Shown: positions 1 through 64,000 of the stretch, in pieces
Layout of the letters: each line of letters begins with the position of its first letter
Position numbering within the stretch: the stretch's first letter is position 1
Source: a virus
Direction: 5' to 3' (one strand)
Length of the DNA: 64,000 nucleotides
Virus record (IMG/VR): IMGVR_UViG_3300033149_002604
Coordinates: 32,914-96,913 of that record
Position numbers and translations under genes: made by a program
The notes under the pieces: model-generated
What the model was told of the DNA's origin: nothing
Database searches by the model: none
The model's input: the letters and a program-made list of their open reading frames with translations, nothing else

Positions 1-79
1 TAGTCATATTATTCTTCTTTGCTATATCACTTAATATACTTAAAATGTCTTCATCATTGATAGTTATTGTGATATTCAT
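1..79 (-). CDS. 5' part of a hypothetical protein (runs off window)
   Basis: AGGAG RBS then ATG at 79 (MNITITINDEDILSILSDIAKKNNM...), open to position 1. Confidence 0.6.
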   Translation of the reverse strand, partial: MNITITINDEDILSILSDIAKKNNMT

Positions 80-90
80 TTTTGGCTCCT

Positions 91-1692
91 TTAATTTCCT
101 ATTGCTATCCAATGGAATTTAGCTGTTCCAGTTGTACCAACTCCTTGTACATTGAAGTCAAAGTCAAAACCAGTTGTTGATGGTGGTGATGTCTTCTTGA
201 ATCTAAGACTTCTTATATCAAAATCCCCCGTTCCTGAGTTGTCAAATGAAATATTGGCAGCAAATACATTATTTGGAAACTGTAGGGGAAATACTACCGA
301 TGCTGTGACCCAAGCGGGTGGAGTTACTGATATTGTTCCAGTTTCCTGTACTCCCCACTGAAGAATTAAGCCTCCAGGAAGCTTTTGATACCCATTCGTA
401 TGCTGTGAAGCCGTAAAATCTGCATCTAATCCCCTTACCAAATCTGCATCTAAACCACTCCCACTACCATCTACACTCTTTACTTTGTTTAAAACATCAG
501 TTGCTTCAACGTTATTCATATCTGCATAAGCTAGTGCCGAGAAAACACCAGGAGTTCCACCAGATGTGCAGACTTTAAATTCCCCACCAGAATAGCAGGT
601 GTCTCCATCTTCTGCTTCCCCAGTGGGATCTGAACTTCTATCATAGAAATGGAAATCTGCAACTGATTGTTCTTCATTTATATAAAATGGAATTGATTTT
701 ACGGGATGAAGGACATAAGCTAAAACCCCAGAACCGTATTTTCTTGTACTATCTCCATACGTGTGGCTTGAATCTCCATATGTAAACGTTGTCGCCCCCG
801 TTTCTAGCCGTAACCCATCAGAATCCATTGATACTCGTTGACCAGAAGTAGCAGTTCTTATGTCAACCCCAACTATATCTCCAGCTATTACTTGACCCAA
901 ATTAGCACTTAGGGCTGATAAACTGGGAGTGTAAATTTGAGAAGCCTGAACAGCATTGGCAGCAATATGGGTAGTTTGGATTACACCACTTTGGATGTGT
1001 GAAGCATTTATAGTATTGGTATCAATGTGTGAAGCCTGTACAGCCCCTGCTGAGATGTGAGAGGATATAATTGCTCCACTTTGAATTTGGGATGCATGAA
1101 CAGCGTCTGCTGCTAATTGAACGGTAGTGATAGATTGGGTGTAGATTTGGCCACCATTGATGTAAGTAGTGTCTGATGAATGTGCCCACCCTGCAACGTT
1201 TCCAGACGGAATTGATGCAACATAACTTGTATTGTTTGCTGTGTGGCTAGCTGTAACATCAGCACCTGATTCTGCTGCAAACTTATTTGTAGTACCTTCT
1301 GGTATGTCATCAGCATTTCCGTTTATTGAAGCTAGGTGAAAGTCGTTGGCAGCATTGGTCAGTGTAATACTGTTAGCATATATTTTACCACCATGAATAT
1401 ATGTCGTATCTGATGGATGTGCCCAGCCCGATACATGATTAGATGGTAAACCATTAACATTAGATGTATCATTGGCGGTATGGTTGGCTGTTACATCAGC
1501 ATTGTCTTCCGGCTTATTTGATCCCGTTACTGAATCCCAAGGCACATCGGAATTTGTGGCAGTAATTGTTATACTACCTTTTATAACAAGACCACTAGCT
1601 TCTGTATATTCTACATAATTGCCACCTTTTGTAGTGTCTCCAATCAGAAATCCATTTGAATGATATTCTGCAAGAAGTGTTATTTGTACCAA
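91..1692 (-). CDS. Tail fibre, C-terminal part (gp53-like tip domain); probably the out-of-frame continuation of 1595-3103
   Basis: DGSGSGLDADL and NGYQKLPGGLILQWG...FHWIAIG motifs typical of fibre tips; internal ~46-aa duplication and decapeptide (AVxASxI) repeats; TTG start has no clear RBS. Confidence 0.8.
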   Translation of the reverse strand: MVQITLLAEYHSNGFLIGDTTKGGNYVEYTEASGLVIKGSITITATNSDVPWDSVTGSNKPEDNADVTANHTANDTSNVNGLPSNHVSGWAHPSDTTYIHGGKIYANSITLTNAANDFHLASINGNADDIPEGTTNKFAAESGADVTASHTANNTSYVASIPSGNVAGWAHSSDTTYINGGQIYTQSITTVQLAADAVHASQIQSGAIISSHISAGAVQASHIDTNTINASHIQSGVIQTTHIAANAVQASQIYTPSLSALSANLGQVIAGDIVGVDIRTATSGQRVSMDSDGLRLETGATTFTYGDSSHTYGDSTRKYGSGVLAYVLHPVKSIPFYINEEQSVADFHFYDRSSDPTGEAEDGDTCYSGGEFKVCTSGGTPGVFSALAYADMNNVEATDVLNKVKSVDGSGSGLDADLVRGLDADFTASQHTNGYQKLPGGLILQWGVQETGTISVTPPAWVTASVVFPLQFPNNVFAANISFDNSGTGDFDIRSLRFKKTSPPSTTGFDFDFNVQGVGTTGTAKFHWIAIGN

Positions 1693-3103
1693 GTCTCAAT
1701 ATCTCATTATCAGATGAATCCAAAATCTTATATGCAGCATCATGTTTGATAATCCAGTCACCTGAAAAATATGTTGCATTTCCATCTATTTTAAGATGGT
1801 CTCCTGGTGCAGCATAAAATCCATAATCATCTGATCCCCACTGTTCAGATGGGCTAGCATTTTTAGTTAGGCCATTCAAATAGCCCATCACAACTTTTTC
1901 GTTGTTTGCTGCATCAAAAACGGAAATTCTATCTTTAGACTCGTTTAGCTCTATCCTTCTTCCAGAACTAGATGATCTTAATTTAGTTGCTGTTATTTCC
2001 CATCCAGCAATGTTTCCACCATCTGCCTGCAAATTAGAAACATTTAAAGAACCAGACGTAGTTAATTCGGTGTTTGTTCCTTTCCAGCTTATATTTGTTC
2101 CATCGTATTTGAAATATTTATTTGAACCGTTACCAGCATAGAATCTAGGAGAGCCAGAATTGTAATCAAGCTGAATTCCAGAAGAACCAAATGAAGAATT
2201 GTTTATGGTTATTCTTTTGTTAGATGACGTTAAAACTATATCTGTTCCTGATTTTAGTTGTGATGCAGTTATATCCCAACCTGCAATCTTGCCACCATTA
2301 GCTTGTAAGTTACTTACATTTAGAGAACCGGATGTAGTGAGTTCTGCATTAGTTCCTTTCCAGCTTATGTCTGTTCCATCATATTTGAAGAATTTATCAT
2401 TACCGTTGCCAGTGTAGAATCTAGGAGAACCTGTATTATATTCAAGCTGTATTCCATCCTGTCCGAATGTTGTTGAATTTATTGTTACTTTCTTGTTTGA
2501 AGAATCAAATACTATGCCACCGCTTGCTATTACATCCCCAGTAAAATAGAACCCCGCTATCTGCTGTGTAGAAGCGCTTAGTTCAAAGATTACATTTGAA
2601 CTGTCATCATATCCTTTTATGCCGAAAGTATTACCTAAATCACCTATCTTTATTCTATCTTTACCACCAGAAGATACTGTGATGATTGGTGGGGAATTAA
2701 ATTCATCTGTAATAGTTAAACTACCTGAAATGATTTCATCAGCTACAAAGGCAGTTGAAGGTTTGAATTCATAAATTTGTGTTGGGGCGTTATTAGTATC
2801 ATCTATGTAAACCCGAACATATTTTGCCAATTCAGGTGTAGGAAGAACTGCAATGATCCTGTTATTTGAATCTGGTGTAGCTAGCCAGTAATTAGTTTGT
2901 GCACTAGATTCTGAATTCCCCCTGTTCACTAAAGTAGAACCAGCACCCAGTCCATGTGAAGCTGTACCAGAAAAGTATGTCCAATCATCTGTATCTTTAT
3001 CTTTTAAAGCAAAATAAAGTCTACAAGATGAATCTACCCAAAGAATCATCTTTTCAAACTGTTGTTCAATTGGGTATTGGTATTGTATCCACTGGAAGGC
3101 CAT
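1595..3103 (-). CDS. Tail fibre/spike, N-terminal part with 92-aa tandem duplication
   Basis: GGxIAGWxIT motifs, two 92-aa repeats, located downstream of the tail-tip J gene. Confidence 0.75.
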   Translation of the reverse strand: MAFQWIQYQYPIEQQFEKMILWVDSSCRLYFALKDKDTDDWTYFSGTASHGLGAGSTLVNRGNSESSAQTNYWLATPDSNNRIIAVLPTPELAKYVRVYIDDTNNAPTQIYEFKPSTAFVADEIISGSLTITDEFNSPPIITVSSGGKDRIKIGDLGNTFGIKGYDDSSNVIFELSASTQQIAGFYFTGDVIASGGIVFDSSNKKVTINSTTFGQDGIQLEYNTGSPRFYTGNGNDKFFKYDGTDISWKGTNAELTTSGSLNVSNLQANGGKIAGWDITASQLKSGTDIVLTSSNKRITINNSSFGSSGIQLDYNSGSPRFYAGNGSNKYFKYDGTNISWKGTNTELTTSGSLNVSNLQADGGNIAGWEITATKLRSSSSGRRIELNESKDRISVFDAANNEKVVMGYLNGLTKNASPSEQWGSDDYGFYAAPGDHLKIDGNATYFSGDWIIKHDAAYKILDSSDNEILRLGTNNTSCRISFKWISDWRHYKRWQLCRIYRS

Positions 3104-3105
3104 AC

Positions 3106-6100
3106 TTAAACTGTTATCCCCCCTGAATCTAGGTCACCATCATAAAGCTGGTCAACGCTTCCGGTGACACTACTACTAGCAATCAATCTGAATACATTTC
3201 CTGCTACTAAGTTAGCCGAAGCTTCAGCAGATGCGGTGTTTGATTCGTTACCAAAGTAATCAACATCTTTAACAAAAATCTTCACGTTAGCTGTGTTTGA
3301 ATATGTATCTATATCTGTAGCAGTCAAAGCATAAACTACGCTGTTTTCAGCATTATTATACCAACCATAGTAACTTCCAGTTCCAACCTTTATTCTGTAT
3401 GAATAGTAATTGTGGTCATTTTCTTGGCTGGCATCCCAACCGAATCGTACACCACCAACTACTGGAACAGCATTAACATTTGTTGGGGTAGATGGTGCAA
3501 TGTTTTCTACTTTAAATGGTTGGGAACCGTCAGACAGTATTCCTTGTCCTGTTCTTGAATAGACAATGAATACTAGTGTTGAATATGGATTTCCGTTGCT
3601 GTCTGAATAATTATTATCAAATGTGTAGGTATATTTTTCATCCTTTACAAAAGATGTCCTTAGCAGATTTGTTGATATGGGTGAATCGTGGTATACTTCT
3701 ACAACATATCCACCCAAAGGACCGGATGTAAAAGGTGCTGTACTGACGGGGTTCCATTCTATTGTTATGTCTTTGTCAGAAAATGTCGTTGAATTGGGAT
3801 TCTGTCCTTTGATATATATTCCAGACGGTGGATCTGGTTTATAGTTTGTTGCTTCTAATGTGACACTAGCAAAAATAGGATCACTAGACTTGTATTCAGT
3901 ATTGGTATATGCTTTAAAATAGTAGGTAGTATCTATTTGTAGTAGGTTATTGATATATTTAGCTTTATTCTTGTCTGCACTTACAGTTAATAGTGTGGAA
4001 TACCCATCAACTGAATCCGTTGACCATTCTATTGTGGTATATTTTATATTTGAATCAGTATCAGGTTTGACATAGAATTCAAACCCTATCCCTTCTTCTA
4101 TGTTTACCTGTCGAACTGAAAATTCCACTGGGGGATTTGGTTTCTTGTATGCATTATGTTCTTCTAATGCCGAATAATTGTCCCTTACTACAACTATAGA
4201 ATCTTCACTATAAATTTGTGATAAATGTTCAACTGCACTAACCGAAAGTTCATTGTTGCTATCCCGATTTACTGTAAGTAGCCTAAATGGTTTAATATTT
4301 CCTTGCTTCCCTATTGCATAAATTGAATCAGATACAGGGGAAGCAGTTGCTGAAAGAACAGATATTTCTTGTAAAGAATTCCCATCACTTAAGCCACTTA
4401 CATCTACCGTTGCTGTTACAAATGAATTTTCTTCGGTGGAGTATCTTATTAAGTACGTAGCACTTACATCGTCAAAAGTGTATGCCTTATCAAGTGTTAT
4501 GTCATTACCTGAATACGATAGAATCCTTCCACCTTCACCCCAGCTTGGTAAGGAATGTTGTAGGTAAACTATATCCCCAGCAGTTGCGTGTAATTTGTCT
4601 AGTCCGCATTTAAAATTTACTATGTGTGTGGTGTTTGTGGCCTTGTTTAGTTTGAATTTTAATTCCCTTTCTACACGTTTTCTATCTGTCAGCCATTTGA
4701 ACCCAAGCGTTCTTTCAACCGCTTTTGGGATTGTAGAATCGGTTGTTCTTGCTACCAAAGAACGCATCTGGTAGTTAAGGTCTTTATCTAAAAACTGACC
4801 GTAGATTTTGTAAGGAATTTCAGAAAGCGGAACAAATGACTGTGAAAATTCCTTTATATTCCCTGCCGAAATAAGATGAACTGGTGTGTCATCCCTGTCA
4901 ATAACAAAACTATACTTTCCATTTAACCAAACAGGCCAACATCTAAATGAATCACACATTTCAAACAATGCTGTTATAGCAGATTGTTTACTATCAATCA
5001 CACCATTCATAGTGTGTAGGTGTTCATATGATGATGTTGAATTTTTAAGTTCTACATCTGAAATCGTGAATGATACATTGTTTCCTTCTGAATCAGAATT
5101 GCTTATGTCTAATGAAAGCGCACGTATTCCACCAACAGTAGGGGTAAATGTTATTTGATGTGTTCCAGATGAAATACCTGTTTTTGATCCAAGCAAAACG
5201 TGTGAACCATCAAAGGTATCACCATATATATAGATATCAGAAGTTTCGCTTAGTGAACTAAATGTGATTGAAAATGTATGTTCAACATTTGTTGATAGGC
5301 TTGCATTAAATCTAAAGTTGACACTGTATTCCCTTGATTGTCCATCAGAACTTATTGTTCTAGCAGATGAATCACTGGAACCATTTCCAACAGTAAATGC
5401 CCAATAATTAGCCCATTCTGAATTATCCCCACCATCATACCAGCCAAGGTAATCTATTTGATCTGCTGCCCACTTCTTATGACAGAATTTGATAGCATCT
5501 ATTACACCATTTGTATACAAATCTGATTCAGACAGATACTTTCCTATTCCATATCTGGAATTTAGAAGTAGGTCCCTAACACAGAGCATCGCATTTTCAG
5601 AATATTCTTTTGTATAGGTGGATTCATCCCAAGTTCTTACTGATCCACCTGCTGTTTCAAATTGGTCTAAGGTTTCATTATAGAATAATTCATCGAATTT
5701 TTCTGTTCCACTATGATCTGGAACATCTACCTTCAGTCCACGTATCAAGGTTTTTATACTTGGTATTCCACCAGACAGTTGGCCTGTTGCTTTTATTCTT
5801 AGGCCAAGCAATGCTGTGTTAGGGTATATAAAATTACCGTATACTGATTCAATAACTGAATCCAATGTTATTCTATCAGCCTTCTTCATATCGGAAGATG
5901 CGGCTGTAGTTCTTCGCAACCTGATGGTATATACTCCATTTCCACTTCCACCAGATACAGTTGTGAAATCAATCGTGTGTGCTTGTAGAACAGGGGTATT
6001 TGATTGACCACTGATTGTAGCAGTTGAAAGACTTTGTGACTGGCTGGTTATATTTGCTTCCATACCAACAGTCACGCTTCCAGAAAAACTAACCATATAC

Positions 6101-7401
6101 CCTCTTATTGGATATTCATGGTCTGATGTTGTTCTTCTTGAGAGGATCTTATTACCCACTGAATCATAAGCATCAAAATGAATATATGTTGTCCACGTAG
6201 GATTATCTCTAGTTCCCCCACCAACTGAACCAATATGGGTTACTTTTACCCGAATTGCTTCCGTTTTATAAGTCCTGTATTCTCCATCTGAATACCTATC
6301 ACATTTAATGTAAGTTGGATTATCAGAAGTTGGATACCACCGTTGTGAAGTATAAAATGTATGCCAAGTTCCTTCACTTTCTTCCTTGAATTGAATGCTA
6401 TATTCTACTGAAGTTCCTTGTAGAGCTTGTCCTGTGGCATCATATAGAGCATCAGCCTTGACAGTTAATGTAACTGCATCAACTTCCTTTTGTGTAGTAT
6501 ATTCAACCCAATCCGTGATGATTTCCCTTCCATCATCTACCTGTACACGTGCTTGGTTAAGGTGTGGTATAGGGTTTTGAACAAATGGGTAATATTCGTC
6601 ATAAGTTGAATCAGGTTTGTTCGTTCCAGTTCTGTACCACCAAGTTACATTATCATAGTTTCTAAGCGGTTGGTCATTTATATAGATAGCAGGATTTTTG
6701 TATGAAGAACTTGATGGATCTGAAGTTGTACAAACTTGGGTATGGTCAGCTTCTTGACATATTCCGTCTATTTCACCTTCACTTAAGGCCAATAATAAAT
6801 TCAAATAGTTATCATTTCCTATGTGTTCAGTATAGGCAGAAATAATATTTCCACCGACCATTGTGGTTCCATAAACAACAGGAACGGGGGAATCTGCTCT
6901 AGCCAAGGTCTGTATTCCTGACCAATTATAGGTTGGTGTGGACTTACCACCTTCTGGTAATGATGGAAGATCTGGTGTAAATAGTAAGGATGATATACCA
7001 GAAAGTACTAGAGATATTCCAGCAAAAAGGATACGGGAAGTCCAAGTTGCAGCATTGATTCCCCAAGTTCCTGCTAATGCCCCGCCTAAGTATGGAGCAA
7101 AGGCAATAGCAGCAACCCCTACTGCAATGAACACAAACCCTAAGAAGTTTCTATCTCCACCTTCCAATCTTGATACAATTACAATTTCATCATCTTGCTT
7201 TACAAAGGTAGAATGCCATTTATTGACTTCTAAAGGTTTTCCATTCAGAAAAATAGCTACCTTTTCTTTGATAACCCGATCGTATATTTCGTCACCGACT
7301 TGCTTTGCATACTGGTATACTACTTCAAGCAAGTGTCCTTCTTGAATTTCCTTGAATTCTGACTTTTCTTCAAATATGTTTCGATATGTTACATATGGCA
7401 T
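3106..7401 (-). CDS. Tail tip/host specificity protein (lambda gpJ-like, with gpI-like N-terminus and FN3-like C-terminal domains)
   Basis: PVPVVYGTTMVGGNIIS, LALSEGEIDGI, YPNTALLGLRIKATGQLSG, DLLLNSRYGIG motifs; 1431 aa; synteny. Confidence 0.9.
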   Translation of the reverse strand: MPYVTYRNIFEEKSEFKEIQEGHLLEVVYQYAKQVGDEIYDRVIKEKVAIFLNGKPLEVNKWHSTFVKQDDEIVIVSRLEGGDRNFLGFVFIAVGVAAIAFAPYLGGALAGTWGINAATWTSRILFAGISLVLSGISSLLFTPDLPSLPEGGKSTPTYNWSGIQTLARADSPVPVVYGTTMVGGNIISAYTEHIGNDNYLNLLLALSEGEIDGICQEADHTQVCTTSDPSSSSYKNPAIYINDQPLRNYDNVTWWYRTGTNKPDSTYDEYYPFVQNPIPHLNQARVQVDDGREIITDWVEYTTQKEVDAVTLTVKADALYDATGQALQGTSVEYSIQFKEESEGTWHTFYTSQRWYPTSDNPTYIKCDRYSDGEYRTYKTEAIRVKVTHIGSVGGGTRDNPTWTTYIHFDAYDSVGNKILSRRTTSDHEYPIRGYMVSFSGSVTVGMEANITSQSQSLSTATISGQSNTPVLQAHTIDFTTVSGGSGNGVYTIRLRRTTAASSDMKKADRITLDSVIESVYGNFIYPNTALLGLRIKATGQLSGGIPSIKTLIRGLKVDVPDHSGTEKFDELFYNETLDQFETAGGSVRTWDESTYTKEYSENAMLCVRDLLLNSRYGIGKYLSESDLYTNGVIDAIKFCHKKWAADQIDYLGWYDGGDNSEWANYWAFTVGNGSSDSSARTISSDGQSREYSVNFRFNASLSTNVEHTFSITFSSLSETSDIYIYGDTFDGSHVLLGSKTGISSGTHQITFTPTVGGIRALSLDISNSDSEGNNVSFTISDVELKNSTSSYEHLHTMNGVIDSKQSAITALFEMCDSFRCWPVWLNGKYSFVIDRDDTPVHLISAGNIKEFSQSFVPLSEIPYKIYGQFLDKDLNYQMRSLVARTTDSTIPKAVERTLGFKWLTDRKRVERELKFKLNKATNTTHIVNFKCGLDKLHATAGDIVYLQHSLPSWGEGGRILSYSGNDITLDKAYTFDDVSATYLIRYSTEENSFVTATVDVSGLSDGNSLQEISVLSATASPVSDSIYAIGKQGNIKPFRLLTVNRDSNNELSVSAVEHLSQIYSEDSIVVVRDNYSALEEHNAYKKPNPPVEFSVRQVNIEEGIGFEFYVKPDTDSNIKYTTIEWSTDSVDGYSTLLTVSADKNKAKYINNLLQIDTTYYFKAYTNTEYKSSDPIFASVTLEATNYKPDPPSGIYIKGQNPNSTTFSDKDITIEWNPVSTAPFTSGPLGGYVVEVYHDSPISTNLLRTSFVKDEKYTYTFDNNYSDSNGNPYSTLVFIVYSRTGQGILSDGSQPFKVENIAPSTPTNVNAVPVVGGVRFGWDASQENDHNYYSYRIKVGTGSYYGWYNNAENSVVYALTATDIDTYSNTANVKIFVKDVDYFGNESNTASAEASANLVAGNVFRLIASSSVTGSVDQLYDGDLDSGGITV

Positions 7402-7814
7402 AGCTTTTCTTCAGTCTTTGAATATCGCATTGCTAAGTAAATGTCACTTCTGTATTTATCTAAACTTTCTATTATTGATGTAGAATCAAAGAATATGTGT
7501 AATATTCTGTTTCTGCCAACATAGAGACCTATATGGTTCACGACTTCTCTACAATTAAGATAAAGAAGGATTCCATCAAATATTCTGTAGGGTGGTGTGA
7601 CTTTATACCATCCTTCATAGGTATTGTCTAAGATTATATTCTCCCCTCTTAAGAACCATCGCTTATCATAGGTAAGTTCTTCAAAAGATGGTAGATCTAT
7701 TCCTAGTATTTCTTTATACACCAAACACACTAATCCGTAACAATCCACACCATCAAAACTTCTACCCCTATTTTTAAATGGAATCCCTATGAATCTACTG
7801 AAATCAATAGCCAT
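7389..7814 (-). CDS. NlpC/P60 tail assembly protein (gpK-like)
   Basis: GIPFKNRGRSFDGVDCYGLV and HIGLYVG...LH motifs. Confidence 0.9.
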   Translation of the reverse strand: MAIDFSRFIGIPFKNRGRSFDGVDCYGLVCLVYKEILGIDLPSFEELTYDKRWFLRGENIILDNTYEGWYKVTPPYRIFDGILLYLNCREVVNHIGLYVGRNRILHIFFDSTSIIESLDKYRSDIYLAMRYSKTEEKLCHM

Positions 7815-8512
7815 TATACTACCACAAAAGCTTTTGGTGGAATTGATGGAAATCCACCAAACCTACTAGAATTTTTACGTAGTCTACAATCTTCTAATGT
7901 AAAATTACAATCAGTCCAAGATGCAGCTATATTTCCATCAGGATCACATTCATTACTTTTAAATTCCCATTGACATTCCCTACCATAAGTTCTTCCTGGA
8001 ACAGTTATCTTTTTTATGTCAAATTTGGATTTGCAGGTGAATTGGACTACCTGTTCATTTGTCATCACCGAATCAATGTAGAACTTTTCTTTCATATGTG
8101 ATCTATAGTCTGGTGAAGTTCCTATGTGGTATGCTGTACTTCCACTAGGTAGAAATGGTGCAAATGTAGTTAAAACATACACTTCACATCCACGTAAGTT
8201 AGATCTATCTTGTATATAAGATTCCAGTTGTCTATCAACATTGGGGACAGAAACGGTAAAGGTGCCAATTTCACCTGAAATATTCGATCCAAAATCTTCC
8301 CTTTCTATCTTTGCTTTATAGTACAGTTCTTCAGAGGCGGTTACATCACCACTTGCATTTAACTTGTATCCATAAATATTCTGATTGCTGTTTACAAAGT
8401 ATAGGTATTCTGTACCTGTCGGTGATGCATTTACAACGAACATATCTAATGGATATGTTCCAGACAGCTTTGCTTGTTCTTCAGAAAATGTTGCAGTTAC
8501 TGAATAAGGCAT
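7814..8512 (-). CDS. Minor tail protein (gpL-like, Cys cluster)
   Basis: C-terminal CQW...EC...DC...DC...RFGGFPSIP; synteny. Confidence 0.85.
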   Translation of the reverse strand: MPYSVTATFSEEQAKLSGTYPLDMFVVNASPTGTEYLYFVNSNQNIYGYKLNASGDVTASEELYYKAKIEREDFGSNISGEIGTFTVSVPNVDRQLESYIQDRSNLRGCEVYVLTTFAPFLPSGSTAYHIGTSPDYRSHMKEKFYIDSVMTNEQVVQFTCKSKFDIKKITVPGRTYGRECQWEFKSNECDPDGNIAASWTDCNFTLEDCRLRKNSSRFGGFPSIPPKAFVVV

Positions 8513-8514
8513 CT

Positions 8515-9189
8515 TTACCTCACCTTATACTTACTTATAAACGCCACAGTCCCACTTCTCATATAGCCACCAAAACCAGTTTTGGACAAATTTCCACCAA
8601 TATAGTCGGTCTGTGTGAAGTTTTGTAATGGATCTTGTGCAAAATAGACTTCATATATAGGATAAGCATTAGCATTATTTTGTGAATCTGTTAGTGATAA
8701 GTTTCCGTAATCTTTGGAAATTGTCAATCTGGTTGCAGAATTGATGGTGGTTATGTTACCAATTCTAAATCCATTTCCATTCCACAATAGAAGATAATTT
8801 GCTTTCATATTTGTCGTAGCAGAATAATCTAGTGTGGAATCAATAACCACTTGCCAGTCACCTGCTACTGAAGCAACGGTTGTGGGGGTGTACCCAGAAG
8901 ACCAATCGACTGTGAAAAAGGAATTTAGTTGGGATTTTCTGTTGGAAACAAAGTGTTCGATCTGTTTGTATTCTTTATGGAAAATGTTTGAATAAACATA
9001 GTTGATTGATAGTGTTGGTTCTGCTTTCTGTCGGGTTGTAAGGATAGCTTCATCAAATTGTGAAATCAAATTATGATAGATTTTCTTGCTGAAACATCCA
9101 TCATTTGGTTCCCACAATTTGTATGTAATGTGGTTTATAGTCCCAACAGATTCAGTAGTACTAACTGTTCCAATAGGAAACAATATCAA
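8515..9189 (-). CDS. Putative distal tail protein (gpM position)
   Basis: Lies between tape measure and gpL-like gene; RBS AGGAGAGTGAG. Confidence 0.6.
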   Translation of the reverse strand: MILFPIGTVSTTESVGTINHITYKLWEPNDGCFSKKIYHNLISQFDEAILTTRQKAEPTLSINYVYSNIFHKEYKQIEHFVSNRKSQLNSFFTVDWSSGYTPTTVASVAGDWQVVIDSTLDYSATTNMKANYLLLWNGNGFRIGNITTINSATRLTISKDYGNLSLTDSQNNANAYPIYEVYFAQDPLQNFTQTDYIGGNLSKTGFGGYMRSGTVAFISKYKVR

Positions 9190-9203
9190 TCTAACTCACT
9201 CTC

Positions 9204-12200
9204 CTAAGCACTTCTAATGGCCTTGGCTGTTCTTCCTAAGTTATTTAAATCCCTACCAATTGTGTTTATGATCACATTTCTTCCAGGATTTGCTGCCATA
9301 GCCATTGCAATGTCTTCTTGTGTCAACAGATTCAAAATCAAGATATCACGTCCACTTTGATCCCTAATATATCCACTAACTTCATTAGATTTTATATTTT
9401 CTTCTGGTATAACAATTTCTTTTTTGCTTGGATTGTCTCCAAGGATTGCCAACGTCGGTCTATTAACCAGCCCACCTTCAGAAAATGCTTTAAATGCTTC
9501 AATTTGTGGAAACACTCCACCAGTAGCACCACTCATAGCCTTTGCTTCCCACCCAGTTGCCGGTGCTGCTGGTGATTTAGTAAAACGTCCTACAATGCCG
9601 GTAATTGCCTGCATTACTAACCATCTAATGATAATCCTATTAATATCGTCTATTATTGATGCAAAAAATTTCTTAAAGTTTCTACCAGCATGATCTAGCT
9701 GTGTTAGTGTTGTCTGAATAGCATCTGTGAACCCATCTGCAAATTGGTTGACGGTATCAATTGTCAAATCTTTGATAAACGAATTAGTATCTTTGATACT
9801 TCGGTTTAGTTCTTTCCAAGCCCCATAAACTGGATGTTGTAATTCCAACAACTTTATGTGAAGCCGTACTTCCTGTCCTACTGTATCCTTTATTTGCTTT
9901 TCTAGTCGCAGCCTTGTCTGATCATTCTCTGTTCTTTTGTATCTGGCTTCTAAGTCTTTTCTGTTTAATTCAACTATTTCTAATCTTTTCTTTAATATTT
10001 TCTCTTCTGAAGCTCCACTTTCTTTTAAATATGCCAATTCCCTTTCTTTTTGAATTAAGGCAATCTGTGTTGTCTTAGAAATCCTGTCTAATTCAGTCCT
10101 TCTAGCCTTATCTTCAATCGAAGCTTTTCTTCTCAGCTTATCATTCTCAGCCAGTATATCTTGTTGTTTCTTCATCTGTTCGGCAATTTCAGTATTTATT
10201 CCTAGCTGCTTTGCATTTATTGTGTTGATCAATAATGTGTTGTAGTTGATTTCTTTCTGTAGTTCTGTACGTTCATCTAACAACTCATTAATCTTTTTCT
10301 GTTCCTCTCTAGTGACAATTCCGCCAGCAGTCATTTTGTTTATTTCAATGTCTATATCCTTAATCTTAATCTGCCTGATTTTGTTTTCCGTCTTTAATCT
10401 GTTTACAATCTCTCTGTTAATCTCAGATACTTTCCGATTAGACTCTCCAAGTTTGGAGTTAAATTCTCGTTGTAAAGAATTAAGACGTTTTTGAGCATCT
10501 GCTGCGCTTTCTAAGAGCTTAGTTGTTTTAGCACCAAAGGTTCCCTCTTTCAATCCTGTTTGCAATGCTTGGTTTATTAGCTTGTTCCTCTCTTTCTCAG
10601 CCTCAATCATTTTTCCTCTAAGTCTAGCCAATTCTTTATTGACATCTTTACTCTTCTCTTCTAATCCATATGCCTCTTTTAGTTTTTCAAATCGCCTTAT
10701 TAGATCTTGTCTCTGTTCCTTTGTAAGCTTCTTAAAGCCAACAGCAAGTTTACCTGTTTTTTCTCTAATGCCTTCCAGTCCTTTTTGGTATTGTTGTACT
10801 CCAGCAACATTAAGGGCTTTCACCAATTCTTCTCTTTCTTTTTTTAGCTTATTTAACTCACCAACATCAAAACCCGTAACAAACACATCTCCACCCAACT
10901 CTTGTACCTTCTTTATTTCCGAAGTTAGCTTCTCAATCCGAGTACTAATAGTCTCTATCCTAAGTAGAATGGCTTCCTTCTGACGATCTGTTATTATAAT
11001 TTGGTCATCTTTTGATCTTAATCTTTCCCTAATTTCATCAGTCACATCTTTTATTTCTGCTTCATCAACAAAAGACTTTATCTGCTCTTTTAACCAATTA
11101 GTAAAGGGCTTTACGGCTTGTACTATATATTTCTTCCACAGTCCTCCTAATCGTTTGATTTGGTCACCTAAGTTATCCAGTTGTTTTTCTTCCAAGTCTG
11201 TTGCTTTTATTAGTTCACTATGTGCATCCTGTCTCGCTTTTTCCCACTCATCATAATTCTCCAATAAGACCCTAAAAATTGGGGTAGCTCTAATTCCCAA
11301 ATTCTGAAAAGCCACACTTAACTCGGCTACGCTTGTTTTTCCTTCTACCAACCTCTGGTGTAATTCCTTAAAAATATTGCTTAATTTTAGCGGTTTGGTA
11401 ACATCAATCTCTTGTATTAATCCCAATTCCTTTCTAAACTTCTCTGGTGCTCTAGAAATTCTTGAAATCATTGTAGTAAACGCACGACCTGCACGACTTC
11501 CTTTGATCATATGATCGTTTGCAACGGCCAGATAGGCTGTTAGGTCTTCTAAACTGACACCCGCCATCTTTGCAGCAGCACTAGCATACTTATATCCATC
11601 TGTCAGTTCACTAATTTCAATCTGATGTTTAGCCCAAGCGGTTGACATTATATTTACTATATGCTGGAATTTTTGTTCGGTGCTAAGAACGTCATCCATT
11701 TGTTCACCGAAGTTATTATAGACACCAGCTACAGACTTAGTAACTTCCCGCAAATCCCCCTCAGTTGCAACCGCTAATGACATTACTGCATTAAACGCAG
11801 CTAGTGATTCCTCAGCAGATAGCCCAGCAGAACCTAACTGATATAAAGCTTCACCTGACTGCTGCCAATCAGCAGCATGGGTAACAGTAGCTTCTACCAT
11901 CACTTTCATATATTTTTCAGCAATCTCTGTATTACTCATCCACTCAGATCGTGCTGTACGCAATGCTCTAGCAAGCTGCTTTTGTGACTCGGTTATATCA
12001 TCAATAGTATCTCTAAGTCCACGATATGCTGCCCAATACGCACGTAGTTGTATAAACCAGCCAAGACGCATTTTAAACCATGCTGGGGAAAACATTTCAA
12101 ACGGTGAGCCACGTCTCTGTATCCTCTTCTGTTCTTTTGCTAGTCTGCTTAGTTCTCTTGTTTGATTTCTCGTCAGTCTTGCTCCAAGTTCTTTTTGTTT

Positions 12201-13301
12201 GTTTAAATTTCGATATAAAGCAAGCCGATTCTGTTCTACATTCATGTTGATCTGAAGTTCAGCTCTAAGTTTAGCTTCTTCTATCCTTAATTTCCTAACA
12301 GCAGCCCAACGTTTTTTTTCTGCTTCCGTGATACTTTTTGCTACCATTAGCTGTGTTTCATATTTTGCTTCTTCTAAAGGAATCCCTTTAAATTTAGGTA
12401 ACTTGAGGGAAGCAGCATACAGCTTCTTGTATTCCTTAATTTGTTTTTCTGTTAATTGCACCCCTAGTTTCTGTCGCTGTTCTAGGCTTCGCAACAATTC
12501 AAGCCTGTTCTGTTCAACATTGATTCCTTGGCTTATTTCTGTTCTAAGTCGGGCTTCTTTGATTGTAATTTCATCTAATCTTTCTGATCTTCGCTTCAAG
12601 GCCAGTGCTACATCAGATTCTTGTTTAACTAGATTTTGAACTTCAAACTTTCTCTGTGCTTTATATGCTTCATGTAGTTTTTTAGCAACGTTTTCGATTT
12701 CAGGGGCCAACTTCTGAAGATCCTTTCCAGCAGCTTTAAGAATCATATTAATATCTTTTTTGATTTCTGGTGTGGTCATCTTAAAGTCTTCAAGGATCTT
12801 GCTCATATCCAACGCTTCCCGCAATTCCTTGGATATATTTTTCCTTTTAAGACTTTCTGCCTGTCTTTGTATTTCACTGAAGATAGTAGTACCTAACTTT
12901 TCACTTGCAGGTCGTCTTCCTTTTGTTCCGATAGATATAGAAGATAGGGTATCAGCAAATTCAAGAACGGGGGAATTTAGTTTCCTTATTGCCTGATTCC
13001 ATGCACGTGCAAACTGATCAGCATTTTTTTCAGCACCCTTAACAGCGTCACCTAGATTTACTTTTATGTTCTTACCAAACTTGACAAGTTTATTGTTTAC
13101 ACTATCTAGTAACTGTCTGGTTCCACTTATAGAATCTCTTGCTGCTTTGAACGGATCACCTTTTATTATACCTTTTAAAGATGTCTGCTGTAATTTTTGC
13201 TTAAACTTGTCTATGTCAACTAGGGCATTTTTTATTCCCCTGTTGACAGCACTAGCATCTACGCCTATTGATACATTAAGACCACCTATATTAACAGGCA
13301 C
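9204..13301 (-). CDS. Tail tape measure protein (TP901-type core)
   Basis: 1365 aa, helical; LYQLGSAGL, KYASAAAKMAGVSLE, IKGSRAGRAF core; follows the chaperone genes. Confidence 0.93.
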   Translation of the reverse strand: MPVNIGGLNVSIGVDASAVNRGIKNALVDIDKFKQKLQQTSLKGIIKGDPFKAARDSISGTRQLLDSVNNKLVKFGKNIKVNLGDAVKGAEKNADQFARAWNQAIRKLNSPVLEFADTLSSISIGTKGRRPASEKLGTTIFSEIQRQAESLKRKNISKELREALDMSKILEDFKMTTPEIKKDINMILKAAGKDLQKLAPEIENVAKKLHEAYKAQRKFEVQNLVKQESDVALALKRRSERLDEITIKEARLRTEISQGINVEQNRLELLRSLEQRQKLGVQLTEKQIKEYKKLYAASLKLPKFKGIPLEEAKYETQLMVAKSITEAEKKRWAAVRKLRIEEAKLRAELQINMNVEQNRLALYRNLNKQKELGARLTRNQTRELSRLAKEQKRIQRRGSPFEMFSPAWFKMRLGWFIQLRAYWAAYRGLRDTIDDITESQKQLARALRTARSEWMSNTEIAEKYMKVMVEATVTHAADWQQSGEALYQLGSAGLSAEESLAAFNAVMSLAVATEGDLREVTKSVAGVYNNFGEQMDDVLSTEQKFQHIVNIMSTAWAKHQIEISELTDGYKYASAAAKMAGVSLEDLTAYLAVANDHMIKGSRAGRAFTTMISRISRAPEKFRKELGLIQEIDVTKPLKLSNIFKELHQRLVEGKTSVAELSVAFQNLGIRATPIFRVLLENYDEWEKARQDAHSELIKATDLEEKQLDNLGDQIKRLGGLWKKYIVQAVKPFTNWLKEQIKSFVDEAEIKDVTDEIRERLRSKDDQIIITDRQKEAILLRIETISTRIEKLTSEIKKVQELGGDVFVTGFDVGELNKLKKEREELVKALNVAGVQQYQKGLEGIREKTGKLAVGFKKLTKEQRQDLIRRFEKLKEAYGLEEKSKDVNKELARLRGKMIEAEKERNKLINQALQTGLKEGTFGAKTTKLLESAADAQKRLNSLQREFNSKLGESNRKVSEINREIVNRLKTENKIRQIKIKDIDIEINKMTAGGIVTREEQKKINELLDERTELQKEINYNTLLINTINAKQLGINTEIAEQMKKQQDILAENDKLRRKASIEDKARRTELDRISKTTQIALIQKERELAYLKESGASEEKILKKRLEIVELNRKDLEARYKRTENDQTRLRLEKQIKDTVGQEVRLHIKLLELQHPVYGAWKELNRSIKDTNSFIKDLTIDTVNQFADGFTDAIQTTLTQLDHAGRNFKKFFASIIDDINRIIIRWLVMQAITGIVGRFTKSPAAPATGWEAKAMSGATGGVFPQIEAFKAFSEGGLVNRPTLAILGDNPSKKEIVIPEENIKSNEVSGYIRDQSGRDILILNLLTQEDIAMAMAANPGRNVIINTIGRDLNNLGRTAKAIRSA

Positions 13302-13733
13302 TTATTGTTCAGCTCCTTGTTTCTTTTTCTTCGGATTATTGATAATTGGGATTCCTGCCATAGATAGCATTCTACCAACATTCTTGGGTTTGGTTATTTT
13401 GTCAAAATCCAGCTTGTCCATAAACGCTTTCCATTCATTACTTTTAGTAGAAGCTTCTTTCTTTGAATAACTGGGTGACATACAATAAACAGCTTTGCCA
13501 AATATAATAGCCATCATCCGCTGATTATCTATTTCTATCTTCTTGGCTTTTTCGTAAAACAGATAGACTTGATCTATGGTATAGGTATGTTTTAGGTCAT
13601 CAAGTGAATGTCCACGTTCAATCAGGAATTGAAAGATTTCACCTAGTGAAAGTAGATGCTTTTTACTTACCTTTACTAACCCTCTCTGAGAGCTATCCGC
13701 AGAGGGCTTTATTCTCTCAGAGAGGTGAATGCG
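13302..13733 (-). CDS. Tail assembly chaperone gpT portion (translated as the -1 frameshifted G-T fusion)
   Basis: The -1 frame is open from the slippery site (RIHLSERIKP...LGEIFQFLIERGHSLDDLKHTYTIDQV...) to the stop at 13302. Confidence 0.85.
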   Translation of the reverse strand, partial: RIHLSERIKPSADSSQRGLVKVSKKHLLSLGEIFQFLIERGHSLDDLKHTYTIDQVYLFYEKAKKIEIDNQRMMAIIFGKAVYCMSPSYSKKEASTKSNEWKAFMDKLDFDKITKPKNVGRMLSMAGIPIINNPKKKKQGAEQ

Positions 13734-13739
13734 TTTTTT
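13681..13739 (-). promoter_or_regulatory. Programmed -1 frameshift signal: A AAA AAC plus 12-bp hairpin
   Basis: Heptamer 13739-13733 in the G frame; perfect inverted repeat CCTCTCTGAGAG/CTCTCAGAGAGG begins 7 nt downstream. Confidence 0.85.
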
Positions 13740-14095
13740 ATTACTTCTTTATTCTGGTTAAATATAGTAAAGGCAAGTTTTATCCCAGTAGCCATGTCTA
13801 GGTCGGCTATTTCCTTTTCTTCCATATCCACAGAAATCTTGATTACCTTCAAAACTTCATCTGAAATCATAGAAAATAGCTTGGCAATGAAGGTATAGGG
13901 AATAGTATCCCCACTAAATATCTTTTCTATATCTATCCCTGCTGCTTCTACCTTGGTAATGGCATTGTCTAAGATTTCAGCCAATTCAAACAGTTTTCCA
14001 AATGTCCAAGGTTTTACAACAATGTTACCGACCTTAACTTCTGAAAAAAGAATGGCCTCTTCAGGCTTTTCTTTTTTATCCTTTTTTTCTACCAT
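13709..14095 (-). CDS. Tail assembly chaperone gpG
   Basis: Between tail tube and tape measure; ends IKNAFTSLRE across a slippery site. Confidence 0.85.
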   Translation of the reverse strand: MVEKKDKKEKPEEAILFSEVKVGNIVVKPWTFGKLFELAEILDNAITKVEAAGIDIEKIFSGDTIPYTFIAKLFSMISDEVLKVIKISVDMEEKEIADLDMATGIKLAFTIFNQNKEVIKNAFTSLRE

Positions 14096-14113
14096 AAGTC
14101 CTCCAATTCAGGA

Positions 14114-14305
14114 TTATTCTAATTCCTCTTCAGCTTCTTGCCAAATTTGATCTTCTTCATCTTCTACTACCACTTCATCTTTTGTGGAAACTTCTGGAAC
14201 ATGCTTAAAGCGTTTCATACACTTGTCACACACCCATACAAATGCTTCGTCTTCTGAAAACTTTAGATTGAATTTGGCCCCACACCTATCACATTGAACA
14301 ACCAT
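14114..14305 (-). CDS. Small zinc-ribbon protein with acidic tail
   Basis: CxxC...CxxC; GGGGGT RBS. Confidence 0.6.
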   Translation of the reverse strand: MVVQCDRCGAKFNLKFSEDEAFVWVCDKCMKRFKHVPEVSTKDEVVVEDEEDQIWQEAEEELE

Positions 14306-14332
14306 TTTGACCTTACCCCCTGTTTGATATTT

Positions 14333-14366
14333 AGCCTACGGTCCAAGTAAGGTTGGACCATAGGCT
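14333..14366. terminator. 14-bp hairpin downstream of the tail tube gene (terminator or mRNA stabiliser)
   Basis: AGCCTATGGTCCAA-loop-TTGGACCGTAGGCT on the minus strand; no U-tract. Confidence 0.5.
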
Positions 14367-14380
14367 TGTATCAGGTTATA

Positions 14381-15308
14381 TTATGCTACGGAAACTAATC
14401 CGTACTTTGCGTTTACACTATCTGCTGGTGTACACACGTTATTAGGATACCAGTCGTGTGAAAGTATCTCTAACACCATTGGACCACTCCACCAGTCTTC
14501 TGAACTCATGCTCATCCCACCATCTGGCCTGATGGTACATTTGGGAATCATATACACGAAGTCATTTCCAACATCGGTCCTGAAATAAAGCTGTGCAGAA
14601 CCGTATGTCAGTGCAGAAGTCATTGGCGTAAATAGTGGTGAACCAGTAATAGCAGATGCTGATTTGTCAGTACCCAGTAAGAACTTCCTGAAATTAGCTG
14701 CATTTATTTCGTCAAATGTGAAGCTAACTGTGATATTCTTCTGAGACACCACCACGTGGTCTTTGATCCTAGCACCAGTTACATCTGTAATGTAATGCTC
14801 TAAATAGGTTACATCAGGATTGATAGATATATCAGTTATATTTCCTATCAAACGGGCAGTAGTTCTAAAGTCCGAACCGACCCCGTTACTTGTGCCAGAA
14901 TCTAATGAAGCATGTGCTACTGACGCTTCAAAGTAAAGCAGTTTCTGTTATCGTGATAGCATTTAACTATCACTTCTTACGGTTTCCCGCAAGCTCAGAC
15001 CATATCATCCTCTGTATGTGTGAGAGAGGTCGGGCACTCGTGGGTTGATTATTGACTGGTCTGTCTCACAACCTGGTCGTTGAATCTTCCCCATACTTCT
15101 ATGACCTTTCAGGGGCTTGACTGCTGATTACCCAATCCAAGAACTTTTTGAACCATCACGCTTGCCGTTTCCAGCTACGTTGTGGTGTTCTTGGCTCTAA
15201 GGGTGTCCCAGCAATTCACCCGATTTAAAGTGGACCTTACGTAAGTTATTGAAATTATTAAAGATCCACAGCACCTGTCGTGTAATTTGTATAGCTAATA
15301 GTACTCAT
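14381..15308 (-). CDS. Tail tube protein, spliced: exon 1 15308-15264, exon 2 14938-14381 (200 aa)
   Basis: Joined product MSTISYTNYTTGAVD|LYFEASVAH...LIGNITDISINPDVTYLEHY aligns end to end with paralogue 16282-16851; strong RBS; lies upstream of the G/GT chaperone. Confidence 0.88.
14939..15263 (-). ncRNA. Group I intron, ORF-less (325 nt), in tail tube gene
   Basis: Exon ends in U (GTGGAT) and pairs with GGTCCAC (P1); P GAATTGCTGGGA, Q AATCAGCAG, R TTCAACGACCA, S GATGATATGGTCT; terminal G (AAACTG); removal restores the frame. Confidence 0.92.
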
Positions 15309-15346
15309 TCTTTACTCACTCTCCTTTTAACAAATCCTATGTCAAT

Positions 15347-16267
15347 TTAACAAACCGACTTTAACTCACCGTAAGTACACCCAGCCATTTGGTGTACCTC
15401 AATATGACATTTTCTACAAAGCGTAATGCAGTTATCTACATCTGCACTTTCTAAAGGTTCTAGTTTAACTGGAAGTATATGATGACATTGTAAATCATCT
15501 TTACTTCCACACTTTTGGCAAATCCAACCATCTCTTTCAAATACTAATTCTCTAAGTTCCGGTTGAACTTCTCTGTCTAATTTAACATCTTTAAAGTTTC
15601 GTGGATATTTTATTCTTCTGAAAACAGAACATTTCTGTTTGCATTTTTCAGAACAGTAGAAATGCTGTTCACCTGTCAGATTGTCTTTTAATGCTTGAAC
15701 CCTTCTAGTGACATCTTTTAGTTTTGGTGTGAACCATCTCCTACAGTCAGATTCATAACACCGAACCTGCAAGATCTTCTTGTCTTCAGGATCTCTTCTT
15801 ACCTCTTCACACCACTCTAGTTGTGGTGCATAAGTGTCATATAGTGGAAGTTGTTTCTTCCACACACCACCTCTCCAATTTGGATTGTTTCTTGGATCAC
15901 TTTTCCAACAAATCTTACATACAGGATGACGTTTAAAACTCTTTAATGTAGTAGAGAAAGTGTGTCCCATAGAACACCTGAGAATAAGCTGAGAGTGATT
16001 ATTTTTGTATTTTCCACCCACCCATTCACAATTGTGCTCCTTTAAATACTCTTTTACCTCAACTTCTCCCCACTTTGCACATTTTCTACATTTGGCACAG
16101 CGTTTACCTTGTTTGAATGCATAATATTTAACCCAATACTCGTGTCCTTCAGGACACCTAACTAAAATTTTAGAGTGAGAGTTTACGTATTCCTTCGACA
16201 GAAGTTTATATCCTTCACTCTCTATAAACTCTTTGACTTCATTATATGTAAACTTTCTTCTGCCCAT
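15347..16267 (-). CDS. Free-standing HNH homing endonuclease with N-terminal Zn-binding repeats
   Basis: VFERDGWICQKCG...CHHILP...NCITLCRKCHIEVH; repeated EYVNSHSKILVRCPEGH-type units. Confidence 0.88.
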   Translation of the reverse strand: MGRRKFTYNEVKEFIESEGYKLLSKEYVNSHSKILVRCPEGHEYWVKYYAFKQGKRCAKCRKCAKWGEVEVKEYLKEHNCEWVGGKYKNNHSQLILRCSMGHTFSTTLKSFKRHPVCKICWKSDPRNNPNWRGGVWKKQLPLYDTYAPQLEWCEEVRRDPEDKKILQVRCYESDCRRWFTPKLKDVTRRVQALKDNLTGEQHFYCSEKCKQKCSVFRRIKYPRNFKDVKLDREVQPELRELVFERDGWICQKCGSKDDLQCHHILPVKLEPLESADVDNCITLCRKCHIEVHQMAGCTYGELKSVC

Positions 16268-16281
16268 TACATTCTCATTAC

Positions 16282-16851
16282 CTAAAACGGCGTTCCAAGC
16301 GTTGTGCTTGAAAAGTCTATATACCCAAAATTTGCCTGCGAAGCTGAAGAATCATTATTTACATGATATGTATCGTGATATAACACGTCTAATATCATGT
16401 TACCTTTTACCCAGTCAGTAGACCTTAGTGGAATGTTTCCATCAGCTTTCAAGACACATTTGGGTATAACATACTTGAACTTAGTTCCAGTATCTGTCAT
16501 AAACCTTAATATTGCCCGCCCTCGAATTCCTTCTTTTAGCATGACGGGCATCCTACTTGCAGAAGCATCAATACTCCCACCAAGCAGGTAGTTCTGTAAG
16601 TTGTCTTTATTTATTTCATCAAATGTGAAGTTGATTGACAGTCCATTGACGACTGTAAATTCTTCATCCTTCACCTTTTTCCCTTTTACACACTTGTAGT
16701 GTGTCACGTATGATACATCTGGATTGATATTTGCAATGTCAATATTTCCCAAGCTTACCACTTGGGGTAATGTTCCATATCCTGGTGACGCTACACCATC
16801 TCTGAAATAAATCTCTGCTTTTCCTACGGTGAGGTTGTCTATGTCGGTCAT
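16282..16851 (-). CDS. Tail tube paralogue
   Basis: Shares GNI...INPDV.Y..HY, FTFDEIN..N...LLG, F.TD.G..F.Y.IPKC....DG with the spliced tube protein. Confidence 0.8.
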   Translation of the reverse strand: MTDIDNLTVGKAEIYFRDGVASPGYGTLPQVVSLGNIDIANINPDVSYVTHYKCVKGKKVKDEEFTVVNGLSINFTFDEINKDNLQNYLLGGSIDASASRMPVMLKEGIRGRAILRFMTDTGTKFKYVIPKCVLKADGNIPLRSTDWVKGNMILDVLYHDTYHVNNDSSASQANFGYIDFSSTTLGTPF

Positions 16852-16861
16852 GTAAACTCAC

Positions 16862-18049
16862 CTACAAAATAAACTTCAATGTTTCATTATCTTTACCATA
16901 CTCAAATTTGTACAAATCCAAAATCTTTTCTGGTACTTTCTTCTTTGGAAGCCCTAAAAGGTGTGCATACATCCCCTCAAGACTCCAAATGAAGTTTTCC
17001 ATTACCAATTCTTCCCGTTTTTGTTTAATATTTTCCATAACTTCCAGATACCTGCTTTCTAACTGGCTGGTATCCTTTATATCTTCTATGTCATCAAATG
17101 TAAATCCTATCCCGTGTCTTCTAACATAGTCTTCGGATTGTCTACACCAAGCTGTCAGTGATGGTAAACCAGCATGTAGGTATTCTTGAAGTTTGTTAGT
17201 CATTGTCAGATTTACTTGTCTTTCAGTTGCTTCTTTATTATTGAAGATATGAATTCCATACTTAAATTTGGTTAGTGCTTGCATCATTTCATCATAGTCT
17301 GTGGGTGGGTACAAGACTGCACCAATAAACTGCAATGTAGTATATGCTGTCATATTTCCACAGAATATGTGAACTTCATTTCCCAATTCTACCAACCTTC
17401 TAAATATCCAAGCAAGGTTTCTGTAAGGAAATGTCTGGTTTGCAGCAACATCATCTACTGGGTTAATCCCACCTTCATATACTAGACCTTTCCGTTTTGG
17501 AATATCTTCTTCATTGTATTCTATGATACCTTTATTGCAATAAGGGTATAAAACCATTGTTGGTTTGTTTAATGCGTGAAGTCTTTCTGTCCTTTGACGA
17601 ATGGGTTCTGAAACATAAATTAGTGCATCCGCAGCTAAGAACATTTCCCGTTCGTCAATGGGGATTATGCGTTCGAGTCTGCGAATGGAGTCAAGATCAT
17701 GGAGGTCGCAGACCAGTTTTACCCTGTCTTGTACTCCCATTTCATTAATCACCTGACGAATCCACACAACAGGCCTATCGGGCTCATTTGAGTAATCGAG
17801 AATCCTACAACCTATATCAATCATCATTTTTATTAGATTTTTAAATTGTCTCTCATCCTTATACACATGATATGTGTCATAAGATTCTATTCCATAAGGA
17901 ACTTTATTTCCTATTCCATGAACCTCATATCCTAATTTCTTTAAAGCCCTTCCTCGCTTCACTACCCTCACGCAGTGGTGCATTCCGATCAGGGCTATCT
18001 TAAGAGGATTACCATTCTCATCCAAGATTGGTTTTTCATAATCTGTCAT
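16862..18049 (-). CDS. GT-B glycosyltransferase (GT4-like)
   Basis: DLHDL, ADALIYVSE, LVYEGGI, TNKLQEYLHAGLP motifs. Confidence 0.8.
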   Translation of the reverse strand: MTDYEKPILDENGNPLKIALIGMHHCVRVVKRGRALKKLGYEVHGIGNKVPYGIESYDTYHVYKDERQFKNLIKMMIDIGCRILDYSNEPDRPVVWIRQVINEMGVQDRVKLVCDLHDLDSIRRLERIIPIDEREMFLAADALIYVSEPIRQRTERLHALNKPTMVLYPYCNKGIIEYNEEDIPKRKGLVYEGGINPVDDVAANQTFPYRNLAWIFRRLVELGNEVHIFCGNMTAYTTLQFIGAVLYPPTDYDEMMQALTKFKYGIHIFNNKEATERQVNLTMTNKLQEYLHAGLPSLTAWCRQSEDYVRRHGIGFTFDDIEDIKDTSQLESRYLEVMENIKQKREELVMENFIWSLEGMYAHLLGLPKKKVPEKILDLYKFEYGKDNETLKFIL

Positions 18050-18058
18050 AATTAACTC

Positions 18059-18844
18059 CTAATAATCGAATTTATATCCATAAATATGTTCTATTTCTTC
18101 AGGACATGGACCAACAAAATCTAAAAAATCTCCCGTCTTGTTGGTAGCAAACCTTATTGTATTACAAGATGGTTGTCTTGTACATGTCAGTCCCATTTTA
18201 CAGAATTTTTCTACTACAAATTCTACATCTTCAATCGGAAATCCTTCACTACAAATTCTAACATACTTCTTGTTGTGACTACATTTGCTTAAGCTGCCGT
18301 CTCCTATATACCAGTGAAGAACTATTGTTGGTGTCAGTTCTAAGTCTCTTGGAATTATTTTCTTTCCATTTTTATACATATATCTCCTAATATCTAACAA
18401 TTCTACATAATGCTTCGTCCAGTATTGATAATAAACTGCACCACTTTTTTTGTGTACAAACCTATTAATTTTTCCCATAGTTTCTATGTTGTTCTTTTCA
18501 AAGACACTCTTGATGTATAAAACAATATCTAAATATTTAGATGAGTGAGAGTATGATGCTGTACGTTGTATATTTTTCTTATCTGATACACTAAAGATTC
18601 CACCATCTCCCAAAACATTTCCCTGTATGAACTCCATCATTTCATCGGAAATTGTTATCGGAGGATTTTTTCTACAGAGAAAAAGAGTTTCAGACAAACT
18701 TCGTATTGGAATATCATTTTTTATTAAATGTTTACGAATCGTAGATGATGCCACACCTACCAATTTTGCCATTTCTGTTTGGTTCAATTTCTCAACAACA
18801 TACTTCTGATATAACCAATCTTTATCTTTCCACAATTTGTTCAT
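18059..18844 (-). CDS. Free-standing LAGLIDADG_2-type homing endonuclease with N-terminal HTH (likely start 18844)
   Basis: KDWLYQKYVVEKL HTH; IQGNVLGDGGI and LHWYIGDGS motifs; GGGGGA RBS before ATG 18844. Confidence 0.88.
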   Translation of the reverse strand: MNKLWKDKDWLYQKYVVEKLNQTEMAKLVGVASSTIRKHLIKNDIPIRSLSETLFLCRKNPPITISDEMMEFIQGNVLGDGGIFSVSDKKNIQRTASYSHSSKYLDIVLYIKSVFEKNNIETMGKINRFVHKKSGAVYYQYWTKHYVELLDIRRYMYKNGKKIIPRDLELTPTIVLHWYIGDGSLSKCSHNKKYVRICSEGFPIEDVEFVVEKFCKMGLTCTRQPSCNTIRFATNKTGDFLDFVGPCPEEIEHIYGYKFDY

Positions 18845-18867
18845 TTTATCCCCCCATTCAGGATCAT

Positions 18868-18925
18868 GCTGGTTGGGGAGTGGAATGGGCACTCCCCACT
18901 TAAGGTTGATCAGACCTTTTCCAGC
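18868..18925 (-). ncRNA. Candidate three-way-junction RNA upstream of the LAGLIDADG gene
   Basis: GCTGG/CCAGC closes hairpins AAGGT-CTGATCA-ACCTT and GGGGAGTG-CCCATTC-CACTCCCC. Confidence 0.55.
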
Positions 18926-19390
18926 CTAAAGTTTAACGTATCGTATCTTAAAATTACATGTAACTAACAGAAATTCATCCTCTTCCCATCCAACGGGAAT
19001 TGGAGCAGACTGAATTGCGAACACCTTTCCAGGTGTACTTGCACACACATCTTCATTTGTGTGTAAAAGATCAATCAATGCTTGCCCTGCTTTTAGGGAA
19101 GAATGAATTCCTTTTCCTTTAATTCTTATCTGGAAATTAGCTTCCCTTCTGTAGTTATCTACATTTGGTGGTAGTCCACCATAAGGGATTATAGTAACAG
19201 TTGTAGCAGTGGTCTGTGGTTCATATACAACAAACAGGTTGTTTCCAAGACTTAATGTAGTCCCAAGCACTACATTGACTTCTTGTGTAGCATTTAAGTT
19301 ATTAAGATAATTGGCAACTTCCCTAACTATTATCTCTGCCATAAGACCACCTACAGTATGAATTGCCCACCAAGTGTGATTTTGTTCCAC
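18926..19390 (-). CDS. Tail terminator / neck protein (likely start MAEIIVREV)
   Basis: LGNNLFV, FQIRIKG, PIPVGWEE...TCNF; synteny. Confidence 0.75.
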   Translation of the reverse strand: MEQNHTWWAIHTVGGLMAEIIVREVANYLNNLNATQEVNVVLGTTLSLGNNLFVVYEPQTTATTVTIIPYGGLPPNVDNYRREANFQIRIKGKGIHSSLKAGQALIDLLHTNEDVCASTPGKVFAIQSAPIPVGWEEDEFLLVTCNFKIRYVKL

Positions 19391-20040
19391 CCAATTGCAT
19401 CAAGCTGTCTATGAACCAGTTCAACTACATCGGTTGTATATTTGGTATATTTCCTCTTTCTTATCCTTGAAATCCCTTTTATGTCGGTTTCTATATCCCA
19501 CGGATTCACTATATTCTTAATCAAATTTGTATATTCACCAACACGTTCATTCCAAGCAAATTCCAAATACTTGGGTCCGGTATAGGGTTTTGTGGCTACC
19601 GGAATCCCAAGTAAATGGACTGGTTTAGGTCGTGGTACATAAGGAAGTAGGACTTCATGTGCCCATACAGCTATGTCTTTTCCTTCTTCGTTGGTTCGTC
19701 TGAAGGAAACATTCCCAAATACCCTTGCTTTTCTTCCCATTCCTTTTACTGTTTTTGAATTTATCCTTCCCAAATCTGCTTCAACAGTATCATTAGGGAA
19801 AGCACTAGATGCTTTCCCAACCACAAATCTTTGATAAAAGCTAGTAGTTACTGAAGCAGTTCCACTTGCACGAAGCTGACCTGTGTCGTAGGGTGTTCTA
19901 GGGAGGGTATAAGCCAACAGGTCTACCATGATTACACCTACTGTTCTTATGACACGCAGCTTTATATAGTCTTCAACAACACGCAAGTTCTTCTGTAATA
20001 TTTCAAGTTCACGTAGATTTAATCCCAGCTTCTTTGCCAA
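19351..20040 (-). CDS. Neck/tail completion protein (HK97 gp10-like)
   Basis: TPYDTGQLRAS and GPKYLEFA motifs. Confidence 0.75.
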   Translation of the reverse strand: MAKKLGLNLRELEILQKNLRVVEDYIKLRVIRTVGVIMVDLLAYTLPRTPYDTGQLRASGTASVTTSFYQRFVVGKASSAFPNDTVEADLGRINSKTVKGMGRKARVFGNVSFRRTNEEGKDIAVWAHEVLLPYVPRPKPVHLLGIPVATKPYTGPKYLEFAWNERVGEYTNLIKNIVNPWDIETDIKGISRIRKRKYTKYTTDVVELVHRQLDAIGWNKITLGGQFIL

Positions 20041-20784
20041 TTATTCCACCAGCCTAGTTCCACAGTGTGGGCAGTACTTATATGAAGATTTATTTGACTT
20101 ACCACAAGTTTTACACTTAATCTTTTCCCGTGTGGTGATAGGAACCTTCACGTTTCCTTCAGATGCCTTTCCTTTTAGCTTTATAGTGATAACGTGTTTG
20201 GTTTGTTCTAGTAAAGGAACATTTACTTCAGTAAAACTTTGATGTTCATCCGAACCATCAACTGTTATTCCTTCATCATTGGTACTGGTCAAACCGTCTG
20301 AACAATAGTAATAACTAAACCCACTAGAAGAACATCTTACATAGTATTTATCCGATGTGTATTTATATTCCACTGGGGGATACCAATTAAATTCCCAGTA
20401 TGGTGTACGATATTTGCTCCATTCATATATATACCATTTATCATCTTCAAACTGGTATTCTATTCTAATTATCCCATCATCAGGTCTGTCTTCTCTGTTT
20501 TTAGAAACTTCTTCAGTTTTTTCTATAAACTTAAACTTCTTACTTACTTCCTTGCCTTTTATTCTTCCTTTCAGTTCAAACGAAGAATTTCCATCTATCA
20601 AGATTTTTCCATCTGTCACATTTTCCCCATCAATATCAACACTAACCACAACCTTACGTGAATCTAGATTTTTCATCAGAATGGAATACTCGGAACCAAA
20701 TGGTAGCCTTACTATTCCATCAATTTCCCTTAAGATTTTTCCATCACATTTTACTACAGCAACAAAATTGTCTTTAAACACCAT
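20041..20784 (-). CDS. Hypothetical protein with C-terminal double zinc ribbon
   Basis: LPFGSEYSILMKNL N-terminus; CKTCG...CPHCG; AAGGAGG RBS. Confidence 0.75.
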   Translation of the reverse strand: MVFKDNFVAVVKCDGKILREIDGIVRLPFGSEYSILMKNLDSRKVVVSVDIDGENVTDGKILIDGNSSFELKGRIKGKEVSKKFKFIEKTEEVSKNREDRPDDGIIRIEYQFEDDKWYIYEWSKYRTPYWEFNWYPPVEYKYTSDKYYVRCSSSGFSYYYCSDGLTSTNDEGITVDGSDEHQSFTEVNVPLLEQTKHVITIKLKGKASEGNVKVPITTREKIKCKTCGKSNKSSYKYCPHCGTRLVE

Positions 20785-20811
20785 AATATCATCCTCCTTT
20801 GATTTTTATTT

Positions 20812-20847
20812 AGGCGTTCGGCTGAAGCCTGGGAAGTTTAGAGCCGA
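20812..20847 (-). promoter_or_regulatory. Candidate H-type pseudoknot in a 5' leader
   Basis: TCGGCT/AGCCGA stem; loop AGGC pairs with downstream GCCT. Confidence 0.45.
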
Positions 20848-20869
20848 TGGATCAAACCATTATGGTTAG

Positions 20870-21037
20870 CTACACATTTTCCAATTTCTTCTTTAGACTG
20901 TCCAGCATATGATAAACCCTAAGCAGTTCCTGTCGTTTAGCATTTAGGAGTTCTTCAGCATGTTTTGCATTATTTCTATAGACCAAAGCCCCTACTATGA
21001 AGCCAATTACCAAACCAACGACAAAATTCAATATCAT
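20870..21037 (-). CDS. Small membrane protein (55 aa, not in ORF track)
   Basis: MILNFVVGLVIGFIVGALVYRNN..., one TM helix, AGGGGG RBS. Confidence 0.65.
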   Translation of the reverse strand: MILNFVVGLVIGFIVGALVYRNNAKHAEELLNAKRQELLRVYHMLDSLKKKLENV

Positions 21038-21052
21038 TCTAATTAAAACCCC

Positions 21053-21367
21053 CTAAACCAAATAAAGTTTGGTATGGTCATGCACACCAGATAATGTATA
21101 CCGTTTTTCAATTCCAACTATCTTATATGTTTCTGAATCCTTAACTATTTCATATGTACTTTCAATATTGTAATCGGGAAGAATCCACACTTCTACCCGT
21201 GCTTGTCTTAATTTTGCATCTTTATCAGCAATTACCTTGACTGTCTCTATCCATCTACACGGAACATCTTTATAGACTATGGTTCGTGTTGAATCGCCGT
21301 AGCCATCAAGTGTAGTTGAATAGACCATATCAATAGTTTGGTTAAGTAATCCTGATATAAGACTCAT
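21053..21367 (-). CDS. Head closure / head-tail joining protein
   Basis: DGYGD...VPCRW, beta-rich 104 aa; synteny. Confidence 0.75.
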   Translation of the reverse strand: MSLISGLLNQTIDMVYSTTLDGYGDSTRTIVYKDVPCRWIETVKVIADKDAKLRQARVEVWILPDYNIESTYEIVKDSETYKIVGIEKRYTLSGVHDHTKLYLV

Positions 21368-21574
21368 TTACCTTCTTTTCTTCCTTCCACCATATTTCCT
21401 GAATGTTCTAGCCAAGACAGCCATCCGTTTTACCCTTGTGTTCTTCGATCTTAAACCTTCGGCAATACAGCTTTTTGTTACACCTTTATATCCTCTACTG
21501 ATACACCACCTACGGAAGGCTCCAGGCCGTTTGACACTTGACTGCATCCATTTCTTACTTCTCTTTCTTGCCAT
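21368..21574 (-). CDS. Small very basic protein
   Basis: KKWMQSSVKRPGAFRRW...LARTFRK; K/R rich; AAGGAGG RBS. Confidence 0.7.
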   Translation of the reverse strand: MARKRSKKWMQSSVKRPGAFRRWCISRGYKGVTKSCIAEGLRSKNTRVKRMAVLARTFRKYGGRKKRR

Positions 21575-21601
21575 CTTACATAATTCGCCTCCTTAAAAAG
21601 A

Positions 21602-22633
21602 TTACGCCCTAGCGTATCTAGTTCGTTTTCTCATAAATCCAGATAAAAGTTTTTTAGCTATTGGTGAAATGGGTAATTTTGCAAGGTTACTAGGATCAAA
21701 ATCTACCCTAGTATCACCAATTCTTACTACCCTAGCACCCATTTCCTTATACCCAACCAATGAATCTAAGTTAGCGTTTCTAACAAGAAATTCTGCCTGT
21801 TCACATTGTGCCGCCTTTACCCTGTCATCAATCGGTGCGAATATTATGAATTCAGTGTTAGTAGTTGGTGTGGCTGTGAAAGATGGATTCACAACTATCT
21901 TACCATTAGTAGAATCTGAAGAAACAATCTGTCTAATATCATATAAAGGTGTTCCTTCTGTTATGTGACAGGTTCCATACTTCCAATAGTTGTCTGGGTA
22001 TTCACCATAAGTTGTGGAATAAAGTCCACTGTTTTTGAAAGAAGTAGCAGTGATCGGTGTAGCGGGATTTCCTGTTACCGTTTCATGATCATCCCTTGGG
22101 AATTGTAATGCTTGTGATTCGTAGTACCTGGCACCAGTGAAGTTGAATGTATCAATTACCCTAGCAGCTTCAACTAACACCCTTCGTTTTCCTTCGTCTG
22201 TAAGTGTATCCCATAGGTCAGAATGTCTGTATTTGTTTCTTATATACTTGTTTGCTTCCCGTAGCGTAACGTAAGAATTTGAAGTAGATCCACCTATATA
22301 TGTAACTAACGAAGTGTTTCCAAACACTTCACATTTTACGTAACTTATATAGGTGTATCCATTTGTTGATTCTGCTTTTATTTTTATAGTATATGTAACA
22401 TCTGCTGTACCACCAGCTATGTCAAAGCTTATATTCGGTGAAGACACAGAAATATTACTGATCATTGAGCTGGTGGTATCAGTACCTTCATCATCTTCTA
22501 TGGTTATAGTAGCAGAAGAGAGGGTATCTCCATCTGTCAAATCATCTGAAAAAGACTTTTCTATTGTAAATTTCTCTTCTGGGTATTTATAGAAATAGTT
22601 GACAGAGCCATCCATTTTCATGAGGTAAAACAC
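21602..22633 (-). CDS. Head-tail adaptor (DnaT-like connector domain) with extra domains
   Basis: SNSYVTLREANKY, QALQFPR, VKAAQCEQAEF motifs. Confidence 0.75.
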   Translation of the reverse strand: MFYLMKMDGSVNYFYKYPEEKFTIEKSFSDDLTDGDTLSSATITIEDDEGTDTTSSMISNISVSSPNISFDIAGGTADVTYTIKIKAESTNGYTYISYVKCEVFGNTSLVTYIGGSTSNSYVTLREANKYIRNKYRHSDLWDTLTDEGKRRVLVEAARVIDTFNFTGARYYESQALQFPRDDHETVTGNPATPITATSFKNSGLYSTTYGEYPDNYWKYGTCHITEGTPLYDIRQIVSSDSTNGKIVVNPSFTATPTTNTEFIIFAPIDDRVKAAQCEQAEFLVRNANLDSLVGYKEMGARVVRIGDTRVDFDPSNLAKLPISPIAKKLLSGFMRKRTRYARA

Positions 22634-22656
22634 ATCCTTTAGATATTTCTACTTCT

Positions 22657-23946
22657 TTACCAACTGTTAAGCGCTGATCGTTTCCAAGTATTGTTGGCAA
22701 CACAAACGTAGATGTAATCACTATCCCAACAGATTTCCCCAACATTCCCAGTAGCGTTGACTGAAGATGGTGTTTTAGAGGATCTTAAGCGAAAGATGTT
22801 AGAATTAATATCTACAGCAGCAGTTGGGGTTGCTGTTTTGATCCCAATATCTCCGAAGGTGTTATATACAGCACTTACACCGTCTGTCAGCCAACGAGCG
22901 GAATGCTCATCAGCAGTCAGATGATAATATTCGTCTGATGTTCCACCCTGTAAGCCAGTTAACGCATTGTGTTCTACAACAGATTTTGGTATGAAGTATA
23001 AATCAAAAGCACTTTCTATACTTTCAAATGATGAAGCATTCTTTTGAACAATTATCTTACCAATTATCCTACCAATACTAGCAATTACACCTGGAAGAGA
23101 TGCTGGTGGTTGAGCGTTTTGAGCATCTGTTAGTAGATAGTCATCCTGTCCGTATACAACAAAAACATGTCCTTCGATGTCAACATAAATCCAATGAACA
23201 CCATAATATCTTCGCCAACCAAAAGGATCTGATAATGTCGCTAATGTTCCTGATCCATCATCATAATGCAGATTATCAATCTGTGTTTGTCCTGTAACTT
23301 TAGTCCATCCACCAGAACCATCCCTATAATAATATGTAAATGTATCTGTTCCAGAAGTATCAAAACTAGGGAAGGTAACTTCTGTCAGCCCTGCATAATA
23401 AGTACCAGAGGTAATAGCAATATTTCTTGTTCCTGTTTCTGATATTTGTATACCATTAACTCTCTGAAACTTTCCATTCACATCTAAGTCTTTCCAGAGG
23501 GTATTTTTGGCGTAATTAGCAACAACTTGGCCCGCTGTCGTAATATATAAATCTGTTCCATCTCTGTAGACAAGCCCAAGCATCACATTTGTATTTTTGT
23601 CTGAGGGAATTGAAGTGCTTGTTACAATTTGTGGATTTCCACTATTATATTCTACATAGATGTAATTGGTAGTGTTGTCAGTTAGAGAAATTGAACTATT
23701 GGCTGACCAGTCAAATGTCTTGGTTAGTCCCACATCACTATCAGTTGTTTTTATAAGTCCCTTTCCTGCACTAACAGCAACAGTCCCATCACCATTATCA
23801 GTTATGTTTCCCCCTTCTAACTTTCCAGCCGAATGAATAACATTAATCAGATCTTGTAGGTTTGTATAAGTTGGTGTTCCGAGTTGAGAAATGCTAATGT
23901 TGGATGCGGTGAAATCTCCTATTTCACAGATTTCAACGTGGGCCAT
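22657..23946 (-). CDS. Virion structural protein (fibre-like)
   Basis: G/S/T rich; HNALTGLQGG..EYYHLT and GEICWDSDYIYVCVANNTWKR motifs. Confidence 0.7.
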   Translation of the reverse strand: MAHVEICEIGDFTASNISISQLGTPTYTNLQDLINVIHSAGKLEGGNITDNGDGTVAVSAGKGLIKTTDSDVGLTKTFDWSANSSISLTDNTTNYIYVEYNSGNPQIVTSTSIPSDKNTNVMLGLVYRDGTDLYITTAGQVVANYAKNTLWKDLDVNGKFQRVNGIQISETGTRNIAITSGTYYAGLTEVTFPSFDTSGTDTFTYYYRDGSGGWTKVTGQTQIDNLHYDDGSGTLATLSDPFGWRRYYGVHWIYVDIEGHVFVVYGQDDYLLTDAQNAQPPASLPGVIASIGRIIGKIIVQKNASSFESIESAFDLYFIPKSVVEHNALTGLQGGTSDEYYHLTADEHSARWLTDGVSAVYNTFGDIGIKTATPTAAVDINSNIFRLRSSKTPSSVNATGNVGEICWDSDYIYVCVANNTWKRSALNSW

Positions 23947-23960
23947 TCTTATTCAACCCC

Positions 23961-24251
23961 TTATTCTAAAAGAAGGACTTCAAGAATAGTAGATGTTGAA
24001 CTGGTTTGCACATAGAACAATGTTTCCCCACCAGATTTTCCTATGTCTATTGATAGCATACTATCAATGGTTAGGTATCTAGCACCGTCAGGTAGATGGG
24101 ATATTTTAAATGAAGTTCCATCTCTTAGTCTAGCCAGAATGGAGAAACAACTGCTGTTGGCTGGAATTACTATTTCTTTCCACGTTGTAGAATCAACATC
24201 TTCATTTATGATATCACGTATTACATTTCCACCTATTGTAACTTGACTCAT
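23961..24251 (-). CDS. Hypothetical (probable virion) protein
   Basis: GGTGAG RBS, in operon. Confidence 0.6.
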   Translation of the reverse strand: MSQVTIGGNVIRDIINEDVDSTTWKEIVIPANSSCFSILARLRDGTSFKISHLPDGARYLTIDSMLSIDIGKSGGETLFYVQTSSTSTILEVLLLE

Positions 24252-24264
24252 TAGATGTTCTCAC

Positions 24265-24732
24265 CTATTTTCCGACAATATTATTAAGCATTGGAGCAAT
24301 ACTGCTATCAACATTCTGATTGTCGTTTCCAAATCTGGTACATTCAATCTTGTATATTTTACATATAGCAGGAATCATGTTGTTCAGAAGTTCAACATCT
24401 TGGTAGTAAACTTTCATATACTTATTAACTAAACACATTAACTGTAAGCTGGTAGCAAGTCTTTCAATATCTACACAGTCACTTTTGTAGCGTAAATTTT
24501 GCAGCTTTTTTATTCCTAGAAGTTTACCAACCTTAAGTAGATCATACTTACGTTGGGCATATCTGGCTTCATCACAAAGTCTAAAACCATATTTCTTTTC
24601 TATCTGCATTGGTACTTCAGTGTCATCACACACTATCAGAACTTCATAATGGAAATCGCACTTTTGTATTTCCGATGCTAAGTGGTAAATCCAATCATAG
24701 GTGTTAAAGGAAACTATTAGTGCTTTATCCAC
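24265..24732 (-). CDS. PIG-L/LmbE deacetylase-like protein, degenerate
   Basis: LIV...VLIVCD...R..D....KLLGI...L.Y pattern but no HPDD motif. Confidence 0.4.
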   Translation of the reverse strand: MDKALIVSFNTYDWIYHLASEIQKCDFHYEVLIVCDDTEVPMQIEKKYGFRLCDEARYAQRKYDLLKVGKLLGIKKLQNLRYKSDCVDIERLATSLQLMCLVNKYMKVYYQDVELLNNMIPAICKIYKIECTRFGNDNQNVDSSIAPMLNNIVGK

Positions 24733-24778
24733 AGTATTTCTCCATTCGGAAGTGGCGGTTCGCTAATAACGTTATATG

Positions 24779-25483
24779 TTACTGTGAGATCATTTTATTA
24801 TTTACAACCATATAGATTCTTCCATTTATGACTTCACAATTTATAACCATATTTAAATCTAAAAAGAATTTAATGAAAAATCCCAGACTTTTTACTGAAA
24901 TGTGTTCTAATTGATCTACACAATTAGGAAACTCAGGAGTATAAATCAAAAGATGACCACTCTTTTTCATCTTTGAAAGTGCCCACTTAGTAATTTTCTT
25001 ATACAGCTCATCAGTTACATGTTCAGCAAAGTCTATCTGCAATATAGTATCAAAATCGTCATCTACTTCTGGAAACCAACTAAAATCACAACATATGGAT
25101 TCAATCCTATTATCTAAGTAGGGCTTAAATGCTTCAATTGAATACTTATTACCATCAATACATACAATCTTCGATAAATCGGGTTTTCTTCTGAGAAGAA
25201 ACATTGCTCCTAATCCTGGTCCACCAACATCTAATACTTTACCTTTAATTGTTCCACCAAACATTTTCACCAGATTGTTCCATTTGTTTATGTGGACATT
25301 GGAAAGTCTTGGAAATCTTTCATCATATTCTTCTTTTAAAAGCTTTATGTATTCATGGGCTGTATACTTTCCGAATCTAGTTTCAATACAATACTTTTCA
25401 AAACACCTTTTAGGATCTCCATATTTCCTTAAGTGCCACTCTTCTGAAGTAGCTTCATAAACAATCATAGTTTCTCCAACCAA
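24779..25483 (-). CDS. Class I SAM-dependent methyltransferase
   Basis: KVLDVGGPG, FDTILQIDFAEHV, GHLLIYTP. Confidence 0.85.
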   Translation of the reverse strand: MVGETMIVYEATSEEWHLRKYGDPKRCFEKYCIETRFGKYTAHEYIKLLKEEYDERFPRLSNVHINKWNNLVKMFGGTIKGKVLDVGGPGLGAMFLLRRKPDLSKIVCIDGNKYSIEAFKPYLDNRIESICCDFSWFPEVDDDFDTILQIDFAEHVTDELYKKITKWALSKMKKSGHLLIYTPEFPNCVDQLEHISVKSLGFFIKFFLDLNMVINCEVINGRIYMVVNNKMISQ

Positions 25484-28422
25484 TTTATGTTGTCTGCTGT
25501 TACATTCTTTATAGCAAAATCAACCCGTGGTAGATCACACCAGTTACATAGTCCATAAAATTCACATCTTAAATCATCTAAATTTATAGGTCTAAAGTCT
25601 TTGATATTGCAGATGGGTTTGATGTTGTAGTATAGTCTGTAATGACAATTGAAATAGTTTCCAGACGGATCAATTATTAAAGAAAATATTCCATGTGGAC
25701 ACATTACTGTTGTTCCTTGGCTTTGCCCACACATTTTCCTGTAGAAGGTATAATCATAGATTCCACACATTCTTCTAGCGGATTCTTGGTCCCAGTAACC
25801 CTCATTAGGATATAAGCAATCGGGACGGAAATCTTTAGCATATCCATTTTCTTCAGTCCAGAATCCTAAGAATGGGGGGGATTTTAGTTCTGGAAGAGAA
25901 TTTCTAACCTTTTCTATCCTCTCTTTCCATTTAGTTTCTATTTCAGGGATATAAACAAATGCGATTTGGTCAACATACAACCCACAATCTCTCATTTCAT
26001 TTATTCTAGAAACATATTCCTCTGGTTCCAGTGCATGTGGATGATATGAAGTATTGATTCTTAATGTAGAACCAAATCTAGGTTTAAGTTGTTTGAATTT
26101 CTTACTTTCCCAAAATTCCCCCTTACAATTCGTAGTAATTGTTATATAATAATCTTCAAGATTGTTGACTATTTCAACCAAATCTTTGTGTAATGTTGTT
26201 TCCCCACCTATTAGAGACAATCTTTGCCTTGGTTCGTGATATAAATTATTCCACCAATTTAATATTTCTTTACCACTTAATTCTTCACGTGGAACGTGTT
26301 TACCCCTACCATCTACGATACAAAACGGACAATTTCCATTACATCTAAATGTAATCATGTGTGCCCAATAACACATTGGGTAATAATAGTTGCTAGGTAA
26401 AACTTTTAGCTGTGTTGTTCTTTTATTAAAGTCTGTTACCAAACTTCTTAATCTGTTTATACGTTTTTCAATATCACATTCTGCAAGTTCAAAGTCAATA
26501 AACTTGAATTCCCCATCTTTAATCAATATATTATTTATGTTCAAATCAAATATTCCAACTGCTTCTAATATTTTATGGGCTTCATCAATTATCTTATAGT
26601 ACAGTTCTTTGTTTAAAGATCCTATCTCACCAAGATTTCTCCAATCAAAATATTCAAATAAAATAAATTGATCTTGTATAGCTATTGGTTTTACCACATG
26701 CTTAGAAGCCTTATAAGCTGCAACAGTTCTATCAAATTGATCATCTGCAAAGTTGACTAGACTATCATTGGGATAAAATTTTTCACTTAACCAATCGTTA
26801 TACAGTTGTTCTTTTACAAAATATTTGTTTCCATTGCTGTCTGATACTGTGAAATACCTTACATCTTCTTTGGATTTATGCCTATTACGAAATTGATCTA
26901 CTATTTGATATTCTTTATCTCCAAACCTTATCTTCTTATTCTTCATGTGTTCAGGAAGTTCATCAGAAAACCAAAACAGCCATCTTTCCACACCATGAAT
27001 TTTTTCAGAACAAATCGTTTCAACGTGTGTTGAAATACCTAATTTCTCTGAAACCCATTTTGGAAATTCGGTTCTATGGTCTGTAAACTTTGGAATAAGA
27101 TTTATCCAAGGGGTCCATTCACTACCCTCTTCATTAGATTGTCCCATATCAAATATAACATTCTTGGAAATCCTACCTACTTCTGAAAGAATCTGATCAG
27201 CCACTTCAGCAGAATACTGTTCATAGATATGATGATGGACACTCATGTAAAAAGTGAATTCAAATTCCTTATCCTTGAATTCTTTCAACCTATCTAATAA
27301 ATCTTTTTCTAGCAGTTCGAATGTACATTTATTATTAGCAGCCTGTGCCTTCTTTGCAGATTCGATCATCTTAGGATCTGTATCTAGCCCTAAAACATCA
27401 AATCCCATTTGGGCAGCTAGGATGGAAAAATACCCGTTGTTGCAACCAATATCTAAAATCTTACCTGACTTTTTCTTAACAAGTATAGGTTCTATGTATC
27501 GCCATCTTTTAGCTGAATCCCGCTTTCCACCACACTGTCCTGTAACAGACGAATTATATGATGTATCTACGTTATTGAAATAATTAAGAATGTCCTGCTT
27601 GTACTTATTCCAGTTCAAAATTTCAGTTAAATCATTAGCATTTCCGGCTACCTGTACATTACCGAATAGTGGTATGGCTTGGTGAACTGGGGTGCTTTTA
27701 AACATAGCCAAGAGATTTTTCCTAAATGCACCTGCAATGTGCATCACCACACTGTCTATTGCACATATAAAATCTACATAAGCAATAAGTGCTTTACTGA
27801 ATCGCATGTCATCTTCTGGTAATTCGATGGATCGGGAACATGATTTACGACCAAATTCAAATATCGTAAACTGGTTGAACATTTCGTTCATCATCTTTTC
27901 TATTATGTCTGATTCAAATTCTTTGGGTGGATTTCCAGCTTTATTGTGTAGAATCAGCCAAGGTTTGTCATACTGGCTAAGATATTCCATTGCTTTTTTA
28001 GCATAGTCTTCACGGAAGGTAAGTTCGGTGATGAGTTCTTCTATCCTATCAAATTTAATTCCCAATTCATCTGCTGCCCTGAATATCTTGTGCATCTTGA
28101 ATCCAGCTTGTCGTAGTAAGGGAAGGGTTATGATGTTGTCATACTTGCCTAAATATTCATACTTGACTGATCTGTCAAGTTCCCTAATATTGTCAAGATA
28201 CCCATCATAAGACTTTACATTTTCCCAAGGATCAGGAAGGATTGGCAAGAATTCATCTACAAAGGTAAATTCTAGTAGTTCTTCAACCTTTGAACCAAAC
28301 CTTTGTAGACTTGCTAGGGAAATTTCAGTATCAGAACAGATTTGCTTGTACTTTCTTAAAGCTGGGGTTAATAAGATATGGTCGCCTAAGCCGTGGGGGT
28401 AAACTATTAGAATCTTTGACAT
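25465..28422 (-). CDS. Four-domain fusion: GT9 glycosyltransferase + SAM methyltransferase + kinase-like + radical SAM/SPASM (likely start 28422)
   Basis: HGLGDHILLTPAL and IDSVVMHIAGA (GT9); ILDIGCNNGYFS...MSVHHH (methyltransferase); FVKE...DLNINNIL...FIDFE (kinase); CNGNCPFC, IGGET and C-terminal Cys (radical SAM). Confidence 0.85.
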   Translation of the reverse strand: MSKILIVYPHGLGDHILLTPALRKYKQICSDTEISLASLQRFGSKVEELLEFTFVDEFLPILPDPWENVKSYDGYLDNIRELDRSVKYEYLGKYDNIITLPLLRQAGFKMHKIFRAADELGIKFDRIEELITELTFREDYAKKAMEYLSQYDKPWLILHNKAGNPPKEFESDIIEKMMNEMFNQFTIFEFGRKSCSRSIELPEDDMRFSKALIAYVDFICAIDSVVMHIAGAFRKNLLAMFKSTPVHQAIPLFGNVQVAGNANDLTEILNWNKYKQDILNYFNNVDTSYNSSVTGQCGGKRDSAKRWRYIEPILVKKKSGKILDIGCNNGYFSILAAQMGFDVLGLDTDPKMIESAKKAQAANNKCTFELLEKDLLDRLKEFKDKEFEFTFYMSVHHHIYEQYSAEVADQILSEVGRISKNVIFDMGQSNEEGSEWTPWINLIPKFTDHRTEFPKWVSEKLGISTHVETICSEKIHGVERWLFWFSDELPEHMKNKKIRFGDKEYQIVDQFRNRHKSKEDVRYFTVSDSNGNKYFVKEQLYNDWLSEKFYPNDSLVNFADDQFDRTVAAYKASKHVVKPIAIQDQFILFEYFDWRNLGEIGSLNKELYYKIIDEAHKILEAVGIFDLNINNILIKDGEFKFIDFELAECDIEKRINRLRSLVTDFNKRTTQLKVLPSNYYYPMCYWAHMITFRCNGNCPFCIVDGRGKHVPREELSGKEILNWWNNLYHEPRQRLSLIGGETTLHKDLVEIVNNLEDYYITITTNCKGEFWESKKFKQLKPRFGSTLRINTSYHPHALEPEEYVSRINEMRDCGLYVDQIAFVYIPEIETKWKERIEKVRNSLPELKSPPFLGFWTEENGYAKDFRPDCLYPNEGYWDQESARRMCGIYDYTFYRKMCGQSQGTTVMCPHGIFSLIIDPSGNYFNCHYRLYYNIKPICNIKDFRPINLDDLRCEFYGLCNWCDLPRVDFAIKNVTADNINWLEKL

Positions 28423-29339
28423 TAATCGCCTCGCATTATGGTTGTTATTATCTTTTCCGTAACATCCTTCCAAGTATGCAACTTTCTAACCTTTTCTAGT
28501 CCTTCCCTTGCAATTGCTTCCCTTTCATCGTCATGTTTCAGGTAATATTCTACCAGTTCCATGAATTCACTTTCATTCTTGAACCAAACCAAATTCTTCT
28601 TATTGTCAAAGAACAAACTTAAATCATCACAGAATTCTGAAAGTAAAAATCCACCACAACCTAATGTAGTTACCACACGATCGCTGAATATGTTGGAATG
28701 AACTAGATTTAGAACTATTTTATACTTGTTGATAGTCTTTCTTAAGTCAGCTAACACTATTGGTGGATTAGGTGAAATTTCTTCAGGCCAACCTTGACCG
28801 TAAACGTCTATCAGGTCTAAGTGTTTAGAAACAAAATTCAATCTTTTAGCTGTAGCACTTCCAAAGAACAGAATTTTATCAATCTTGTTGGTATTATCTT
28901 CTGGATAGAATATATCTGGATCATAGCCTTCTATAATTAGGTAGGACTTCCCAGTATATTTATGTCTATCAAAGAATTCAACTACTTCACTTGAAGTTGC
29001 GCTTGCAAAATTTACCCTAGTCACGTATTGTTCTGCCCGAATAGCTTCAGCAACCCTAATATTGTCCATGAACCAGTACCAAGTTGTACATTGTTCAGTC
29101 ACTTTTTGAACAATTGCTGGGTTGACGCCATTTATTTTGCTGAATAATACCAATTCAGGTTTGTATCTGTTGACGGCCCACAATAGATAATCATAGAATA
29201 CTTCTTTTCCTTCCTTGGAAATGATTGTTCTGTAATTTATAGGAATTACACCCCAACCATTCTGCTTAAAACCTTTTGCCATCCAGACATTGGTGCTTTC
29301 TGGTTTGTCTAGTACACCAACGATCATTACTTTTGGCAT
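28422..29339 (-). CDS. Glycosyltransferase (CgeB/Glyco_trans_1_2-like)
   Basis: GYDPDIFYP, DVYGQGW, YKIVLN, SDRVVTTLGCGGFLLSE, YYLKHDDEREAIAREG. Confidence 0.85.
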   Translation of the reverse strand: MPKVMIVGVLDKPESTNVWMAKGFKQNGWGVIPINYRTIISKEGKEVFYDYLLWAVNRYKPELVLFSKINGVNPAIVQKVTEQCTTWYWFMDNIRVAEAIRAEQYVTRVNFASATSSEVVEFFDRHKYTGKSYLIIEGYDPDIFYPEDNTNKIDKILFFGSATAKRLNFVSKHLDLIDVYGQGWPEEISPNPPIVLADLRKTINKYKIVLNLVHSNIFSDRVVTTLGCGGFLLSEFCDDLSLFFDNKKNLVWFKNESEFMELVEYYLKHDDEREAIAREGLEKVRKLHTWKDVTEKIITTIMRGD

Positions 29340-30340
29340 GGGACTTCTCCAATTATTTGGTTTAGGTTTTCCGTATGCTTATTGACTACATCTTCATATT
29401 GCTGCCTTTTCAAATTTTCTACTTCATTCAGTCTATCAAGCATTGTCGCTATGTCAGATAGGATGGTTTCAGCATCAATAGCCCGATAATCTGAAACATA
29501 TCTAAAACTTACTGGTACATCAAACCTGTTTTCCAACACAGCATGTCTATGTTTTTCATGTCCAATAATATAGCTGGGACAACAGCTTTGTAAACTTACA
29601 TGTGTAAGACCAGATTGACTACTAACTGAACATACTGCTGAATTTAGATAGGTTACAATTTGATCCATTTTATCTTCACCATCGTAATCAATCAGGTTGA
29701 TTACATTGTCTGCCTTGTACCCTGATAGGAATGAACCAGATGGTGTACCACAAAGTACCACAATGAAGTATTTTCTTAACCCTTCTACAACTTCAGCCCA
29801 TACAAATTCGGGTACATTTCTAAAAGCAGCTCTACTCCTCCCTCGCGGCATTACACAAATAATATCCCGTTCTAGTTTAACTTTAGGTCTTACAAGTTTC
29901 CTGAAAATCTGTGGTGCATAATTTATAAAAGCATTACATCCACGTGGGGGAAATATTTCTATAGTCTTTGTCCAGTCATAAAAGGTTCTGCAATATTCTA
30001 TGATTTTAGAATATACATGTGGGGGTGTTAGGCTTCCTGGTGGTGATCCAAGTAGTGGTGCTTCATAACAATCCCGTTCCAATTCCATACCATAAAACCA
30101 GTCGGGAAGTTCTATCGTATAGTCTACGAAGTCTTCTACGAATATGTGGTAATCCAATTCTGTGAACAGTATGAATTTTCTGTCCTTATATTCATTGTGC
30201 TTAAGAAACCTCAGATGTGCTTGAAAGCGGCTTAAAAACCACCCCAATTCACCATAAAAGAAAGATGCAACACAAGGTTCATTTATGTACAAATCCTTAT
30301 TTATTATCTGGCTGTGCTGGATTGTCTGTGTTCCTTCCAA
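29327..30340 (-). CDS. GT-B glycosyltransferase, GT9-like
   Basis: GELGW N-terminus; INLIDY...VSSQSGLTHVS resembles the GT9 DSG.MH motif. Confidence 0.6.
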   Translation of the reverse strand: MEGTQTIQHSQIINKDLYINEPCVASFFYGELGWFLSRFQAHLRFLKHNEYKDRKFILFTELDYHIFVEDFVDYTIELPDWFYGMELERDCYEAPLLGSPPGSLTPPHVYSKIIEYCRTFYDWTKTIEIFPPRGCNAFINYAPQIFRKLVRPKVKLERDIICVMPRGRSRAAFRNVPEFVWAEVVEGLRKYFIVVLCGTPSGSFLSGYKADNVINLIDYDGEDKMDQIVTYLNSAVCSVSSQSGLTHVSLQSCCPSYIIGHEKHRHAVLENRFDVPVSFRYVSDYRAIDAETILSDIATMLDRLNEVENLKRQQYEDVVNKHTENLNQIIGEVPCQK

Positions 30341-30701
30341 ACCGCAACTCCTTTAAAATATTCTTTATATCCCTTCGCATTTCGTACTGGTTGGCTTTAA
30401 GTTCCTTTATTGCTTCATACAGCAGGGTATAGCTAGATTCAAGTTTTGCTACACGTTCATTCTGTGCTGCTACTGCCTGCTTGTCTGCAAATCGCATTAC
30501 TGCCGATTGATTGTCACTCCACAGCTTCACCCCAGTAGAAATGGCTGGAATAGCTATAGCACCAATGATAATATACAACCACTTTTTAGGTACTTTATTT
30601 GCTACACATCTTACCAACCCACCAGTACCATCCTTACCATACAATGCTTCTTCTATTTTACGTAATGTGGACTGGCATTCGGGATCTGGACAATTGGTCA
30701 C
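30297..30701 (-). CDS. Single-TM coiled-coil membrane protein
   Basis: LYGKDGTGGLV, TM helix, coiled coil. Confidence 0.6.
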   Translation of the reverse strand: MTNCPDPECQSTLRKIEEALYGKDGTGGLVRCVANKVPKKWLYIIIGAIAIPAISTGVKLWSDNQSAVMRFADKQAVAAQNERVAKLESSYTLLYEAIKELKANQYEMRRDIKNILKELRFGRNTDNPAQPDNK

Positions 30702-30706
30702 TTCTC

Positions 30707-31192
30707 CTAACTCCCCTTTCGTAGAGATCTTTTCCTAAGATGCCATGTCTTGGGATTGGAAGTGACTTTAGTGACATAATACCCACAAACTTTGTCTAAA
30801 GCTTCGGCTATATGAAGATCATTTGTAGTAAGTTCATCTGGGCCTGCCATCTTCATAGCCTGTTTTGTAGCTGAATCAGTAGTTGCCTTGATGTCTTCCA
30901 AAATCAATTCTGCTGCTGACTTTTCAGGTTCTTTTTCTTCTGAAAATTCCCTGTTTAGAATTTCCCTTAACTGTGCTAGGGTAATGTTGTATTCCTTTAG
31001 TAATTCAATAAGAGGATCGGTTTCCTGCTGAGAAACATCTTGTTGGATATCTTCTGTCGATTCAGCTTCTTCTATGCTTCCTTCAGACAAGTATTTGGCT
31101 TCATATTCTTCCCTAGTTAACCCATGTGATTTAACATGAAACCAGAATCCTTTGACCATTTCTTTACCACAAATTGCACATTTCATAAGCAA
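30707..31192 (-). CDS. C2H2-type zinc finger protein
   Basis: CAICG...HVKSHGLTREEY. Confidence 0.7.
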   Translation of the reverse strand: MLMKCAICGKEMVKGFWFHVKSHGLTREEYEAKYLSEGSIEEAESTEDIQQDVSQQETDPLIELLKEYNITLAQLREILNREFSEEKEPEKSAAELILEDIKATTDSATKQAMKMAGPDELTTNDLHIAEALDKVCGYYVTKVTSNPKTWHLRKRSLRKGS

Positions 31193-31200
31193 CTCCTATT

Positions 31201-31455
31201 CTAAATTCTTCTTTTCTTCAATTTCTTTAACTGTTTACTTACAGAATCAAACGTGTCTATGTATTTGTCCTTTTCATCAGAACTGATAGCCCTAGCAATA
31301 TCCCGTGTGTATTCCCTAGCATATACGGTTGATCTTGCTTGAGTTCCATATAGTTCATCACCATATTCCCATTTGAAAAGGTTGATGAAATCGTCTGAAG
31401 TTTTGGGAATATCATCTACATTAACAACCGTCTTTGTTCTAGTACTTAGTGCCAT
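31201..31455 (-). CDS. Hypothetical protein
   Basis: GGAAGTGA RBS, in operon. Confidence 0.6.
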   Translation of the reverse strand: MALSTRTKTVVNVDDIPKTSDDFINLFKWEYGDELYGTQARSTVYAREYTRDIARAISSDEKDKYIDTFDSVSKQLKKLKKRRI

Positions 31456-31544
31456 TAAAAGTCACTTCCTAGTTATTTGTGTGTTCCTTCATCAGCATTG
31501 ACAAAAGTTTCTTTTTTAACGTTGAGCCCATCCATTTCAAACTC

Positions 31545-33188
31545 CTACTGCGTTGATATGCCTCCTGAGATGGAGACGCCGTGGAAATTACCCCATCTAT
31601 ATTCGTAAGCACCGATGTCCCAGGCTGAGCCTTGAGGTCTAGAGATATTATCAAGATCATAATTGTAAGTAGTACCTAAATCTATCCCAGAATCTACACA
31701 ATCGGAACTGCTTCTTAAATAGTAATTGTTATTTGCTGGATCTATAAAACTGGCTTGTTTGTTATCTCCCGCAGAATCATGACTATTTACACCTTCATTC
31801 TGCTCAGCTATAAAATCGTCGAATAACTTCATTCCACCAGAATAATAATAATTTATATTGGTACAACCAATATCTGCTATGCACCATCTGACTACACGTT
31901 GGTCGCCATTCCCTTGGTCGAAAAGGTTGTAATCTCCTGTATAAATCAAATCAGAAGAATCATAAACACATAAATCGCCGTCGTTTGTGTCTCCATCAAT
32001 ATTATTCTGATAAAGGACGCAATTTTTCATTGTAACAAGAGTATCTCTATTGCTATATGAGGGTGCACTAAGATATACACCAAATGAGTTGTTAGCAAAT
32101 GTACAATTATATATATAGACTGTGGGGCCATTATATACATGGCACCCAATGTTATTCTCATAAGCCAAACAGGAAACAAAATAAAACCTTGAATTGCCAG
32201 TAGAATCCGCTGCATTAGCAGCAAAACCATCATCATTGTTATATGAGCGGCATCGTTTAAAAATGATGTTATCGTCTAATACACTATTCGACACAGTCCC
32301 ATTGTCAAAACCATCTCCTTCATTATCGTAAGCTAAACAATCGCTTATAGTAATATCATGAGAATCAGTTATCCAGAAGCCATGTTTTAGGTTCCCACCA
32401 CCGCCACCACCTCTTGGTGTATCTCCATTGTTATGTGAAATACAATTAGATATAATCCCATTACTACAACCATATGTAGAACCCCCAATGTAGAATCCAG
32501 TCGTCAAATCATTATCTCCACCATCGGCTTCACACCATTCAATTGTAAAACTGTCTTGTCGTTGTATAACATAGCTCTGTTTTCCGCTATTTATACACTT
32601 AACATGGCTCATCTCTAGACCACTACATTTTGAGGCTTCAGATGTTCCTAGTGCTCTTATTGAATAATAATCGGCTCCAGAAACAATAAAACCGTCGTAT
32701 GAACTACTTATACCGGCGATTCCACTTATTGTTAGATAAGGAATAGGTGTGATGGTTCCATCTGGTAAAATTCCAATATTTATTAACGCTTGGTATTCAT
32801 CAGAATATGATGCGTTACTATCTGTAAAAATTACAGATCCAGTTCCCCAATTTATGTCACGTTTTATGGAAATTCTGTTACTTGGTGTAGCAGAATTAGA
32901 ATAGTAATCTGTGTTTATATAAATAACACCAATATGTGTAGTGCCAGACTTTATAAAAATCAAATCTCCAGGTTGAATAGTAACTGAAGGGCAGTTGTAA
33001 CCGGTATTATCCAATTTTCGTGTGCCAGGAATATGTTGCCAAGGCGTAGAAGTTGACAATCCATCATTAGAGTCAGAACCACTACTAGGGTCAACATAGT
33101 ATGTACTGGCCCAAGAACAAAATAAGGAAACAAATAGAAAGATCAATAAAAATATACTAACAATAAAAATTCTTTTATTAATCAACAT
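31545..33188 (-). CDS. Signal-peptide-bearing right-handed beta-helix (pectin lyase-like) protein
   Basis: Hydrophobic N-terminus, YYVDPSSGSDSNDGLS..PW, repeated NC..Y.N rungs, C-terminal RPQGSAWDIGAYE. Confidence 0.85.
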   Translation of the reverse strand: MLINKRIFIVSIFLLIFLFVSLFCSWASTYYVDPSSGSDSNDGLSTSTPWQHIPGTRKLDNTGYNCPSVTIQPGDLIFIKSGTTHIGVIYINTDYYSNSATPSNRISIKRDINWGTGSVIFTDSNASYSDEYQALINIGILPDGTITPIPYLTISGIAGISSSYDGFIVSGADYYSIRALGTSEASKCSGLEMSHVKCINSGKQSYVIQRQDSFTIEWCEADGGDNDLTTGFYIGGSTYGCSNGIISNCISHNNGDTPRGGGGGGNLKHGFWITDSHDITISDCLAYDNEGDGFDNGTVSNSVLDDNIIFKRCRSYNNDDGFAANAADSTGNSRFYFVSCLAYENNIGCHVYNGPTVYIYNCTFANNSFGVYLSAPSYSNRDTLVTMKNCVLYQNNIDGDTNDGDLCVYDSSDLIYTGDYNLFDQGNGDQRVVRWCIADIGCTNINYYYSGGMKLFDDFIAEQNEGVNSHDSAGDNKQASFIDPANNNYYLRSSSDCVDSGIDLGTTYNYDLDNISRPQGSAWDIGAYEYRWGNFHGVSISGGISTQ

Positions 33189-33747
33189 ATACCCTCACTG
33201 CCAAACCTTCAGCATATGATGTCAATGACGAATCATCCTCACAGTTATCAGTAGCATAATCTATAACAGTTGAATAATAACCATTAACGTCTTCCGAATA
33301 ATATTTTACATTCCCAGAAGAGTCGTCTGATATAAGTATATATAAAGTTATTCCATTTGAAACAGAGATCCCAGGAGATACCGTTATATCTGATACCCAA
33401 CCACTTGCTGGTGCAGCTATACCACGTTGGTACCATAAACAATTCCCAGATGAGTCTAAAATCTCAATTTTAAGATTACGACCAGTTCCATATGAATTTA
33501 TCTTGCAAGAAACCTTCGTTACCGTTCCACCTTGGTCAAAAGTTATTTTATCTCCGCTGGCGGTAGCTGCACCACTTATATATAAATATCCAGCATAAGT
33601 AGGCTCTGTAGTTGCACCATCATTATAATAATACTGATCTGGTCCTCCACTACTAGACGAACTCCCACTAATAATCACCGTCCCCCACCCCCACACTAGG
33701 GCAGGGATGAGAAGCAAGACTAAAGCTAATGCAATCCACTTTTTCAT
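33178..33747 (-). CDS. Signal-peptide-bearing beta-rich protein
   Basis: MKKWIALALVLLLIPALVWG, then Ser/Gly linker. Confidence 0.75.
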   Translation of the reverse strand: MKKWIALALVLLLIPALVWGWGTVIISGSSSSSGGPDQYYYNDGATTEPTYAGYLYISGAATASGDKITFDQGGTVTKVSCKINSYGTGRNLKIEILDSSGNCLWYQRGIAAPASGWVSDITVSPGISVSNGITLYILISDDSSGNVKYYSEDVNGYYSTVIDYATDNCEDDSSLTSYAEGLAVRVYVD

Positions 33748-35372
33748 TAGTCAGCACCTCCATCAGACCAGGTTCCCGATCTCCCAAGCGTTATCCAAGT
33801 GCTGTCATCTATTGCTAGCAAGCTAATGAAATCCCCTGCATTGCCTTCGCTGTCAATAGCGTTGCCAGCAGTAAGGGATGTTCCATCTAAAATGATAGTG
33901 TCTGAATCATCATATGTATCTACCGTTACCGTAGCTGCATACTTGGAATAGAAAGTAATGCTCAAGCCAGCAGCCGCAGCAGGAAGGGTGTAATCAATAG
34001 CATCATTGTCATTGTTGATTCTCATACCACCCTTGCAGTCTGAAGCTGAAAGGGTCACTGAGGCATCTGTGTCTAGTATTACAGGAACATTTCCAGAGAG
34101 ATTACCTGTGAGAGCTAGGCTTGTACCTGTAGCTGCCCCTATGTTAGGTGTGGTTAATGTAGGACTGGTTGCTAAAACTACACTCCCACTTCCAGTGGTT
34201 CCGTTAGACAGGTCAGAGGCGGATATCTGAGAGCCGTTGATCTTATACTTTTTCCCAGAGGCTAAATTAAAATCACTAGCTGCCTCGATATTACCATCAG
34301 CATCAAGTTGCATGATCGTAGTAAGGGTTCCATTAACAAGAACCTGAAAGAACAAATCAACATCCTCAGTCCCATCTCCTGTGTCTGTAGCGTTCCCATA
34401 TATCTTCCAGTCAATACTTTCAGCACTTGTGTCTGAATCGTCTCCTGTGATGTCTGGTGTAGCTGAAGCCCCTGATTGGATACCCCCATCAGCATATAGG
34501 GTTCCATCAACTTCCAAAACTCCCTCTACTCCAAGTTGTGGAGAATGACCAAAATTGTAACTTCCATCACCAATATAAATGTTATGATTGTTACTATCTA
34601 GATTCCCACCTAGTTGAGGGGAGGTGTCTTCAACTACATTCTTCAATAATGAAGAACCATCTGAGAGGTTACTTGAGCTTATTTGACTTCCGTTTATCTG
34701 ATAAATAGCCCCACTTGGTAAATTCAGATTACCAGTGTCATCAATTGTGACGTTTGAGTTCTGGATCGTCTTCCCACCAGTTCCATCAAACCTTGCAATG
34801 GCGTTATCAGTTGAGGAAGCTGGCCCCGTTACATCACCGCTACCTGATGGTGTCGCCCAAGCACCGTCACCACGCAAAAACTCTGAAGTGGAACCACTAA
34901 GCTTAGGCAGGAGACCATGAGCCGAAGTGGATGCATTTGCTGTGGTGACATCAGAAAAGTTTAGTTCTCCTTCCTCAATGCTCGTACCAAGACTTACCGA
35001 AAGTGTAGTATCTGAAAACGAAAATCCTGTTCCAAAAGTGAGCCAAGTTATCGCTCCAGCCGAATCATCCCAGAACAATCCCCTATCTGCATTGGGATCG
35101 GATAATGATGCACCAGTCCCACCATCTGCAAGGGCCACGTCTGTTGATCCTGGGGCATAGTAGTCAGTACCTGCTGTAGCAGCACTAAAATCCCCAGCAC
35201 CGTCACATTTAACGATTCCACTGACTCCATCTAAGTCATCTATCTCTTGTAAGAAGGTATCAACCTGACTACCCGTGTAACCTGTAGTAGTATTATAGGC
35301 ATAAATAAACGATCCTACACAAATACAAAGCAAAGCTATGATAAGACCTATAATATATTTTTTTGTCTTCAT
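33747..35372 (-). CDS. Signal-peptide-bearing fibre-like structural protein
   Basis: MKTKKYIIGLIIALLCICVG; fibre motifs VALADGGTGAS, GDVTGPASSTDNAIARFDG, DTSPQLGGNLD, GSGSVVLATSPTLTTPNIGAATGTSL. Confidence 0.8.
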   Translation of the reverse strand: MKTKKYIIGLIIALLCICVGSFIYAYNTTTGYTGSQVDTFLQEIDDLDGVSGIVKCDGAGDFSAATAGTDYYAPGSTDVALADGGTGASLSDPNADRGLFWDDSAGAITWLTFGTGFSFSDTTLSVSLGTSIEEGELNFSDVTTANASTSAHGLLPKLSGSTSEFLRGDGAWATPSGSGDVTGPASSTDNAIARFDGTGGKTIQNSNVTIDDTGNLNLPSGAIYQINGSQISSSNLSDGSSLLKNVVEDTSPQLGGNLDSNNHNIYIGDGSYNFGHSPQLGVEGVLEVDGTLYADGGIQSGASATPDITGDDSDTSAESIDWKIYGNATDTGDGTEDVDLFFQVLVNGTLTTIMQLDADGNIEAASDFNLASGKKYKINGSQISASDLSNGTTGSGSVVLATSPTLTTPNIGAATGTSLALTGNLSGNVPVILDTDASVTLSASDCKGGMRINNDNDAIDYTLPAAAAGLSITFYSKYAATVTVDTYDDSDTIILDGTSLTAGNAIDSEGNAGDFISLLAIDDSTWITLGRSGTWSDGGAD

Positions 35373-35390
35373 TTTGTACCCCTCATTGTT

Positions 35391-35642
35391 TTATGACTTC
35401 ACATTAAAAACCTCAAAGCTTCCTTCCCCGTCTGAGACGTTGAATGGTTCAAACCCGCCACCACCATCAGAGACGTTAAATGCTTCAAAAGGGACCACAG
35501 CAGAACTCTGCCCCCATCTACCAACATTCCACTCTTGGTTTCCCCATCTATCACTATTCCATCTTGATCTATTCCAACCTGCATCTACAACAGAACATAT
35601 TAGAAGTATTCCACAAATCAATAAAAAGATATTTCTTACCAT
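35391..35642 (-). CDS. Small signal-peptide protein with W-rich and FNVSDG repeats
   Basis: Hydrophobic N-terminus ending VDA; RWN/RWG pentapeptides; three FExFNV units. Confidence 0.65.
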   Translation of the reverse strand: MVRNIFLLICGILLICSVVDAGWNRSRWNSDRWGNQEWNVGRWGQSSAVVPFEAFNVSDGGGGFEPFNVSDGEGSFEVFNVKS

Positions 35643-36115
35643 TATTGTCTCCCCAAATATCCAGTCAATGTTGCATCATCTGCTCCGCCTGTCTCGGTAG
35701 CCCTAATTTTAAAGTATTTTCCAAATATTCCGTTGAAATCAATCGAAAAGCAATCCTTGCCGTTGCTTCCATTTCCCGAAGTCTTGGTAAATCCAGTAGC
35801 TATGTCACTAACACCTGTAGGTTCAAGAAAACTAGAATCATCAGTATCAGTATACGAAATTAGCAATTCAAATTTTAAAGTCGGATTACCTGTAGCACTA
35901 ACTTCTGGACAAAACACAAAATATCCATCAGGACGTGTGCCGTCTAGTCTTATGATGGAAGAATCTACAGAATCACCAGCAGAAACGGTAACGTTATCAA
36001 ATATCTTAGTAAATTCAATGAATTGATCTGAAGAATATACGCTACCAGCAAGCAGAAACACAAACAACAGACACAAAGCAAGTATCTTAAGTGCTTTCAT
36101 TCCAAATACCCCCAA
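35642..36115 (-). CDS. Signal-peptide-bearing beta-sandwich protein
   Basis: MKALKILALCLLFVFLLAGSVYS; GKYFKIRATETG. Confidence 0.75.
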   Translation of the reverse strand: MGVFGMKALKILALCLLFVFLLAGSVYSSDQFIEFTKIFDNVTVSAGDSVDSSIIRLDGTRPDGYFVFCPEVSATGNPTLKFELLISYTDTDDSSFLEPTGVSDIATGFTKTSGNGSNGKDCFSIDFNGIFGKYFKIRATETGGADDATLTGYLGRQ

Positions 36116-36162
36116 AATTGGTTGTTAGATTGAGAGATAAGAATCCCCCAATCTATATATTT

Positions 36163-36525
36163 TTACTTAACCTTAGTAGCTGCATTATCAGCAGTAAATA
36201 GCCACATGCTACCAGCTGAAGAAAGGGTCATAGAACCTTTCACAGAAGCATCTACTGCGGTAGCTTCAGCAACTATGGTAGCAGCAGTATTAGCTGTGCT
36301 GATAAAAATATACTGATGGTCACCTATCTTAATTCTACCGCTAGAATGAAGTAGTGGGGCAGTTACTGAAGTGTTGCCAGTAAGTGTAGTAGCTGTTACA
36401 GCATTAGCTGTTATTGTTGGTGTGTGTAAGGAAGTATTACCAGTAAATGTAGTAGCTACAACCGTGTTTGCGGTTATTGTTTTCCCTTTTGCAATAATAT
36501 TACTTCTAAAATGTGTCGTTCCCAT
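36163..36525 (-). CDS. Hypothetical virion protein
   Basis: AAGGAGGTGA RBS; Thr-rich tandem repeat. Confidence 0.7.
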   Translation of the reverse strand: MGTTHFRSNIIAKGKTITANTVVATTFTGNTSLHTPTITANAVTATTLTGNTSVTAPLLHSSGRIKIGDHQYIFISTANTAATIVAEATAVDASVKGSMTLSSAGSMWLFTADNAATKVK

Positions 36526-36647
36526 AGTTTTACGTCACCTCCTTCATTACAAGTCTCCTACCCGAAAACTATGGAAAACAGGTAGAAGTTCTACACCGGA
36601 TGCCGTGTAGATCTTGTGTTCTATAGTTTTAGTTTAAATTAGGTTTA

Positions 36648-36680
36648 ACTAGATTGGGGAAAGATTACCCCAATCTAGTA
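36648..36680. terminator. Hairpin downstream of the major capsid gene
   Basis: ACTAGATTGGGG/CCCCAATCTAGT inverted repeat. Confidence 0.6.
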
Positions 36681-36699
36681 ATTTTTGCTAACATTTAGG

Positions 36700-38476
36700 T
36701 TAGCTAGAAGCAATTGCATTAGCATACCAAAATCGCCAATTGGTTACTACTCCACCATAGCGACAATTGATAGTAATGAAATAATCAAGCGACACCTCAT
36801 CGATGAACGTATCAATGATAGGATCTTGGCGGTTGCTTGCAATTAGTCCTTCCTTGGCTTTTCCTAAGAACCACCCATCAGTGTCACTCAGATAACTCCA
36901 CTCTATCGGATTCACCAACCCACGGAGCACATTGACATCATTGTCTGCACTTCCAGGGATCAGTGTAGAATTCAGAAGCACCTGAGCAGTAAACTTCAGT
37001 GCGGGTGGAATCAAAAGGGTGTCTGGAAGTATTTCTACAACATTTCCCCTTTCATCCCTATTGTTGGTAGAAGTCATAGTAAGATATACTGACCTCAAAT
37101 TAGATTCCGTCAAAGAATTGGAAGCACCATAATTAGAATAGGTGTTCCCAACCTTATCGGGGTGTGCAGTAGAGAAGAAAGGTTTATTGTCATAGATCAA
37201 GTTCCCTGTAGGATCATCAATAACATTAGCAATGGTGTTATTAAAAACATCATTGCCAGCAGTCATTGCCCCGTAGTTGAAGAACTTGGCATAGAACTTT
37301 TCCTTGGTTCTAAGATATGCCTTACCCCAAGAACCAACAGCCTGTTGGATAAGGTTAGACTTCTGGCTGTCTTCGATAGATTCTTTGGAAAATCTAGCAA
37401 TCCTTCCAAAAGTCCTGTTCTTGCAGATTACAGTGTAACCTTCCATTGGGGCATCTGGCTGCAAGTCTTCACTTTCAGGTTTTTCCACCAAGTCACCCAT
37501 TCCGATAGCTGTGGTGAATTTCTCATCACATTTGTTACTGTCTATTGACAGGACTGGTCATTTCTGCCAGTCTCCACACATTGCTGTGTGGGTCGGACTA
37601 TATCACTACTAGATTTATCATCTAGCAGGTTGGCGTACGGACCTAGTTTGTATCTCATACAAGGAACTATATATGGTTTGATAATTTCTACAAATCTGTC
37701 ATTGTGTTTATTTCGAAGTCTTAATCTATATTTATAATTACCAAGTTTCGTTTTTCCTGCCTTATTGATATTCCAATCGAGATCAAACTTCAATTTAAGG
37801 CTTTTTTTGAGAAGAAGTTGATTAGCATAATCATAAGCTTCGGTACTTAGATAAAATGTAACATCTTTGCCATTAGGATTAAAACCATGTGTGCCGTTAT
37901 CCATGAATAAAATTGCTAATGAAAGTGGATTTAGTTTCTTTACGATATATTCATCTAAGACCTTTCTACCATTATAATACATTCTCTTTCTAAGTTTGGT
38001 AAGCATTGGATGTTGTCTTGTTCCTAGATGGTATCCATAAAATATCTTACCATTTAATTCTCTCTTCGTTTTGTGTATTGAAGATGATGTTATTTTATCA
38101 AGGAACTTTTTCTTCCAGAGCATATATTCGTATTGAGCTTCACAGTGGCTCATCTGAAAAAAAGCTTCACTTCTACCTTTTCTACACGACAAACACCCAT
38201 CTCCCATTACCATTGCTATTATCACACTTCTAAGTTCTTCTCTATTTAGGTCCATAGTCTCTACACCCTCCTTAAAGGATTGGCTCGGTATTGTCCTCAG
38301 GGGATTTCCACCGAATTTAGCCAACTACGCGCATAAGTTTACGCTGCATCGGAATCAACTACATCAAATATATTTTCATACACGGGAGCTTTTTGCTCAT
38401 AGGCTTCCCAGAAGAAACCATAGGCCGTCTTCTTCATATTTTCAGTAAAATCATCACGTCTTACTCCGCCTGCCAT
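36700..38476 (-). CDS. Major capsid protein (Mu gpT-like), spliced: exon 1 38476-38341, exon 2 37526-36700 (320 aa)
   Basis: Joined product MAGGVRRDDF...VDSDAA-Y-EKFTTAIGMGDL...; YDNKPFFSTAHP, PDTLLIPPAL, WFL, RYGGVVTNWR motifs; follows scaffold. Confidence 0.92.
37527..38340 (-). ncRNA. Group I intron (814 nt) in the major capsid gene, with an ORF starting in the P8 region
   Basis: 5' exon ends GCGT and pairs with GCGC (U.G); P AATTCGGTGGAAA, Q AATACCGAGC, R GTAGAGACTA, S GATATAGTCC; P9 hairpins; terminal G. Confidence 0.93.
37542..38255 (-). CDS. Intron-encoded LAGLIDADG homing endonuclease (likely start 38255)
   Basis: IAMVMGDGCL and LAILFMDNG motifs; AAGGAGG RBS inside the intron core. 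Confidence 0.9.
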   Translation of the reverse strand: MDLNREELRSVIIAMVMGDGCLSCRKGRSEAFFQMSHCEAQYEYMLWKKKFLDKITSSSIHKTKRELNGKIFYGYHLGTRQHPMLTKLRKRMYYNGRKVLDEYIVKKLNPLSLAILFMDNGTHGFNPNGKDVTFYLSTEAYDYANQLLLKKSLKLKFDLDWNINKAGKTKLGNYKYRLRLRNKHNDRFVEIIKPYIVPCMRYKLGPYANLLDDKSSSDIVRPTQQCVETGRNDQSCQ

Positions 38477-38509
38477 TAATTTTCACCGTCCTTATTTAGA
38501 GTTTATATC

Positions 38510-38989
38510 TTATGACATGAAAGCAGAAGGTTTAATAGAAACCAACACTGCATCATTGTCAGCGTCAAAATCATGAATCAAAAGCATCTGGCTTGCCTCA
38601 GTATCCACCTTGTAAGCCTTCTGCGTCAAAGCATAAGTAGCATTGGCCGTCTTGATACTAGCACCAGCCCCCACTACAGTTGCATTTGCGCTAGCAGAAG
38701 CAGTGTCTAAAGGCATCCAGAACTTGTTTTCTACACCCACATACACAAAGCCTTTCTCTTCAGCAGAAGTCTTATGACCATTCTTGCCTGAATCATCTTT
38801 GGGTGCATGTGCCCAACCAAATATACCACCAGCAGTCCCTGTGGGGGTTGCATTGGTATATAAGGTAGCACGTCCATTAACCATCTTTACAAACCTTCCA
38901 GTTTGTCTATTCAAATACTGATTAGCTGCAAAAGGAACCTCTTCTCCCTTACCAGGTCCCATTGACCATCCCATACGAAATTTAGCCAT
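38510..38989 (-). CDS. Putative capsid decoration/cement protein (likely start MAKFRMG)
   Basis: Between scaffold and capsid; same 13-nt RBS as the capsid gene. Confidence 0.65.
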   Translation of the reverse strand: MAKFRMGWSMGPGKGEEVPFAANQYLNRQTGRFVKMVNGRATLYTNATPTGTAGGIFGWAHAPKDDSGKNGHKTSAEEKGFVYVGVENKFWMPLDTASASANATVVGAGASIKTANATYALTQKAYKVDTEASQMLLIHDFDADNDAVLVSIKPSAFMS

Positions 38990-39015
38990 CTTATATTTCA
39001 CCGTCCTTCATAAAA

Positions 39016-39936
39016 TTATTCTTCAGGTTTAATTTTTCCTAGTTTAATATCCCGTAATCTGGCTATTTCAGCCCAATCTTCAGGTTTCATACGATGCTGT
39101 TTAGCCTCTTCTATGATTTTGGGATTTGTTGGGGAATAGTCCCCAGTCAGTTTGCCGGTCTTGTCTTGGGTTTGGGTTGACCTGATACTTTCTGTATTAG
39201 CATCAGACCTTACCAAGTTGTCATTTTCTGGATCATCTAGAAACTGACTAACCCGTTCTTCGACCGACAGTTCATCTTTTATCTTTCCAGATGCATCATA
39301 CACAGGGTAGAAAAACTTATCCAAGTTTTCATCATATTCAAATCCGTCTTTAAGCAGCTTAACAATCTGCTTCGGATTATATGCCTTCTTCGATGCGATT
39401 TCTAAGATTTCCCGTTCAAGTCGATATTCCCTAAAACGCTGAATCTTAGAATCCCGTTCTTTCAATTCCTTTTCTCTGTCTTCAAGAAGCTTCTTGAACT
39501 CAGCCATCTGCTGTTCAAATTGTTTCTGGAGGGATTCTTTTTCCTTTTCAAAACGAATCTTCATCCGTTCTTCTTCACTCTTCTTGGCAAGTTCCTCCTC
39601 TTCCCTCTTCTTTTCCAACTCCGTCTTAAACTCTTTCAGTTGATTATATTCTTCAAGAATTTTTTCAAATTCATCCTTCGGGGGAAGTTCTTTCATCCTT
39701 TCTTCAAATTCTTTAAGACGTTCCTGAAGCTTCCGCTTCTCAGACTTAATACGATCCCGTTGGGAAATTACCTTCTTCAACTCACTCTCTAAATACTCAG
39801 GATCTTTATCCTTTTTATCCTTCGTCTTTTCCTGTTCCTTTTCTTCAATCTTAGCCTTCAGTTCATCTTCATTGATACTATCTTCATCATCTATTTCAAT
39901 ACCTAAAGCTTTTGCCTTTTCAATCAAATCTTTCAT
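39016..39936 (-). CDS. Capsid scaffolding protein
   Basis: Highly charged coiled coil; AYNPKQIVKLL; synteny. Confidence 0.85.
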   Translation of the reverse strand: MKDLIEKAKALGIEIDDEDSINEDELKAKIEEKEQEKTKDKKDKDPEYLESELKKVISQRDRIKSEKRKLQERLKEFEERMKELPPKDEFEKILEEYNQLKEFKTELEKKREEEELAKKSEEERMKIRFEKEKESLQKQFEQQMAEFKKLLEDREKELKERDSKIQRFREYRLEREILEIASKKAYNPKQIVKLLKDGFEYDENLDKFFYPVYDASGKIKDELSVEERVSQFLDDPENDNLVRSDANTESIRSTQTQDKTGKLTGDYSPTNPKIIEEAKQHRMKPEDWAEIARLRDIKLGKIKPEE

Positions 39937-40147
39937 CTCTTTACACCTCCGTGACGCCTTCCAGCGATTTTACTAAAAGTTATAATTGCTTTCCAGCTCA
40001 ATAAGTTCTTGTTTAATTTCCTTTACCTTCTTATTATACTTGTCCAGCAGAACAAGCAGAACTTGCCTTTTCTTCTTTGCACTAAACAACTCTTCCAACA
40101 ACTCTCTCCGTCTTCTTCGCACTTCCCCAAGTCCATACTACCACCAC

Positions 40148-41689
40148 CTATTCCAACCCAGTCCGATCTACCTTCTTCTTGTCTAGGTTTTTGGTGTCTA
40201 GTTCATCCTTAGACTGGAAAGTATCTTTATCATTTACATTTGGATTCCCAGAACCATCATCCCCGACTTTATCTGGAACATATGCAGGCTTAACTTCCCC
40301 TGTTCCACTTTCAATTTCCTTTTCCACTTGCTGCACAACAGTCTGTGGTGCAAGTGGGATAGCACGTCTGGCAAGATTTTTCATTAACGTCTTGTTTAAC
40401 GTTTCTGAAAAATTCCTTTCCATGATCTTGAACGTAGATTCTATTTCATCAGACAGGGCAGAAACATCAAAGTTGTCTGCGTATCTAACTTCTTCAAACT
40501 TTGAAGGATCTTTTCCAAGCTGCATATAAGCTAACTTACTGATTTCATTTTCAAATCTTTGATAGGCAGCAGCTTTATTTGCCAGTGCTGCATTCACACC
40601 AACAAACCCCATCTGTGCAGCACGACCAGACCTTCCCATGTAAATGTCACTAGATGTTCCTAACAATCCTGCTAGTCGATAGATTTCCTTGATATGATCT
40701 ACTACAAGATTCCAGATTGTACGTATATTTTCCGTGTTTGGGGAAATAAATTGTGGTGCGTGGGTAGAACTTGCAGGAAAAGTCCATATTGAAGAAGTAC
40801 CTATTCTGTAAAGTGGGTCATCACTTGTTTCATCTTCTTCCGCCAGTGAACCATCATCTGGAACTACTAGCTGGGAAAAAGTCTGCCTTTCTATTTGTTC
40901 ATCTATACAGGAACACCAGTTAAGGATAATTCTGTTGATGTAGACGATATCCTTCAGCATTGATTCCCCAATTAAGTTTCCATCAATATCTTCGTGGTAA
41001 AGGGTTACAAGCGGAACTTTCCCAAGTTTGTTTTGACCACTGGCAGGGGAACCGTCTTCAAATACAACTTGGTTTCCTTTATCATCTTCTACATGCCATT
41101 CTTTTCTGGTAATCAATGTATAGTGGACTTCTTCTGTACGTTCTACCGTAGGATCTATGTCCCTGTAATAAGTAGTTTCAATAACCACCCACTGTAATTC
41201 CCCAAATCTATCAATAGACCAATCTTTTAGTTGTGTTGGGTATACAATGGTACAATAAGGTTGAATCTTTCTTTCATCAGCACGGGTAAGTCTTTTCTTG
41301 TTGGTTGGTGTAATGTCAACAAGTGCATGAATTGTTCCTAACACTGAAGAAAGAAATCCACACCTTCTAACGAAAGTGGTTATGTCTGTACCACGTAGAT
41401 CTGTATTCTTACGGAATTGTTCTAGAACAGGATCAGATGGCCTTTCAATCCTTTCCTTAAATATATAAGTGTTGTACAATTTAGGAATAGATTCACAGAA
41501 ATTCAGGAAGTAAGCCCTGTCAATCCTTTCATCGTAGTCATCTGTATCTTCAAGTCGGTGGGAAAAGATATTTGATTCATTAGCAAAATTCTTCCCCCCC
41601 TTAACTGCATTCAGATACAGATTCCACAGATCTACATAATCTTCATACAGTGGATGTTCCCTTTTTGATAACCTGATTGCTTTTGGCAT
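40148..41689 (-). CDS. Portal protein
   Basis: 513 aa after terminase; YDERIDRAYFLNF, NKLGKVPLV, SGRA; synteny. Confidence 0.88.
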   Translation of the reverse strand: MPKAIRLSKREHPLYEDYVDLWNLYLNAVKGGKNFANESNIFSHRLEDTDDYDERIDRAYFLNFCESIPKLYNTYIFKERIERPSDPVLEQFRKNTDLRGTDITTFVRRCGFLSSVLGTIHALVDITPTNKKRLTRADERKIQPYCTIVYPTQLKDWSIDRFGELQWVVIETTYYRDIDPTVERTEEVHYTLITRKEWHVEDDKGNQVVFEDGSPASGQNKLGKVPLVTLYHEDIDGNLIGESMLKDIVYINRIILNWCSCIDEQIERQTFSQLVVPDDGSLAEEDETSDDPLYRIGTSSIWTFPASSTHAPQFISPNTENIRTIWNLVVDHIKEIYRLAGLLGTSSDIYMGRSGRAAQMGFVGVNAALANKAAAYQRFENEISKLAYMQLGKDPSKFEEVRYADNFDVSALSDEIESTFKIMERNFSETLNKTLMKNLARRAIPLAPQTVVQQVEKEIESGTGEVKPAYVPDKVGDDGSGNPNVNDKDTFQSKDELDTKNLDKKKVDRTGLE

Positions 41690-41702
41690 TTCAATCCTTC
41701 AC

Positions 41703-42218
41703 CTAACGTTTGAAGTGGATGCTAAAACACCCATGATTTTTCCATCCTAATGAAAATTCAAATCCAAAAGGAAGCTTAATGATATACCTTGGAAAATAGA
41801 ACGGACAATTTTCTATTTTCTTCAAATTACATTCAAACCAAGAAGTCTTACACAAGACAATTTTCTTGTAAGCTTGTTGATAGAATCCTACATAGAAGTG
41901 ATTCATGTCATTTATAGGATTCCTGATATGCCATCTAAAATAACGATACCAAGGTGCTTTGTCATTCCATAGGTACTTTTTACCACCAGATGGCATAGGT
42001 TCCCTACGATTGGTCCAACAGGAAAGGAAAAATCGTTTGAGAGGGCTTTTTGTTTTGTTTATTATCCTAGTGTCATATGTTTCCCAGTCCTCCTTGTTAA
42101 GTATCCCTGCTGTGGTAAGATAAATTCCAATCGACAAGGAAACAGGAAACACTATTATGAAATAGCATGATCCTATAACCAAAAGTGGTAAAAACAAAAG
42201 TGCAGCATAAAGCTTCAT
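41703..42218 (-). CDS. Hypothetical membrane protein
   Basis: N-terminal TM, WHIRNP motif. Confidence 0.65.
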   Translation of the reverse strand: MKLYAALLFLPLLVIGSCYFIIVFPVSLSIGIYLTTAGILNKEDWETYDTRIINKTKSPLKRFFLSCWTNRREPMPSGGKKYLWNDKAPWYRYFRWHIRNPINDMNHFYVGFYQQAYKKIVLCKTSWFECNLKKIENCPFYFPRYIIKLPFGFEFSLGWKNHGCFSIHFKR

Positions 42219-42379
42219 CCTAGCCGTCCTAACCCTCGTCCACGGCCCCCACCGAGACCATGTCCAGGTCCATTAAACCTACAAGGACCAGTGTTACGTC
42301 CAAGCCTACGACCACCTAGCCTTCTACCTAGTCGTCTTCCTGCTAACCTTCCCTGCCTGCCACGATTTCTAAATCGCAT
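42215..42379 (-). CDS. Arg/Gly-rich 54-aa peptide (not in ORF track)
   Basis: MRFRNRGRQGRLAGRRLGRRLGGRRLGRNTGPC...GRGRGLGRLG; AAGGTG RBS; stop overlaps the next start (ATGA). Confidence 0.7.
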   Translation of the reverse strand: MRFRNRGRQGRLAGRRLGRRLGGRRLGRNTGPCRFNGPGHGLGGGRGRGLGRLG

Positions 42380-42394
42380 TCTTACAACACCTTC

Positions 42395-44278
42395 TTATCG
42401 AATGATTCTACTTCCCCTTGCTGGTCGTGTAAGTAGTTTAAATCTTTTTCCTTTTACAAGGGAAAAACACATTTCAAGGGAATCTAGAACATCATCCCTA
42501 TCGTTCTTGTTACCTGTATAATATAGTATTTGATCCACAGCATCACGGTACATAGCCTGTCTTTCATATTTATACCCATCAAAAACTATCGTTCCATCAC
42601 GCATAAAAGGAAAAAGACTTTCAAACCGCATTAGCTTGTCTTTCTTACTATCTATTTCCTTTATCGGAAGGAACATTCCCAGTTTCTTGGTTTCTTTACG
42701 AAGTAGTTCTGCTAGAACATACTGAAAAGCAGTGGTTTCTACACCAAACAATCGCCATTCATGTTTTTCAAACAGTTTGATTACGTCCTGGATCTGCTTG
42801 TCAACAGAACGGCGTTTCATATTAATATCAATGACATAGGCTGTTGAAGTTTCTTTATTCCATGCCAATGTCGTAATTACTGAATAATCTCCACTACTTG
42901 TCTTCTTTCCAAGCGATGGGTCTAAAGCACCATAACGAGGCAATCCAGTAAGTAAGTGTGTATTAGCCTTCAGGTCTATGAAGGCCATTTCTTCTTTCCT
43001 GATTTTGACCTTTGTAAGATCAATACTTTCGTTTTGCTTTTCCTGTAGAAATGCTGATGGATCAGTAAGTTTGGCTACCATATTGTCATAATATGGGTCA
43101 CCTTCGGGCCATAGAACCTTAGTTCCCCGTAGCATTTCTTTTTCATGTGCAAGATAGAATTGCCTAGCGTGTTCTATTCTGTCTTTGTCTGTAGAATCTG
43201 TATATATTCTAGCCCATTCATCCCAAAGTGGGGAATCTGAAAACTTTTCAACAGCCTTGAACCGAATGCTTTTGAAATCAGGGTATATATTTGGGTCCAT
43301 CAATTTATTCAATAAAGCTTCATGTCCAATAACTGTTCCTATTATAAATATATCAAGATTGTTGGCTTCCCCACCAACAAATAATACATCCTTATTGAAC
43401 CATTCCCGAACAGCTTCCCTTTGGGCCTCAGACCTAACCATCTCTGTGGCCTCTAAGTCGTCTCCGATGAAAAGCCCAGGTCGTTCAGTTCCAAATCGTC
43501 TACCACGAATCTGGCTTCCGGTTCCAAGGGCTAGAACTTTTACATCATTACGTGTGATTATTTCATCAGCACGCCAAATAGCACCCTTCCCACAGGCATA
43601 CGGGAAATCCCGTTGCAATCGCATATTTCCTTCAAGTTCCTTCTTTATATCTGATAGAAAGTCAATTGACTGATTGACTGTCTTTGATACAAGGATAATA
43701 AACTTCTTCTTGTTGTATACAATACACCAAATTGGAAATATGCAGTTGATTACTGTACTTTTTCCACTGGAACGTGGCGCTGCGATAGCCCACCTAGCCC
43801 TTCGGCGTGGGCTATCGACAGCTTTTGGTAAAGTCTTATATAAGAATTTATGAAATTTGCTATTAGGTTTCTTTAAGTAATGTGGAAAATAAAATTTTGC
43901 AAATGCGTCTAGTCTTGATTCACATGCTTGGATTATATGTCTTATTTCAATGTCTTGTAATTTCTTGTCTTCTTCGTATAAATCATAAAGTAATTTGTCT
44001 TTCTGTTCTGGTGAATTTGCCTTCATTCTTGATACTCTAAGCTTATTCTTCTTCCAAAATTCCTTCTCTGCTTCTTTGTAATCCCGAAATTTGTGTCTTC
44101 CTTTTCTATCAGAATATTTTTCCCGTGTTTCTAATCTTTCTTCAGCTAAATCTAAAAAATCTTTTGCAAAATCTGGTATATCTCCATATTTCCTTATTAA
44201 TCTTTCCCTTTCTAACTTAATTTCTTCTCTACTTCTAAATAATTTGTTTTTAATTTCTGCATATTTTTCTTTTTTCAT
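42395..44278 (-). CDS. terL: Terminase large subunit
   Basis: Walker A APRSSGKST, IRGRR, Walker B FIGDDLE, nuclease LDPSLG...GDYS and RDDVLDSL. Confidence 0.95.
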   Translation of the reverse strand: MKKEKYAEIKNKLFRSREEIKLERERLIRKYGDIPDFAKDFLDLAEERLETREKYSDRKGRHKFRDYKEAEKEFWKKNKLRVSRMKANSPEQKDKLLYDLYEEDKKLQDIEIRHIIQACESRLDAFAKFYFPHYLKKPNSKFHKFLYKTLPKAVDSPRRRARWAIAAPRSSGKSTVINCIFPIWCIVYNKKKFIILVSKTVNQSIDFLSDIKKELEGNMRLQRDFPYACGKGAIWRADEIITRNDVKVLALGTGSQIRGRRFGTERPGLFIGDDLEATEMVRSEAQREAVREWFNKDVLFVGGEANNLDIFIIGTVIGHEALLNKLMDPNIYPDFKSIRFKAVEKFSDSPLWDEWARIYTDSTDKDRIEHARQFYLAHEKEMLRGTKVLWPEGDPYYDNMVAKLTDPSAFLQEKQNESIDLTKVKIRKEEMAFIDLKANTHLLTGLPRYGALDPSLGKKTSSGDYSVITTLAWNKETSTAYVIDINMKRRSVDKQIQDVIKLFEKHEWRLFGVETTAFQYVLAELLRKETKKLGMFLPIKEIDSKKDKLMRFESLFPFMRDGTIVFDGYKYERQAMYRDAVDQILYYTGNKNDRDDVLDSLEMCFSLVKGKRFKLLTRPARGSRIIR

Positions 44279-44808
44279 TCACTTCCGACAATAATATCTG
44301 CTATCTTATTCTTCTGTTCTTTCGTAAGTTCGTTATCCCCTACATAAGTATTATTTTGTGTATTAATTTGTGCGAAATTTTCTATTTTTACACTATCTAA
44401 TCCGTAAAGTTTTGCCCTATCCATTAGTGTGGAAACCCATCTAACATGAAAATCCCTAGCTAGGGATGGTTTAGGAACCAATACAGGATTTCCATTTTCA
44501 TCTAGTATTGGCTTGCCATTCTTACCTAATTTCGGAACACCATCACGATACTTCTCAAACAGCTTCCTTGCTTCTTCAGCAGCTTTCATAAGTTCACTAT
44601 CAAGTTCTATACGCTTTGCTGCCACTTCTTCTGGGGAAAGTTCGTTGATGGCTATTTCCTTCAGATACTTATGGGCACGCTTAACTGAAGCTAGTGTCAT
44701 TCCAAGCTGGTCAGCTATATCAACATCAGCCATCCCTGTTTCAGAAAGACGCTTAATTTCAGTTAAACGTTTTACACGTTCTGCTAGTGTAACCGATCCA
44801 CGTGGCAT
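44275..44808 (-). CDS. terS: Terminase small subunit (putative)
   Basis: N-terminal HTH (DIADQLGMTLASV), MDRAKLYGLD; overlaps terL start. Confidence 0.75.
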   Translation of the reverse strand: MPRGSVTLAERVKRLTEIKRLSETGMADVDIADQLGMTLASVKRAHKYLKEIAINELSPEEVAAKRIELDSELMKAAEEARKLFEKYRDGVPKLGKNGKPILDENGNPVLVPKPSLARDFHVRWVSTLMDRAKLYGLDSVKIENFAQINTQNNTYVGDNELTKEQKNKIADIIVGSE

Positions 44809-44811
44809 ATC

Positions 44812-45423
44812 TTAATCCTTTGTCGTAAATATTCCCCATAAGTTATTTCTGTCTATTGTGTCAATGAAAGCAAAAACCAGCTTATCAACCATGTTTTCAT
44901 CAATTCCGATACCTACAAGCTTATTTAATACTATGATTGCGTGATACAACAGATAAGCCCTTTGCATCACCGGCTTACGTATCAAAGAAGCGAGGTAAAT
45001 TATACAGGAATTGTTTTCCGAAATAGAAGTGGCGTCATCCAGTTCTTCAAAATCTATCCCAAGTTCAACCCTGTATTTGTGCCCCAGTATATCTAACTTG
45101 TCTAAAACATTCCACTTTTTACCATTAAGGTTTCTAGAAAAGAATTCAAACAAGACATTGGAAAGGGTTTCTACCTGATCTTCTTCCAACATCCGAAATC
45201 CATAACAATGGTCTATTGCATGAAGCAGTTCATGGATGAAGGAAGTTACTATCTTGCTATTCTTCTTTTTTTCACCTAGTAACGATTCGGTTGAAACCCT
45301 AATTTCCAGATCATAGAAGGAATGTTGTGCTGTTAGGTCTTCCGATTCACGAAACTTATAGGGACAAATAATATTGTAATCAAAACAATTGACACGAATC
45401 TTCTTAGGAAATTTAATTGTCAC
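44812..45423 (-). CDS. HEXXH metallopeptidase-like protein with internal duplication
   Basis: FIHELLHAIDH; second degenerate copy (LLYHAI). Confidence 0.6.
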   Translation of the reverse strand: MTIKFPKKIRVNCFDYNIICPYKFRESEDLTAQHSFYDLEIRVSTESLLGEKKKNSKIVTSFIHELLHAIDHCYGFRMLEEDQVETLSNVLFEFFSRNLNGKKWNVLDKLDILGHKYRVELGIDFEELDDATSISENNSCIIYLASLIRKPVMQRAYLLYHAIIVLNKLVGIGIDENMVDKLVFAFIDTIDRNNLWGIFTTKD

Positions 45424-45435
45424 TTTAGCAATCCT

Positions 45436-46158
45436 CTATCTGATCTCATCAACAAAGCCGTATTCTTTCGCCTTATCCGCAGTAAACCAGGTATCTTCTT
45501 TCATCATTTCCAACACACGCTTCTTAGAAAGCTTACTATTCTTGGAAACTATTTCAGCATACTTATTCTGCAACAGATGAATCATGTTCCGTTGGCTGTC
45601 TAGTTCACGTAAGCCTTCAGTAAAGAATCCCCATTTCCACAACTTGGCTGGGTGAATCAAGAATATAGTATTTTTGCTTACGATCCTGTGATCCCCAGTT
45701 AAGAACACCGGAACTGCTGCTGAAGCAATCAACCCACGACCTACCATCGTTATGTTGAAATCTTTCTTTGCTATCCGTAATTCATCAGCAAATGCCATTC
45801 CCTGGAATGCCTGCCCACCAGGGGAATTCAGATATACCACAATGTCTTTTATCCCCCTGTTGTGTAGTAGTGTCAGGTCATTCCACATATCTTCCGAACC
45901 ATAGGAAGATATGCTGGTGATAGTAATATAAGCGGTTTTGTCAAACAACCTACAATTGTTTGACAATTCCATTTCTTCATTTTGTACATCCATCACTTTG
46001 CTGACAGTATCTTTGTCTTTACTGACAGCAACGGATTTATCTGTTTTAACTTCAATGGTAACTTTTGTGGGTGGGAATTGTTCAATAGGTTGTTTTACTG
46101 TGGTAATACAGGAACATAAACCAAATAAAATTACAATTAATATTAATAGTTTTTTCAT
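45436..46158 (-). CDS. ClpP-like (S14) protease with lipoprotein signal peptide
   Basis: YLNSPGG, IASAA, FLIHP, DTWFTADKAKEYGFVDEI; MKKLLILIVILFGLCSC lipobox. Confidence 0.85.
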   Translation of the reverse strand: MKKLLILIVILFGLCSCITTVKQPIEQFPPTKVTIEVKTDKSVAVSKDKDTVSKVMDVQNEEMELSNNCRLFDKTAYITITSISSYGSEDMWNDLTLLHNRGIKDIVVYLNSPGGQAFQGMAFADELRIAKKDFNITMVGRGLIASAAVPVFLTGDHRIVSKNTIFLIHPAKLWKWGFFTEGLRELDSQRNMIHLLQNKYAEIVSKNSKLSKKRVLEMMKEDTWFTADKAKEYGFVDEIR

Positions 46159-46323
46159 AGTCTTGGCTTAATTTAATTTAGTGGTTTAATTTAGGACAAA
46201 CTTCATCACTCACCCTATGTATTCTTTTCAGAACACAAAAGTCAAGACCTTATACCAATTTTTTGTTAATTTTTTTGAATTTTTTCTGAAAAGAAGGTGG
46301 GAAAGGTTGGTTTTCAGGTGAGA

Positions 46324-47094
46324 CTATTCTAAATTACACTCTTTAATGATTCTATTTTTAGCTAGTTCACAATAACTTTTGTCTATCTCAATTCCGATAC
46401 CAATTCTGTTGTTTAAATAAGCGGCAATTAGGGTAGAACCGCTTCCTAAAAAGGGGTCTAATACGGTATCACCTACAAAACTGAATAGCTTGATACATCT
46501 TTTAGGTAATTCTAATGGAAATGGCGCAGGATGACCGATTTTCTTTTTGCTTTCACCAGAAAAGGTCCATAACCCATTTGTCCACTCCATAAATTCTTCC
46601 TTAGAAATATCTGATTTCTTTGAGCCAGAGGTTTTCTTCCATCGCTCCTTATACAAGATTACAATCAATTCAACAGGGGCAATTACATACGGAGCTGAGG
46701 CACTCAGCCATGAGCCCCAAGCAGTTCTCCTCGAAATATTCCCCTCATTCCAAACTATGGTCGAATGATACTTGAAGCCAACTTCTTTTGCAATAATTGT
46801 CAAGTCGGCTCCAACGCTTTGTTGTCCCCCTTTGTTCTTATCCAAAGGGATATTCAAGCAAAATCGTCCATCTTTTTTTAGCCAGTTATAACAGTTAGTC
46901 ATCCATTTTCTTGAAAAATCTAGATATTCCCCGTATGACATACTGTCTGAATGGGAATTGTACTTAATATCTACATTATAAGGAGGAGATGTTATAATTA
47001 AATCAATACATTCTTTGTCCAAAAGACTTGGTACTAAAGTGCTTTGGTTTATTACCTTCAATCGTTCTTTATAGTTCCAAAAGGTATTATCCAT
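46324..47094 (-). CDS. DNA amino-methyltransferase, beta class (SPPY; likely N4-cytosine)
   Basis: ITSPPYN, HPAPFP, VLDPFLGSGST. Confidence 0.93.
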   Translation of the reverse strand: MDNTFWNYKERLKVINQSTLVPSLLDKECIDLIITSPPYNVDIKYNSHSDSMSYGEYLDFSRKWMTNCYNWLKKDGRFCLNIPLDKNKGGQQSVGADLTIIAKEVGFKYHSTIVWNEGNISRRTAWGSWLSASAPYVIAPVELIVILYKERWKKTSGSKKSDISKEEFMEWTNGLWTFSGESKKKIGHPAPFPLELPKRCIKLFSFVGDTVLDPFLGSGSTLIAAYLNNRIGIGIEIDKSYCELAKNRIIKECNLE

Positions 47095-47117
47095 AGACTA
47101 TATCCTAAACTATATTC

Positions 47118-48080
47118 TTAGCAAGAAAAGGTGGGGAAATTTGAACTGGAACGGGATTTTGGTTGTTCTTCTTTCCATCCTTTCCATCCCCTTGCCCATT
47201 CTCTCAAGGCAGAATGGATTTGGATGATTATTTCAGATACGTCTTCTGTATATAGTTCTTTTACACAAACTTTCCTATCGTCTTTAAAATCTTGGCCTTG
47301 AAGGTAAATTTCCTTTTCCTTTGGACGAATCATTGGATACATACACGACATAACCTTCCAGCCATTACTTGCTGTGAATCTCAAAAGTTTATCCTGCGCC
47401 CTGAATCTTTCATCCATGTAGAAGATTGAAAATACCAAATGACCATTTAGTTCAAACAGTGTATATCTTAACTTTTCTTCACCCATGACCTTACCCCTTT
47501 CTATTTTCGTCTTGTTGAAAATGTATAGACTTTCTATCCATTCATAAATATTTTCATACCATTTTGTAAACTTATCTAGGTATGTTTCTGTCCATTCCAT
47601 TTTTGACTGCATCGGAATTAACCAATTACTAAAGAGTGAAGGGTTGGCTATATAAAAACAATCCACTGACACATCATAACCGTCACAGAATACAATTGAT
47701 TCTAGGGTAAAAAAGACTGGGATATAAAATGAATCAATTTGGAAGTAAGAAGGGATTTCTATGTCTGTATAGTCTTTCATATTACCTGACGGACCAAATA
47801 GTGGGGAAATATGCATACCGGCCTTAAGGTCCTGTCTTCTAATGGGAATTTTAATCCTTCCACCTTTGGCGTCATCCACCCCGATTTCAAATTCAACTTC
47901 TTGTTCTACAGGTTCTTCTTTACAACATAAACCTGTAGCGGTATAGTTAAACTTGAATTTGTGGTTGTAAAGGGGGGACACAATCCGGAAAGGATCAGTT
48001 TTAAATACTTTATCTCCTATCAAGTAACCTTCAAAGAATCCAAAATTTCCACTTTCTCGTGAATAAATTATGTGACACAT
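47118..48080 (-). CDS. Hypothetical protein (paralogue of 55689-56285 plus extra C-terminal domain)
   Basis: Shared HISP...F.IPV.F...DG.DVSV..F.I..P..F motif; GGAGG RBS. Confidence 0.7.
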   Translation of the reverse strand: MCHIIYSRESGNFGFFEGYLIGDKVFKTDPFRIVSPLYNHKFKFNYTATGLCCKEEPVEQEVEFEIGVDDAKGGRIKIPIRRQDLKAGMHISPLFGPSGNMKDYTDIEIPSYFQIDSFYIPVFFTLESIVFCDGYDVSVDCFYIANPSLFSNWLIPMQSKMEWTETYLDKFTKWYENIYEWIESLYIFNKTKIERGKVMGEEKLRYTLFELNGHLVFSIFYMDERFRAQDKLLRFTASNGWKVMSCMYPMIRPKEKEIYLQGQDFKDDRKVCVKELYTEDVSEIIIQIHSALREWARGWKGWKEEQPKSRSSSNFPTFSC

Positions 48081-48330
48081 AATAAATTTCCTCCGTTTTT
48101 CTTTGATTTTCTTCGATTTGTCCTATTTAAGTAGTTAAATCTATAACTTACAAACCAGCCAAAATGAAAAGTCACGGCGAAGGGAAATTTTACGATCTGG
48201 CTAACATATTAATCTGAATAAGAAATTCCCGATCCCGATTATGGCTGATTATAACCGATTAGACGAAAATAAGTCCCAAAAGCTATATTGTAGCTACATT
48301 TTCCAATTTCCCTAGTGATTCTTATTTCAC

Positions 48331-48711
48331 TCAAGATTTTACATTTTCTTCCTTCTTCCAAATCCCATCCTCATAGTATTCTATCTTTAGGTTTTGTGGC
48401 TGCATCATTTCATCAATTAGTTGGTCAAGGGTTTTCCTTGTTAAAATTTCATTAACCCTTCTTGCGTGCCATATTTTAAACCTTGGATGGTTTACCAAGT
48501 TGGTAAGAGCCTCCTTTATGTTTGATTTTCTATCTCTATTAGATTGTCCTGTAACCAGTACACCTGAAGCAATATGGTATAGGCGCACACAGTTCTTTTT
48601 TCTATTTCTATATTGCCCCCCAGAACCGGTTCCAGAAAAGAAGTCTATCTTAAAGTCTTTTTTGGTTATAGAGAATAACAGTTCGGCTTTTTTATCAAAT
48701 TTCATATCCAT
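48331..48711 (-). CDS. GGQ peptidyl-tRNA hydrolase domain protein (RF-1 domain; ArfB/PrfH-like); likely start 48711
   Basis: FSGTGSGGQYRNRKKNCVRLYHIASG...QSNRDRKSN. Confidence 0.85.
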   Translation of the reverse strand: MDMKFDKKAELLFSITKKDFKIDFFSGTGSGGQYRNRKKNCVRLYHIASGVLVTGQSNRDRKSNIKEALTNLVNHPRFKIWHARRVNEILTRKTLDQLIDEMMQPQNLKIEYYEDGIWKKEENVKS

Positions 48712-48961
48712 ATTGGTACCTTCCACATTCAGGACAGTATGGCCCTTCTGGGGTGATATAAAATAGCTCGTTTCCACAGTCACAGAACCAATGGGGTGTG
48801 TCCCGTTCGCATGGGTGGAGGAACCTTCCCTTTCGGAGTTTACAGGAGGGACAGGTTAGCCATTTGGTTCCTACAGAGGCAGTTGCCTTCCATTGATATC
48901 CACAACTCAGACAGCGTGCCTTTCCCTCTAAATGGCCATGCAGGTGGATTACCTTCCCCAT
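48695..48961 (-). CDS. Small Cys-rich zinc-binding protein
   Basis: Multiple CxxC pairs. Confidence 0.65.
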   Translation of the reverse strand: MGKVIHLHGHLEGKARCLSCGYQWKATASVGTKWLTCPSCKLRKGRFLHPCERDTPHWFCDCGNELFYITPEGPYCPECGRYQYGYEI

Positions 48962-49251
48962 TTGGAATTACCTTTGTTTATTTTAAAGAAAGAATGTGAC
49001 AGTCTTCTGTAATACAAGATAAATACTATTGGTTCATTTGTCAAGACCTTTAGTTGATTTTTTCTAAAGATTTGTTGTTGTAGGTTTATACTTTCTACAT
49101 AGATTCGCTTGTTCCCCATGTAAAGTTTGCATGGTTCCTGTTGGGATTTAGACCCCATTTGGAAAAATTGCAAAATTTTGTTGGGGTGTTAGTTACACGC
49201 CCCCCCGCCCACCTATCGGGACAACCTCCCCGTTTTTGGTATGGGGTTATT

Positions 49252-49468
49252 CCTAGCAAATCACTATGAATATATCATACTGAAATACCATGAAATATTC
49301 CCTACTAAAGTAATATGATACATTCATACTAAATCAGTATGGAATATCCCTACCAGAATAGTATGGATATATCATACCATTTTACTATGAACTTATCATA
49401 CTATTCTACTATGATTGTATCATACCAAAATACTATGATTATACCATATCAAAATAGTATAGATCCAC
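49252..49468. repeat. Nine degenerate 24-bp tandem units, each an imperfect CATAC-N7-GTATG palindrome
   Basis: Units start at 49252, 49276, 49301, 49325, 49349, 49373, 49397, 49421, 49445. Confidence 0.85.
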
Positions 49469-49515
49469 TAAGTCACCATGCCAATTCCTTGTGGTGAAAA
49501 GAACACACTACGTTT

Positions 49516-49576
49516 GTAAGTGTTTGAATCTACTAGCAAACCCATTTTGCACGTAAGTGTTTGAATCCATTAGCAA
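49516..49576 (+). repeat. Direct repeat GTAAGTGTTTGAATCYAYTAGCAA (two copies)
   Basis: 49516-49539 and 49553-49576, 22/24 identical. Confidence 0.8.
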
Positions 49577-49754
49577 TTTGGCCTATTGTGGCCTTTTTGC
49601 CACAGGAAAAGCCCAAATGTGTGTCAAAAACACCACAAACAATACATTGCCGAAAAGGAATACATAGGAATATCAACCACTTATGGTATACATGACTTTG
49701 TGGCATGCGATATGCATGTAAGAAGGGTAAAGACTATGAAAGGAGGAAACAATT

Positions 49755-49958
49755 ATGACAGAGGCGAAATTTAGGCAATCCACCACTTTTGCGGGATGCC
49801 TCGGTGAGAGGATACCCTGTGTGGTGTGCCCCAACTGTGGGGCACACCTGGACCCGGATGAGCTTCTCTGGCCGGAGCCGGGGAAGGGAGCAGATTCTAG
49901 GCCTGGGCTAATGTGCCCCAGGTGCGCGTTCGTCGAGGCCTGGGACTGCGAGGATTAA
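49755..49958 (+). CDS. Small zinc-ribbon protein, GC-rich
   Basis: CPNC...CPRC; AGGAGG RBS. Confidence 0.7.
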   Translation: MTEAKFRQSTTFAGCLGERIPCVVCPNCGAHLDPDELLWPEPGKGADSRPGLMCPRCAFVEAWDCED

Positions 49959-49962
49959 CCTT

Positions 49963-50000
49963 AACCCCATAGGGAACTAATCCCTATGGGGTTTTTGTTT
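49963..50000 (+). terminator. Rho-independent terminator
   Basis: AACCCCATAGGGA-ACTAA-TCCCTATGGGGTT followed by TTTGTTT. Confidence 0.85.
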
Positions 50001-50102
50001 GGAGGTAAGACAATGAAAAGACTATGTTTGCTTTATATAGTGATACCCATAATTGTAGTGTCAGGAATTTGTATTTCATACCTTTATATATAGGAGGGAA
50101 AA

Positions 50103-50312
50103 ATGGATCTGAAAAAAGCCCTACACGAATTTAAAAAATACGCAGCTGCTAATGACTGCGTTGTGAAGGTCTATGGCGATTATGCATACAGATCAAAGAG
50201 ATATCAGCAAAATCCACCACGGGGGAGAATAATTAAGTTAAAAGGAATAAAAGACAATCAACTCATAATCTTTGACTCTAAAAAAGGAATAGTATCAATA
50301 GAAATTAGATAA
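50103..50312 (+). CDS. Hypothetical protein
   Basis: GGAGG RBS. Confidence 0.65.
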   Translation: MDLKKALHEFKKYAAANDCVVKVYGDYAYRSKRYQQNPPRGRIIKLKGIKDNQLIIFDSKKGIVSIEIR

Positions 50313-50326
50313 TAGGAGGGTAAATC

Positions 50327-50830
50327 ATGGAAAAGTACGAAAAAACAGACTATAGAGGAATTGACTACGGCCTAGGACAATCTAACGTTGACCGTGAGAC
50401 CGGAATTAGGTACGGCGTTATACCCGTTAGCCATGTACCTGGCTTTTGGGATTGCGCCGAACCGGTTTATTATTATGTCTGCCCAGAGTGCGGCCATGAG
50501 TTTGGTCATGATTATCCAGAAGCTGAAAAATGTCCTGAGTGTGAACATGAGATTACGGATTATGACTTTGAGGGGATGGAGCCCGTCTATTGGGAATATT
50601 CGGATAAGGAATATACCCTGGTGACGGATGGAGATTGCGTTGATCTATTCATTCTCAAGTCTCCTTGCTATACATATGCTCAATTTTGTAGTCCTTGTGC
50701 GCCTGGGGCTTGTTACTTACCTTGTCCATTAAGTGAAAAGACAAGGGCAAATAAATGCTATTGTCTCGATGCGAGTTGGTTCGATGGTGAAGCTCCTTAC
50801 GAGTATTGGAAACTAAGAAAACAAGACTAA
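50327..50830 (+). CDS. Cys-rich hypothetical protein
   Basis: ETGIRYGVI, CPEC twice, CSPCAPGACYL; GGAGG RBS. Confidence 0.75.
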   Translation: MEKYEKTDYRGIDYGLGQSNVDRETGIRYGVIPVSHVPGFWDCAEPVYYYVCPECGHEFGHDYPEAEKCPECEHEITDYDFEGMEPVYWEYSDKEYTLVTDGDCVDLFILKSPCYTYAQFCSPCAPGACYLPCPLSEKTRANKCYCLDASWFDGEAPYEYWKLRKQD

Positions 50831-50840
50831 ACCTAGAAAA

Positions 50841-50869
50841 TTGACAAAAACTAGGCCAAGCTTTAAGCT
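50841..50869 (+). promoter_or_regulatory. Sigma70-like promoter
   Basis: TTGACA-N17-TAAGCT in intergenic DNA. Confidence 0.55.
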
Positions 50870-50987
50870 ATGTCTTATATCTCTAATAATTCCAACTACT
50901 TACATAACAGAATTAGCATAAAGATATAAAGATATCAAGATATCAAGAAAACAAGAAATAAAGATATCAAGAAAGGAGACTAAGGAA

Positions 50988-51188
50988 ATGAAAGAGTACA
51001 AACTAAGTAATGGTGAGAAATTCTGGCAAGAGGACGGTTACATCTTTTTCGAAAAAGAAGGTAAAATAGACTACTCTTGCCCTCAAACTCTAGCTTCGGG
51101 TTACTTGGATTATCGGTATACCCACGGCAGCAAGTTATATCAAGAAGCTTGTGAAATTATTTGGAGAGAGGAGGCAAAAAATGTTTAA
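50988..51188 (+). CDS. Hypothetical protein
   Basis: AAGGAG RBS. Confidence 0.65.
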   Translation: MKEYKLSNGEKFWQEDGYIFFEKEGKIDYSCPQTLASGYLDYRYTHGSKLYQEACEIIWREEAKNV

Positions 51189-51321
51189 ACTATGGATTAT
51201 ATCTCTATGTAAGACTGGCTATATAATAGATCTAAATGCCGAAACCTTAGCACTATACACTTATGCAAGAATAGTGCTATAATGGCCTTAGCCTTATAAT
51301 GGCCTTAAACCTATAACGATA

Positions 51322-51672
51322 ATGGGGAGGTTAAAAATGAAAAGAGAAAACAGAAAATACAAGATTGAAAAAGCAGAATGGAGGGAGTTTGAGGGATTTT
51401 ATAATCCCCCATTGGTAATCGAATATAAAGGAAAACGTGCGCCTATATCTGCGGGATATGGTGATGATATAGAAGTATTCAGAGACAGTAATGACTTTGT
51501 TATTTTAACCACAAGGGAAAACCTAGGTTATGCTGGAATAGAGGTTTTTGACGAAAACTTAACAAAGATAGGTGAGGTTTTTATACAAAACGTTGATGAG
51601 GAGATAGGGCAAAAATTTTGGGATTATTCTTCTAATTATCAGGCTAAAATTTTGGTAAATTACCTTGTGTAA
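51322..51672 (+). CDS. Hypothetical protein
   Basis: GGAGG RBS before the internal ATG. Confidence 0.65.
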   Translation: MGRLKMKRENRKYKIEKAEWREFEGFYNPPLVIEYKGKRAPISAGYGDDIEVFRDSNDFVILTTRENLGYAGIEVFDENLTKIGEVFIQNVDEEIGQKFWDYSSNYQAKILVNYLV

Positions 51673-51764
51673 AATGATTGAATTACTAGCAATAGAAATA
51701 GTTGGCCTTGGTGCATTTTTGGCAGTATTTGCCTTAATCTTTTAATAAATATGGAGGTAATATA

Positions 51765-52031
51765 ATGAATATTGAGCTATACCATGACAAAAGTAACAGG
51801 TTTGCCGACCCTTGGACACTACTCATTGATAATGACATTTACACTATGTCTGATAATCCACTATCCCCACAAGGCGTTAATATGTTTTTCTCAACCCTTG
51901 ACACTAAAAACAAAGCAGAGCAAGCAATGGTCGAATTCATTAAAGAACAAGAGAGGGTTGAAATAATGGAAGCTCCACAAGAAATAAGAAAAGCAATTTT
52001 ATATCGGCTTGCAGATTATTTAGGAGGTTAA
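51765..52031 (+). CDS. Hypothetical protein
   Basis: GGAGGT RBS; MSDNPLSPQGVNMF motif. Confidence 0.7.
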   Translation: MNIELYHDKSNRFADPWTLLIDNDIYTMSDNPLSPQGVNMFFSTLDTKNKAEQAMVEFIKEQERVEIMEAPQEIRKAILYRLADYLGG

Positions 52032-52094
52032 AATAATGGGATACACAAGAGATGTAAAATAGATGAAACAACAATTTTCAAAGGAGGGTTAAAA

Positions 52095-52631
52095 ATGAGA
52101 GATTACGATAGTGTTAAAAATCAGGAGATTAAAAGGCGATTCGTAGAGAGGGAAGTGATTTACAATGTATCAACGTTGATTTATGAACTTGCAAAAAAAG
52201 CAGAGGTGCTAGATTCTGAGGACTATGAGGAATTAATGAGAATTATAGAGAAACCCGATTATGAAACAGCGGTTGAAGATGATCCTAATTGCCACGTACA
52301 ATATAGCAAAAAGCTAGATGGCTACGTATGGATAAATAAAGATACCCACGAAATATCAGAATCTTTTGGCACATATGATGAAGCTTGTGAGGGCTGTGTA
52401 CAAGCAAACGGATTAGATTATGACTATTTAGAGATATACGAACATTGGATCGTAAGCGACTTTTTGGCTAGAAAATTAAAAGCATACGGAGAAGCAGTTG
52501 GGGAGATTTTAGGCTTGACAGTTTGGGGACGTGCTACAACTGGTCAAGCTATCTATCTAGATTATGTTATTTCAAGAATCTGTGAGGATCTAGAAATATT
52601 AGAAGGACAGAGGTATGAATGGGAAGTATAA
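52095..52631 (+). CDS. Acidic hypothetical phage protein
   Basis: EIYEHWIVSDFLA...WGRATTGQAIYLD; AAGGAGG RBS. Confidence 0.75.
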   Translation: MRDYDSVKNQEIKRRFVEREVIYNVSTLIYELAKKAEVLDSEDYEELMRIIEKPDYETAVEDDPNCHVQYSKKLDGYVWINKDTHEISESFGTYDEACEGCVQANGLDYDYLEIYEHWIVSDFLARKLKAYGEAVGEILGLTVWGRATTGQAIYLDYVISRICEDLEILEGQRYEWEV

Positions 52632-52867
52632 GATTTAAAAGGAGGGGAGTCATGAGATATATAATCAGGGTGTCCCCACAAGGTCATTTAACTACACACC
52701 TTGCCGGACAAAAGCCAATACATCCGTATCAAGAAAAATGGCAAGTGTTAGTAACTATAAAAGATCGTAAGGAAAGGGGGATTTTTTGGATAGTGCAACA
52801 TGCTTATCAGGCAATTTTACGAGTATATAATGTATAAGCTGAGAAATCAGGACAAGGGAGGTTCAAA

Positions 52868-53197
52868 ATGCTTAACTTAAAAGGTGTTCCAATTGGACTA
52901 AAGGCGTATATGGACCAAAAAGAAATGAAAGATCATCTTGTAAATAAGATGAAAGAATGGCAAAAGCAAGGATTTTCTGATAATGAAGTGAAGCAGGCAA
53001 TCATAACAAAATGCAGGCCATTAGTCTATGGCTATTACTGGCATAGATACCCAGACGCTAGCCAGACATTACACAAGGTCTTAATGGAGCTAAATATGCC
53101 AATAGAGACAAAACTACCAAAGAAAACAAAGACTTCAGCTAACAGAAAAAGAAAATCTAGGAAAACCAATAACTTTATAGAACAGTTTATGAAGTAG
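52868..53197 (+). CDS. Hypothetical protein
   Basis: GGAGGT RBS. Confidence 0.65.
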   Translation: MLNLKGVPIGLKAYMDQKEMKDHLVNKMKEWQKQGFSDNEVKQAIITKCRPLVYGYYWHRYPDASQTLHKVLMELNMPIETKLPKKTKTSANRKRKSRKTNNFIEQFMK

Positions 53198-53206
53198 GAG
53201 GCAATA

Positions 53207-53857
53207 ATGGAAACCTATTTCGTCAAAGATTATAATTTACCTGTTTGCAAGTATAGAGGGAAAGCAGAGAATATTAAATATCCATGCTACGCTTCCATCA
53301 AATTTGATGGTGAATTAACTTATATAATTAACCTTGATAATAAATGTTTTACTGTAAACAAAGATAAATACGGCAGGATAAGAAAGAATTACCCAGTTAC
53401 AGAAGAATTTAAAAAGCTCAATTTACCAAAGGGAATTTATTTAGGTGAATTATTCTGGAATGAAGGCAGGACAAAAGAAGATTTTTATGGTTTTCTGTCC
53501 CATAAAACTGATGATAATCTGAACTTAGCTATTTGGGGAATTTTGCAGCTAAAAGATAAGATTGACATATCAACCGAAGACACCTATAATTTCCTTGAAA
53601 AAATCCCGAATCAAGAGCATGTTATTGTAGCCCCATACATAAAACTGTATAATGAATCTGAGCTGAAATTGTTTGCTGAGAGTATAATTGATAGTGGATA
53701 TGAAGGGGTTGTGATCAGAAACATGGATGCAGTTTATAGAAATGGGCAGTCTGTAAAATGGACCAAGATAAAGAAAAAAGAAAGAGAAGTAAAAGAAAAG
53801 ACGAAAAATGGAGCAAAAATCAACTTCAAGTTAGAAAAATACGGTGTTTGGTTATAG
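53207..53857 (+). CDS. ATP-dependent DNA ligase adenylation domain (no OB domain)
   Basis: Motif I KFDGE, III YLGEL, IV EGVVIR, V WTKIK. Confidence 0.8.
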   Translation: METYFVKDYNLPVCKYRGKAENIKYPCYASIKFDGELTYIINLDNKCFTVNKDKYGRIRKNYPVTEEFKKLNLPKGIYLGELFWNEGRTKEDFYGFLSHKTDDNLNLAIWGILQLKDKIDISTEDTYNFLEKIPNQEHVIVAPYIKLYNESELKLFAESIIDSGYEGVVIRNMDAVYRNGQSVKWTKIKKKEREVKEKTKNGAKINFKLEKYGVWL

Positions 53858-54122
53858 GAGGGAACAAATGGATATAATTGGTGGAATTATTCTCTTTGCT
53901 GGAATCCTAATAATGGGATCTGATGGACAATGGTTCCCTTACGTCAACGTTGTAGGAATAATGGTTACATTAGTTGGAGTGTACATCATTAACAGATATG
54001 ACAAGGAGGGATGAAATGAAAGAAAAGAGACTTTGGTGGGATGTTGATCAGGACATTGTGCGGGCGGTGATCAACGTTTTCTAATCGGCAAGAGGCCTTC
54101 AGGCCCATAAAGGAGGAAAAGC

Positions 54123-54530
54123 ATGGAAAAACAAAAATATAAACTTCCTGGCGTCAATATAGAAGTAGAAGTAAGAACTTTCAACGACCAAAAGATTACA
54201 TGTCCATCCATATCTGGATGGGACGGCTTCCGCCTAGATAAGCGGATACTCATTTTCCAAAATGGCACTCACGTTGCTTCCTTCCATCATACTGCAGGAG
54301 CATACGCTGCCCCTTATGAAGGAAGCTGGGACGGATTACGTCTCACAGAAAAATTTCTTAACAAAAAATTCATAGAAATCAATAAAGAAAAACTACAAGG
54401 AACTACAGAAATAATCCCCTATGAGGGAATAAAATTATTTCTACAAAACAATAATATCATTGGACTGGCCACATACCAGAGGTCCAATGATAAAGAAATC
54501 TGGAAATTTTACGAATTAAAAGGAGGCTAG
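54123..54530 (+). CDS. Hypothetical protein
   Basis: AAGGAGG RBS. Confidence 0.7.
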   Translation: MEKQKYKLPGVNIEVEVRTFNDQKITCPSISGWDGFRLDKRILIFQNGTHVASFHHTAGAYAAPYEGSWDGLRLTEKFLNKKFIEINKEKLQGTTEIIPYEGIKLFLQNNNIIGLATYQRSNDKEIWKFYELKGG

Positions 54531-54699
54531 AAATGGATAACCTAGATATATTTCAAGAAATTGTAAGAAAGTTGTCTAGTCATGGGAGAGACATAGCAAG
54601 AAACTTCTTTATTGGTATATTATCTGCCGAAGTACCACCCGAAATTTGGGATAATGCAATTAGAACGTTAGAGAGAATGATTAACGAATATGAAGTAAA

Positions 54700-54939
54700 A
54701 TGAAAGGAGGAGTTATAATGAAGAAAAAATGGAAAACTAATTGTCCCCTTGGCGCAAAAGATTTTGACTCCCTTCTGCAAATGATTGCAGATGGGGAACA
54801 TGACATAAATGTACCCGCAGTAGCAAAAGAACTAGGTCTTGAAGGGAATTTCAATTGGGATGAAATCAGCTTTCTGATTCAAAATAATGAAATCACTGCG
54901 GATGAAGTAGACAAAATAATTCATCGCACTTTACGATAG
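54700..54939 (+). CDS. Hypothetical protein
   Basis: AGGAGG RBS before the internal ATG. Confidence 0.6.
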   Translation: MKGGVIMKKKWKTNCPLGAKDFDSLLQMIADGEHDINVPAVAKELGLEGNFNWDEISFLIQNNEITADEVDKIIHRTLR

Positions 54940-55198
54940 AGTAAATGAGGAGGAGGTAAAAATGAAATACTACGGATATGTAAATGACTGGGTATGGTGT
55001 GGTGTTCCACCAAAGGTTCAAGAATGCTTTGATCAGGAACACAAATTGACCCGAAAGGAAATAGGAAAATGTCTATATAGGGTTGAATGTCCTATCTGCA
55101 AATATTATTACCATGAAGACAGTTCAGATTGAAAAACACTTTTTTGTATTGACATTGCAAATATAATGGTTATCTTGGTATAACCGTGGAGCCTTAAA

Positions 55199-55699
55199 AT
55201 GAAAAAATCAAGTATCTTCATAAACTTATCTACAGGGATTGAATTCCTGCCAGCAATCCCACCAGACAAAAATATCCATTTCATCAGGATTCAATCAACT
55301 TGGTGTGAACAGAAACGATGGAATGATATAATTGCAGATCTGGACTATACATTTCTAATGCACCTTGCACTGGGTTATAAGTGTATAGTCTACGACTGTT
55401 CAAGACGAAAGATGTCTAGGGCATTATGGCAAGGAATTCCTTGGATAAAATACGTTCTTGACAGGATGTGGTTTGGTAGAAACTCTAAAGCAAAAGTTAA
55501 AAATTGGGATGTAACTAATTATTTTGACAACCAATTTCAAACACTAACAGAACGGACTAAAACCAAGGTGAAATACTTTAAGAAGTTTTTACTAACAGAC
55601 AGGATTGATATAGAAATATACGGAAAGGTTTCACAATATGATGGAAAATATGATGAACTGAAAGAAATCTTGAGAAAGGAGAGGGCCAATGTGTCATGA
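55199..55699 (+). CDS. Hypothetical protein
   Basis: FINLSTGIE...FIRIQSTWCEQKRW; TTGACA upstream at 55149. Confidence 0.75.
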   Translation: MKKSSIFINLSTGIEFLPAIPPDKNIHFIRIQSTWCEQKRWNDIIADLDYTFLMHLALGYKCIVYDCSRRKMSRALWQGIPWIKYVLDRMWFGRNSKAKVKNWDVTNYFDNQFQTLTERTKTKVKYFKKFLLTDRIDIEIYGKVSQYDGKYDELKEILRKERANVS

Positions 55700-56285
55700 A
55701 ATATGGAGCCAGAAGGATATTGTATATTTAGAGTTGCCCATCTATCAAAAGACTCTGGTTGGACAAAAGATTATGACAATATGGTTCCACAATAATAAAG
55801 CATATTTACGATCTAGATACCGCCAAACACCTTTCAAACTTGTAGAAGAAGAGAAGGGAATAACAGCCGTTGGAGGAGTGCAACCACAAGACGTTGCTTT
55901 CTACTTCTGGACAGATCGTGGTATATATAGAACGCAAGTTAAACCTATTCCGTGTGGCTTTCATATCTCACCATTTACGACAATCAACAAAATATACTTA
56001 CGTCCATTCATCTCCATTGGTACTCAGACAGAGGCTATTTTTCACATACCAGTAGTTTTCCACCGGAAAGACGTTCTATTGTTTGATGGTAGAGACGTAA
56101 GCGTTTCACAATTTACAATTCCAACACCAAAGATTTTCACACATATACTCAAAAGGATTTATACACTTTCTCATTCTGAATGGAAGAGGAACCTTGACAC
56201 AGAAGAGATAATGAAAAAATATGAGACAGCCTATAATAAAATCCTAGAAGGAATAGAAAACAAAGGTTATAGTTCTAAAATGTAA
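55689..56285 (+). CDS. Hypothetical protein (paralogue of 47118-48080)
   Basis: Shared motif; both proteins begin MCH. Confidence 0.7.
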   Translation: MCHEIWSQKDIVYLELPIYQKTLVGQKIMTIWFHNNKAYLRSRYRQTPFKLVEEEKGITAVGGVQPQDVAFYFWTDRGIYRTQVKPIPCGFHISPFTTINKIYLRPFISIGTQTEAIFHIPVVFHRKDVLLFDGRDVSVSQFTIPTPKIFTHILKRIYTLSHSEWKRNLDTEEIMKKYETAYNKILEGIENKGYSSKM

Positions 56286-56297
56286 GGAGGAAGACTA

Positions 56298-56501
56298 ATG
56301 AAGAACCTAAAGCATCAAAAAATTGAGTGGAAGACACCCCAACCAACAGACTTCCCATGCTCTGTCTGCAAAAAAAGATATGCCGAATACTTTTTAGAAT
56401 ATTCAAACAATATAATCACCGCCAAATTACCAGTCTGTAAAAATTGTAAGGAAATTTCAGTAGATGAATTTGAAAAGTGTGTGTTTGGAAAGGAGCTTTA
56501 A
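56298..56501 (+). CDS. Small zinc-binding protein
   Basis: CSVC...CKNC; AAGGAGG RBS. Confidence 0.65.
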   Translation: MKNLKHQKIEWKTPQPTDFPCSVCKKRYAEYFLEYSNNIITAKLPVCKNCKEISVDEFEKCVFGKEL

Positions 56502-56650
56502 ATGAACAGGGAAATGTTGATTTTAGGTATTTGTGAAGTGATTGATGGGTTGGTAAGGATTTTGTCACTTGGAAGAATCCACACCAATTTTTCATATAGG
56601 TGGATTTTCCTAGTAACAAAAAGGGAATTTGAGGAAAAGCAAACCAAAAA

Positions 56651-57028
56651 ATGAAAGGAGAGCAAACAATGAATAACGGATCCTATAAGAAAAAGGTGGA
56701 CTTGGCGGGGGAACTTGATCAAAAGATCAAGGAATACAACAAACAACTGACTAAACTGAAAGACGAAATAAAGACGATAGCAGAAAAGAAAGGTAAAAGG
56801 ATGCTAGAGGGACACGTATTTACAGCAGTAATTTCCCCCATGTCTTCAAGTAAATGTGAAGCAAGGGATCTGCTAAAATTTCTAAGAAAACGGGGGGAAG
56901 AGAAGAAGTTTGTTGATCTGGTAAAGGTAGACATGACTTCTGCAAAGCGATATCTAAAAGAAGAAATCAACACAATATCCAAAACGACCGTCAAGGAATT
57001 TGGAAAGATTCAATTCATTAAAAAGTGA
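56651..57028 (+). CDS. Hypothetical coiled-coil protein
   Basis: AAGGAG RBS before the internal ATG. Confidence 0.7.
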   Translation: MKGEQTMNNGSYKKKVDLAGELDQKIKEYNKQLTKLKDEIKTIAEKKGKRMLEGHVFTAVISPMSSSKCEARDLLKFLRKRGEEKKFVDLVKVDMTSAKRYLKEEINTISKTTVKEFGKIQFIKK

Positions 57029-57219
57029 GGGGGGACAAAAATGGAAACGATTGAACAAGCATTGGAAAGTTTACAAGAGATAGAAGATCAGGTTTTAGAG
57101 ATGTTAGAAAAAGAAGAGGCAGAACGGGAAGCAGAAATAAATGAAATGAAGCGAAAGCTAGACGAATTAATGAAAGAAGTGAGGAAAATGCAGACAGATG
57201 ACTGAAAGGAAAAATCGAA

Positions 57220-58335
57220 ATGACTAGCAAATGGAAATCGTTTACTGAAATTGACCCATTTAACCCACAAAATACATTAACAGGTAAAATCTGTTGTGAA
57301 CAAGGGGAAGAATACGGAAAGGTGATATTAACACAGATAAATGACGAATCCTGCAATCAAGTTATCTATTCAACCCCTAAGATGTATTACCCATTTGATA
57401 GGGAAGGAAATTTCTATTTTAAACAACCAACAACCCCAACCATAGCATATGTTAAGTATGATGGTACAAATATAGTCGGATATTCTTACCACTACCAAGG
57501 AATTAGATATGTTACATACAAAACAAGGCTGAACCCAGTCCTTAAGTCCAGTAAATTTGGAAACTTTTACGAAATGTGGTATGAAATCCTACAGAAATAC
57601 CCACAAATCCCACAAATAATCTTAAAGGAAGATATGAACCTTTCCTTTGAACTACACGGAATTCTTAACAAAATCCTGATCTTCTACCCTTTCCGCCTAG
57701 ACATACGATTGTTATTCGGAATCACATCAAATGGAAGCATAATCAGACCTGAACGATTTTCTAAATATGGAATTCCCATTGCTGAAAAGTATTATGAATT
57801 TAAGACTGGTGAAGATTTTCCCAAGACGTATAACAAACTGAGAGATGAATTGGAAAAATCCAATGAAATGAAGTCTGATTCAGAAATTGTAGGTCTAGAA
57901 GGGTTGGTAATATATCAGTCAAGTGAAAATGGTACAACTTGGAAGCAATGGAAACTTAAACCAGAAACCATTTTCAGAATTCATACGAAGCCAGGGATGA
58001 GCAAAAAAGACATAATGATTACATGTTACAACGCACTGGAAAATGTGGATATAGATGGAATTACATTTGAATTTGTGAAGGAACTGTTGCTGGAAGAATT
58101 CACAGAAAATGAAATAACCAGAAACGAATATAAAATCAAGCAGATAATTGAAGAAGTTAAAGAAGAACTTGAACTAAGATACCAGATAATAACAATCTAC
58201 AAGGAACTGAATTTATCTGTTAAAGAAGATAAAGAGCACACGATGAGAACCTTGAGTCAATACTTTCCATCCAACAAAATGAGATATGTGTACACAATAA
58301 TAAATGCTTATGAAGAAAATACCTTGACAAACTAA
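57220..58335 (+). CDS. RNA ligase-like nucleotidyltransferase
   Basis: TPKMYYP, KYDGTNI, KTRL, SFELHG, EGLVI, WKLK. Confidence 0.75.
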   Translation: MTSKWKSFTEIDPFNPQNTLTGKICCEQGEEYGKVILTQINDESCNQVIYSTPKMYYPFDREGNFYFKQPTTPTIAYVKYDGTNIVGYSYHYQGIRYVTYKTRLNPVLKSSKFGNFYEMWYEILQKYPQIPQIILKEDMNLSFELHGILNKILIFYPFRLDIRLLFGITSNGSIIRPERFSKYGIPIAEKYYEFKTGEDFPKTYNKLRDELEKSNEMKSDSEIVGLEGLVIYQSSENGTTWKQWKLKPETIFRIHTKPGMSKKDIMITCYNALENVDIDGITFEFVKELLLEEFTENEITRNEYKIKQIIEEVKEELELRYQIITIYKELNLSVKEDKEHTMRTLSQYFPSNKMRYVYTIINAYEENTLTN

Positions 58336-58362
58336 AAAAAGTAATTAGCTTATAATGGGAAG

Positions 58363-58590
58363 TTGTGTGTAACGGAGGGAAAAATGAAAAGAAAAAGAAC
58401 CTATCAAATCGTTTATAAGTGCAGACAGTGTGGACTTGAATTTTCCCCGATAGATGGGGATTTTGATAGAATCCTTGAATTCTTGTACAAGTCGATAAGC
58501 ACCCACACAAACAGGCTTTATGCAATTCATACTTGTAATGGGGACAAAATTGGAATAGCAGACTTAATAGGCATACATCCAATTAAATAA
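58363..58590 (+). CDS. Small zinc-binding protein
   Basis: YKCRQCG...HTC. Confidence 0.6.
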   Translation: MCVTEGKMKRKRTYQIVYKCRQCGLEFSPIDGDFDRILEFLYKSISTHTNRLYAIHTCNGDKIGIADLIGIHPIK

Positions 58591-58915
58591 CAAATAACTT
58601 CAAAAGCAAAAGGAAAGGAGAGAAAAATGTGTTTAAAGAAAATTGATTTATCGTGGCCTGTTTGGTTAAGTATCAGCATAGTGTTGTGGAATTTAGACAG
58701 AGTAAATATTTGGACTGTGGTTCTAATAGCACTTTCTCACATCCATATTACATATAACTTAGAAGAGAGAGGAGGTAAGACAAATGAGACAATTTAGAAA
58801 TGATGATCCATTCGCACCTTGGAATGATCCACTGGCAGATGAAAGAGATTATAGAAGATATTGTGATGAACAGCATATCCCAAAATGGGATAGATAATCA
58901 AAAAAGGAGAACGGA

Positions 58916-59146
58916 ATGAACTGGAAAGAAATAAAATCAGAATTAATAGATACCTGTCATGACAAATTGCTAAAAGACATTCAAAAGGCTAAAGAACACC
59001 TAGAAACAGCCGAGAGACTTCTTTGTGGGGATACCCCGAATTTACTTGAAGCTGCCACCCAAATGGAAATAGCCGGTGGTATCTTAGACTATGATAACTT
59101 CACTCTTAGTATATTTGACTTTGTAAATCAGATGCAAAAATATTAA
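58916..59146 (+). CDS. Hypothetical protein
   Basis: AAGGAG RBS. Confidence 0.6.
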   Translation: MNWKEIKSELIDTCHDKLLKDIQKAKEHLETAERLLCGDTPNLLEAATQMEIAGGILDYDNFTLSIFDFVNQMQKY

Positions 59147-59158
59147 TGAGGAAACAAT

Positions 59159-60601
59159 GTGAAACCACCAAAGAATTTTGATTTTCTTGGTCCACCCCCG
59201 TATGAACACCAGATTGAAACACTTCTTTTTACTAAATCTCGCCCATATGCAGGGATCTTACTTGAGATGGGTTTAGGAAAGACTAGGTGTGCCATAGATA
59301 CAGCCAGATGGAAAATTCCAAAAGAAGGAATCAAAAGTGTTTTGGTTGTAGCACCAACAAGCACATTATTTAGCTGGAAAAGACAAATAGAAACGTTTTC
59401 GGAATATACTGCAACAGTCTTAATAGGACCAAAGGAAAAACGAATTCACCTATTACAACAAAAGAAGACAAAGTTTTTTATAATTAACTATGAAATGCTA
59501 AAGCCTTTAATAAAAGAACTAACCAAGAAAAGATTTGATATGCTAATCTTTGATGAATCAGCAAGATACATTAAAAATCCAGAGGCAGGAAGAACCAAAG
59601 CTGCAATATATCTTTCAGATAGAAAATGGGTTAAGTGTAGACTGATTCTTACAGGAACCCCGATTGCGGACAAACCACTAGATATATGGTCCCAGTTTAG
59701 GGTTCTTGATGGTGGAAAAGCATTTTCACAAAGTTTCTACACATTCAGACACTTTTTCTTTGATGAAATAAGAAGGAGACAATGGAAGGAATACAGACTG
59801 AAAAGTGAAAGACATAAGCAAATAATTACCAAAACCATCAAGAAGTGTTGCATCCGAAAGACAAAAGAAGAATGTCTAGATCTTCCTGAAAGGATATTTG
59901 AAGTAGTTGAAGTAAAGATGTCACCAGAACTGAAACGATTATACAAAGCAATTGAAGAAAAGGTGTTAGATGAAATAGAAATAGAAGGAAAACAGATGAC
60001 TATAAAGAATATATTAACTAAATTGCTTCGACTACAACAAATCACAGGTGGATTTATAAAGACCGACCAGGGAACCGAAACAAAACTGGATTATACACCT
60101 AAACTAGACGCCTTGGTAGAACAAATAGAAATGATAATTGATAATGGATCAAGTGTAGTGGTTTGGTGTAGATTCCTTAAATCAATGGATATAATTGCTG
60201 AAGAATTAAAAAGAAGGAAGATTCGTTTTATAACAATGAGTGGAAGGGATGGAAAGAAGAAAGACCAGTTGTGGCAGAAATTTCAAAATTCAGACATTCC
60301 AGTATTTATAAGTCAAATACAGGCTGGTGGGGAAGGAATTGATCTTTTCAAAAAACATGAAAAATTCAAGGACAAGATTCAATATTGCATATTTTATGAA
60401 AATATGTGGTCCTTAGATTGGCGGCTTCAAGCCCAAGACAGAATTCACAGGATCGGCCAAGAAAATACCTGTATTTATAAGGACTTAGTGGTGAAAGGCA
60501 CAATAGATGAAAGAATACTACAAGTAATTAAGACAAAGAAAAAAGTTGCCGACTGGATAATGGAAGAGGGGATCGAATCCATACTAAGAAGGAAAAAATA
60601 A
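59159..60601 (+). CDS. SNF2-family helicase
   Basis: EMGLGKT, IFDES, LTGTP, AGGEGIDL, QAQDRIHRIGQ. Confidence 0.93.
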   Translation: MKPPKNFDFLGPPPYEHQIETLLFTKSRPYAGILLEMGLGKTRCAIDTARWKIPKEGIKSVLVVAPTSTLFSWKRQIETFSEYTATVLIGPKEKRIHLLQQKKTKFFIINYEMLKPLIKELTKKRFDMLIFDESARYIKNPEAGRTKAAIYLSDRKWVKCRLILTGTPIADKPLDIWSQFRVLDGGKAFSQSFYTFRHFFFDEIRRRQWKEYRLKSERHKQIITKTIKKCCIRKTKEECLDLPERIFEVVEVKMSPELKRLYKAIEEKVLDEIEIEGKQMTIKNILTKLLRLQQITGGFIKTDQGTETKLDYTPKLDALVEQIEMIIDNGSSVVVWCRFLKSMDIIAEELKRRKIRFITMSGRDGKKKDQLWQKFQNSDIPVFISQIQAGGEGIDLFKKHEKFKDKIQYCIFYENMWSLDWRLQAQDRIHRIGQENTCIYKDLVVKGTIDERILQVIKTKKKVADWIMEEGIESILRRKK

Positions 60602-61182
60602 TGCTGATGATAAACGAAGTACTTAATGAATATTCAACAAACCAAAATGACCTGTTAAACCATCGAATTGGGGAATTTGTAGAAAATGTATATGATATGG
60701 TTTCACAAAGGTTTTCCACAAAGCATATAGAAGAATTAAAAGAATCTGCCCTAAAAGAAATACTTACACATGAATTACTATACATGAATGCCTTAGAAGA
60801 GGCTGAATTAGCAGCAGAGAAGATAATTGGTGGATTATCCCGCAGTCAGATGGATAGGCTTCTTTCTATGATTGAATACTTAATAAACACAAATGGAATG
60901 GAAGCAATAGATTATAAATTCACACGTTACCCTGTCATTTTGACTTCCATTCAAGCCATAATGAAAACTGGGAAAGCAAGGCGTGGAAAACGATATTGTC
61001 CTGCATGTGGAAGTATAACCAGCTCAAAAGAAATCCAGTGTGAAAAATGCCATACTTACTTGACTATTGACAAACCGATAATTAAATTAAAAAGGATGAT
61101 TAATTCTGTAGTAAAAAGCTTTCTGAAGAGGGGAAATGAAGAGGATTCTTCAAACTTGGAATATGGGAGCCAAAAGGGTTAA
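60601..61182 (+). CDS. Hypothetical protein with zinc ribbon
   Basis: CPACG...CEKC. Confidence 0.65.
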   Translation: MLMINEVLNEYSTNQNDLLNHRIGEFVENVYDMVSQRFSTKHIEELKESALKEILTHELLYMNALEEAELAAEKIIGGLSRSQMDRLLSMIEYLINTNGMEAIDYKFTRYPVILTSIQAIMKTGKARRGKRYCPACGSITSSKEIQCEKCHTYLTIDKPIIKLKRMINSVVKSFLKRGNEEDSSNLEYGSQKG

Positions 61183-61807
61183 GGGAATCGCTTCACACAG
61201 ATCCCTTGATTGTAAGGTCTTCATCAAATACAACGGTGGTCTTGGTGTGACAAAGCCACTCAGGAAACTTTTACAAACAGCTTTAGAACAATATGATCAG
61301 AAAGACATCATATCAGCAATCAATAATTATTTCCATATCTTAACAAATTCAAACTACTTTTTTGAAATGCGTTACAAAGGATTAGGACAATTCATACATG
61401 CTGGATTGAACAGCAAAGGTGGATTTGTAAAATTCCTAGACAAGAACCAACCATACAAAAGATTCAGAAAGAAAAGTTCTTCAGTATATTTCAATGTGAA
61501 ACAGTCATTCAGCCCACTAACAACACAACCCTGTCTTGATGGATATGATGAAAAACGAAGGTTGTACTATGGCTTTTCAATTGAAGAAATAACAGCTATA
61601 ACCCAAGAATTTTTAGACGATGTTGAATACAGAATTGATACTGAAATCATTGGGAAAAAACCAGGATATTTTTATGAACTTGAACTTGGAATAGCATATC
61701 TACTGTTTACCAAGATGACCAATCCAAAACCAGATTTATTGCGGAAATTTTTTTCAGCATGGGAAGTAGAAAAGGAAAAGGTTGACTTAAGCAAGTGGAA
61801 TGATTGA
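61136..61807 (+). CDS. Hypothetical protein
   Basis: GAGGGG RBS, 223 aa. Confidence 0.65.
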   Translation: MKRILQTWNMGAKRVKGIASHRSLDCKVFIKYNGGLGVTKPLRKLLQTALEQYDQKDIISAINNYFHILTNSNYFFEMRYKGLGQFIHAGLNSKGGFVKFLDKNQPYKRFRKKSSSVYFNVKQSFSPLTTQPCLDGYDEKRRLYYGFSIEEITAITQEFLDDVEYRIDTEIIGKKPGYFYELELGIAYLLFTKMTNPKPDLLRKFFSAWEVEKEKVDLSKWND

Positions 61808-61825
61808 AAAGAAAGGAGGAAAAAA

Positions 61826-62041
61826 ATGATTAACTATCCTAAAACACTAGAAGAAGCTAAGAAGTATAGATATAACACATGGGCGGGAAATCCAAACGGC
61901 ACTCCCTATGATCCCACCCGTTGTGCATATGAAATATTTAAGAATTTCACAGCGTGGCAGTGTACAAGAAAAAATGGGTATGGTCCAGGAGGTCTATATT
62001 GTAAACAACATGCTAAGATTGTAGAAAGATGGGGGAATTAG
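61826..62041 (+). CDS. Small Cys/His protein
   Basis: RCAYE...QCTRKNGYGPGGLYCKQHA. Confidence 0.7.
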   Translation: MINYPKTLEEAKKYRYNTWAGNPNGTPYDPTRCAYEIFKNFTAWQCTRKNGYGPGGLYCKQHAKIVERWGN

Positions 62042-62042
62042 A

Positions 62043-62558
62043 ATGCGGTTCTTCACAGCAGACGAACACTATTATCACACAAATATTATCAAGTATTGTA
62101 ATAGACCTTTTACTTCAGTCGAAGAAATGAATGAAATTCTTATACAGAATCATAATGAAGTTGTAAAAAAGGGGGATATTGTAATACATGCTGGGGATTT
62201 TTCCTTTGCTAATAAGGATAAAACAGAAGAAATAATCAAACGACTGAACGGAGTGCATATATTTCTTAAAGGGGATCATGATAAATGGCTTCCACCCCAT
62301 ACAACCCAAATTTGGCAGAAGAAAATAGACAATCACTATATTGTAGTGTGTCATTATGCCCTGCGGGTGTGGCCTCGATCCCATTATGGAAGTTGGCACT
62401 TATTTGCTCATTCACATGGAAGATTAGAACCGATTGGGAAGTCTTGGGATATAGGTGTAGACAATAATAGGTACTATCCACTGTCTTTGGATGAAATAGT
62501 TGAAATTATGAAGGAAAGACCTGATAACTTAAACCTAGTTGAAAAGAAATTTTCATAA
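62043..62558 (+). CDS. Calcineurin-like metallophosphoesterase
   Basis: FTADEH, HAGDF, KGDHD, CHY, AHSH, DIGVD. Confidence 0.9.
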   Translation: MRFFTADEHYYHTNIIKYCNRPFTSVEEMNEILIQNHNEVVKKGDIVIHAGDFSFANKDKTEEIIKRLNGVHIFLKGDHDKWLPPHTTQIWQKKIDNHYIVVCHYALRVWPRSHYGSWHLFAHSHGRLEPIGKSWDIGVDNNRYYPLSLDEIVEIMKERPDNLNLVEKKFS

Positions 62559-62577
62559 AAGAAAGGAGATATTTATC

Positions 62578-62802
62578 ATGGAAAGTGTAATAGACATAAC
62601 AAACAGCATAATAATATTAATCCTTATCTTGGCTGCCGGTATTTTGTTATGGTTAATCATCAGGGAACTTAATTGTTGGTATTTCAAGATTAATGAAAGG
62701 GTGAAGCTTCAAAAAGAAATGAATGAAACCCTTAGAAGAATTGTTGATATACTTAACCTGCCTAGTAATTTAGATGGAAAAAATAATGATGTAGAAAATT
62801 AG
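62578..62802 (+). CDS. Small membrane protein (likely start 62578)
   Basis: TM helix then RELNCWYFKINE; AAGGAG RBS. Confidence 0.65.
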   Translation: MESVIDITNSIIILILILAAGILLWLIIRELNCWYFKINERVKLQKEMNETLRRIVDILNLPSNLDGKNNDVEN

Positions 62803-62819
62803 GATAAGGAGGGATTGAT

Positions 62820-62984
62820 ATGCCAACACCACTAAAAGGGGAATCAAGGTCTGCATACATAAGAAGGTGTGTAAAAGTACGACAGAAGGAACATCCAGAA
62901 GAAGATGTTGATCAATCGGTAGCAATTTGTTCATCAATGTGGGATCAATATAAAAAGAAAAGAAGCAAGAGGAAAAAGAAATGA
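62820..62984 (+). CDS. 54-aa basic peptide (not in ORF track)
   Basis: MPTPLKGESRSAYIRRCV...QSVAICSSMW...KKK; AAGGAGG RBS; ATGA overlap with next gene. Confidence 0.7.
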   Translation: MPTPLKGESRSAYIRRCVKVRQKEHPEEDVDQSVAICSSMWDQYKKKRSKRKKK

Positions 62985-63262
62985 ATAAAAAAGACATCAT
63001 ACAAGTGTTTCGTGGAAAGTCAAGATCAAAAGCCGTCTTGCTATTTTGTGCTGAATGTATGGGATATTCAAGACACAAAAATGTTCCAAAAGATTCAAAA
63101 GATTTAATACCATACAACATGGCTAGACGAAGGGTTACAGATTGTGAAGCATATGACTGTCCATTATGGCCATATAGACTTCCTAAGAAGACCCCGATTG
63201 AGCCCACGTGGTTGGAGGTAGAAAATGGAAAAGAGAAGAAAAAGGAGAAGAAAAGATCTTGA
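62981..63262 (+). CDS. Small Cys-rich protein
   Basis: FCAECMG...CEAYDCPLWPYR. Confidence 0.7.
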   Translation: MNKKDIIQVFRGKSRSKAVLLFCAECMGYSRHKNVPKDSKDLIPYNMARRRVTDCEAYDCPLWPYRLPKKTPIEPTWLEVENGKEKKKEKKRS

Positions 63263-63373
63263 CCCTTATGCTTCAATCCGAAGACCTATAGCACCACCAA
63301 CAAAACCCCACGAACCCAAAGTAAAATATAAGAGAAGCAGACTAAAAAAGGAACTGAGGAAGGAGATAGAAGA

Positions 63374-64000
63374 ATGGACATCGAACTAGAAGATTTAAAA
63401 TACATTGACAAATTCAAAAATTTACGTGTCCTTGTAATTGGGGACGTAATGTTGGATCAATATATTATAGGAACTGCGACACGTATATCACCAGAAGCCC
63501 CAGTTCCTGTTATAGAACTAGAAAGACAATGTTATTCGGTAGGTGGTGCTGGAAACGTTGCCAGAAATGTAGCTTTGTTGGGAGCAAAAACATACTTGTT
63601 TGGTTCTGTAGGAAAAGACTTTGGTGCTTCGAAAATAAGAGAGTGTTTGCACAACTATGATAATATAACGTACAAGTTTACCATATCAGACACCTTTGAA
63701 ACCACCACAAAGACAAGAATTATTGCAGATGGGGTTCAAATGATAAGGTTGGATCGGGAAGGAGATTCAGATAGGGATCAAACAGCACAGCTACAAAAAG
63801 AAAACCTAATCACATTCATAAAGGAAGAAGTAAAAGAAGTAGATGCTATAATTATATCAGATTACAACAAAGGAATCCTTCATGAACATATAACACCAAT
63901 AATAAAGGAAAATCTAGATGGTTTGGTATTTGTAGATGCTAAACCAGACAATTTACACAAATTTTATAATGTTCCCGCAATAATAAAACCAAACAAAAAA
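63374..64000 (+). CDS. rfaE1: D-glycero-beta-D-manno-heptose-7-phosphate kinase (HldE/RfaE domain I, PfkB family), truncated by window end; not in ORF track
   Basis: VLVIGDVMLDQYIIGTATRISPEAPVPV, GGAGNVARN, TTTKTRII, RLDRE, IISDYNKG, VDAK, IKPN. Confidence 0.92.
   Translation, partial: MDIELEDLKYIDKFKNLRVLVIGDVMLDQYIIGTATRISPEAPVPVIELERQCYSVGGAGNVARNVALLGAKTYLFGSVGKDFGASKIRECLHNYDNITYKFTISDTFETTTKTRIIADGVQMIRLDREGDSDRDQTAQLQKENLITFIKEEVKEVDAIIISDYNKGILHEHITPIIKENLDGLVFVDAKPDNLHKFYNVPAIIKPNKK

Follow-up and report, generated by a model that had tools for sequence, protein, structure and literature searches.

A GT9-like gene anchors a hypervariable island of putative glycan-modifying genes in the head module of an uncultured phage clade

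A GT9-like glycosyltransferase gene is newly described here as the anchor of a hypervariable glycan island, which occupies one fixed slot among the head genes of 19 related viral contigs. As the same place is filled with differing contents in related phages, the island most likely provides the phage particle with a coat of variable, probably heptose-containing glycan. The DNA analysed, hereafter the window, is a stretch of 64,000 nucleotides from the 96.9-kb genome of an uncultured phage, which is 79% complete as estimated by CheckV, and its features are collected in Table 1. The specific explanation that we favour, and to which we assign about an even chance, is that the soluble enzymes of the island act in the cytoplasm and attach a short capped glycan to at least one virion protein.

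The ORF list of the window places five tightly packed ORFs for soluble enzymes on the minus strand between positions 24265 and 30340. All of the consecutive, mostly overlapping genes listed by the first-pass annotation are present, and their junctions abut or overlap (29327/29339 on the minus strand), the ATG of the fusion gene (28422) overlapping the stop of the preceding gene and its own stop (25465-25467) overlapping an ATG at 25468. The location claimed for this cassette, within the virion operon, was likewise borne out, with the capsid gene upstream, the adaptor gene downstream and the head genes on the same strand, and the flanks described as Ser/Thr-rich correspond to a tail-fibre-like gene and a gene for a beta-helix protein. 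Terminator-like sites in the cassette region were not commoner than in shuffled sequence, nor did a scan of the region for promoters and terminators give anything above that background. No membrane segments were found in any of the five enzymes and no polyprenol-phosphate transferase in the cassette, which, like its immediate surroundings, yielded no flippase, polymerase or ABC transporter. The nearest cultured portal and terminase proteins are approximately 29-36% identical and come from phages with varied hosts; no similarity was found between the cassette DNA and GenBank phages, and tblastn searches with the anchor glycosyltransferase and the fusion protein against 50,697 GenBank phage records returned no match.

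Table 1. Features of the window, with the evidence for each assignment or its setting.
Feature	Coordinates	Strand	Evidence or remark
Extra GT-B glycosyltransferase, tail module	16862..18049	-	Weak Glyco_transf_4 and PRK09814 matches
Head-tail adaptor	21602-22633		Downstream of cassette
Fibre-like gene	22657-23946		PHROG tail fibre, E 2e-22; Ser+Thr within 18-23%
PIG-L-like protein without HPDD metal/catalytic motif	24265..24732	-	Atlas; 3' anchor of island, adjoins adaptor
Stand-alone class I methyltransferase, weak match	24779..25483	-	MTS 23.1 bits, Methyltransf_25 23.9 bits
Fusion protein (P0006), 985 aa	25465-28422	-	GT9, WbdD-like methyltransferase-kinase and radical SAM
Fusion domain 4: radical SAM, CX3CX2C, Cys-rich C-terminal part	25465..26421	-	PF04055
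Fusion domain 3: protein-kinase fold, WbdD-like kinase	26422..27123	-	Fold; K / D-x4-N / D motifs intact
Fusion domain 2: class I SAM methyltransferase	27124..27525	-	Methyltransf_11, E 2.9e-11
Fusion domain 1: second GT9 domain, GD and DSxxMH motifs	27526..28422	-	Profile and fold
Glyco_trans_1_2 (CgeB-type) GT-B glycosyltransferase	28422..29339	-	PF13524, E 2e-25
GT9-fold glycosyltransferase (P0002)	29327..30340	-	AF2 model and Foldseek; 5' anchor of island clade-wide
Small membrane protein	30297-30701		Just upstream of cassette
Beta-helix protein	31545-33188		Ser+Thr within 18-23%
120-aa protein, Thr-rich repeat, 30% Ser+Thr; candidate acceptor	36163..36525	-	Composition
Major capsid gene, two pieces around LAGLIDADG ORF; candidate acceptor	36700..39001	-	Homology
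HldE/HldA-type heptose-7-phosphate kinase (PfkB), cut by contig end	63374..64000	+	TIGR02198 (rfaE_dom_I)

The order kept in the 19 contigs is major capsid protein, small conserved proteins, GT9-like gene, variable island, PIG-L-like gene and adaptor, and a homologue of the CgeB-type glycosyltransferase lies inside the island in 15 of them. Other islands carry GT2, GT8, GT9 and Glyco_trans_1_2 enzymes, DegT aminotransferases, a 4,6-dehydratase, an acyltransferase, an NTP transferase and radical SAM enzymes, and the predicted content of the island is O-antigen-like in its diversity across the clade. A sulfotransferase replaces the methyltransferase-kinase as the middle module in the closest relative (L006), while modules related to those of the cassette adjoin DNA polymerase III alpha in an unrelated viral contig (L003). 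The further glycosyltransferase that had been reported at 16862 is present, though its match to GT-B is weak, and its homologue in contig L024 directly follows a GT9-like fusion gene. The fourth gene of the cassette shows the methyltransferase character ascribed to it by a weak class I match of approximately 23 bits. The last gene had been called a degenerate PIG-L, of which the loss of the motif stood, HPDD being absent in all five aligned members of the family and replaced by (N/D)TY(D/S)W in four of these; the kinship to PIG-L is a lead only, given by fold similarity to PIG-L clusters (Atlas feature score 0.87, TM 0.76) with no match to Pfam, PF02585 included. Homologues of this protein adjoin the adaptor gene in four related loci (L006, L009, L012 and L023), and one lies at the 3' end of the island in G008.

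The GT9-like nature proposed for the first gene was confirmed at the level of the predicted structure, as the AF2 model of P0002 (337 aa, pLDDT 92) has WaaF, 3tov (a Veillonella GT9), TibC and WaaC as its best PDB matches in Foldseek, with E values from 8e-8 to 1e-5 (7.8e-8 for WaaF). GT9 enzymes are characterized by an N-terminal G-D motif and a C-terminal D-S-G-x-x-H-x-A motif at the donor site. In P0002 the first of these reads G-E, and throughout the anchor family an invariant SQSGLTH is found where GT9 has DSGxxH (Asp to Gln), so that the donor may differ from that of GT9 enzymes. P0002 itself has no Pfam match (the gathering score of PF01075 is 22 bits), and PF01075 weakly matches 16 of 40 family members with a best E value of 2e-4. 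The anchor family, which comprises 117 clusters at about 50-60% identity, is restricted to viruses and virtually absent from bacterial genomes, being present in only 2 of 185,579 species genomes, both times on short MAG contigs (Halanaerobiales and Desulfatibia). The second gene is a CgeB-like glycosyltransferase, as had been suggested, by its match to PF13524.

The third gene indeed encodes a fusion of GT9, methyltransferase, kinase and radical SAM domains, of which the GT9 domain is recognized by profile and fold, the methyltransferase and radical SAM domains by Pfam, and the kinase by fold. PF01075 scores 19.7 bits against the protein and 22.2 bits in a six-frame search, as compared to a gathering score of 22 bits; an alignment profile of the GT9 domain matches WaaF (5.9e-6) and 3tov (1e-5) with both signature motifs, the invariant GLGD and DSxxMHxA, aligned to these proteins, and Foldseek matches the N-terminal domain to 3tov (E 3.9e-12), WaaF and WaaC. 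The best PDB sequence match of the methyltransferase is WbdD (E 1.1e-16 by profile), and its fold matches include the methyl-phosphate capping enzymes MePCE and BCDIN3D, but also many ordinary class I methyltransferases. WbdD matches the methyltransferase and kinase together in Foldseek (E 8.1e-16) over approximately 400 aligned columns of a 442-residue chain. The kinase motifs YFVKE, FDLNINN and FIDFE, which do not vary among homologues, lie at residues 534, 625 and 641, where D626 and N631 are invariant in eight homologues and FIDFE supplies D643, the counterparts in WbdD being D351, N356 and D369; the capping-type module of the first-pass annotation can thus be specified as a WbdD-like methyltransferase-kinase with intact catalytic motifs. 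In the model the radical SAM domain directly follows the kinase, and the C-terminal coiled coil of WbdD is absent there. PF04055 scores 36.1 bits against the fusion (cut-off 29.5), the CX3CX2C motif reads CNGNCPFC at residue 694, and the last 120 residues hold nine cysteines. By fold, this part comes closest to SuiB; the Pfam SPASM model does not match the fusion, twitch models match distant relatives only, no NCBIfam equivalog was found for the domain, and its similarity to named families is limited to generic MoaA, SPASM and viperin core similarity. The family is rare, with 32 representatives below 1e-30 among 1.84 billion proteins. A radical SAM gene adjoining a kinase in G020 was also considered and is unrelated to this domain.

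The presence of an HldE-type kinase at 63374 was verified by a TIGR02198 match of E 1.5e-55 over 199 of 315 positions, the full-length relatives of this kinase scoring 287-312 bits against a cut-off of 345. The gene belongs to the replication module, 33 kb from the cassette on the opposite strand, with an SNF2 helicase and a DNA ligase as neighbours, and its missing C-terminus does not lie at the far end of the contig. A search of the genome for gmhA, GmhB, the adenylyltransferase (rfaE_dom_II) and the HldD epimerase found none of these within the 96.9 kb (79% complete), and the claim that the phage makes its own nucleotide-heptose was therefore not supported: self-supply is not shown by a lone, truncated and distant kinase when the other pathway genes are absent and the sole complete relative (G005, 144 kb) has no heptose gene. 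The expected co-occurrence of GT9 and heptose genes was observed across the clade, heptose-pathway genes, all with scores below equivalog cut-offs, being found in 7 of 22 records, most of these records being fragments. G006 and G007 have full GmhA/HddA/GmhB/HddC-like sets, that of G007 lying inside the island, and one of the two sets directly follows a GT9-like gene, while G008 has an HldA-like kinase together with an HldC-like adenylyltransferase in its island; HldE-like kinases are present in only 35 of the 50,697 GenBank phage records. These predicted genes support heptose at clade level, and we infer the donor sugar of this phage in the scheme below.

In the mechanism that we propose, the island would be expressed together with the late head genes. 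The clade-wide GT9-fold enzyme would start or extend the glycan, probably with a nucleotide-heptose as donor, in a step modelled on the GT9-fold enzymes TibC and Aah, and the CgeB-type glycosyltransferase and the second GT9 domain would add further sugars. The WbdD-like kinase-methyltransferase would then phosphorylate and methylate the terminal sugar to form a cap, presumably a methyl-phosphate, a sulfotransferase acting at this step in the sister phage, and the radical SAM domain, by its presumed chemistry, and the separate methyltransferase may make further modifications. The acceptor would be either the C-terminal Ser/Thr tail of the capsid protein or the Thr-rich 120-aa protein. The capsid gene is 53-80% identical to those of related loci, and the alignment of C-termini revealed a conserved Ser/Thr tail (…NAIASS), which as a glycan site is suggestive only; the 120-aa protein is kept in at least eight related loci, with a repeat region that varies in length. 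More tentatively, and with a likelihood well short of even, we envisage that this uncultured clade possesses an O-antigen-like locus in which a virus-specific GT9 starts a capsid heptoglycan, with interchangeable methyl-phosphate and sulfate caps and a new radical SAM family, resulting in serotype-like diversity of virions.

Glycosylation of the virion is favoured by the position of the cassette on the head-gene strand, where its ORFs abut or overlap one another between the capsid and adaptor genes, by the order conserved across the clade and the O-antigen-like content of the island, and by enzymes without membrane segments that are not accompanied by a flippase, polymerase or ABC transporter. 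It is further favoured by the GT9 folds, with the protein O-heptosyltransferase TibC among the best matches, by WbdD as top structural match with its motifs intact, by the sulfotransferase swap in the closest relative and by the heptose pathways of G006, G007 and G008. Counting against it are the lone truncated kinase far from the cassette, the lack of heptose genes in G005, the SQSGLTH motif of the anchor family and the modules of L003 beside DNA polymerase genes.

The same enzymes could instead remodel a glycan of the host envelope (LPS core, O-antigen, capsule or S-layer), for instance as a block to superinfection or an aid to release; the GT9 enzymes, like WaaC and WaaF, would then use acceptors that are lipid-linked, and a polymer would be terminated by the WbdD-like module. 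The best-characterized GT9 enzymes and WbdD act on LPS (PMC3482155), and just upstream of the cassette lies a gene for a small membrane protein; however, we consider this unlikely, as the cassette lacks a polyprenol-phosphate transferase, a flippase, a polymerase and an ABC transporter, the fixed head-module slot seen across the clade differs from seroconversion modules, bacterial genomes have practically no members of the anchor family, and a radical SAM domain stands in place of the coiled coil of WbdD. It is less likely still that the acceptors are secreted Ser/Thr/Gly-rich phage proteins (31545-36115), glycosylated prior to export in the manner of the TibC/Aah autotransporters. Four adjacent ORFs there start with signal-like hydrophobic segments, one being a right-handed beta-helix and the set containing 18-23% Ser+Thr, the anchor enzyme has a TibC-like fold, and L006 has three such proteins in that slot; yet these proteins are confined to the window and L006, whereas the GT9-like/CgeB-type pair is clade-wide, and they cannot therefore be the general acceptor.

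A further reading, in which phage DNA receives the sugars and its hydroxymethylated bases are hypermodified with glycans, we regard as highly improbable. Certain phage clusters make mono- and di-heptose on 5hmC according to Pyle et al. (bioRxiv 10.1101/2023.12.21.572611), the kinase at 63374 lies among replication genes, and the L003 modules adjoin DNA polymerase III alpha. Against this, DNA hypermodification was rejected as unlikely because neither a thymidylate-synthase-type hydroxymethylase nor a C5 methyltransferase was found in the 96.9 kb, nor a TET/JBP dioxygenase, the last being weak evidence as that search matched no control genome; in addition, the cassette is situated in a late head operon, and the methyltransferase-kinase, sulfotransferase and CgeB-type enzymes are absent from the enzymes that the consulted passages of Pyle et al. 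describe.

If virion glycosylation is indeed the function of the island, phages would vary the surface of their particles much as bacteria vary O-antigens, with an island that supplies its own nucleotide-sugar pathways and chain-capping enzymes, and this would bear on phage recognition, adsorption and environmental persistence. The fusion protein would offer enzymology a soluble WbdD-like terminator together with an uncharacterized, glycan-linked radical SAM family, while the exchange of methyltransferase-kinase for sulfotransferase would amount to a natural experiment on capping chemistry.

Phage virion glycosylation has been demonstrated mainly in mycobacteriophages; among GT9 enzymes, WaaC and WaaF are LPS core heptosyltransferases, and TibC and Aah carry out protein O-heptosylation. 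The likeness to these four lies in the GT-B fold, GT9 structures being the nearest to both GT9-like proteins of the cassette, whereas the anchor family scores under the Pfam threshold, with SQSGLTH replacing DSGxxH. As regards the known heptose pathways, G006 and G007 carry four genes like those of the GDP-D-glycero-alpha-D-manno-heptose route (GmhA, HddA, GmhB, HddC), and the ADP-heptose route (GmhA, HldE or HldA/HldC, GmhB, HldD) is represented by the HldA-like and HldC-like genes of G008 and the HldE-like gene of the window; this genome differs from both in that a truncated kinase is its sole pathway gene. WbdD of E. coli O9a, a bifunctional kinase-methyltransferase, terminates O-antigen chains (PMC3482155), and the fusion resembles it in having the methyltransferase first and a protein-kinase-fold kinase second on a single chain, with the catalytic Asp, the Mg-binding Asn and the DFG-like Asp all kept. 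WbdD sets chain length by a C-terminal coiled-coil ruler, which the fusion does not have; the module is instead placed between GT9 and radical SAM domains, and is soluble, phage-encoded and without an ABC-transporter pathway nearby. The glycosylation system of mycobacteriophages (Che8, cluster O/Corndog type; work of Freeman et al. 2023 cited by PMC11600133 and PMC12619734) places a glycan on capsid or tail tube subunits and, in those accounts, likewise involves tandem phage glycosyltransferases and an O-methyltransferase gene. The island described here, whose glycan is predicted from its genes and whose anchor glycosyltransferase and fusion have no sequence relatives in the 50,697 GenBank phage records, comprises instead GT9-fold enzymes, a WbdD-like kinase-methyltransferase, a radical SAM domain, sulfotransferase swaps and nucleotide-heptose pathways, and its content is hypervariable at a fixed slot.

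We favour the reading that the cassette of five minus-strand enzyme genes at 24265-30340 would serve the cytoplasmic glycosylation of virion proteins, because the island that holds it occupies one constant position among the late head genes throughout the lineage, because its enzymes are soluble and no lipid-carrier, flippase, polymerase or exporter gene is present in the window's cassette, because island content varies as in surface-antigen loci, and because mycobacteriophages provide a precedent. The genes between positions 91 and 48783 lie on the minus strand and make up the structural arm of a tailed phage (GC approximately 36%), the source record being linear, 96,913 bp in length and 79% complete by CheckV, with the window corresponding to its bases 32914-96913. 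No cultured relative of the phage was found, its closest terminase and portal being approximately 35% and 29% identical, respectively, and the cassette DNA matched none of 50,697 GenBank phage records.

Coordinates of the features of the window
Feature	Position	Strand	Match
Tape measure	9204-13301	-	
HNH endonuclease gene	15347-16267		
Head-tail adaptor	21602-22633	-	
Fibre-like protein	22657-23946	-	
PIG-L-like protein	24265-24732	-	
Four-module fusion	25465-28422	-	
Glyco_trans_1_2 glycosyltransferase	28422-29339	-	E 2e-25
Anchor glycosyltransferase	29327-30340	-	
ORFs with signal-peptide-like starts	31545-36115	-	
Palindrome	36648-36679		
Capsid gene, two pieces	38510-39001 + 36700-37500	-	
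LAGLIDADG endonuclease ORF	37542-38324		
Scaffold	39016-39936	-	
Portal	40148-41689	-	
Large terminase	42395-44278	-	
N6/N4 DNA methylase	46324-47094	-	PF01555, E 3.6e-48
PfkB kinase	63374-64000	+	rfaE_dom_I, E 1.5e-55 (below equivalog cut-off)

The gene for the anchor glycosyltransferase, which marks the 5′ end of the island, was found on 19 IMG/VR contigs, 17 of which have the capsid gene in common with the window (53-80% identity) and, wherever the locus sequence extends to them, the portal and terminase genes also. Clustering of all ORFs of the anchor-bearing loci yielded a recurrent order of terminase, portal, scaffold, capsid, 84-aa, 161-aa, ~120-aa Thr-rich and ~130-aa proteins. Next come the GT9-like gene and a block of changing content, 1 to ~10 kb long, after which the PIG-L-like and adaptor genes close the series. 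A Glyco_trans_1_2 (CgeB-type) enzyme is present in the block of nearly all loci, while the remaining content is locus-specific and includes additional Glyco_trans_1_2, GT2, GT8 and GT9 glycosyltransferases, sugar enzymes (DegT-type aminotransferases, NDP-sugar 4,6-dehydratase, hexapeptide acyltransferase and sugar-phosphate nucleotidyltransferase), B12-dependent and SPASM radical SAM enzymes, and methyltransferases. The minimal islands, those of L020 and L023, consist of the anchor and CgeB-type enzymes and a stand-alone copy of the GT9 domain of the fusion. Candidate acceptors across the clade would be the capsid, which ends in a conserved Ser/Thr tail, and the ~120-aa Thr-rich protein, whose repeat length varies.

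In the window, as in L009, L018 and L022, a LAGLIDADG endonuclease ORF interrupts the capsid gene, which is unbroken in most relatives; this would fit a mobile insertion of the intron or intein type. In the window, a perfect palindrome with a 12-bp stem just 3′ of the capsid gene may be an attenuator or processing site. The N6/N4 DNA methylase gene is located near the small-terminase region, and HNH endonuclease genes related to that of the window occur in several copies per locus in L007, L010, L011, L012, L018 and L019, dispersed over head module and glycan island.

The five ORFs of the cassette exist and are packed end to end, as described in the first-pass annotation, and no membrane segment is present in any of their products. 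The 337-aa anchor enzyme had no match in Pfam, PHROG or NCBIfam, but its structure as predicted from 40 homologues (pLDDT 92) has only GT9 enzymes as its closest PDB structures, these being WaaF, a Veillonella GT9, TibC (a protein O-heptosyltransferase) and WaaC. PF01075 was weakly matched by 16 of 40 family members, and the closest models in a viral structure library were uncultured-phage proteins labelled Aah/TibC and RfaF; the GT9 donor-site Asp is replaced by an invariant Gln throughout the family. For the fusion, the ATG at 28422 is the most probable start codon; the resulting protein of 985 aa agrees with its recorded form and comprises GT9, class I methyltransferase, kinase-fold and radical SAM modules. 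Its GT9 domain matches WaaF and 3tov by profile, with GD and DSxxMH motifs in the alignment, and its radical SAM domain carries CNGNCPFC followed by a Cys-rich tail. In its AF2 model (mean pLDDT 82.5) WbdD is the best structural match, over ~400 columns covering methyltransferase and kinase, with GT9 structures ranking next and SuiB best for the radical SAM part. Methyltransferase similarity of the 234-aa protein is weak, and the similarity of the 155-aa protein to viral PIG-L clusters is no more than a lead, the HPDD motif being absent from the latter protein and its four relatives in the alignment.

The anchor family comprises 117 clusters, mostly 50-60% identical, and is essentially viral: a survey of 185,579 species genomes gave two short MAG contigs that carry it, and it occurs in none of 50,697 GenBank phage records. 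About half of the homologues (P0033-P0136) carry a C-terminal Methyltransf_24 fusion, ~500 aa in total, whereas the window encodes methylation separately. The radical SAM family of the fusion is rare (32 representatives below 1e-30 among 1.84 billion proteins), is frequently part of giant multi-domain proteins and yielded no named relative; other fusion homologues bring in TPR or Glyco_trans_1_2 modules.

The proposal that this phage supplies its own nucleotide-heptose found no support in this genome, as gmhA, gmhB, an adenylyltransferase domain and an epimerase were all absent from the whole 96.9 kb (79% complete). Of the heptose genes, just the PfkB kinase is present; it is truncated by the contig end and lies on the plus strand near genes for a DNA ligase and an SNF2 helicase. 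The expected co-occurrence of GT9-like and heptose genes did emerge within the clade, in seven of the 22 records, mostly fragments with 8-64% completeness; for comparison, HldE-like kinases occur in 35 of 50,697 GenBank phage records. The island of related record G007 runs from a GT9-like-methyltransferase fusion to an HddC-like nucleotidyltransferase (best PDB match a Yersinia 6-deoxy-mannoheptose pathway protein, E 1.4e-14), an HddA-like GHMP kinase (6.6e-43 against heptose phosphate kinases), a GmhB-like phosphatase (84 bits) and a GmhA-like isomerase (1e-6 against phosphoheptose isomerase), these scores, like all those for heptose genes, being below the equivalog cut-off. In G006 this set of four genes lies 1.8 kb upstream of the terminase gene, and G010 has an HddC-like gene directly 3′ of the anchor gene, close to the contig end. 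In G008 an HldA-like kinase (312 bits) is accompanied by an rfaE_dom_II-like adenylyltransferase (144 bits), both below cut-off, the latter being the final island gene and adjoining the PIG-L-like gene, while in G002 and G020 HldA-like kinases adjoin radical SAM genes. G005, the sole complete genome (144 kb, terminal repeats), has no heptose gene despite an anchor gene and a rich island, which counts against heptose, as does the Gln in place of the donor-site Asp in the anchor family. Support for heptose is stronger across the clade than within this genome, and the chances that a GT9-like enzyme of this phage transfers heptose seem about even. A PfkB kinase of HldA-like type directly adjoins a radical SAM gene in two other contigs from viruses, at L003:7730-10338 and L029:5610-7723, that of L003 being methyltransferase-fused and 50% identical to the radical SAM domain of the fusion and that of L029 unrelated, a possible sign of a sugar pathway that uses both enzymes. 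At L010:14165-14923 and L037:7058-7720 a protein of ~220-250 aa (59% identical between both), assigned to no family, accompanies the four heptose-pathway genes and may be a heptose-modifying enzyme.

The main alternative is that the cassette remodels the host envelope, for which the membrane machinery is missing and which leaves the head-module synteny unexplained. Between capsid gene and cassette, four successive ORFs (three of 157, 541 and 189 aa, and one for a beta-helix protein of 547 aa) have signal-peptide-like hydrophobic N-terminal segments, and a fifth, short ORF (83 aa) starts likewise. The corresponding slot of L006 holds three proteins of this kind, with AxA-type cleavage sites. 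An autotransporter/TibC model with these proteins as acceptors is attractive for this phage, but they were found in the window and L006 and in no other clade member. Transfer of the sugars onto phage DNA is known from other phages, heptose on 5hmC included (10.1101/2023.12.21.572611); here it appears very improbable, with no hydroxymethylase, TET or C5 methyltransferase found in 96.9 kb, although the TET search matched no control genome either.

For virion glycosylation, PMC11600133 and PMC12619734 describe a precedent in mycobacteriophages. The glycan would be capped terminally by the methyltransferase-kinase, or by a sulfotransferase in its stead in the sister phage; L006, the closest relative (capsid 80% identical), has a sulfotransferase in place of the methyltransferase-kinase in its fusion, an exchange that agrees with a terminal capping step. 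The kinase of the fusion retains the beta-3 lysine, D626/N631 and D643, invariant or conserved among homologues, the latter three matching D351/N356/D369 of WbdD, which phosphorylates a terminal mannose and then methylates the phosphate (PMC3482155).

Follow-up and report, generated by a model that had tools for sequence, protein, structure and literature searches.

In the textbook account, tailed phages are assembled entirely in the cytoplasm. T5 Llp, phi80 Cor, and lambda Lom and Bor are exported and act on the host envelope, and some of them prevent superinfection or the loss of progeny on debris. To our knowledge, the phage proteins known so far to be exported either come from single small genes or act in lysis. 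XepA of the Bacillus element PBSX is made late and exported, and is not found in the particles (PMC6834076). Outside phages, the mosaic adhesive trimer (MAT) fibres of Bdellovibrio bacteriovorus are tail-fibre-like proteins with signal peptides and exchangeable tips, which are exported and displayed on the cell surface (PMC10769870). We could not find in the literature a phage assembly scheme that would account for an exported block of five genes such as the one described here.

This block consists of five minus-strand ORFs, O1 to O5 (31545-36100), in an uncultured tailed phage of 97 kb; positions refer to the window, that is, the whole stretch of 64,000 nt that was analysed (Table 1). Llp, Cor, Lom and Bor are each one small protein, either a lipoprotein or located in the outer membrane, whereas the present locus represents a module of 5-8 genes for large fibre and beta-helix proteins with no lipobox. 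We propose, with a probability of roughly 0.45, that O1-O5 constitute one late-transcribed, translationally coupled accessory cassette, whose products form a Sec-exported, exchangeable glycan-binding or glycan-cutting complex that acts on the envelope of the infected cell.

Table 1. Positions of the five ORFs, conserved segments and RNA hairpins in the window
Feature	Position	Strand	Description
O1	35642..36100	-	152 aa, first gene of the cassette; predicted signal peptide of about 23 aa (VYS|S), jelly-roll beta-sandwich
O2	35391..35642	-	83 aa; predicted signal peptide (VDA|G), then W/R-rich repeats
O3	33747..35372	-	541 aa; predicted signal peptide (IYA|Y), shaft with tail-fibre repeat motifs, C-terminal beta-sandwich (residues 426-540)
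O4	33178..33747	-	189 aa; predicted signal peptide (VWG|W), beta-sandwich
O5	31545..33188	-	547 aa; predicted signal peptide (SWA|S), right-handed beta-helix, choice-of-anchor-Q domain
Conserved O3 middle	34225..34620	-	68% nt identity over 399 nt to G001
Conserved DNA at O4 5' end	33648..33749	-	80.6% nt identity over 103 nt to G001
Conserved DNA at O5 3' end	31543..31643	-	83% nt identity over 101 nt to G001
RNA hairpin between 120-aa gene and O1	36126..36155	-	-16.2 kcal/mol, z -5.4, without U-tract
RNA hairpin directly after capsid gene	36648..36679	-	12-bp stem, -20.2 kcal/mol, z -4.8

Signal peptides were called by our own n-h-c rule together with leader conservation in homologues. All five leaders have K or R inside the first 2-6 residues, followed by an uncharged hydrophobic core of 13-20 residues (best 15-mer Kyte-Doolittle value 2.9-3.2) and small residues at -3/-1 of the predicted cleavage site; the lipobox pattern that is part of the rule flagged none of the five. 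Across the whole 96.9-kb genome 9 of 129 ORFs qualify, five of them consecutive (permutation p = 5e-5), which bears out the leaders that the initial annotation had described at all five N-termini. Leader-bearing members are found in the families of O3, O5 and O1, and the leaders of homologues are free to vary in sequence, like cleaved signals. Judged by these features, the O1-O5 leaders look like genuine Sec/signal peptidase I signals, and since all five products carry such ordinary bacterial secretion signals, they are most likely exported, leaving the cytoplasm in which the particles are assembled.

The O1-O5 starts located 5' of the hydrophobic segments have G-rich Shine-Dalgarno-like boxes in front of them, and O1 begins with an ATG, an alternative TTG at 36115 being judged unlikely. 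A check for real starts beyond the leaders found no credible one in O1-O5 except a possible GTG at codon 24 of O4. This GTG is preceded by a run of G, as would be expected if the leaders were only partly used and a leaderless isoform were also made; alternatively, the leaders might be uncleaved anchors that tether the proteins to the membrane. The leader and first mature residues of O4 are indeed more conserved than its body: they are 75% identical over 32 aa to those of the related phage G001, and 46 of 49 nt in the core of this 5' segment are identical, synonymous sites included, while the body is far less conserved (a scan for the motif across IMG/VR retrieved G001 only). Such leaders are also borne by two ClpP-fold proteases of the same phage. 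We nevertheless consider anchoring or partial use improbable, given the canonical -3/-1 sites in all five ORFs, h-regions of a length that fits signal peptides, the freely varying leaders of homologues, and an alternative start in O4 only.

The junctions between the five ORFs either overlap or leave a gap of 18 nt, and we therefore regard O1-O5 as one operon; the O2 start overlaps the O1 stop, and the O4 start overlaps the O3 stop. The five behave as a single module, and to that extent the initial interpretation is supported. The genes had also been placed right after the capsid gene, which has to be corrected, as a conserved leaderless gene of 120 aa (36163-36525) and two hairpins with a common arm motif intervene. 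No promoter or terminator consensus sites of its own were found flanking the block. It thereby differs from morons of the lambda lom/bor type, which have their own promoter and terminator and are expressed from the prophage.

Two further explanations, display on the surface of a lysogen (lysogenic conversion, compare lambda Lom and Bor) and a role of O1-O5 as substrates of the adjacent glycosylation cassette, would fit the variable presence of the cassette among relatives and its position next to glycosyltransferase genes in G000 and G003. Both are largely refuted and, in our view, highly improbable. For a lysogenic function, the tight late operon with no promoter or terminator of its own is unfavourable; moreover, neither this genome nor the complete genome of the relative G008 yielded an integrase, resolvase or rve domain, suggesting that the cassette works in lytic growth. 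As for glycosylation, G008 and G001 have the signal-peptide cassette and no homologues of the glycosyltransferase genes, and several relatives have the glycosyltransferase genes and no signal-peptide run in the part seen. The number of N-X-S/T sequons in O1-O5 is 21, versus 19.1 expected from composition, and O1-O5 were rejected as N-glycosylation substrates. The proposed tie to the neighbouring glycan cassette is thus not supported, each module occurring without the other.

The bodies of the five proteins had been described as fibre-, decoration- and beta-helix-like. The first of these holds for O3, by its shaft motifs and its homologues (794 in number). Close O3 relatives all bear leaders, while the distant ones are leaderless fibres with classical tail-fibre N-termini; the O3 leader occupies the place of these virion-attachment N-termini, and O3 has no such attachment domain. 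Against isolated phages O3 gives short motif matches only, which fall in the minor-tail regions of phages Boilgate and RcKemmy. The middle of O3 is 66% identical to its G001 counterpart over 173 aa, exceeding the identity of the capsid (48%) and portal (39%) proteins, and structurally matches T5 pb1 and Bdellovibrio MAT fibres with Z 4-5.5 (Z 4.0-5.2 for four MAT structures of shaft and tip, a middling match). MATs are cellular genes of the predator with a conserved 130-aa beta-rich domain after the leader, whereas the genes of our block belong to the late operon of a phage, in which the fibre gene is accompanied by those of small sandwich and beta-helix proteins.

The C-terminal domain of O3 has the fold of XD beta-sandwiches (7rej_A, Z 11.7; 9f4a_Le, Z 11.6; 9ny6_C, Z 12.7), with the next unrelated matches well below, and resembles the Pa223 capsid spike (Z 12.7) and residues 79-185 of CBA120 TSP4 (Z 11.7), onto which O3 residues 428-539 superpose with an rmsd of 2.1 over 96 residues. 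CBA120 TSP4 and TSP2 belong to branched complexes with T4 gp10-like XD domains and there, as in our cassette, genes for several fibre, spike and beta-helix proteins are grouped. The XD domains of the CBA120 type are N-terminal and cytoplasmic and dock other spikes to the baseplate; in contrast, the O3 domain is C-terminal and lies on a predicted exported protein.

The beta-helix assignment is upheld for O5, which scores above the cut-offs of both PF13229 (1.8e-12, 47.6 bits versus 25.9) and the choice-of-anchor-Q family NF041518 (31.3 bits versus 25). Most of its non-truncated homologues open with a leader followed by xTYYVD..SG.DSN.G, as do cellular choice-of-anchor-Q beta-helix proteins, and some have a T9SS tail or a C-terminal membrane anchor; by sequence, O5 is a member of a family of surface proteins that cells secrete. 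It differs from its cellular counterparts at the C-terminus, where it has no sorting anchor: the protein ends 17 residues past the Q domain, without a hydrophobic or T9SS tail, in a conserved 15-aa segment terminating in GGISTQ, which is shared among phage copies and is also present on two G001 proteins. No relatives of O5 were found in isolated phages.

Of the smaller proteins, O1 is modelled by AF2 with a pLDDT of 93.2 as a helix (residues 2-21) followed by the sandwich. Its fold matches are generic: XepA ranks first (Z 10.4), followed by PirA (10.2), the BPP-1 cement protein (8.7) and YomS of SPbeta (8.5), and the XepA and YomS scores tie with those of other jelly-rolls. XepA and YomS resemble O1 in being late phage beta-sandwiches, and XepA is encoded after tail-fibre genes (PMC6834076); XepA is, however, a two-domain pentamer in a lysis cassette, and the O1 profile retrieves neither protein from the PDB, a search in which this profile, O4, O5 and a GT9-like gene all returned nothing. 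For O4, the neighbours of the Atlas model are DUF4082, CBM-like and PEP-CTERM proteins. Of the decoration-like assignment, only the generic jelly-roll fold remains. Behind its leader, O2 has four W/R-rich repeats and three copies of F-x-x-F-N-V-S-D-G; it has no match in Pfam, PHROG or NCBIfam, and no homologue was found in the relatives.

The O1 family comprises 658 clusters at E<=1e-3, and among the best 152 of these, 56 have a leader and 96 do not. In many unrelated phages its members adjoin fibre-like genes with an O3-type C-terminal domain; the giant ORFs that precede O1-family genes are mostly named "unknown function" by PHROG, and a leaderless O1 relative has no relatives in isolated phages. 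Leaderless and leader-bearing members are mixed within one module in L083, L087, L095 and L096, and in phage L087 the leader is simply added ahead of an N-terminal motif common to leaderless fibres.

Related cassettes of 3-8 signal-bearing genes were found in four relatives at differing genomic positions, with conserved ends and variable middles, and O4 homologues come after the fibre gene in G001 and G003. The cassette is missing from the visible part of many relatives, and this genome has only five blastn segments in common with G001. Here, in G002 and in G003 it lies outside the tail module, between conserved genes and at a site that differs from one genome to the next; in G001 and G008 it occupies exactly the usual tail-fibre position, and a signal-bearing protein is the only one in G001, G003 and G008 to have the common fibre motifs. 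Our phage has in addition a leaderless lambda-like tail tip (tape measure, gpL-, gpK- and gpI/J-like proteins), as well as a leaderless fibre (91-1692) and a fibre-like protein (22657-23946). The NlpC/P60 gpK-like protein, this tail tip and a borderline GTA-type holin match indicate that the host is probably a bacterium; the only match in genome collections is a 3.7-kb contig binned as Nanoarchaeota.

These comparisons bear on a possible alternative that we hold with less conviction, in which assembly takes place in two compartments: exported host-recognition parts would fold, and perhaps oxidise, outside the cytoplasm and dock on finished particles at holin opening or after lysis. The mixed leader states of O1-family genes next to O3-type fibres, the prefixed leader of L087, the XD-like domain of O3 and the fibre position of the cassette in G001 and G008, whose only fibre-motif protein it encodes, are all consistent with it, as are the conserved ends and variable middles, which are typical of virion receptor-binding genes. 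The higher Cys content of leader-bearing O3 relatives (0.55% versus 0.28% in leaderless ones, p = 0.005) points in the same direction; the corresponding difference among O1 relatives is not significant (p = 0.057). On the other hand, no virion-docking domain was recognised in any of O1-O5, the phage already has leaderless fibres, and fibre genes are not usually located between the head and neck genes. Particles that acquired parts only after lysis would do so inefficiently, and in the literature we came across no account of such docking in tailed phages; O5-type proteins, moreover, derive from cellular secreted proteins. An elaborate version, which we rate as slightly less probable still, is that fibre, lectin-like and depolymerase-like subunits are Sec-exported in this lineage and a number of other uncultured ones and assemble in the envelope, the branched complex joining the cytoplasm-built particles only at lysis. 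The conserved O3 middle, O4 N-terminus and O5 C-terminal tail would then hold the subunits together.

We favour a complex acting on the host envelope because the leaders conform to the rule and are conserved in homologues, O5 comes from a family of cellular secreted surface proteins, and the O3 leader replaces the virion-attachment N-terminus of leaderless relatives. The full leaderless tail tip and fibres of the phage, the location of the cassette outside the tail module (here, in G002 and in G003), its absence from what is visible of many relatives, and the lytic growth suggested by the missing integrase, resolvase and rve domains argue in the same sense, and exported XepA and surface-displayed MAT fibres provide precedents. 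At the level of sequence, then, support comes from conserved export signals, fold classes, a shared, mobile module that swaps its middles, and the fact that this phage has a complete tail without leaders. Counting against this reading are the cassettes at the fibre position, the signal-bearing sole fibre-motif proteins and the prefixed L087 leader, together with the variable middles and the fold that the O3 C-terminus shares with the docking domains of branched tailspike complexes.

We infer that the five products are actually exported and cleaved, form a complex, have a glycan target and benefit the phage. Following Sec export and cleavage by signal peptidase I, O1-O5 would fold outside the cytoplasm, with the O3 fibre probably serving as scaffold and the O1 and O4 sandwiches and the O5 beta-helix as putative sugar-binding or sugar-cutting parts. 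Late in infection, this complex would act on the infected cell's own envelope, stripping or covering surface glycans; phage would then no longer be captured by the dying cell or its debris, and the progeny could escape. The complex would be dispensable for building the particle. Receptor masking had been suggested initially; a version in which the phage duplicates the binding domain of its virion for this purpose is weakened, since BLAST found no paralogues of O1-O5 among the leaderless tail fibres of this phage.

If the envelope reading is true, the cassette would serve a novel purpose late in infection at the surface of the host, destroying or masking receptors more extensively than Llp or Cor do; if the parts instead join the particle, host-recognition proteins would be fitted to it by a route through two compartments. 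Under either reading annotation would change, as "tail fibre" would no longer imply a virion part, and so would host-range prediction for metagenomic phages. The O1 family, with its hundreds of clusters both leaderless and leader-bearing, offers a natural experiment for testing these readings.

Five consecutive minus-strand ORFs of this phage, O1-O5, each begin with K/R, then an uncharged hydrophobic core and a small-residue -3/-1 site. A single simple rule flags 9 of the 129 genome ORFs as leader-bearing, five of them consecutive (permutation p = 5e-5), bearing out the Sec-type-like leaders that the initial annotation had proposed; leader calls throughout come from this rule and from homologue conservation. 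G-rich ribosome-binding boxes precede the O1-O5 starts upstream of the hydrophobic segments, and alternative starts downstream have no such box except a GTG at O4 codon 24. O1/O2, O3/O4 and O4/O5 overlap, O2 and O3 are spaced by 18 nt, and no promoter-like or terminator-like sites flank the block.

The genome is a single virus contig of 96,913 bp (CheckV completeness 79%), of which the window is bases 32914-96913 (37% GC, no tRNA genes). Head-to-tail order holds on the minus strand from ~49 kb downwards: first the terminase, portal and scaffold genes and a capsid gene of the Mu gpT type, split by a LAGLIDADG ORF; next a 120-aa gene and O1-O5; then three small genes, a block of glycosyltransferase genes and those for the head-tail adaptor and tail tube; lastly tape measure, lambda-like tail tip (gpL-, gpK- and gpI/J-like; phrog_31 2.5e-108) and fibre genes. 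A borderline GTA-type holin match lies at the tail-module end, adjoining a 146-aa ORF that looks like an endolysin and has no Pfam match. The 120-aa gene thus separates the cassette from the capsid gene, which had been described as directly adjacent; that placement holds in the closest relative, G002. This conserved gene is bracketed by two stable, similar hairpins without U-tracts, sharing a CTAGATTGGGG-type arm, which probably step down expression through RNA processing, stability or attenuation.

The endonuclease ORF leaves a downstream capsid piece covering only profile positions 64-262; it has homologues at the equivalent place in two relatives (L028, L034) and none in the closest ones (L016, L017). 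The sole match in the genome collection, L015 (JAHIVQ010000019.1, 3762 bp), carries terminase and portal genes ~50% identical to those of this phage on a contig binned 'Nanoarchaeota', a weak host clue that is hard to square with the phage's peptidoglycan-related genes and lambda-like tail.

Coordinates of the cassette and associated features (window positions unless stated)
Feature	Position	Strand	Remark
O1	35642-36100	-	
O2	35391-35642	-	
O3	33747-35372	-	
O4	33178-33747	-	
O5	31545-33188	-	
LAGLIDADG endonuclease ORF	37542-38324	-	interrupts capsid gene
Hairpin	36126-36155	-	-16.2 kcal/mol
Hairpin	36648-36679	-	-20.2 kcal/mol
Conserved O4 stretch	33648-33749	-	holds a 49-nt core inside leader and first mature residues
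S-G-G-I-S-T-Q tail, O5	31545-31590	-	
S-G-G-I-S-T-Q tails, G001	L001 10790-10838; 12850-12895		
Glycosyltransferase region	24265-30340	-	
ClpP-fold protease	45436-46158	-	
Paralogous ClpP-fold protease	genome C1 27072-27854 (L106 1072-1854)	+	

Portal alignment yielded 33 related viral loci, and eight further records were read fully or partly. Besides the five leader-bearing ORFs in this phage (G000), consecutive runs comprise eight in G001, three in G002, five in G003 and five in G008, a complete genome with terminal repeats; in many relatives the core order is conserved and no leader-bearing run appears in the portion seen. Families recur: a small O1-like gene at the front, a small sandwich protein (of O4 type in G001 and G003) behind an O3-like fibre, and beta-helix proteins. 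Cassette position varies from genome to genome: it follows a homologue of ORF 30297-30701 in G003 and lies at the tail-module end in G001 and G008. Blastn between G000 and G001 finds five shared segments genome-wide, three inside the cassette: the O3 middle (68% over 399 nt; 66% in amino acids), the O4 5' end (80.6% over 103 nt) and the O5 3' end (83% over 101 nt), and the O4 and O5 bodies are only 26-35% identical. Such conserved ends and variable middles point to module exchange through recombination, and the three pieces are candidate mutual contact surfaces. To judge from these comparisons, the cassette is a shared, mobile and fast-evolving module.

The core of the conserved O4 stretch matches distant G001 at 46 of 49 nt, synonymous sites included, and holds GGGGGTGGGGG three bases ahead of the in-frame GTG; it may mark a recombination joint or a start within the gene from which an isoform lacking the leader is made. 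The C-terminal tail of O5 recurs in two different G001 cassette proteins, one otherwise dissimilar to O5, and so behaves as a transferable peptide for docking or sorting would.

All eight nearest of the 794 database relatives of O3 bear leaders; those farther off are tail fibres of the classical kind, which lack a leader and keep the usual N-termini (a leader in 14 of the 120 listed), so the leader replaces the virion-attachment end. The O3 monomer model is poor in the shaft and exceeds pLDDT 92 at residues 430-540, where the C-terminal domain resembles the Pa223 capsid spike (Z 12.7, rmsd 2.0 over 97 residues), CBA120 TSP4 residues 79-185 (Z 11.7), a KP1 baseplate protein (Z 11.6) and the Solidus tailspike (Z 9.8); for residues 290-376 the matches, at Z 4-5.5, are T5 pb1, the 9NA tailspike and four MAT fibres of Bdellovibrio. 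Most non-truncated members among the ten relatives of O5, a right-handed beta-helix (PF13229), show a leader and then the xTYYVD..SG.DSN.G start of O5; one has a T9SS tail and another a C-terminal membrane anchor. Since O5 also passes the choice-of-anchor-Q model, its ancestry, as read from these homologues, is among cellular secreted surface proteins. The O4 model (Atlas) has DUF4082, CBM-like and PEP-CTERM sandwich proteins as neighbours, a lead only, and O2 is a short repeat peptide for which no relatives were found.

O1 is a jelly-roll (pLDDT 93) whose matches, PBSX XepA (Z 10.4), PirA (10.2), carbohydrate-binding modules, lectins and phage cement proteins, fall in so narrow a Z range that they establish the fold class alone; its family has no sequence-profile link to the PDB. 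Leader conservation here is mixed: among the best 152 of 658 profile clusters, 56 bear leaders (137-160 aa) and 96 are leaderless (about 116-130 aa). A quick tree of 146 members requires at least 34 leader-state changes (43.4 +/- 2.5 for shuffled labels), an upper-leaning estimate from a short domain, and on it leader-bearing forms clearly do not make a single clade.

At 24 unrelated viral loci the O1-family gene is mostly preceded by an ORF of very large size (800-2400 aa; of six scanned, few have a named PHROG) and sits ahead of fibre-like genes that end in 110-140 residues homologous to the O3 C-terminal region. An N-terminal F-G-W-N..R.L motif is common to the leaderless fibres at these loci; L087 prefixes a textbook leader to it, and leader-bearing and leaderless neighbours intermix in L083, L087, L095 and L096. 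This context gives the best reason to think that exported forms may remain part of the virion gear, that is, for a two-compartment assembly in which exported cassette proteins are added to virions. The XD-like fold of the O3 C-terminal domain, the fibre position of the G001 and G008 cassettes, where the signal-bearing protein alone has common fibre motifs, and the higher Cys content of leader-bearing O3 relatives (p = 0.005) speak for it too. We rate this assembly as somewhat less likely than the envelope-directed reading below. In a full-text literature search, no account of tailed-phage modules made up of several exported fibre genes turned up.

The suggested tie of O1-O5 to the neighbouring glycan cassette is not supported by co-occurrence or by sequon counts. 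The GT9-like gene and the glycosyltransferase genes beside it have homologues conserved in the interval from capsid to neck genes of G002, G003, G004, G006 and G009, and none in G001, G007 and G008; by this distribution they mark a lineage irrespective of the signal-peptide cassette. Two paralogous ClpP-fold proteases (CLP_protease 1.7e-24 and 2.5e-17; weak Peptidase_S49 match) both have signal-peptide-like leaders, and the interval from portal to scaffold has no prohead protease without a leader. L022 and L035 also carry leader-bearing ORFs, a protease homologue in the former and one at the equivalent position in the latter. These putative proteases could have the cassette's exported proteins, or signal peptides, as substrates.

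We tentatively favour, at a probability of roughly 0.45, an accessory function directed at the envelope. The tail and fibres of this phage form a complete set free of leaders, the cassette sits apart from the tail module, O3 has no attachment end, O5 is of cellular secreted ancestry, and no integrase is present, which implies action in lytic growth. There is precedent in PBSX XepA, a late exported protein absent from particles (PMC6834076), and in the exported fibre-like MAT adhesins of Bdellovibrio (PMC10769870). On this reading the cassette products would be exported accessory proteins, aimed at the infected cell's envelope late in lytic growth.

Follow-up and report, generated by a model that had tools for sequence, protein, structure and literature searches.

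In the mycobacteriophage LittleE the major capsid gene carries a group I intron with a LAGLIDADG-type gene, and its splicing was shown during late expression (PMC3706429), while a capsid-gene intron of the lactococcal phage Tuc2009 is cited in the same paper (PMC3706429). The ways in which translation and splicing meet in introns of this kind have also been published, namely a stop codon after the 5' splice site, the sequestration of the ribosome-binding site of the intron-encoded gene, and a splicing defect in the I-TevI system that arises from ribosomes in the core (PMC3073962). In the T4 td intron it is the entry of ribosomes into the core that impairs splicing (PMC3073962, PMC2988022). The enzymes carried by phage introns are more often of the GIY-YIG, HNH, PD-(D/E)xK or EDxHD types than of the LAGLIDADG type (PMC3984707), which makes the nuclease described below one of the less usual types for a phage.

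The locus analyzed here belongs to an uncultured phage represented by a metagenomic viral record of IMG/VR (96.9 kb, ~79% complete), of which we studied a stretch of 64,000 nucleotides, referred to below as the window. The joint best explanation of all our observations is that a mobile-type group I intron interrupts the major capsid gene between the first and second bases of its Tyr46 codon, with splicing of the capsid message and translation of the intron-encoded nuclease as alternatives. We assign to this reading a probability of about 0.88. An intron with a LAGLIDADG gene at this place had been claimed in the original prediction, made by inspection of the letters, and was borne out by the collinearity of the exons, a Pfam match beginning at profile position 43, covariation in the ribozyme and the presence of introns at the same codon elsewhere. 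The features of the locus are collected in Table 1.

Table 1. Features of the interrupted capsid gene, its intron and the intron-encoded nuclease (window coordinates)
Feature	Position	Strand	Details
Capsid exon 1	38341..38476	-	45 codons and the T of the Tyr46 codon; N-terminus MAGGVRRDDF...DSDAA aligns with intron-less homologs
Group I intron	37527..38340	-	814 nt, 35% G+C; omega-G at 37527
Internal guide sequence	38329..38337	-	P10 strand, then P1 strand
P3 5' strand GUUGGC	38320..38325	-	pairs with 37634-37629; 2 compensatory pairs
P4-P5-P6 domain	38265..38314	-	Rfam half-match of 18.5 bits; P5 and P6 covary
Nuclease Shine-Dalgarno AAGGAGG	38267..38273	-	contains AGGA, the 3' strand of inner P6
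P7 5' strand GACUA (end of R element)	38255..38259	-	covariation; final A starts the nuclease AUG
LAGLIDADG_2 nuclease ORF	37542..38255	-	237 aa and TAG; PF03161, phrog_11023
P7.1-like helix, 5' strand GGACCUA	38247..38253	-	ORF codons 1-3; closes the ORF loop
P7.1-like helix, 3' strand UAGGUCC	37639..37645	-	codons for ...LGP near the conserved end of the nuclease
P3 3' strand GCCAAC	37629..37634	-	downstream of the ORF body
P8 hairpin	37606..37628	-	9 bp, loop GAUAA; MFE -10.4 kcal/mol
J8/7 and P7 3' strand	37596..37605	-	within UGAUAUAGUC (S element)
P9, P9.1 and P9.2 hairpins	37538..37591	-	nuclease TAG (37544-37542) in the P9.2 loop and 3' strand
Capsid exon 2	36700..37526	-	AT of the Tyr46 codon, 274 codons and stop; Pfam capsid matches, 229 homologs

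The gene split by the intron is the sole major capsid gene in the window portion of the record and lies on the minus strand, with the portal (phrog_145) and scaffold (phrog_206) genes just upstream, so that the order is portal, scaffold, capsid. Exon 2 alone matches PF10124 (Mu-like gpT, 4.6e-09) and PF25209 (Phage_capsid_4, 3.5e-13), the latter only from profile position 43 onward; the absent positions 1-42 are those that the 45-aa exon 1 supplies. The homologs retrieved by a protein database search with exon 2 are mostly 318-322 aa long. Ligation in silico of exon 1, which ends ...GAT GCA GCG T (38341), with exon 2, which begins AT GAG AAA TTC, yields a capsid protein of 320 aa, in which the restored TAT codon (Tyr) forms part of DAAYEKFTT; the predicted junction at the nucleotide level is GATGCAGCGT|ATGAGAAATTC. 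When aligned with intron-less homologs, the product is collinear with them and shows no indel, the ...DAAYEKFT... segment of these homologs spans the junction, and the junction tyrosine is invariant among the aligned capsid homologs. For example, in an intron-less homolog that is 84% identical (P0002) the junction region reads DAAYEKFTTAIG (a stretch also given as DVVESDAAYEKFTTAIGMGDL). Another homolog, P0001, with 97% identity in exon 2, has ...SSYEKFTT at this place. The exact 23-mer of the ligated junction had no match in the viral contigs searched. Based on the family matches, the gene order and the full-length collinear product, this protein is a member of the phage major capsid group (Phage_capsid_4 / Mu gpT-like). 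The original prediction had further stated that unspliced RNA reads GCG TAA exactly at the 5' junction and that ligation replaces this stop with TAT; both can be read directly from the minus strand.

One could argue that the insertion is never removed, in which case the capsid would be either broken or made in a short form from an internal methionine (37500), and exon 1 would be a remnant. Gene callers do start the protein at internal methionines on related contigs (P0003, P0005). On the other hand, exon 1 is an intact frame of 45 codons preceded by its own GGACGGTGA-type ribosome site, and the residues that it encodes are conserved in all full-length homologs and needed by the Pfam profile, which contradicts the start at Met 37500 that had been raised as an alternative alongside the original prediction. 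The same reading is opposed by the compensatory changes that maintain the ribozyme helices and by the covariation of P1 and P10 with the exon sequence, seen at three insertion sites, a pattern that only selection for splicing explains. A permanently retained insertion is thus extremely improbable.

The intron starts with AAAC, i.e. AAACUUAUGCGC, and ends with ...AAAUGUG. Within its guide sequence, CUUAU (38337-38333) pairs with AUGAG of exon 2 to form a 5-bp P10, and GCGC (38332-38329) pairs with GCGU, the last four bases of exon 1 (38344-38341), to form a P1 of only 4 bp with a U.G pair at the splice site. P4 is formed by UCGGU/ACCGA, P5 by UCC/GGA and P6 by GCC..UCCU/AGGA..GGU; the R element is GAGACUA, the S element (J8/7-P7) is GAUAUAGUC, and P2 is absent. 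An alignment of six introns of this family placed P1, P3, P4, P5, P6, P7, the helix closing the ORF loop, P9 and P9.1. In this alignment 99% of the 300 cells form standard pairs and 17 of the 50 pairs changed on both sides, a level that was reached in none of 500 shuffles, and sliding the partners by 1-3 columns reduced the paired fraction to 28-40%. P8, P9, P9.1 and P9.2 were recovered when each copy was folded independently, despite their unrelated sequences; at the place of P8 the other copies likewise have hairpins of unrelated sequence. The presence of the U.G pair in P1, of omega-G together with P10, and of a covarying P3-P8 core with the P3/P7 pseudoknot identifies the element as a group I intron. 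Intein, group II intron and frameshift readings were dropped in view of this core, of an insert that is out of frame with the exons, and of its initial stop codon.

P3' is found downstream of the ORF body, and the ORF thus occupies the interval between P7 and P3', enclosed by the covarying 7-bp helix that closes its loop. All seven pairs of this helix are kept in all six introns, with two compensatory changes (GAAUCUA/UAGAUUC in the relatives). Extra pairings between P7 and P3' (P7.1/P7.2) are a feature of subgroup IA (PMC3984707), and with its P7.1-like helix at the position of the IA extension the modeled intron may be described as IA-like.

The capsid intron was not reported when the whole window was searched with Rfam at the gathering threshold, which for RF00028 is 50 bits and is a database threshold that does not define the group I class. 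An E-value search with RF00028 recovered the intron in two halves, the P3-P6-P7 half at 38321-38215 (18.5 bits) and the P7'/P9 half with GAUAUAGUC at 37749-37574 (17.6 bits), and the low score is explained by the ORF that splits the core. A homolog that has lost the ORF (L027, 278 nt) gives a full-length match to RF00028 with 42.4 bits and E 1e-9, still below the 50-bit cut-off. The only intron that the whole-window search did report at the gathering threshold is located in a tail-tube gene. The window also contains a second LAGLIDADG gene (18059-18892), which we considered as a marker of another hidden intron and dismissed, since no group I signal was found within 17300-19700. A scan for promoters and terminators around the capsid intron revealed nothing above the shuffled expectation, hence no separate promoter is proposed for the nuclease.

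To place the window copy among its relatives, we rely on searches of viral and metagenome contigs that identified homologous introns in 14 further distinct loci (15 copies including the window). Every one of the 15 copies has a P1 of 4-6 bp with the splice-site U.G and a P10 of 3-6 bp, and every one shows a TAA or TAG at the junction together with a split T|AY codon. Compensatory changes were observed in P1 of the relatives (GCCU/GGGC, UUCGU/GCGAA, UGCAU/GUGCA) and, in the case of L025, in P10, where exon 2 ACG is matched by guide CGU. In most related capsid genes the Tyr46 site is empty, and the sequence closely resembles the ligated exons (e.g. GATGCAGCGT|ATGAAAAG in L008). Several phages with capsids 56-74% identical to that of the window harbor the ORF-containing intron at the Tyr46 codon, and in two loci (L027/L047) the intron is kept with a nuclease gene reduced to its first ~7 and last ~25 codons. 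Members of the same intron-nuclease family occupy two other codons of the gene, that of Tyr19 in L042 (KKDS|YGWFWE, P1 UUCGU/GCGAA) and that of Tyr22 in L033/L031 (DMYA|YFWEKY, P1 UGCAU/GUGCA). In the tree their nucleases group as one clade inside those of the Tyr46 introns (support 100/99 and 95/90), which points to re-targeting within one gene, the nuclease and the guide presumably moving together among Tyr codons 46, 19 and 22.

A different family of introns is found in two phages with 81% identical capsids (L001/L002), in which the Tyr46 site is empty and two paralogous ORF-less introns (Rfam 89 and 68 bits) are located at codon 4 and at the Tyr19 codon. We also compared the window with L045 in search of an intron better conserved than the flanking sequence, as recent horizontal transfer would leave it; the two are simply ~90% identical phages, and no claim of transfer is made. 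Within the collection of isolated phages, neither the capsid (identity at most 36%) nor the nuclease (the best, ~35% identical, in Pseudomonas phages) has a close relative.

The start of the nuclease gene is embedded in the ribozyme. The inner P6 pairing UCCU/AGGA, of which the Shine-Dalgarno sequence provides one strand, is invariant in six introns and belongs to a stem of only 4 bp; the 5' strand of P7 ends with the A of the AUG (38255), and the 7-bp ORF-loop helix starts with the G of the same codon (38253). This arrangement is identical in every copy examined. The original prediction had both the ribosome-binding site and the ATG overlapping the R element. This holds for the start codon, the A of which ends the 5' strand of P7, but not for the Shine-Dalgarno sequence, which is in P6, just upstream of R proper. 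With the Shine-Dalgarno sequence in P6 and the AUG at P7/P7.1, initiation would require P6, P7 and P7.1 to be open, and as P7 holds the guanosine site, an RNA is not expected to accommodate a ribosome translating the nuclease and an active ribozyme at the same time. The predicted mutual exclusion of nuclease translation and ribozyme folding fits the modeled anatomy as well as the I-TevI precedent (PMC3073962). It is a known principle and not a new one, as are the other mechanistic points of the prediction, all of them known features of phage group I introns (PMC3073962).

Overall, the following sequence of events may be proposed. The capsid pre-mRNA would self-splice to give the message for the 320-aa protein, the guide CUUAU-GCGC aligning exon 2 through P10 and exon 1 through P1 with its U.G pair, and omega-G marking the 3' site. 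Ribosomes translating exon 1 would be released at the junction TAA and thus be kept out of the ribozyme. Once folded, the ribozyme would mask the Shine-Dalgarno sequence and the AUG of the nuclease, as the secondary-structure model suggests. A ribosome that nevertheless initiates there would melt P6, P7 and P7.1 and, in the window copy, go on to read through P3', P8, P7', P9 and P9.1. Each RNA molecule would then serve either nuclease translation or splicing, with splicing as the probable dominant outcome, and the nuclease would drive homing.

The 3' end of the ORF adds a feature of its own. As originally described, the C-terminus of the nuclease runs through S and P9; in our model the ORF spans P3', P8, S/P7', P9 and P9.1, and its stop codon falls within P9.2, leaving 15 nt to the 3' splice site. 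A ribosome completing the protein would cover the whole 3' core, which could be taken to mean that the long overlap is a selected device coupling the termination of translation to ribozyme folding. However, the distance by which the ORF runs past the start of P3' varies among the copies, from +1 nt (L012, L017) through +14 (L014), +23 (L025) and +35 (L034) to +95 nt in the window. The last ~30 residues of the window protein, encoded by ribozyme sequence, have no counterpart in the relatives or in I-SceI, the alignment with which ends at ...YKLG, and their presence is traced to the loss of a TAA located just before P3' in L012 and L017. Extensions of variable length are what the 'core creep' hypothesis (PMC3073962) predicts. 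We consider a selected coupling device to be very unlikely; the long overlap with S/P9 is particular to the window copy, fits 'core creep', and is read as the chance result of the location of the next stop codon.

The nuclease itself can be assigned to the LAGLIDADG_2 family with two motifs in one chain and a PF03161 match of 105.8 bits (3e-30), well above the cut-off of 25. Its alignment with I-SceI covers residues 2-205 (E 2e-11) and keeps both motifs in register. The first motif, VMGDGC (GDG codons 38204-38196), is aligned with LILGDA of I-SceI and retains the closing Asp. The second motif, FMDNG (37901-37893), is aligned with FMDDG (D144-D145 of I-SceI), and an AAC codon (37898-37896) places Asn at the position of D145, so that an acidic residue closes only the first of the two motifs. 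D44 and D145 form the catalytic pair of I-SceI, and the Asn of the window protein thus stands at a catalytic position. An Asp-to-Asn change at the position equivalent to D145 abolishes cleavage by I-CreI. The motif [F/Y]MDDG is found in all other copies of this nuclease except L045 and L041, and of 139 representatives of the wider family, 135 have Asp at the D145 position, 3 have Asn and 1 has Ile. The three Asn-bearing sequences (window, L045, L041) are monophyletic with support of 99/98.

The identity of this residue makes classical double-strand homing by the window copy doubtful, as the second catalytic Asp is replaced. The change was also considered as a sign of nuclease decay, and this was rejected, since it is common to a clade and dN/dS within the clade is 0.03 (window versus L045, at dS 0.51; versus L041 it is about 0.10). 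Such strong purifying selection implies that the protein still does something, and the Asn form appears to be maintained by selection without decay. The intron may be real and yet carry a nuclease that makes no double-strand breaks, being retained not for homing but as a strand-specific nickase, as a protein that only binds DNA, or as a maturase assisting the folding of the capsid intron. A bacterial LAGLIDADG maturase, that of Thermotoga, is on record (cited in PMC3984707). On the other hand, Asn recurs independently in three other family members and may not preclude cleavage, the Asp of the first motif is retained and the rest of the DNA-binding scaffold aligns end to end with I-SceI, and a clade of three sequences is too small to judge the spread of the intron. 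With these arguments on its two sides, a role other than double-strand cleavage is possible, and we propose it only tentatively. The more specific proposal, that the Asn protein has ceased to be a conventional double-strand homing enzyme and acts as a nickase or as a maturase-like factor on which capsid splicing depends, we consider unlikely. It may be noted that the start codon and the first and last conserved codons of the Asn variant are built into P7 and the P7.1 helix. If a maturase-like dependence were true, the supply of phage capsid would be tied to the intron's own protein.

The element described here is a known kind of selfish element, and the window copy is a clear but fairly ordinary example of it, which leaves the current understanding of how group I introns work unchanged. 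Its added interest is modest and resides in the use of three sites by one family, in the series of copies that illustrates core creep and in the Asn variant under selection. The family is well resolved and adds to a growing set of introns in phage structural genes. The copies taken together (empty sites, introns with an ORF, ORF-deleted introns, three Tyr codons, variable ORF ends and the Asn variant) could provide natural material for comparative tests of three published ideas, those of 'core creep', of the cycle of gain and loss of homing endonucleases and of intron re-targeting; in particular, the three sites would form a natural series on how a mobile intron acquires a new one. There is also a practical aspect, as automated annotation mis-calls the capsid gene in this group of phages, starting the protein at internal methionines and missing the intron at the curated Rfam threshold.

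As to the described systems, the closest likeness is to LittleE, as in both cases a phage major capsid gene is interrupted by a group I intron with a LAGLIDADG-type gene and only some of the related phages carry the intron. In LittleE, however, an I-CreI-like nuclease is encoded on the opposite strand, while the window has an I-SceI-like one (PF03161), the gene of which is in sense orientation and extends over the ribozyme core. Neither the capsid families nor the hosts of the two phages are related, and splicing in the window phage is deduced from its sequence. The T4 td intron with I-TevI (PMC3073962, PMC2988022) resembles the window intron in its location within a phage gene that codes for a protein, in the in-frame stop close to its 5' splice site, in sequestering the ribosome-binding site in RNA structure and in having the 3' end of the ORF laid over core helices. 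In contrast, I-TevI is a GIY-YIG enzyme encoded in the P6a loop, with its ribosome-binding site in a dedicated hairpin, while in the window the Shine-Dalgarno sequence is part of P6, the start codon is at the boundary of P7 and P7.1, and the ORF is placed between P7 and P3'. With regard to the overlap, a comparable case is the intron in the LSU rDNA of Synechococcus lividus, the LAGLIDADG ORF of which overlaps P6/P7/P3/P8/P9.0/P9 by 81 nt (PMC3073962, Table 1). However, it resides in an rRNA gene, with no translation of the exons and no junction stop, and its ORF is described as located in P8 (PMC3073962). Finally, I-SceI (PDB 1R7M and others) shares with the window protein the Pfam family PF03161 and both motifs in register, but comes from an intron in yeast mitochondrial rRNA, and differs from the window protein in that the latter has Asn at D145 and an unrelated C-terminal tail of ~30 aa.

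Among related loci from viral and metagenome contigs, the family to which the window's capsid intron belongs, a group I intron together with its LAGLIDADG gene, also occupies other tyrosine codons of the capsid gene, namely codon ~19 in L042 (site KKDS/YGWFWE, the slash marking the insertion point; pattern at 120) and codon ~22 in L033/L031 (DMYA/YFWEKY). In these introns the P1 and P10 guides, which pair with exon 1 and exon 2, are re-matched to the new sites. The capsid of a further locus, L001, is 81% identical to that of the window; here, as in L002, the Tyr46 site is empty, and the capsid gene carries two introns of a different family (see the table), inserted at codon 4 (ATGGCAGGCGT/A) and at the Tyr19 codon (KKDA/YGYFWE). 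These two are paralogous to each other and share an identical 3' extension reaching ~35 nt past the end of the Rfam model. The Tyr19 codon thus hosts two unrelated intron families at one site in different phages.

Features identified in the window and in related loci
Locus	Coordinates	Strand	Feature	Details
Window	14976-15294	-	ORF-less group I intron, separate from the capsid intron	RF00028, 66.6 bits, E 1e-14
Window	18059-18892	-	Second LAGLIDADG_2 gene	277 aa; 58 bits
Window	38510-39001	-	ORF between scaffold and capsid genes	163 aa
L001	3262-3605 and 3640-3914		Two ORF-less group I introns in capsid gene	Rfam 89 and 68 bits; also in L002
L027	937-1214	-	Derivative of the window's intron at Tyr46	278 nt; L047 copy identical

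The Rfam search of the window placed a second intron above the RF00028 gathering threshold, so that two introns at least are present in this phage. The product of the second LAGLIDADG_2 gene, which has virion genes on either side, contains the motifs VLGDGG and YIGDGS and a helix-turn-helix-like segment at its N-terminal end. The region 17300-19700 shows no group I signal, so this gene probably encodes a free-standing homing endonuclease.

The ORF adjoining the capsid gene has no Pfam or PHROG match, is kept in the relatives L001 and L045, and shares with the capsid gene a GGACGGTGAAA-type ribosome site; its product could serve to decorate the head or act as an accessory protein. As a separate observation, the 86 nt at the start of capsid exon 1 (38391-38476) are just 76% identical between the window and the ~90% identical L045, as against 90% in the upstream gene, 100% in the intron core and 92% in the nuclease gene. 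The stretch may be a local recombination patch.

At Tyr46 itself, the capsid homolog P0001 (NCBI-sourced, 282 aa, on a 1579-nt contig) shares 97% identity with exon 2 and spans the junction as MVESNSSYEKFTT, so that the site is probably empty in this near-identical phage. In the L027/L047 derivative all ribozyme helices are intact, and of the nuclease gene the first ~7 and the last ~25 codons are left; this is apparently the stage of the homing-endonuclease cycle at which the ORF is lost.
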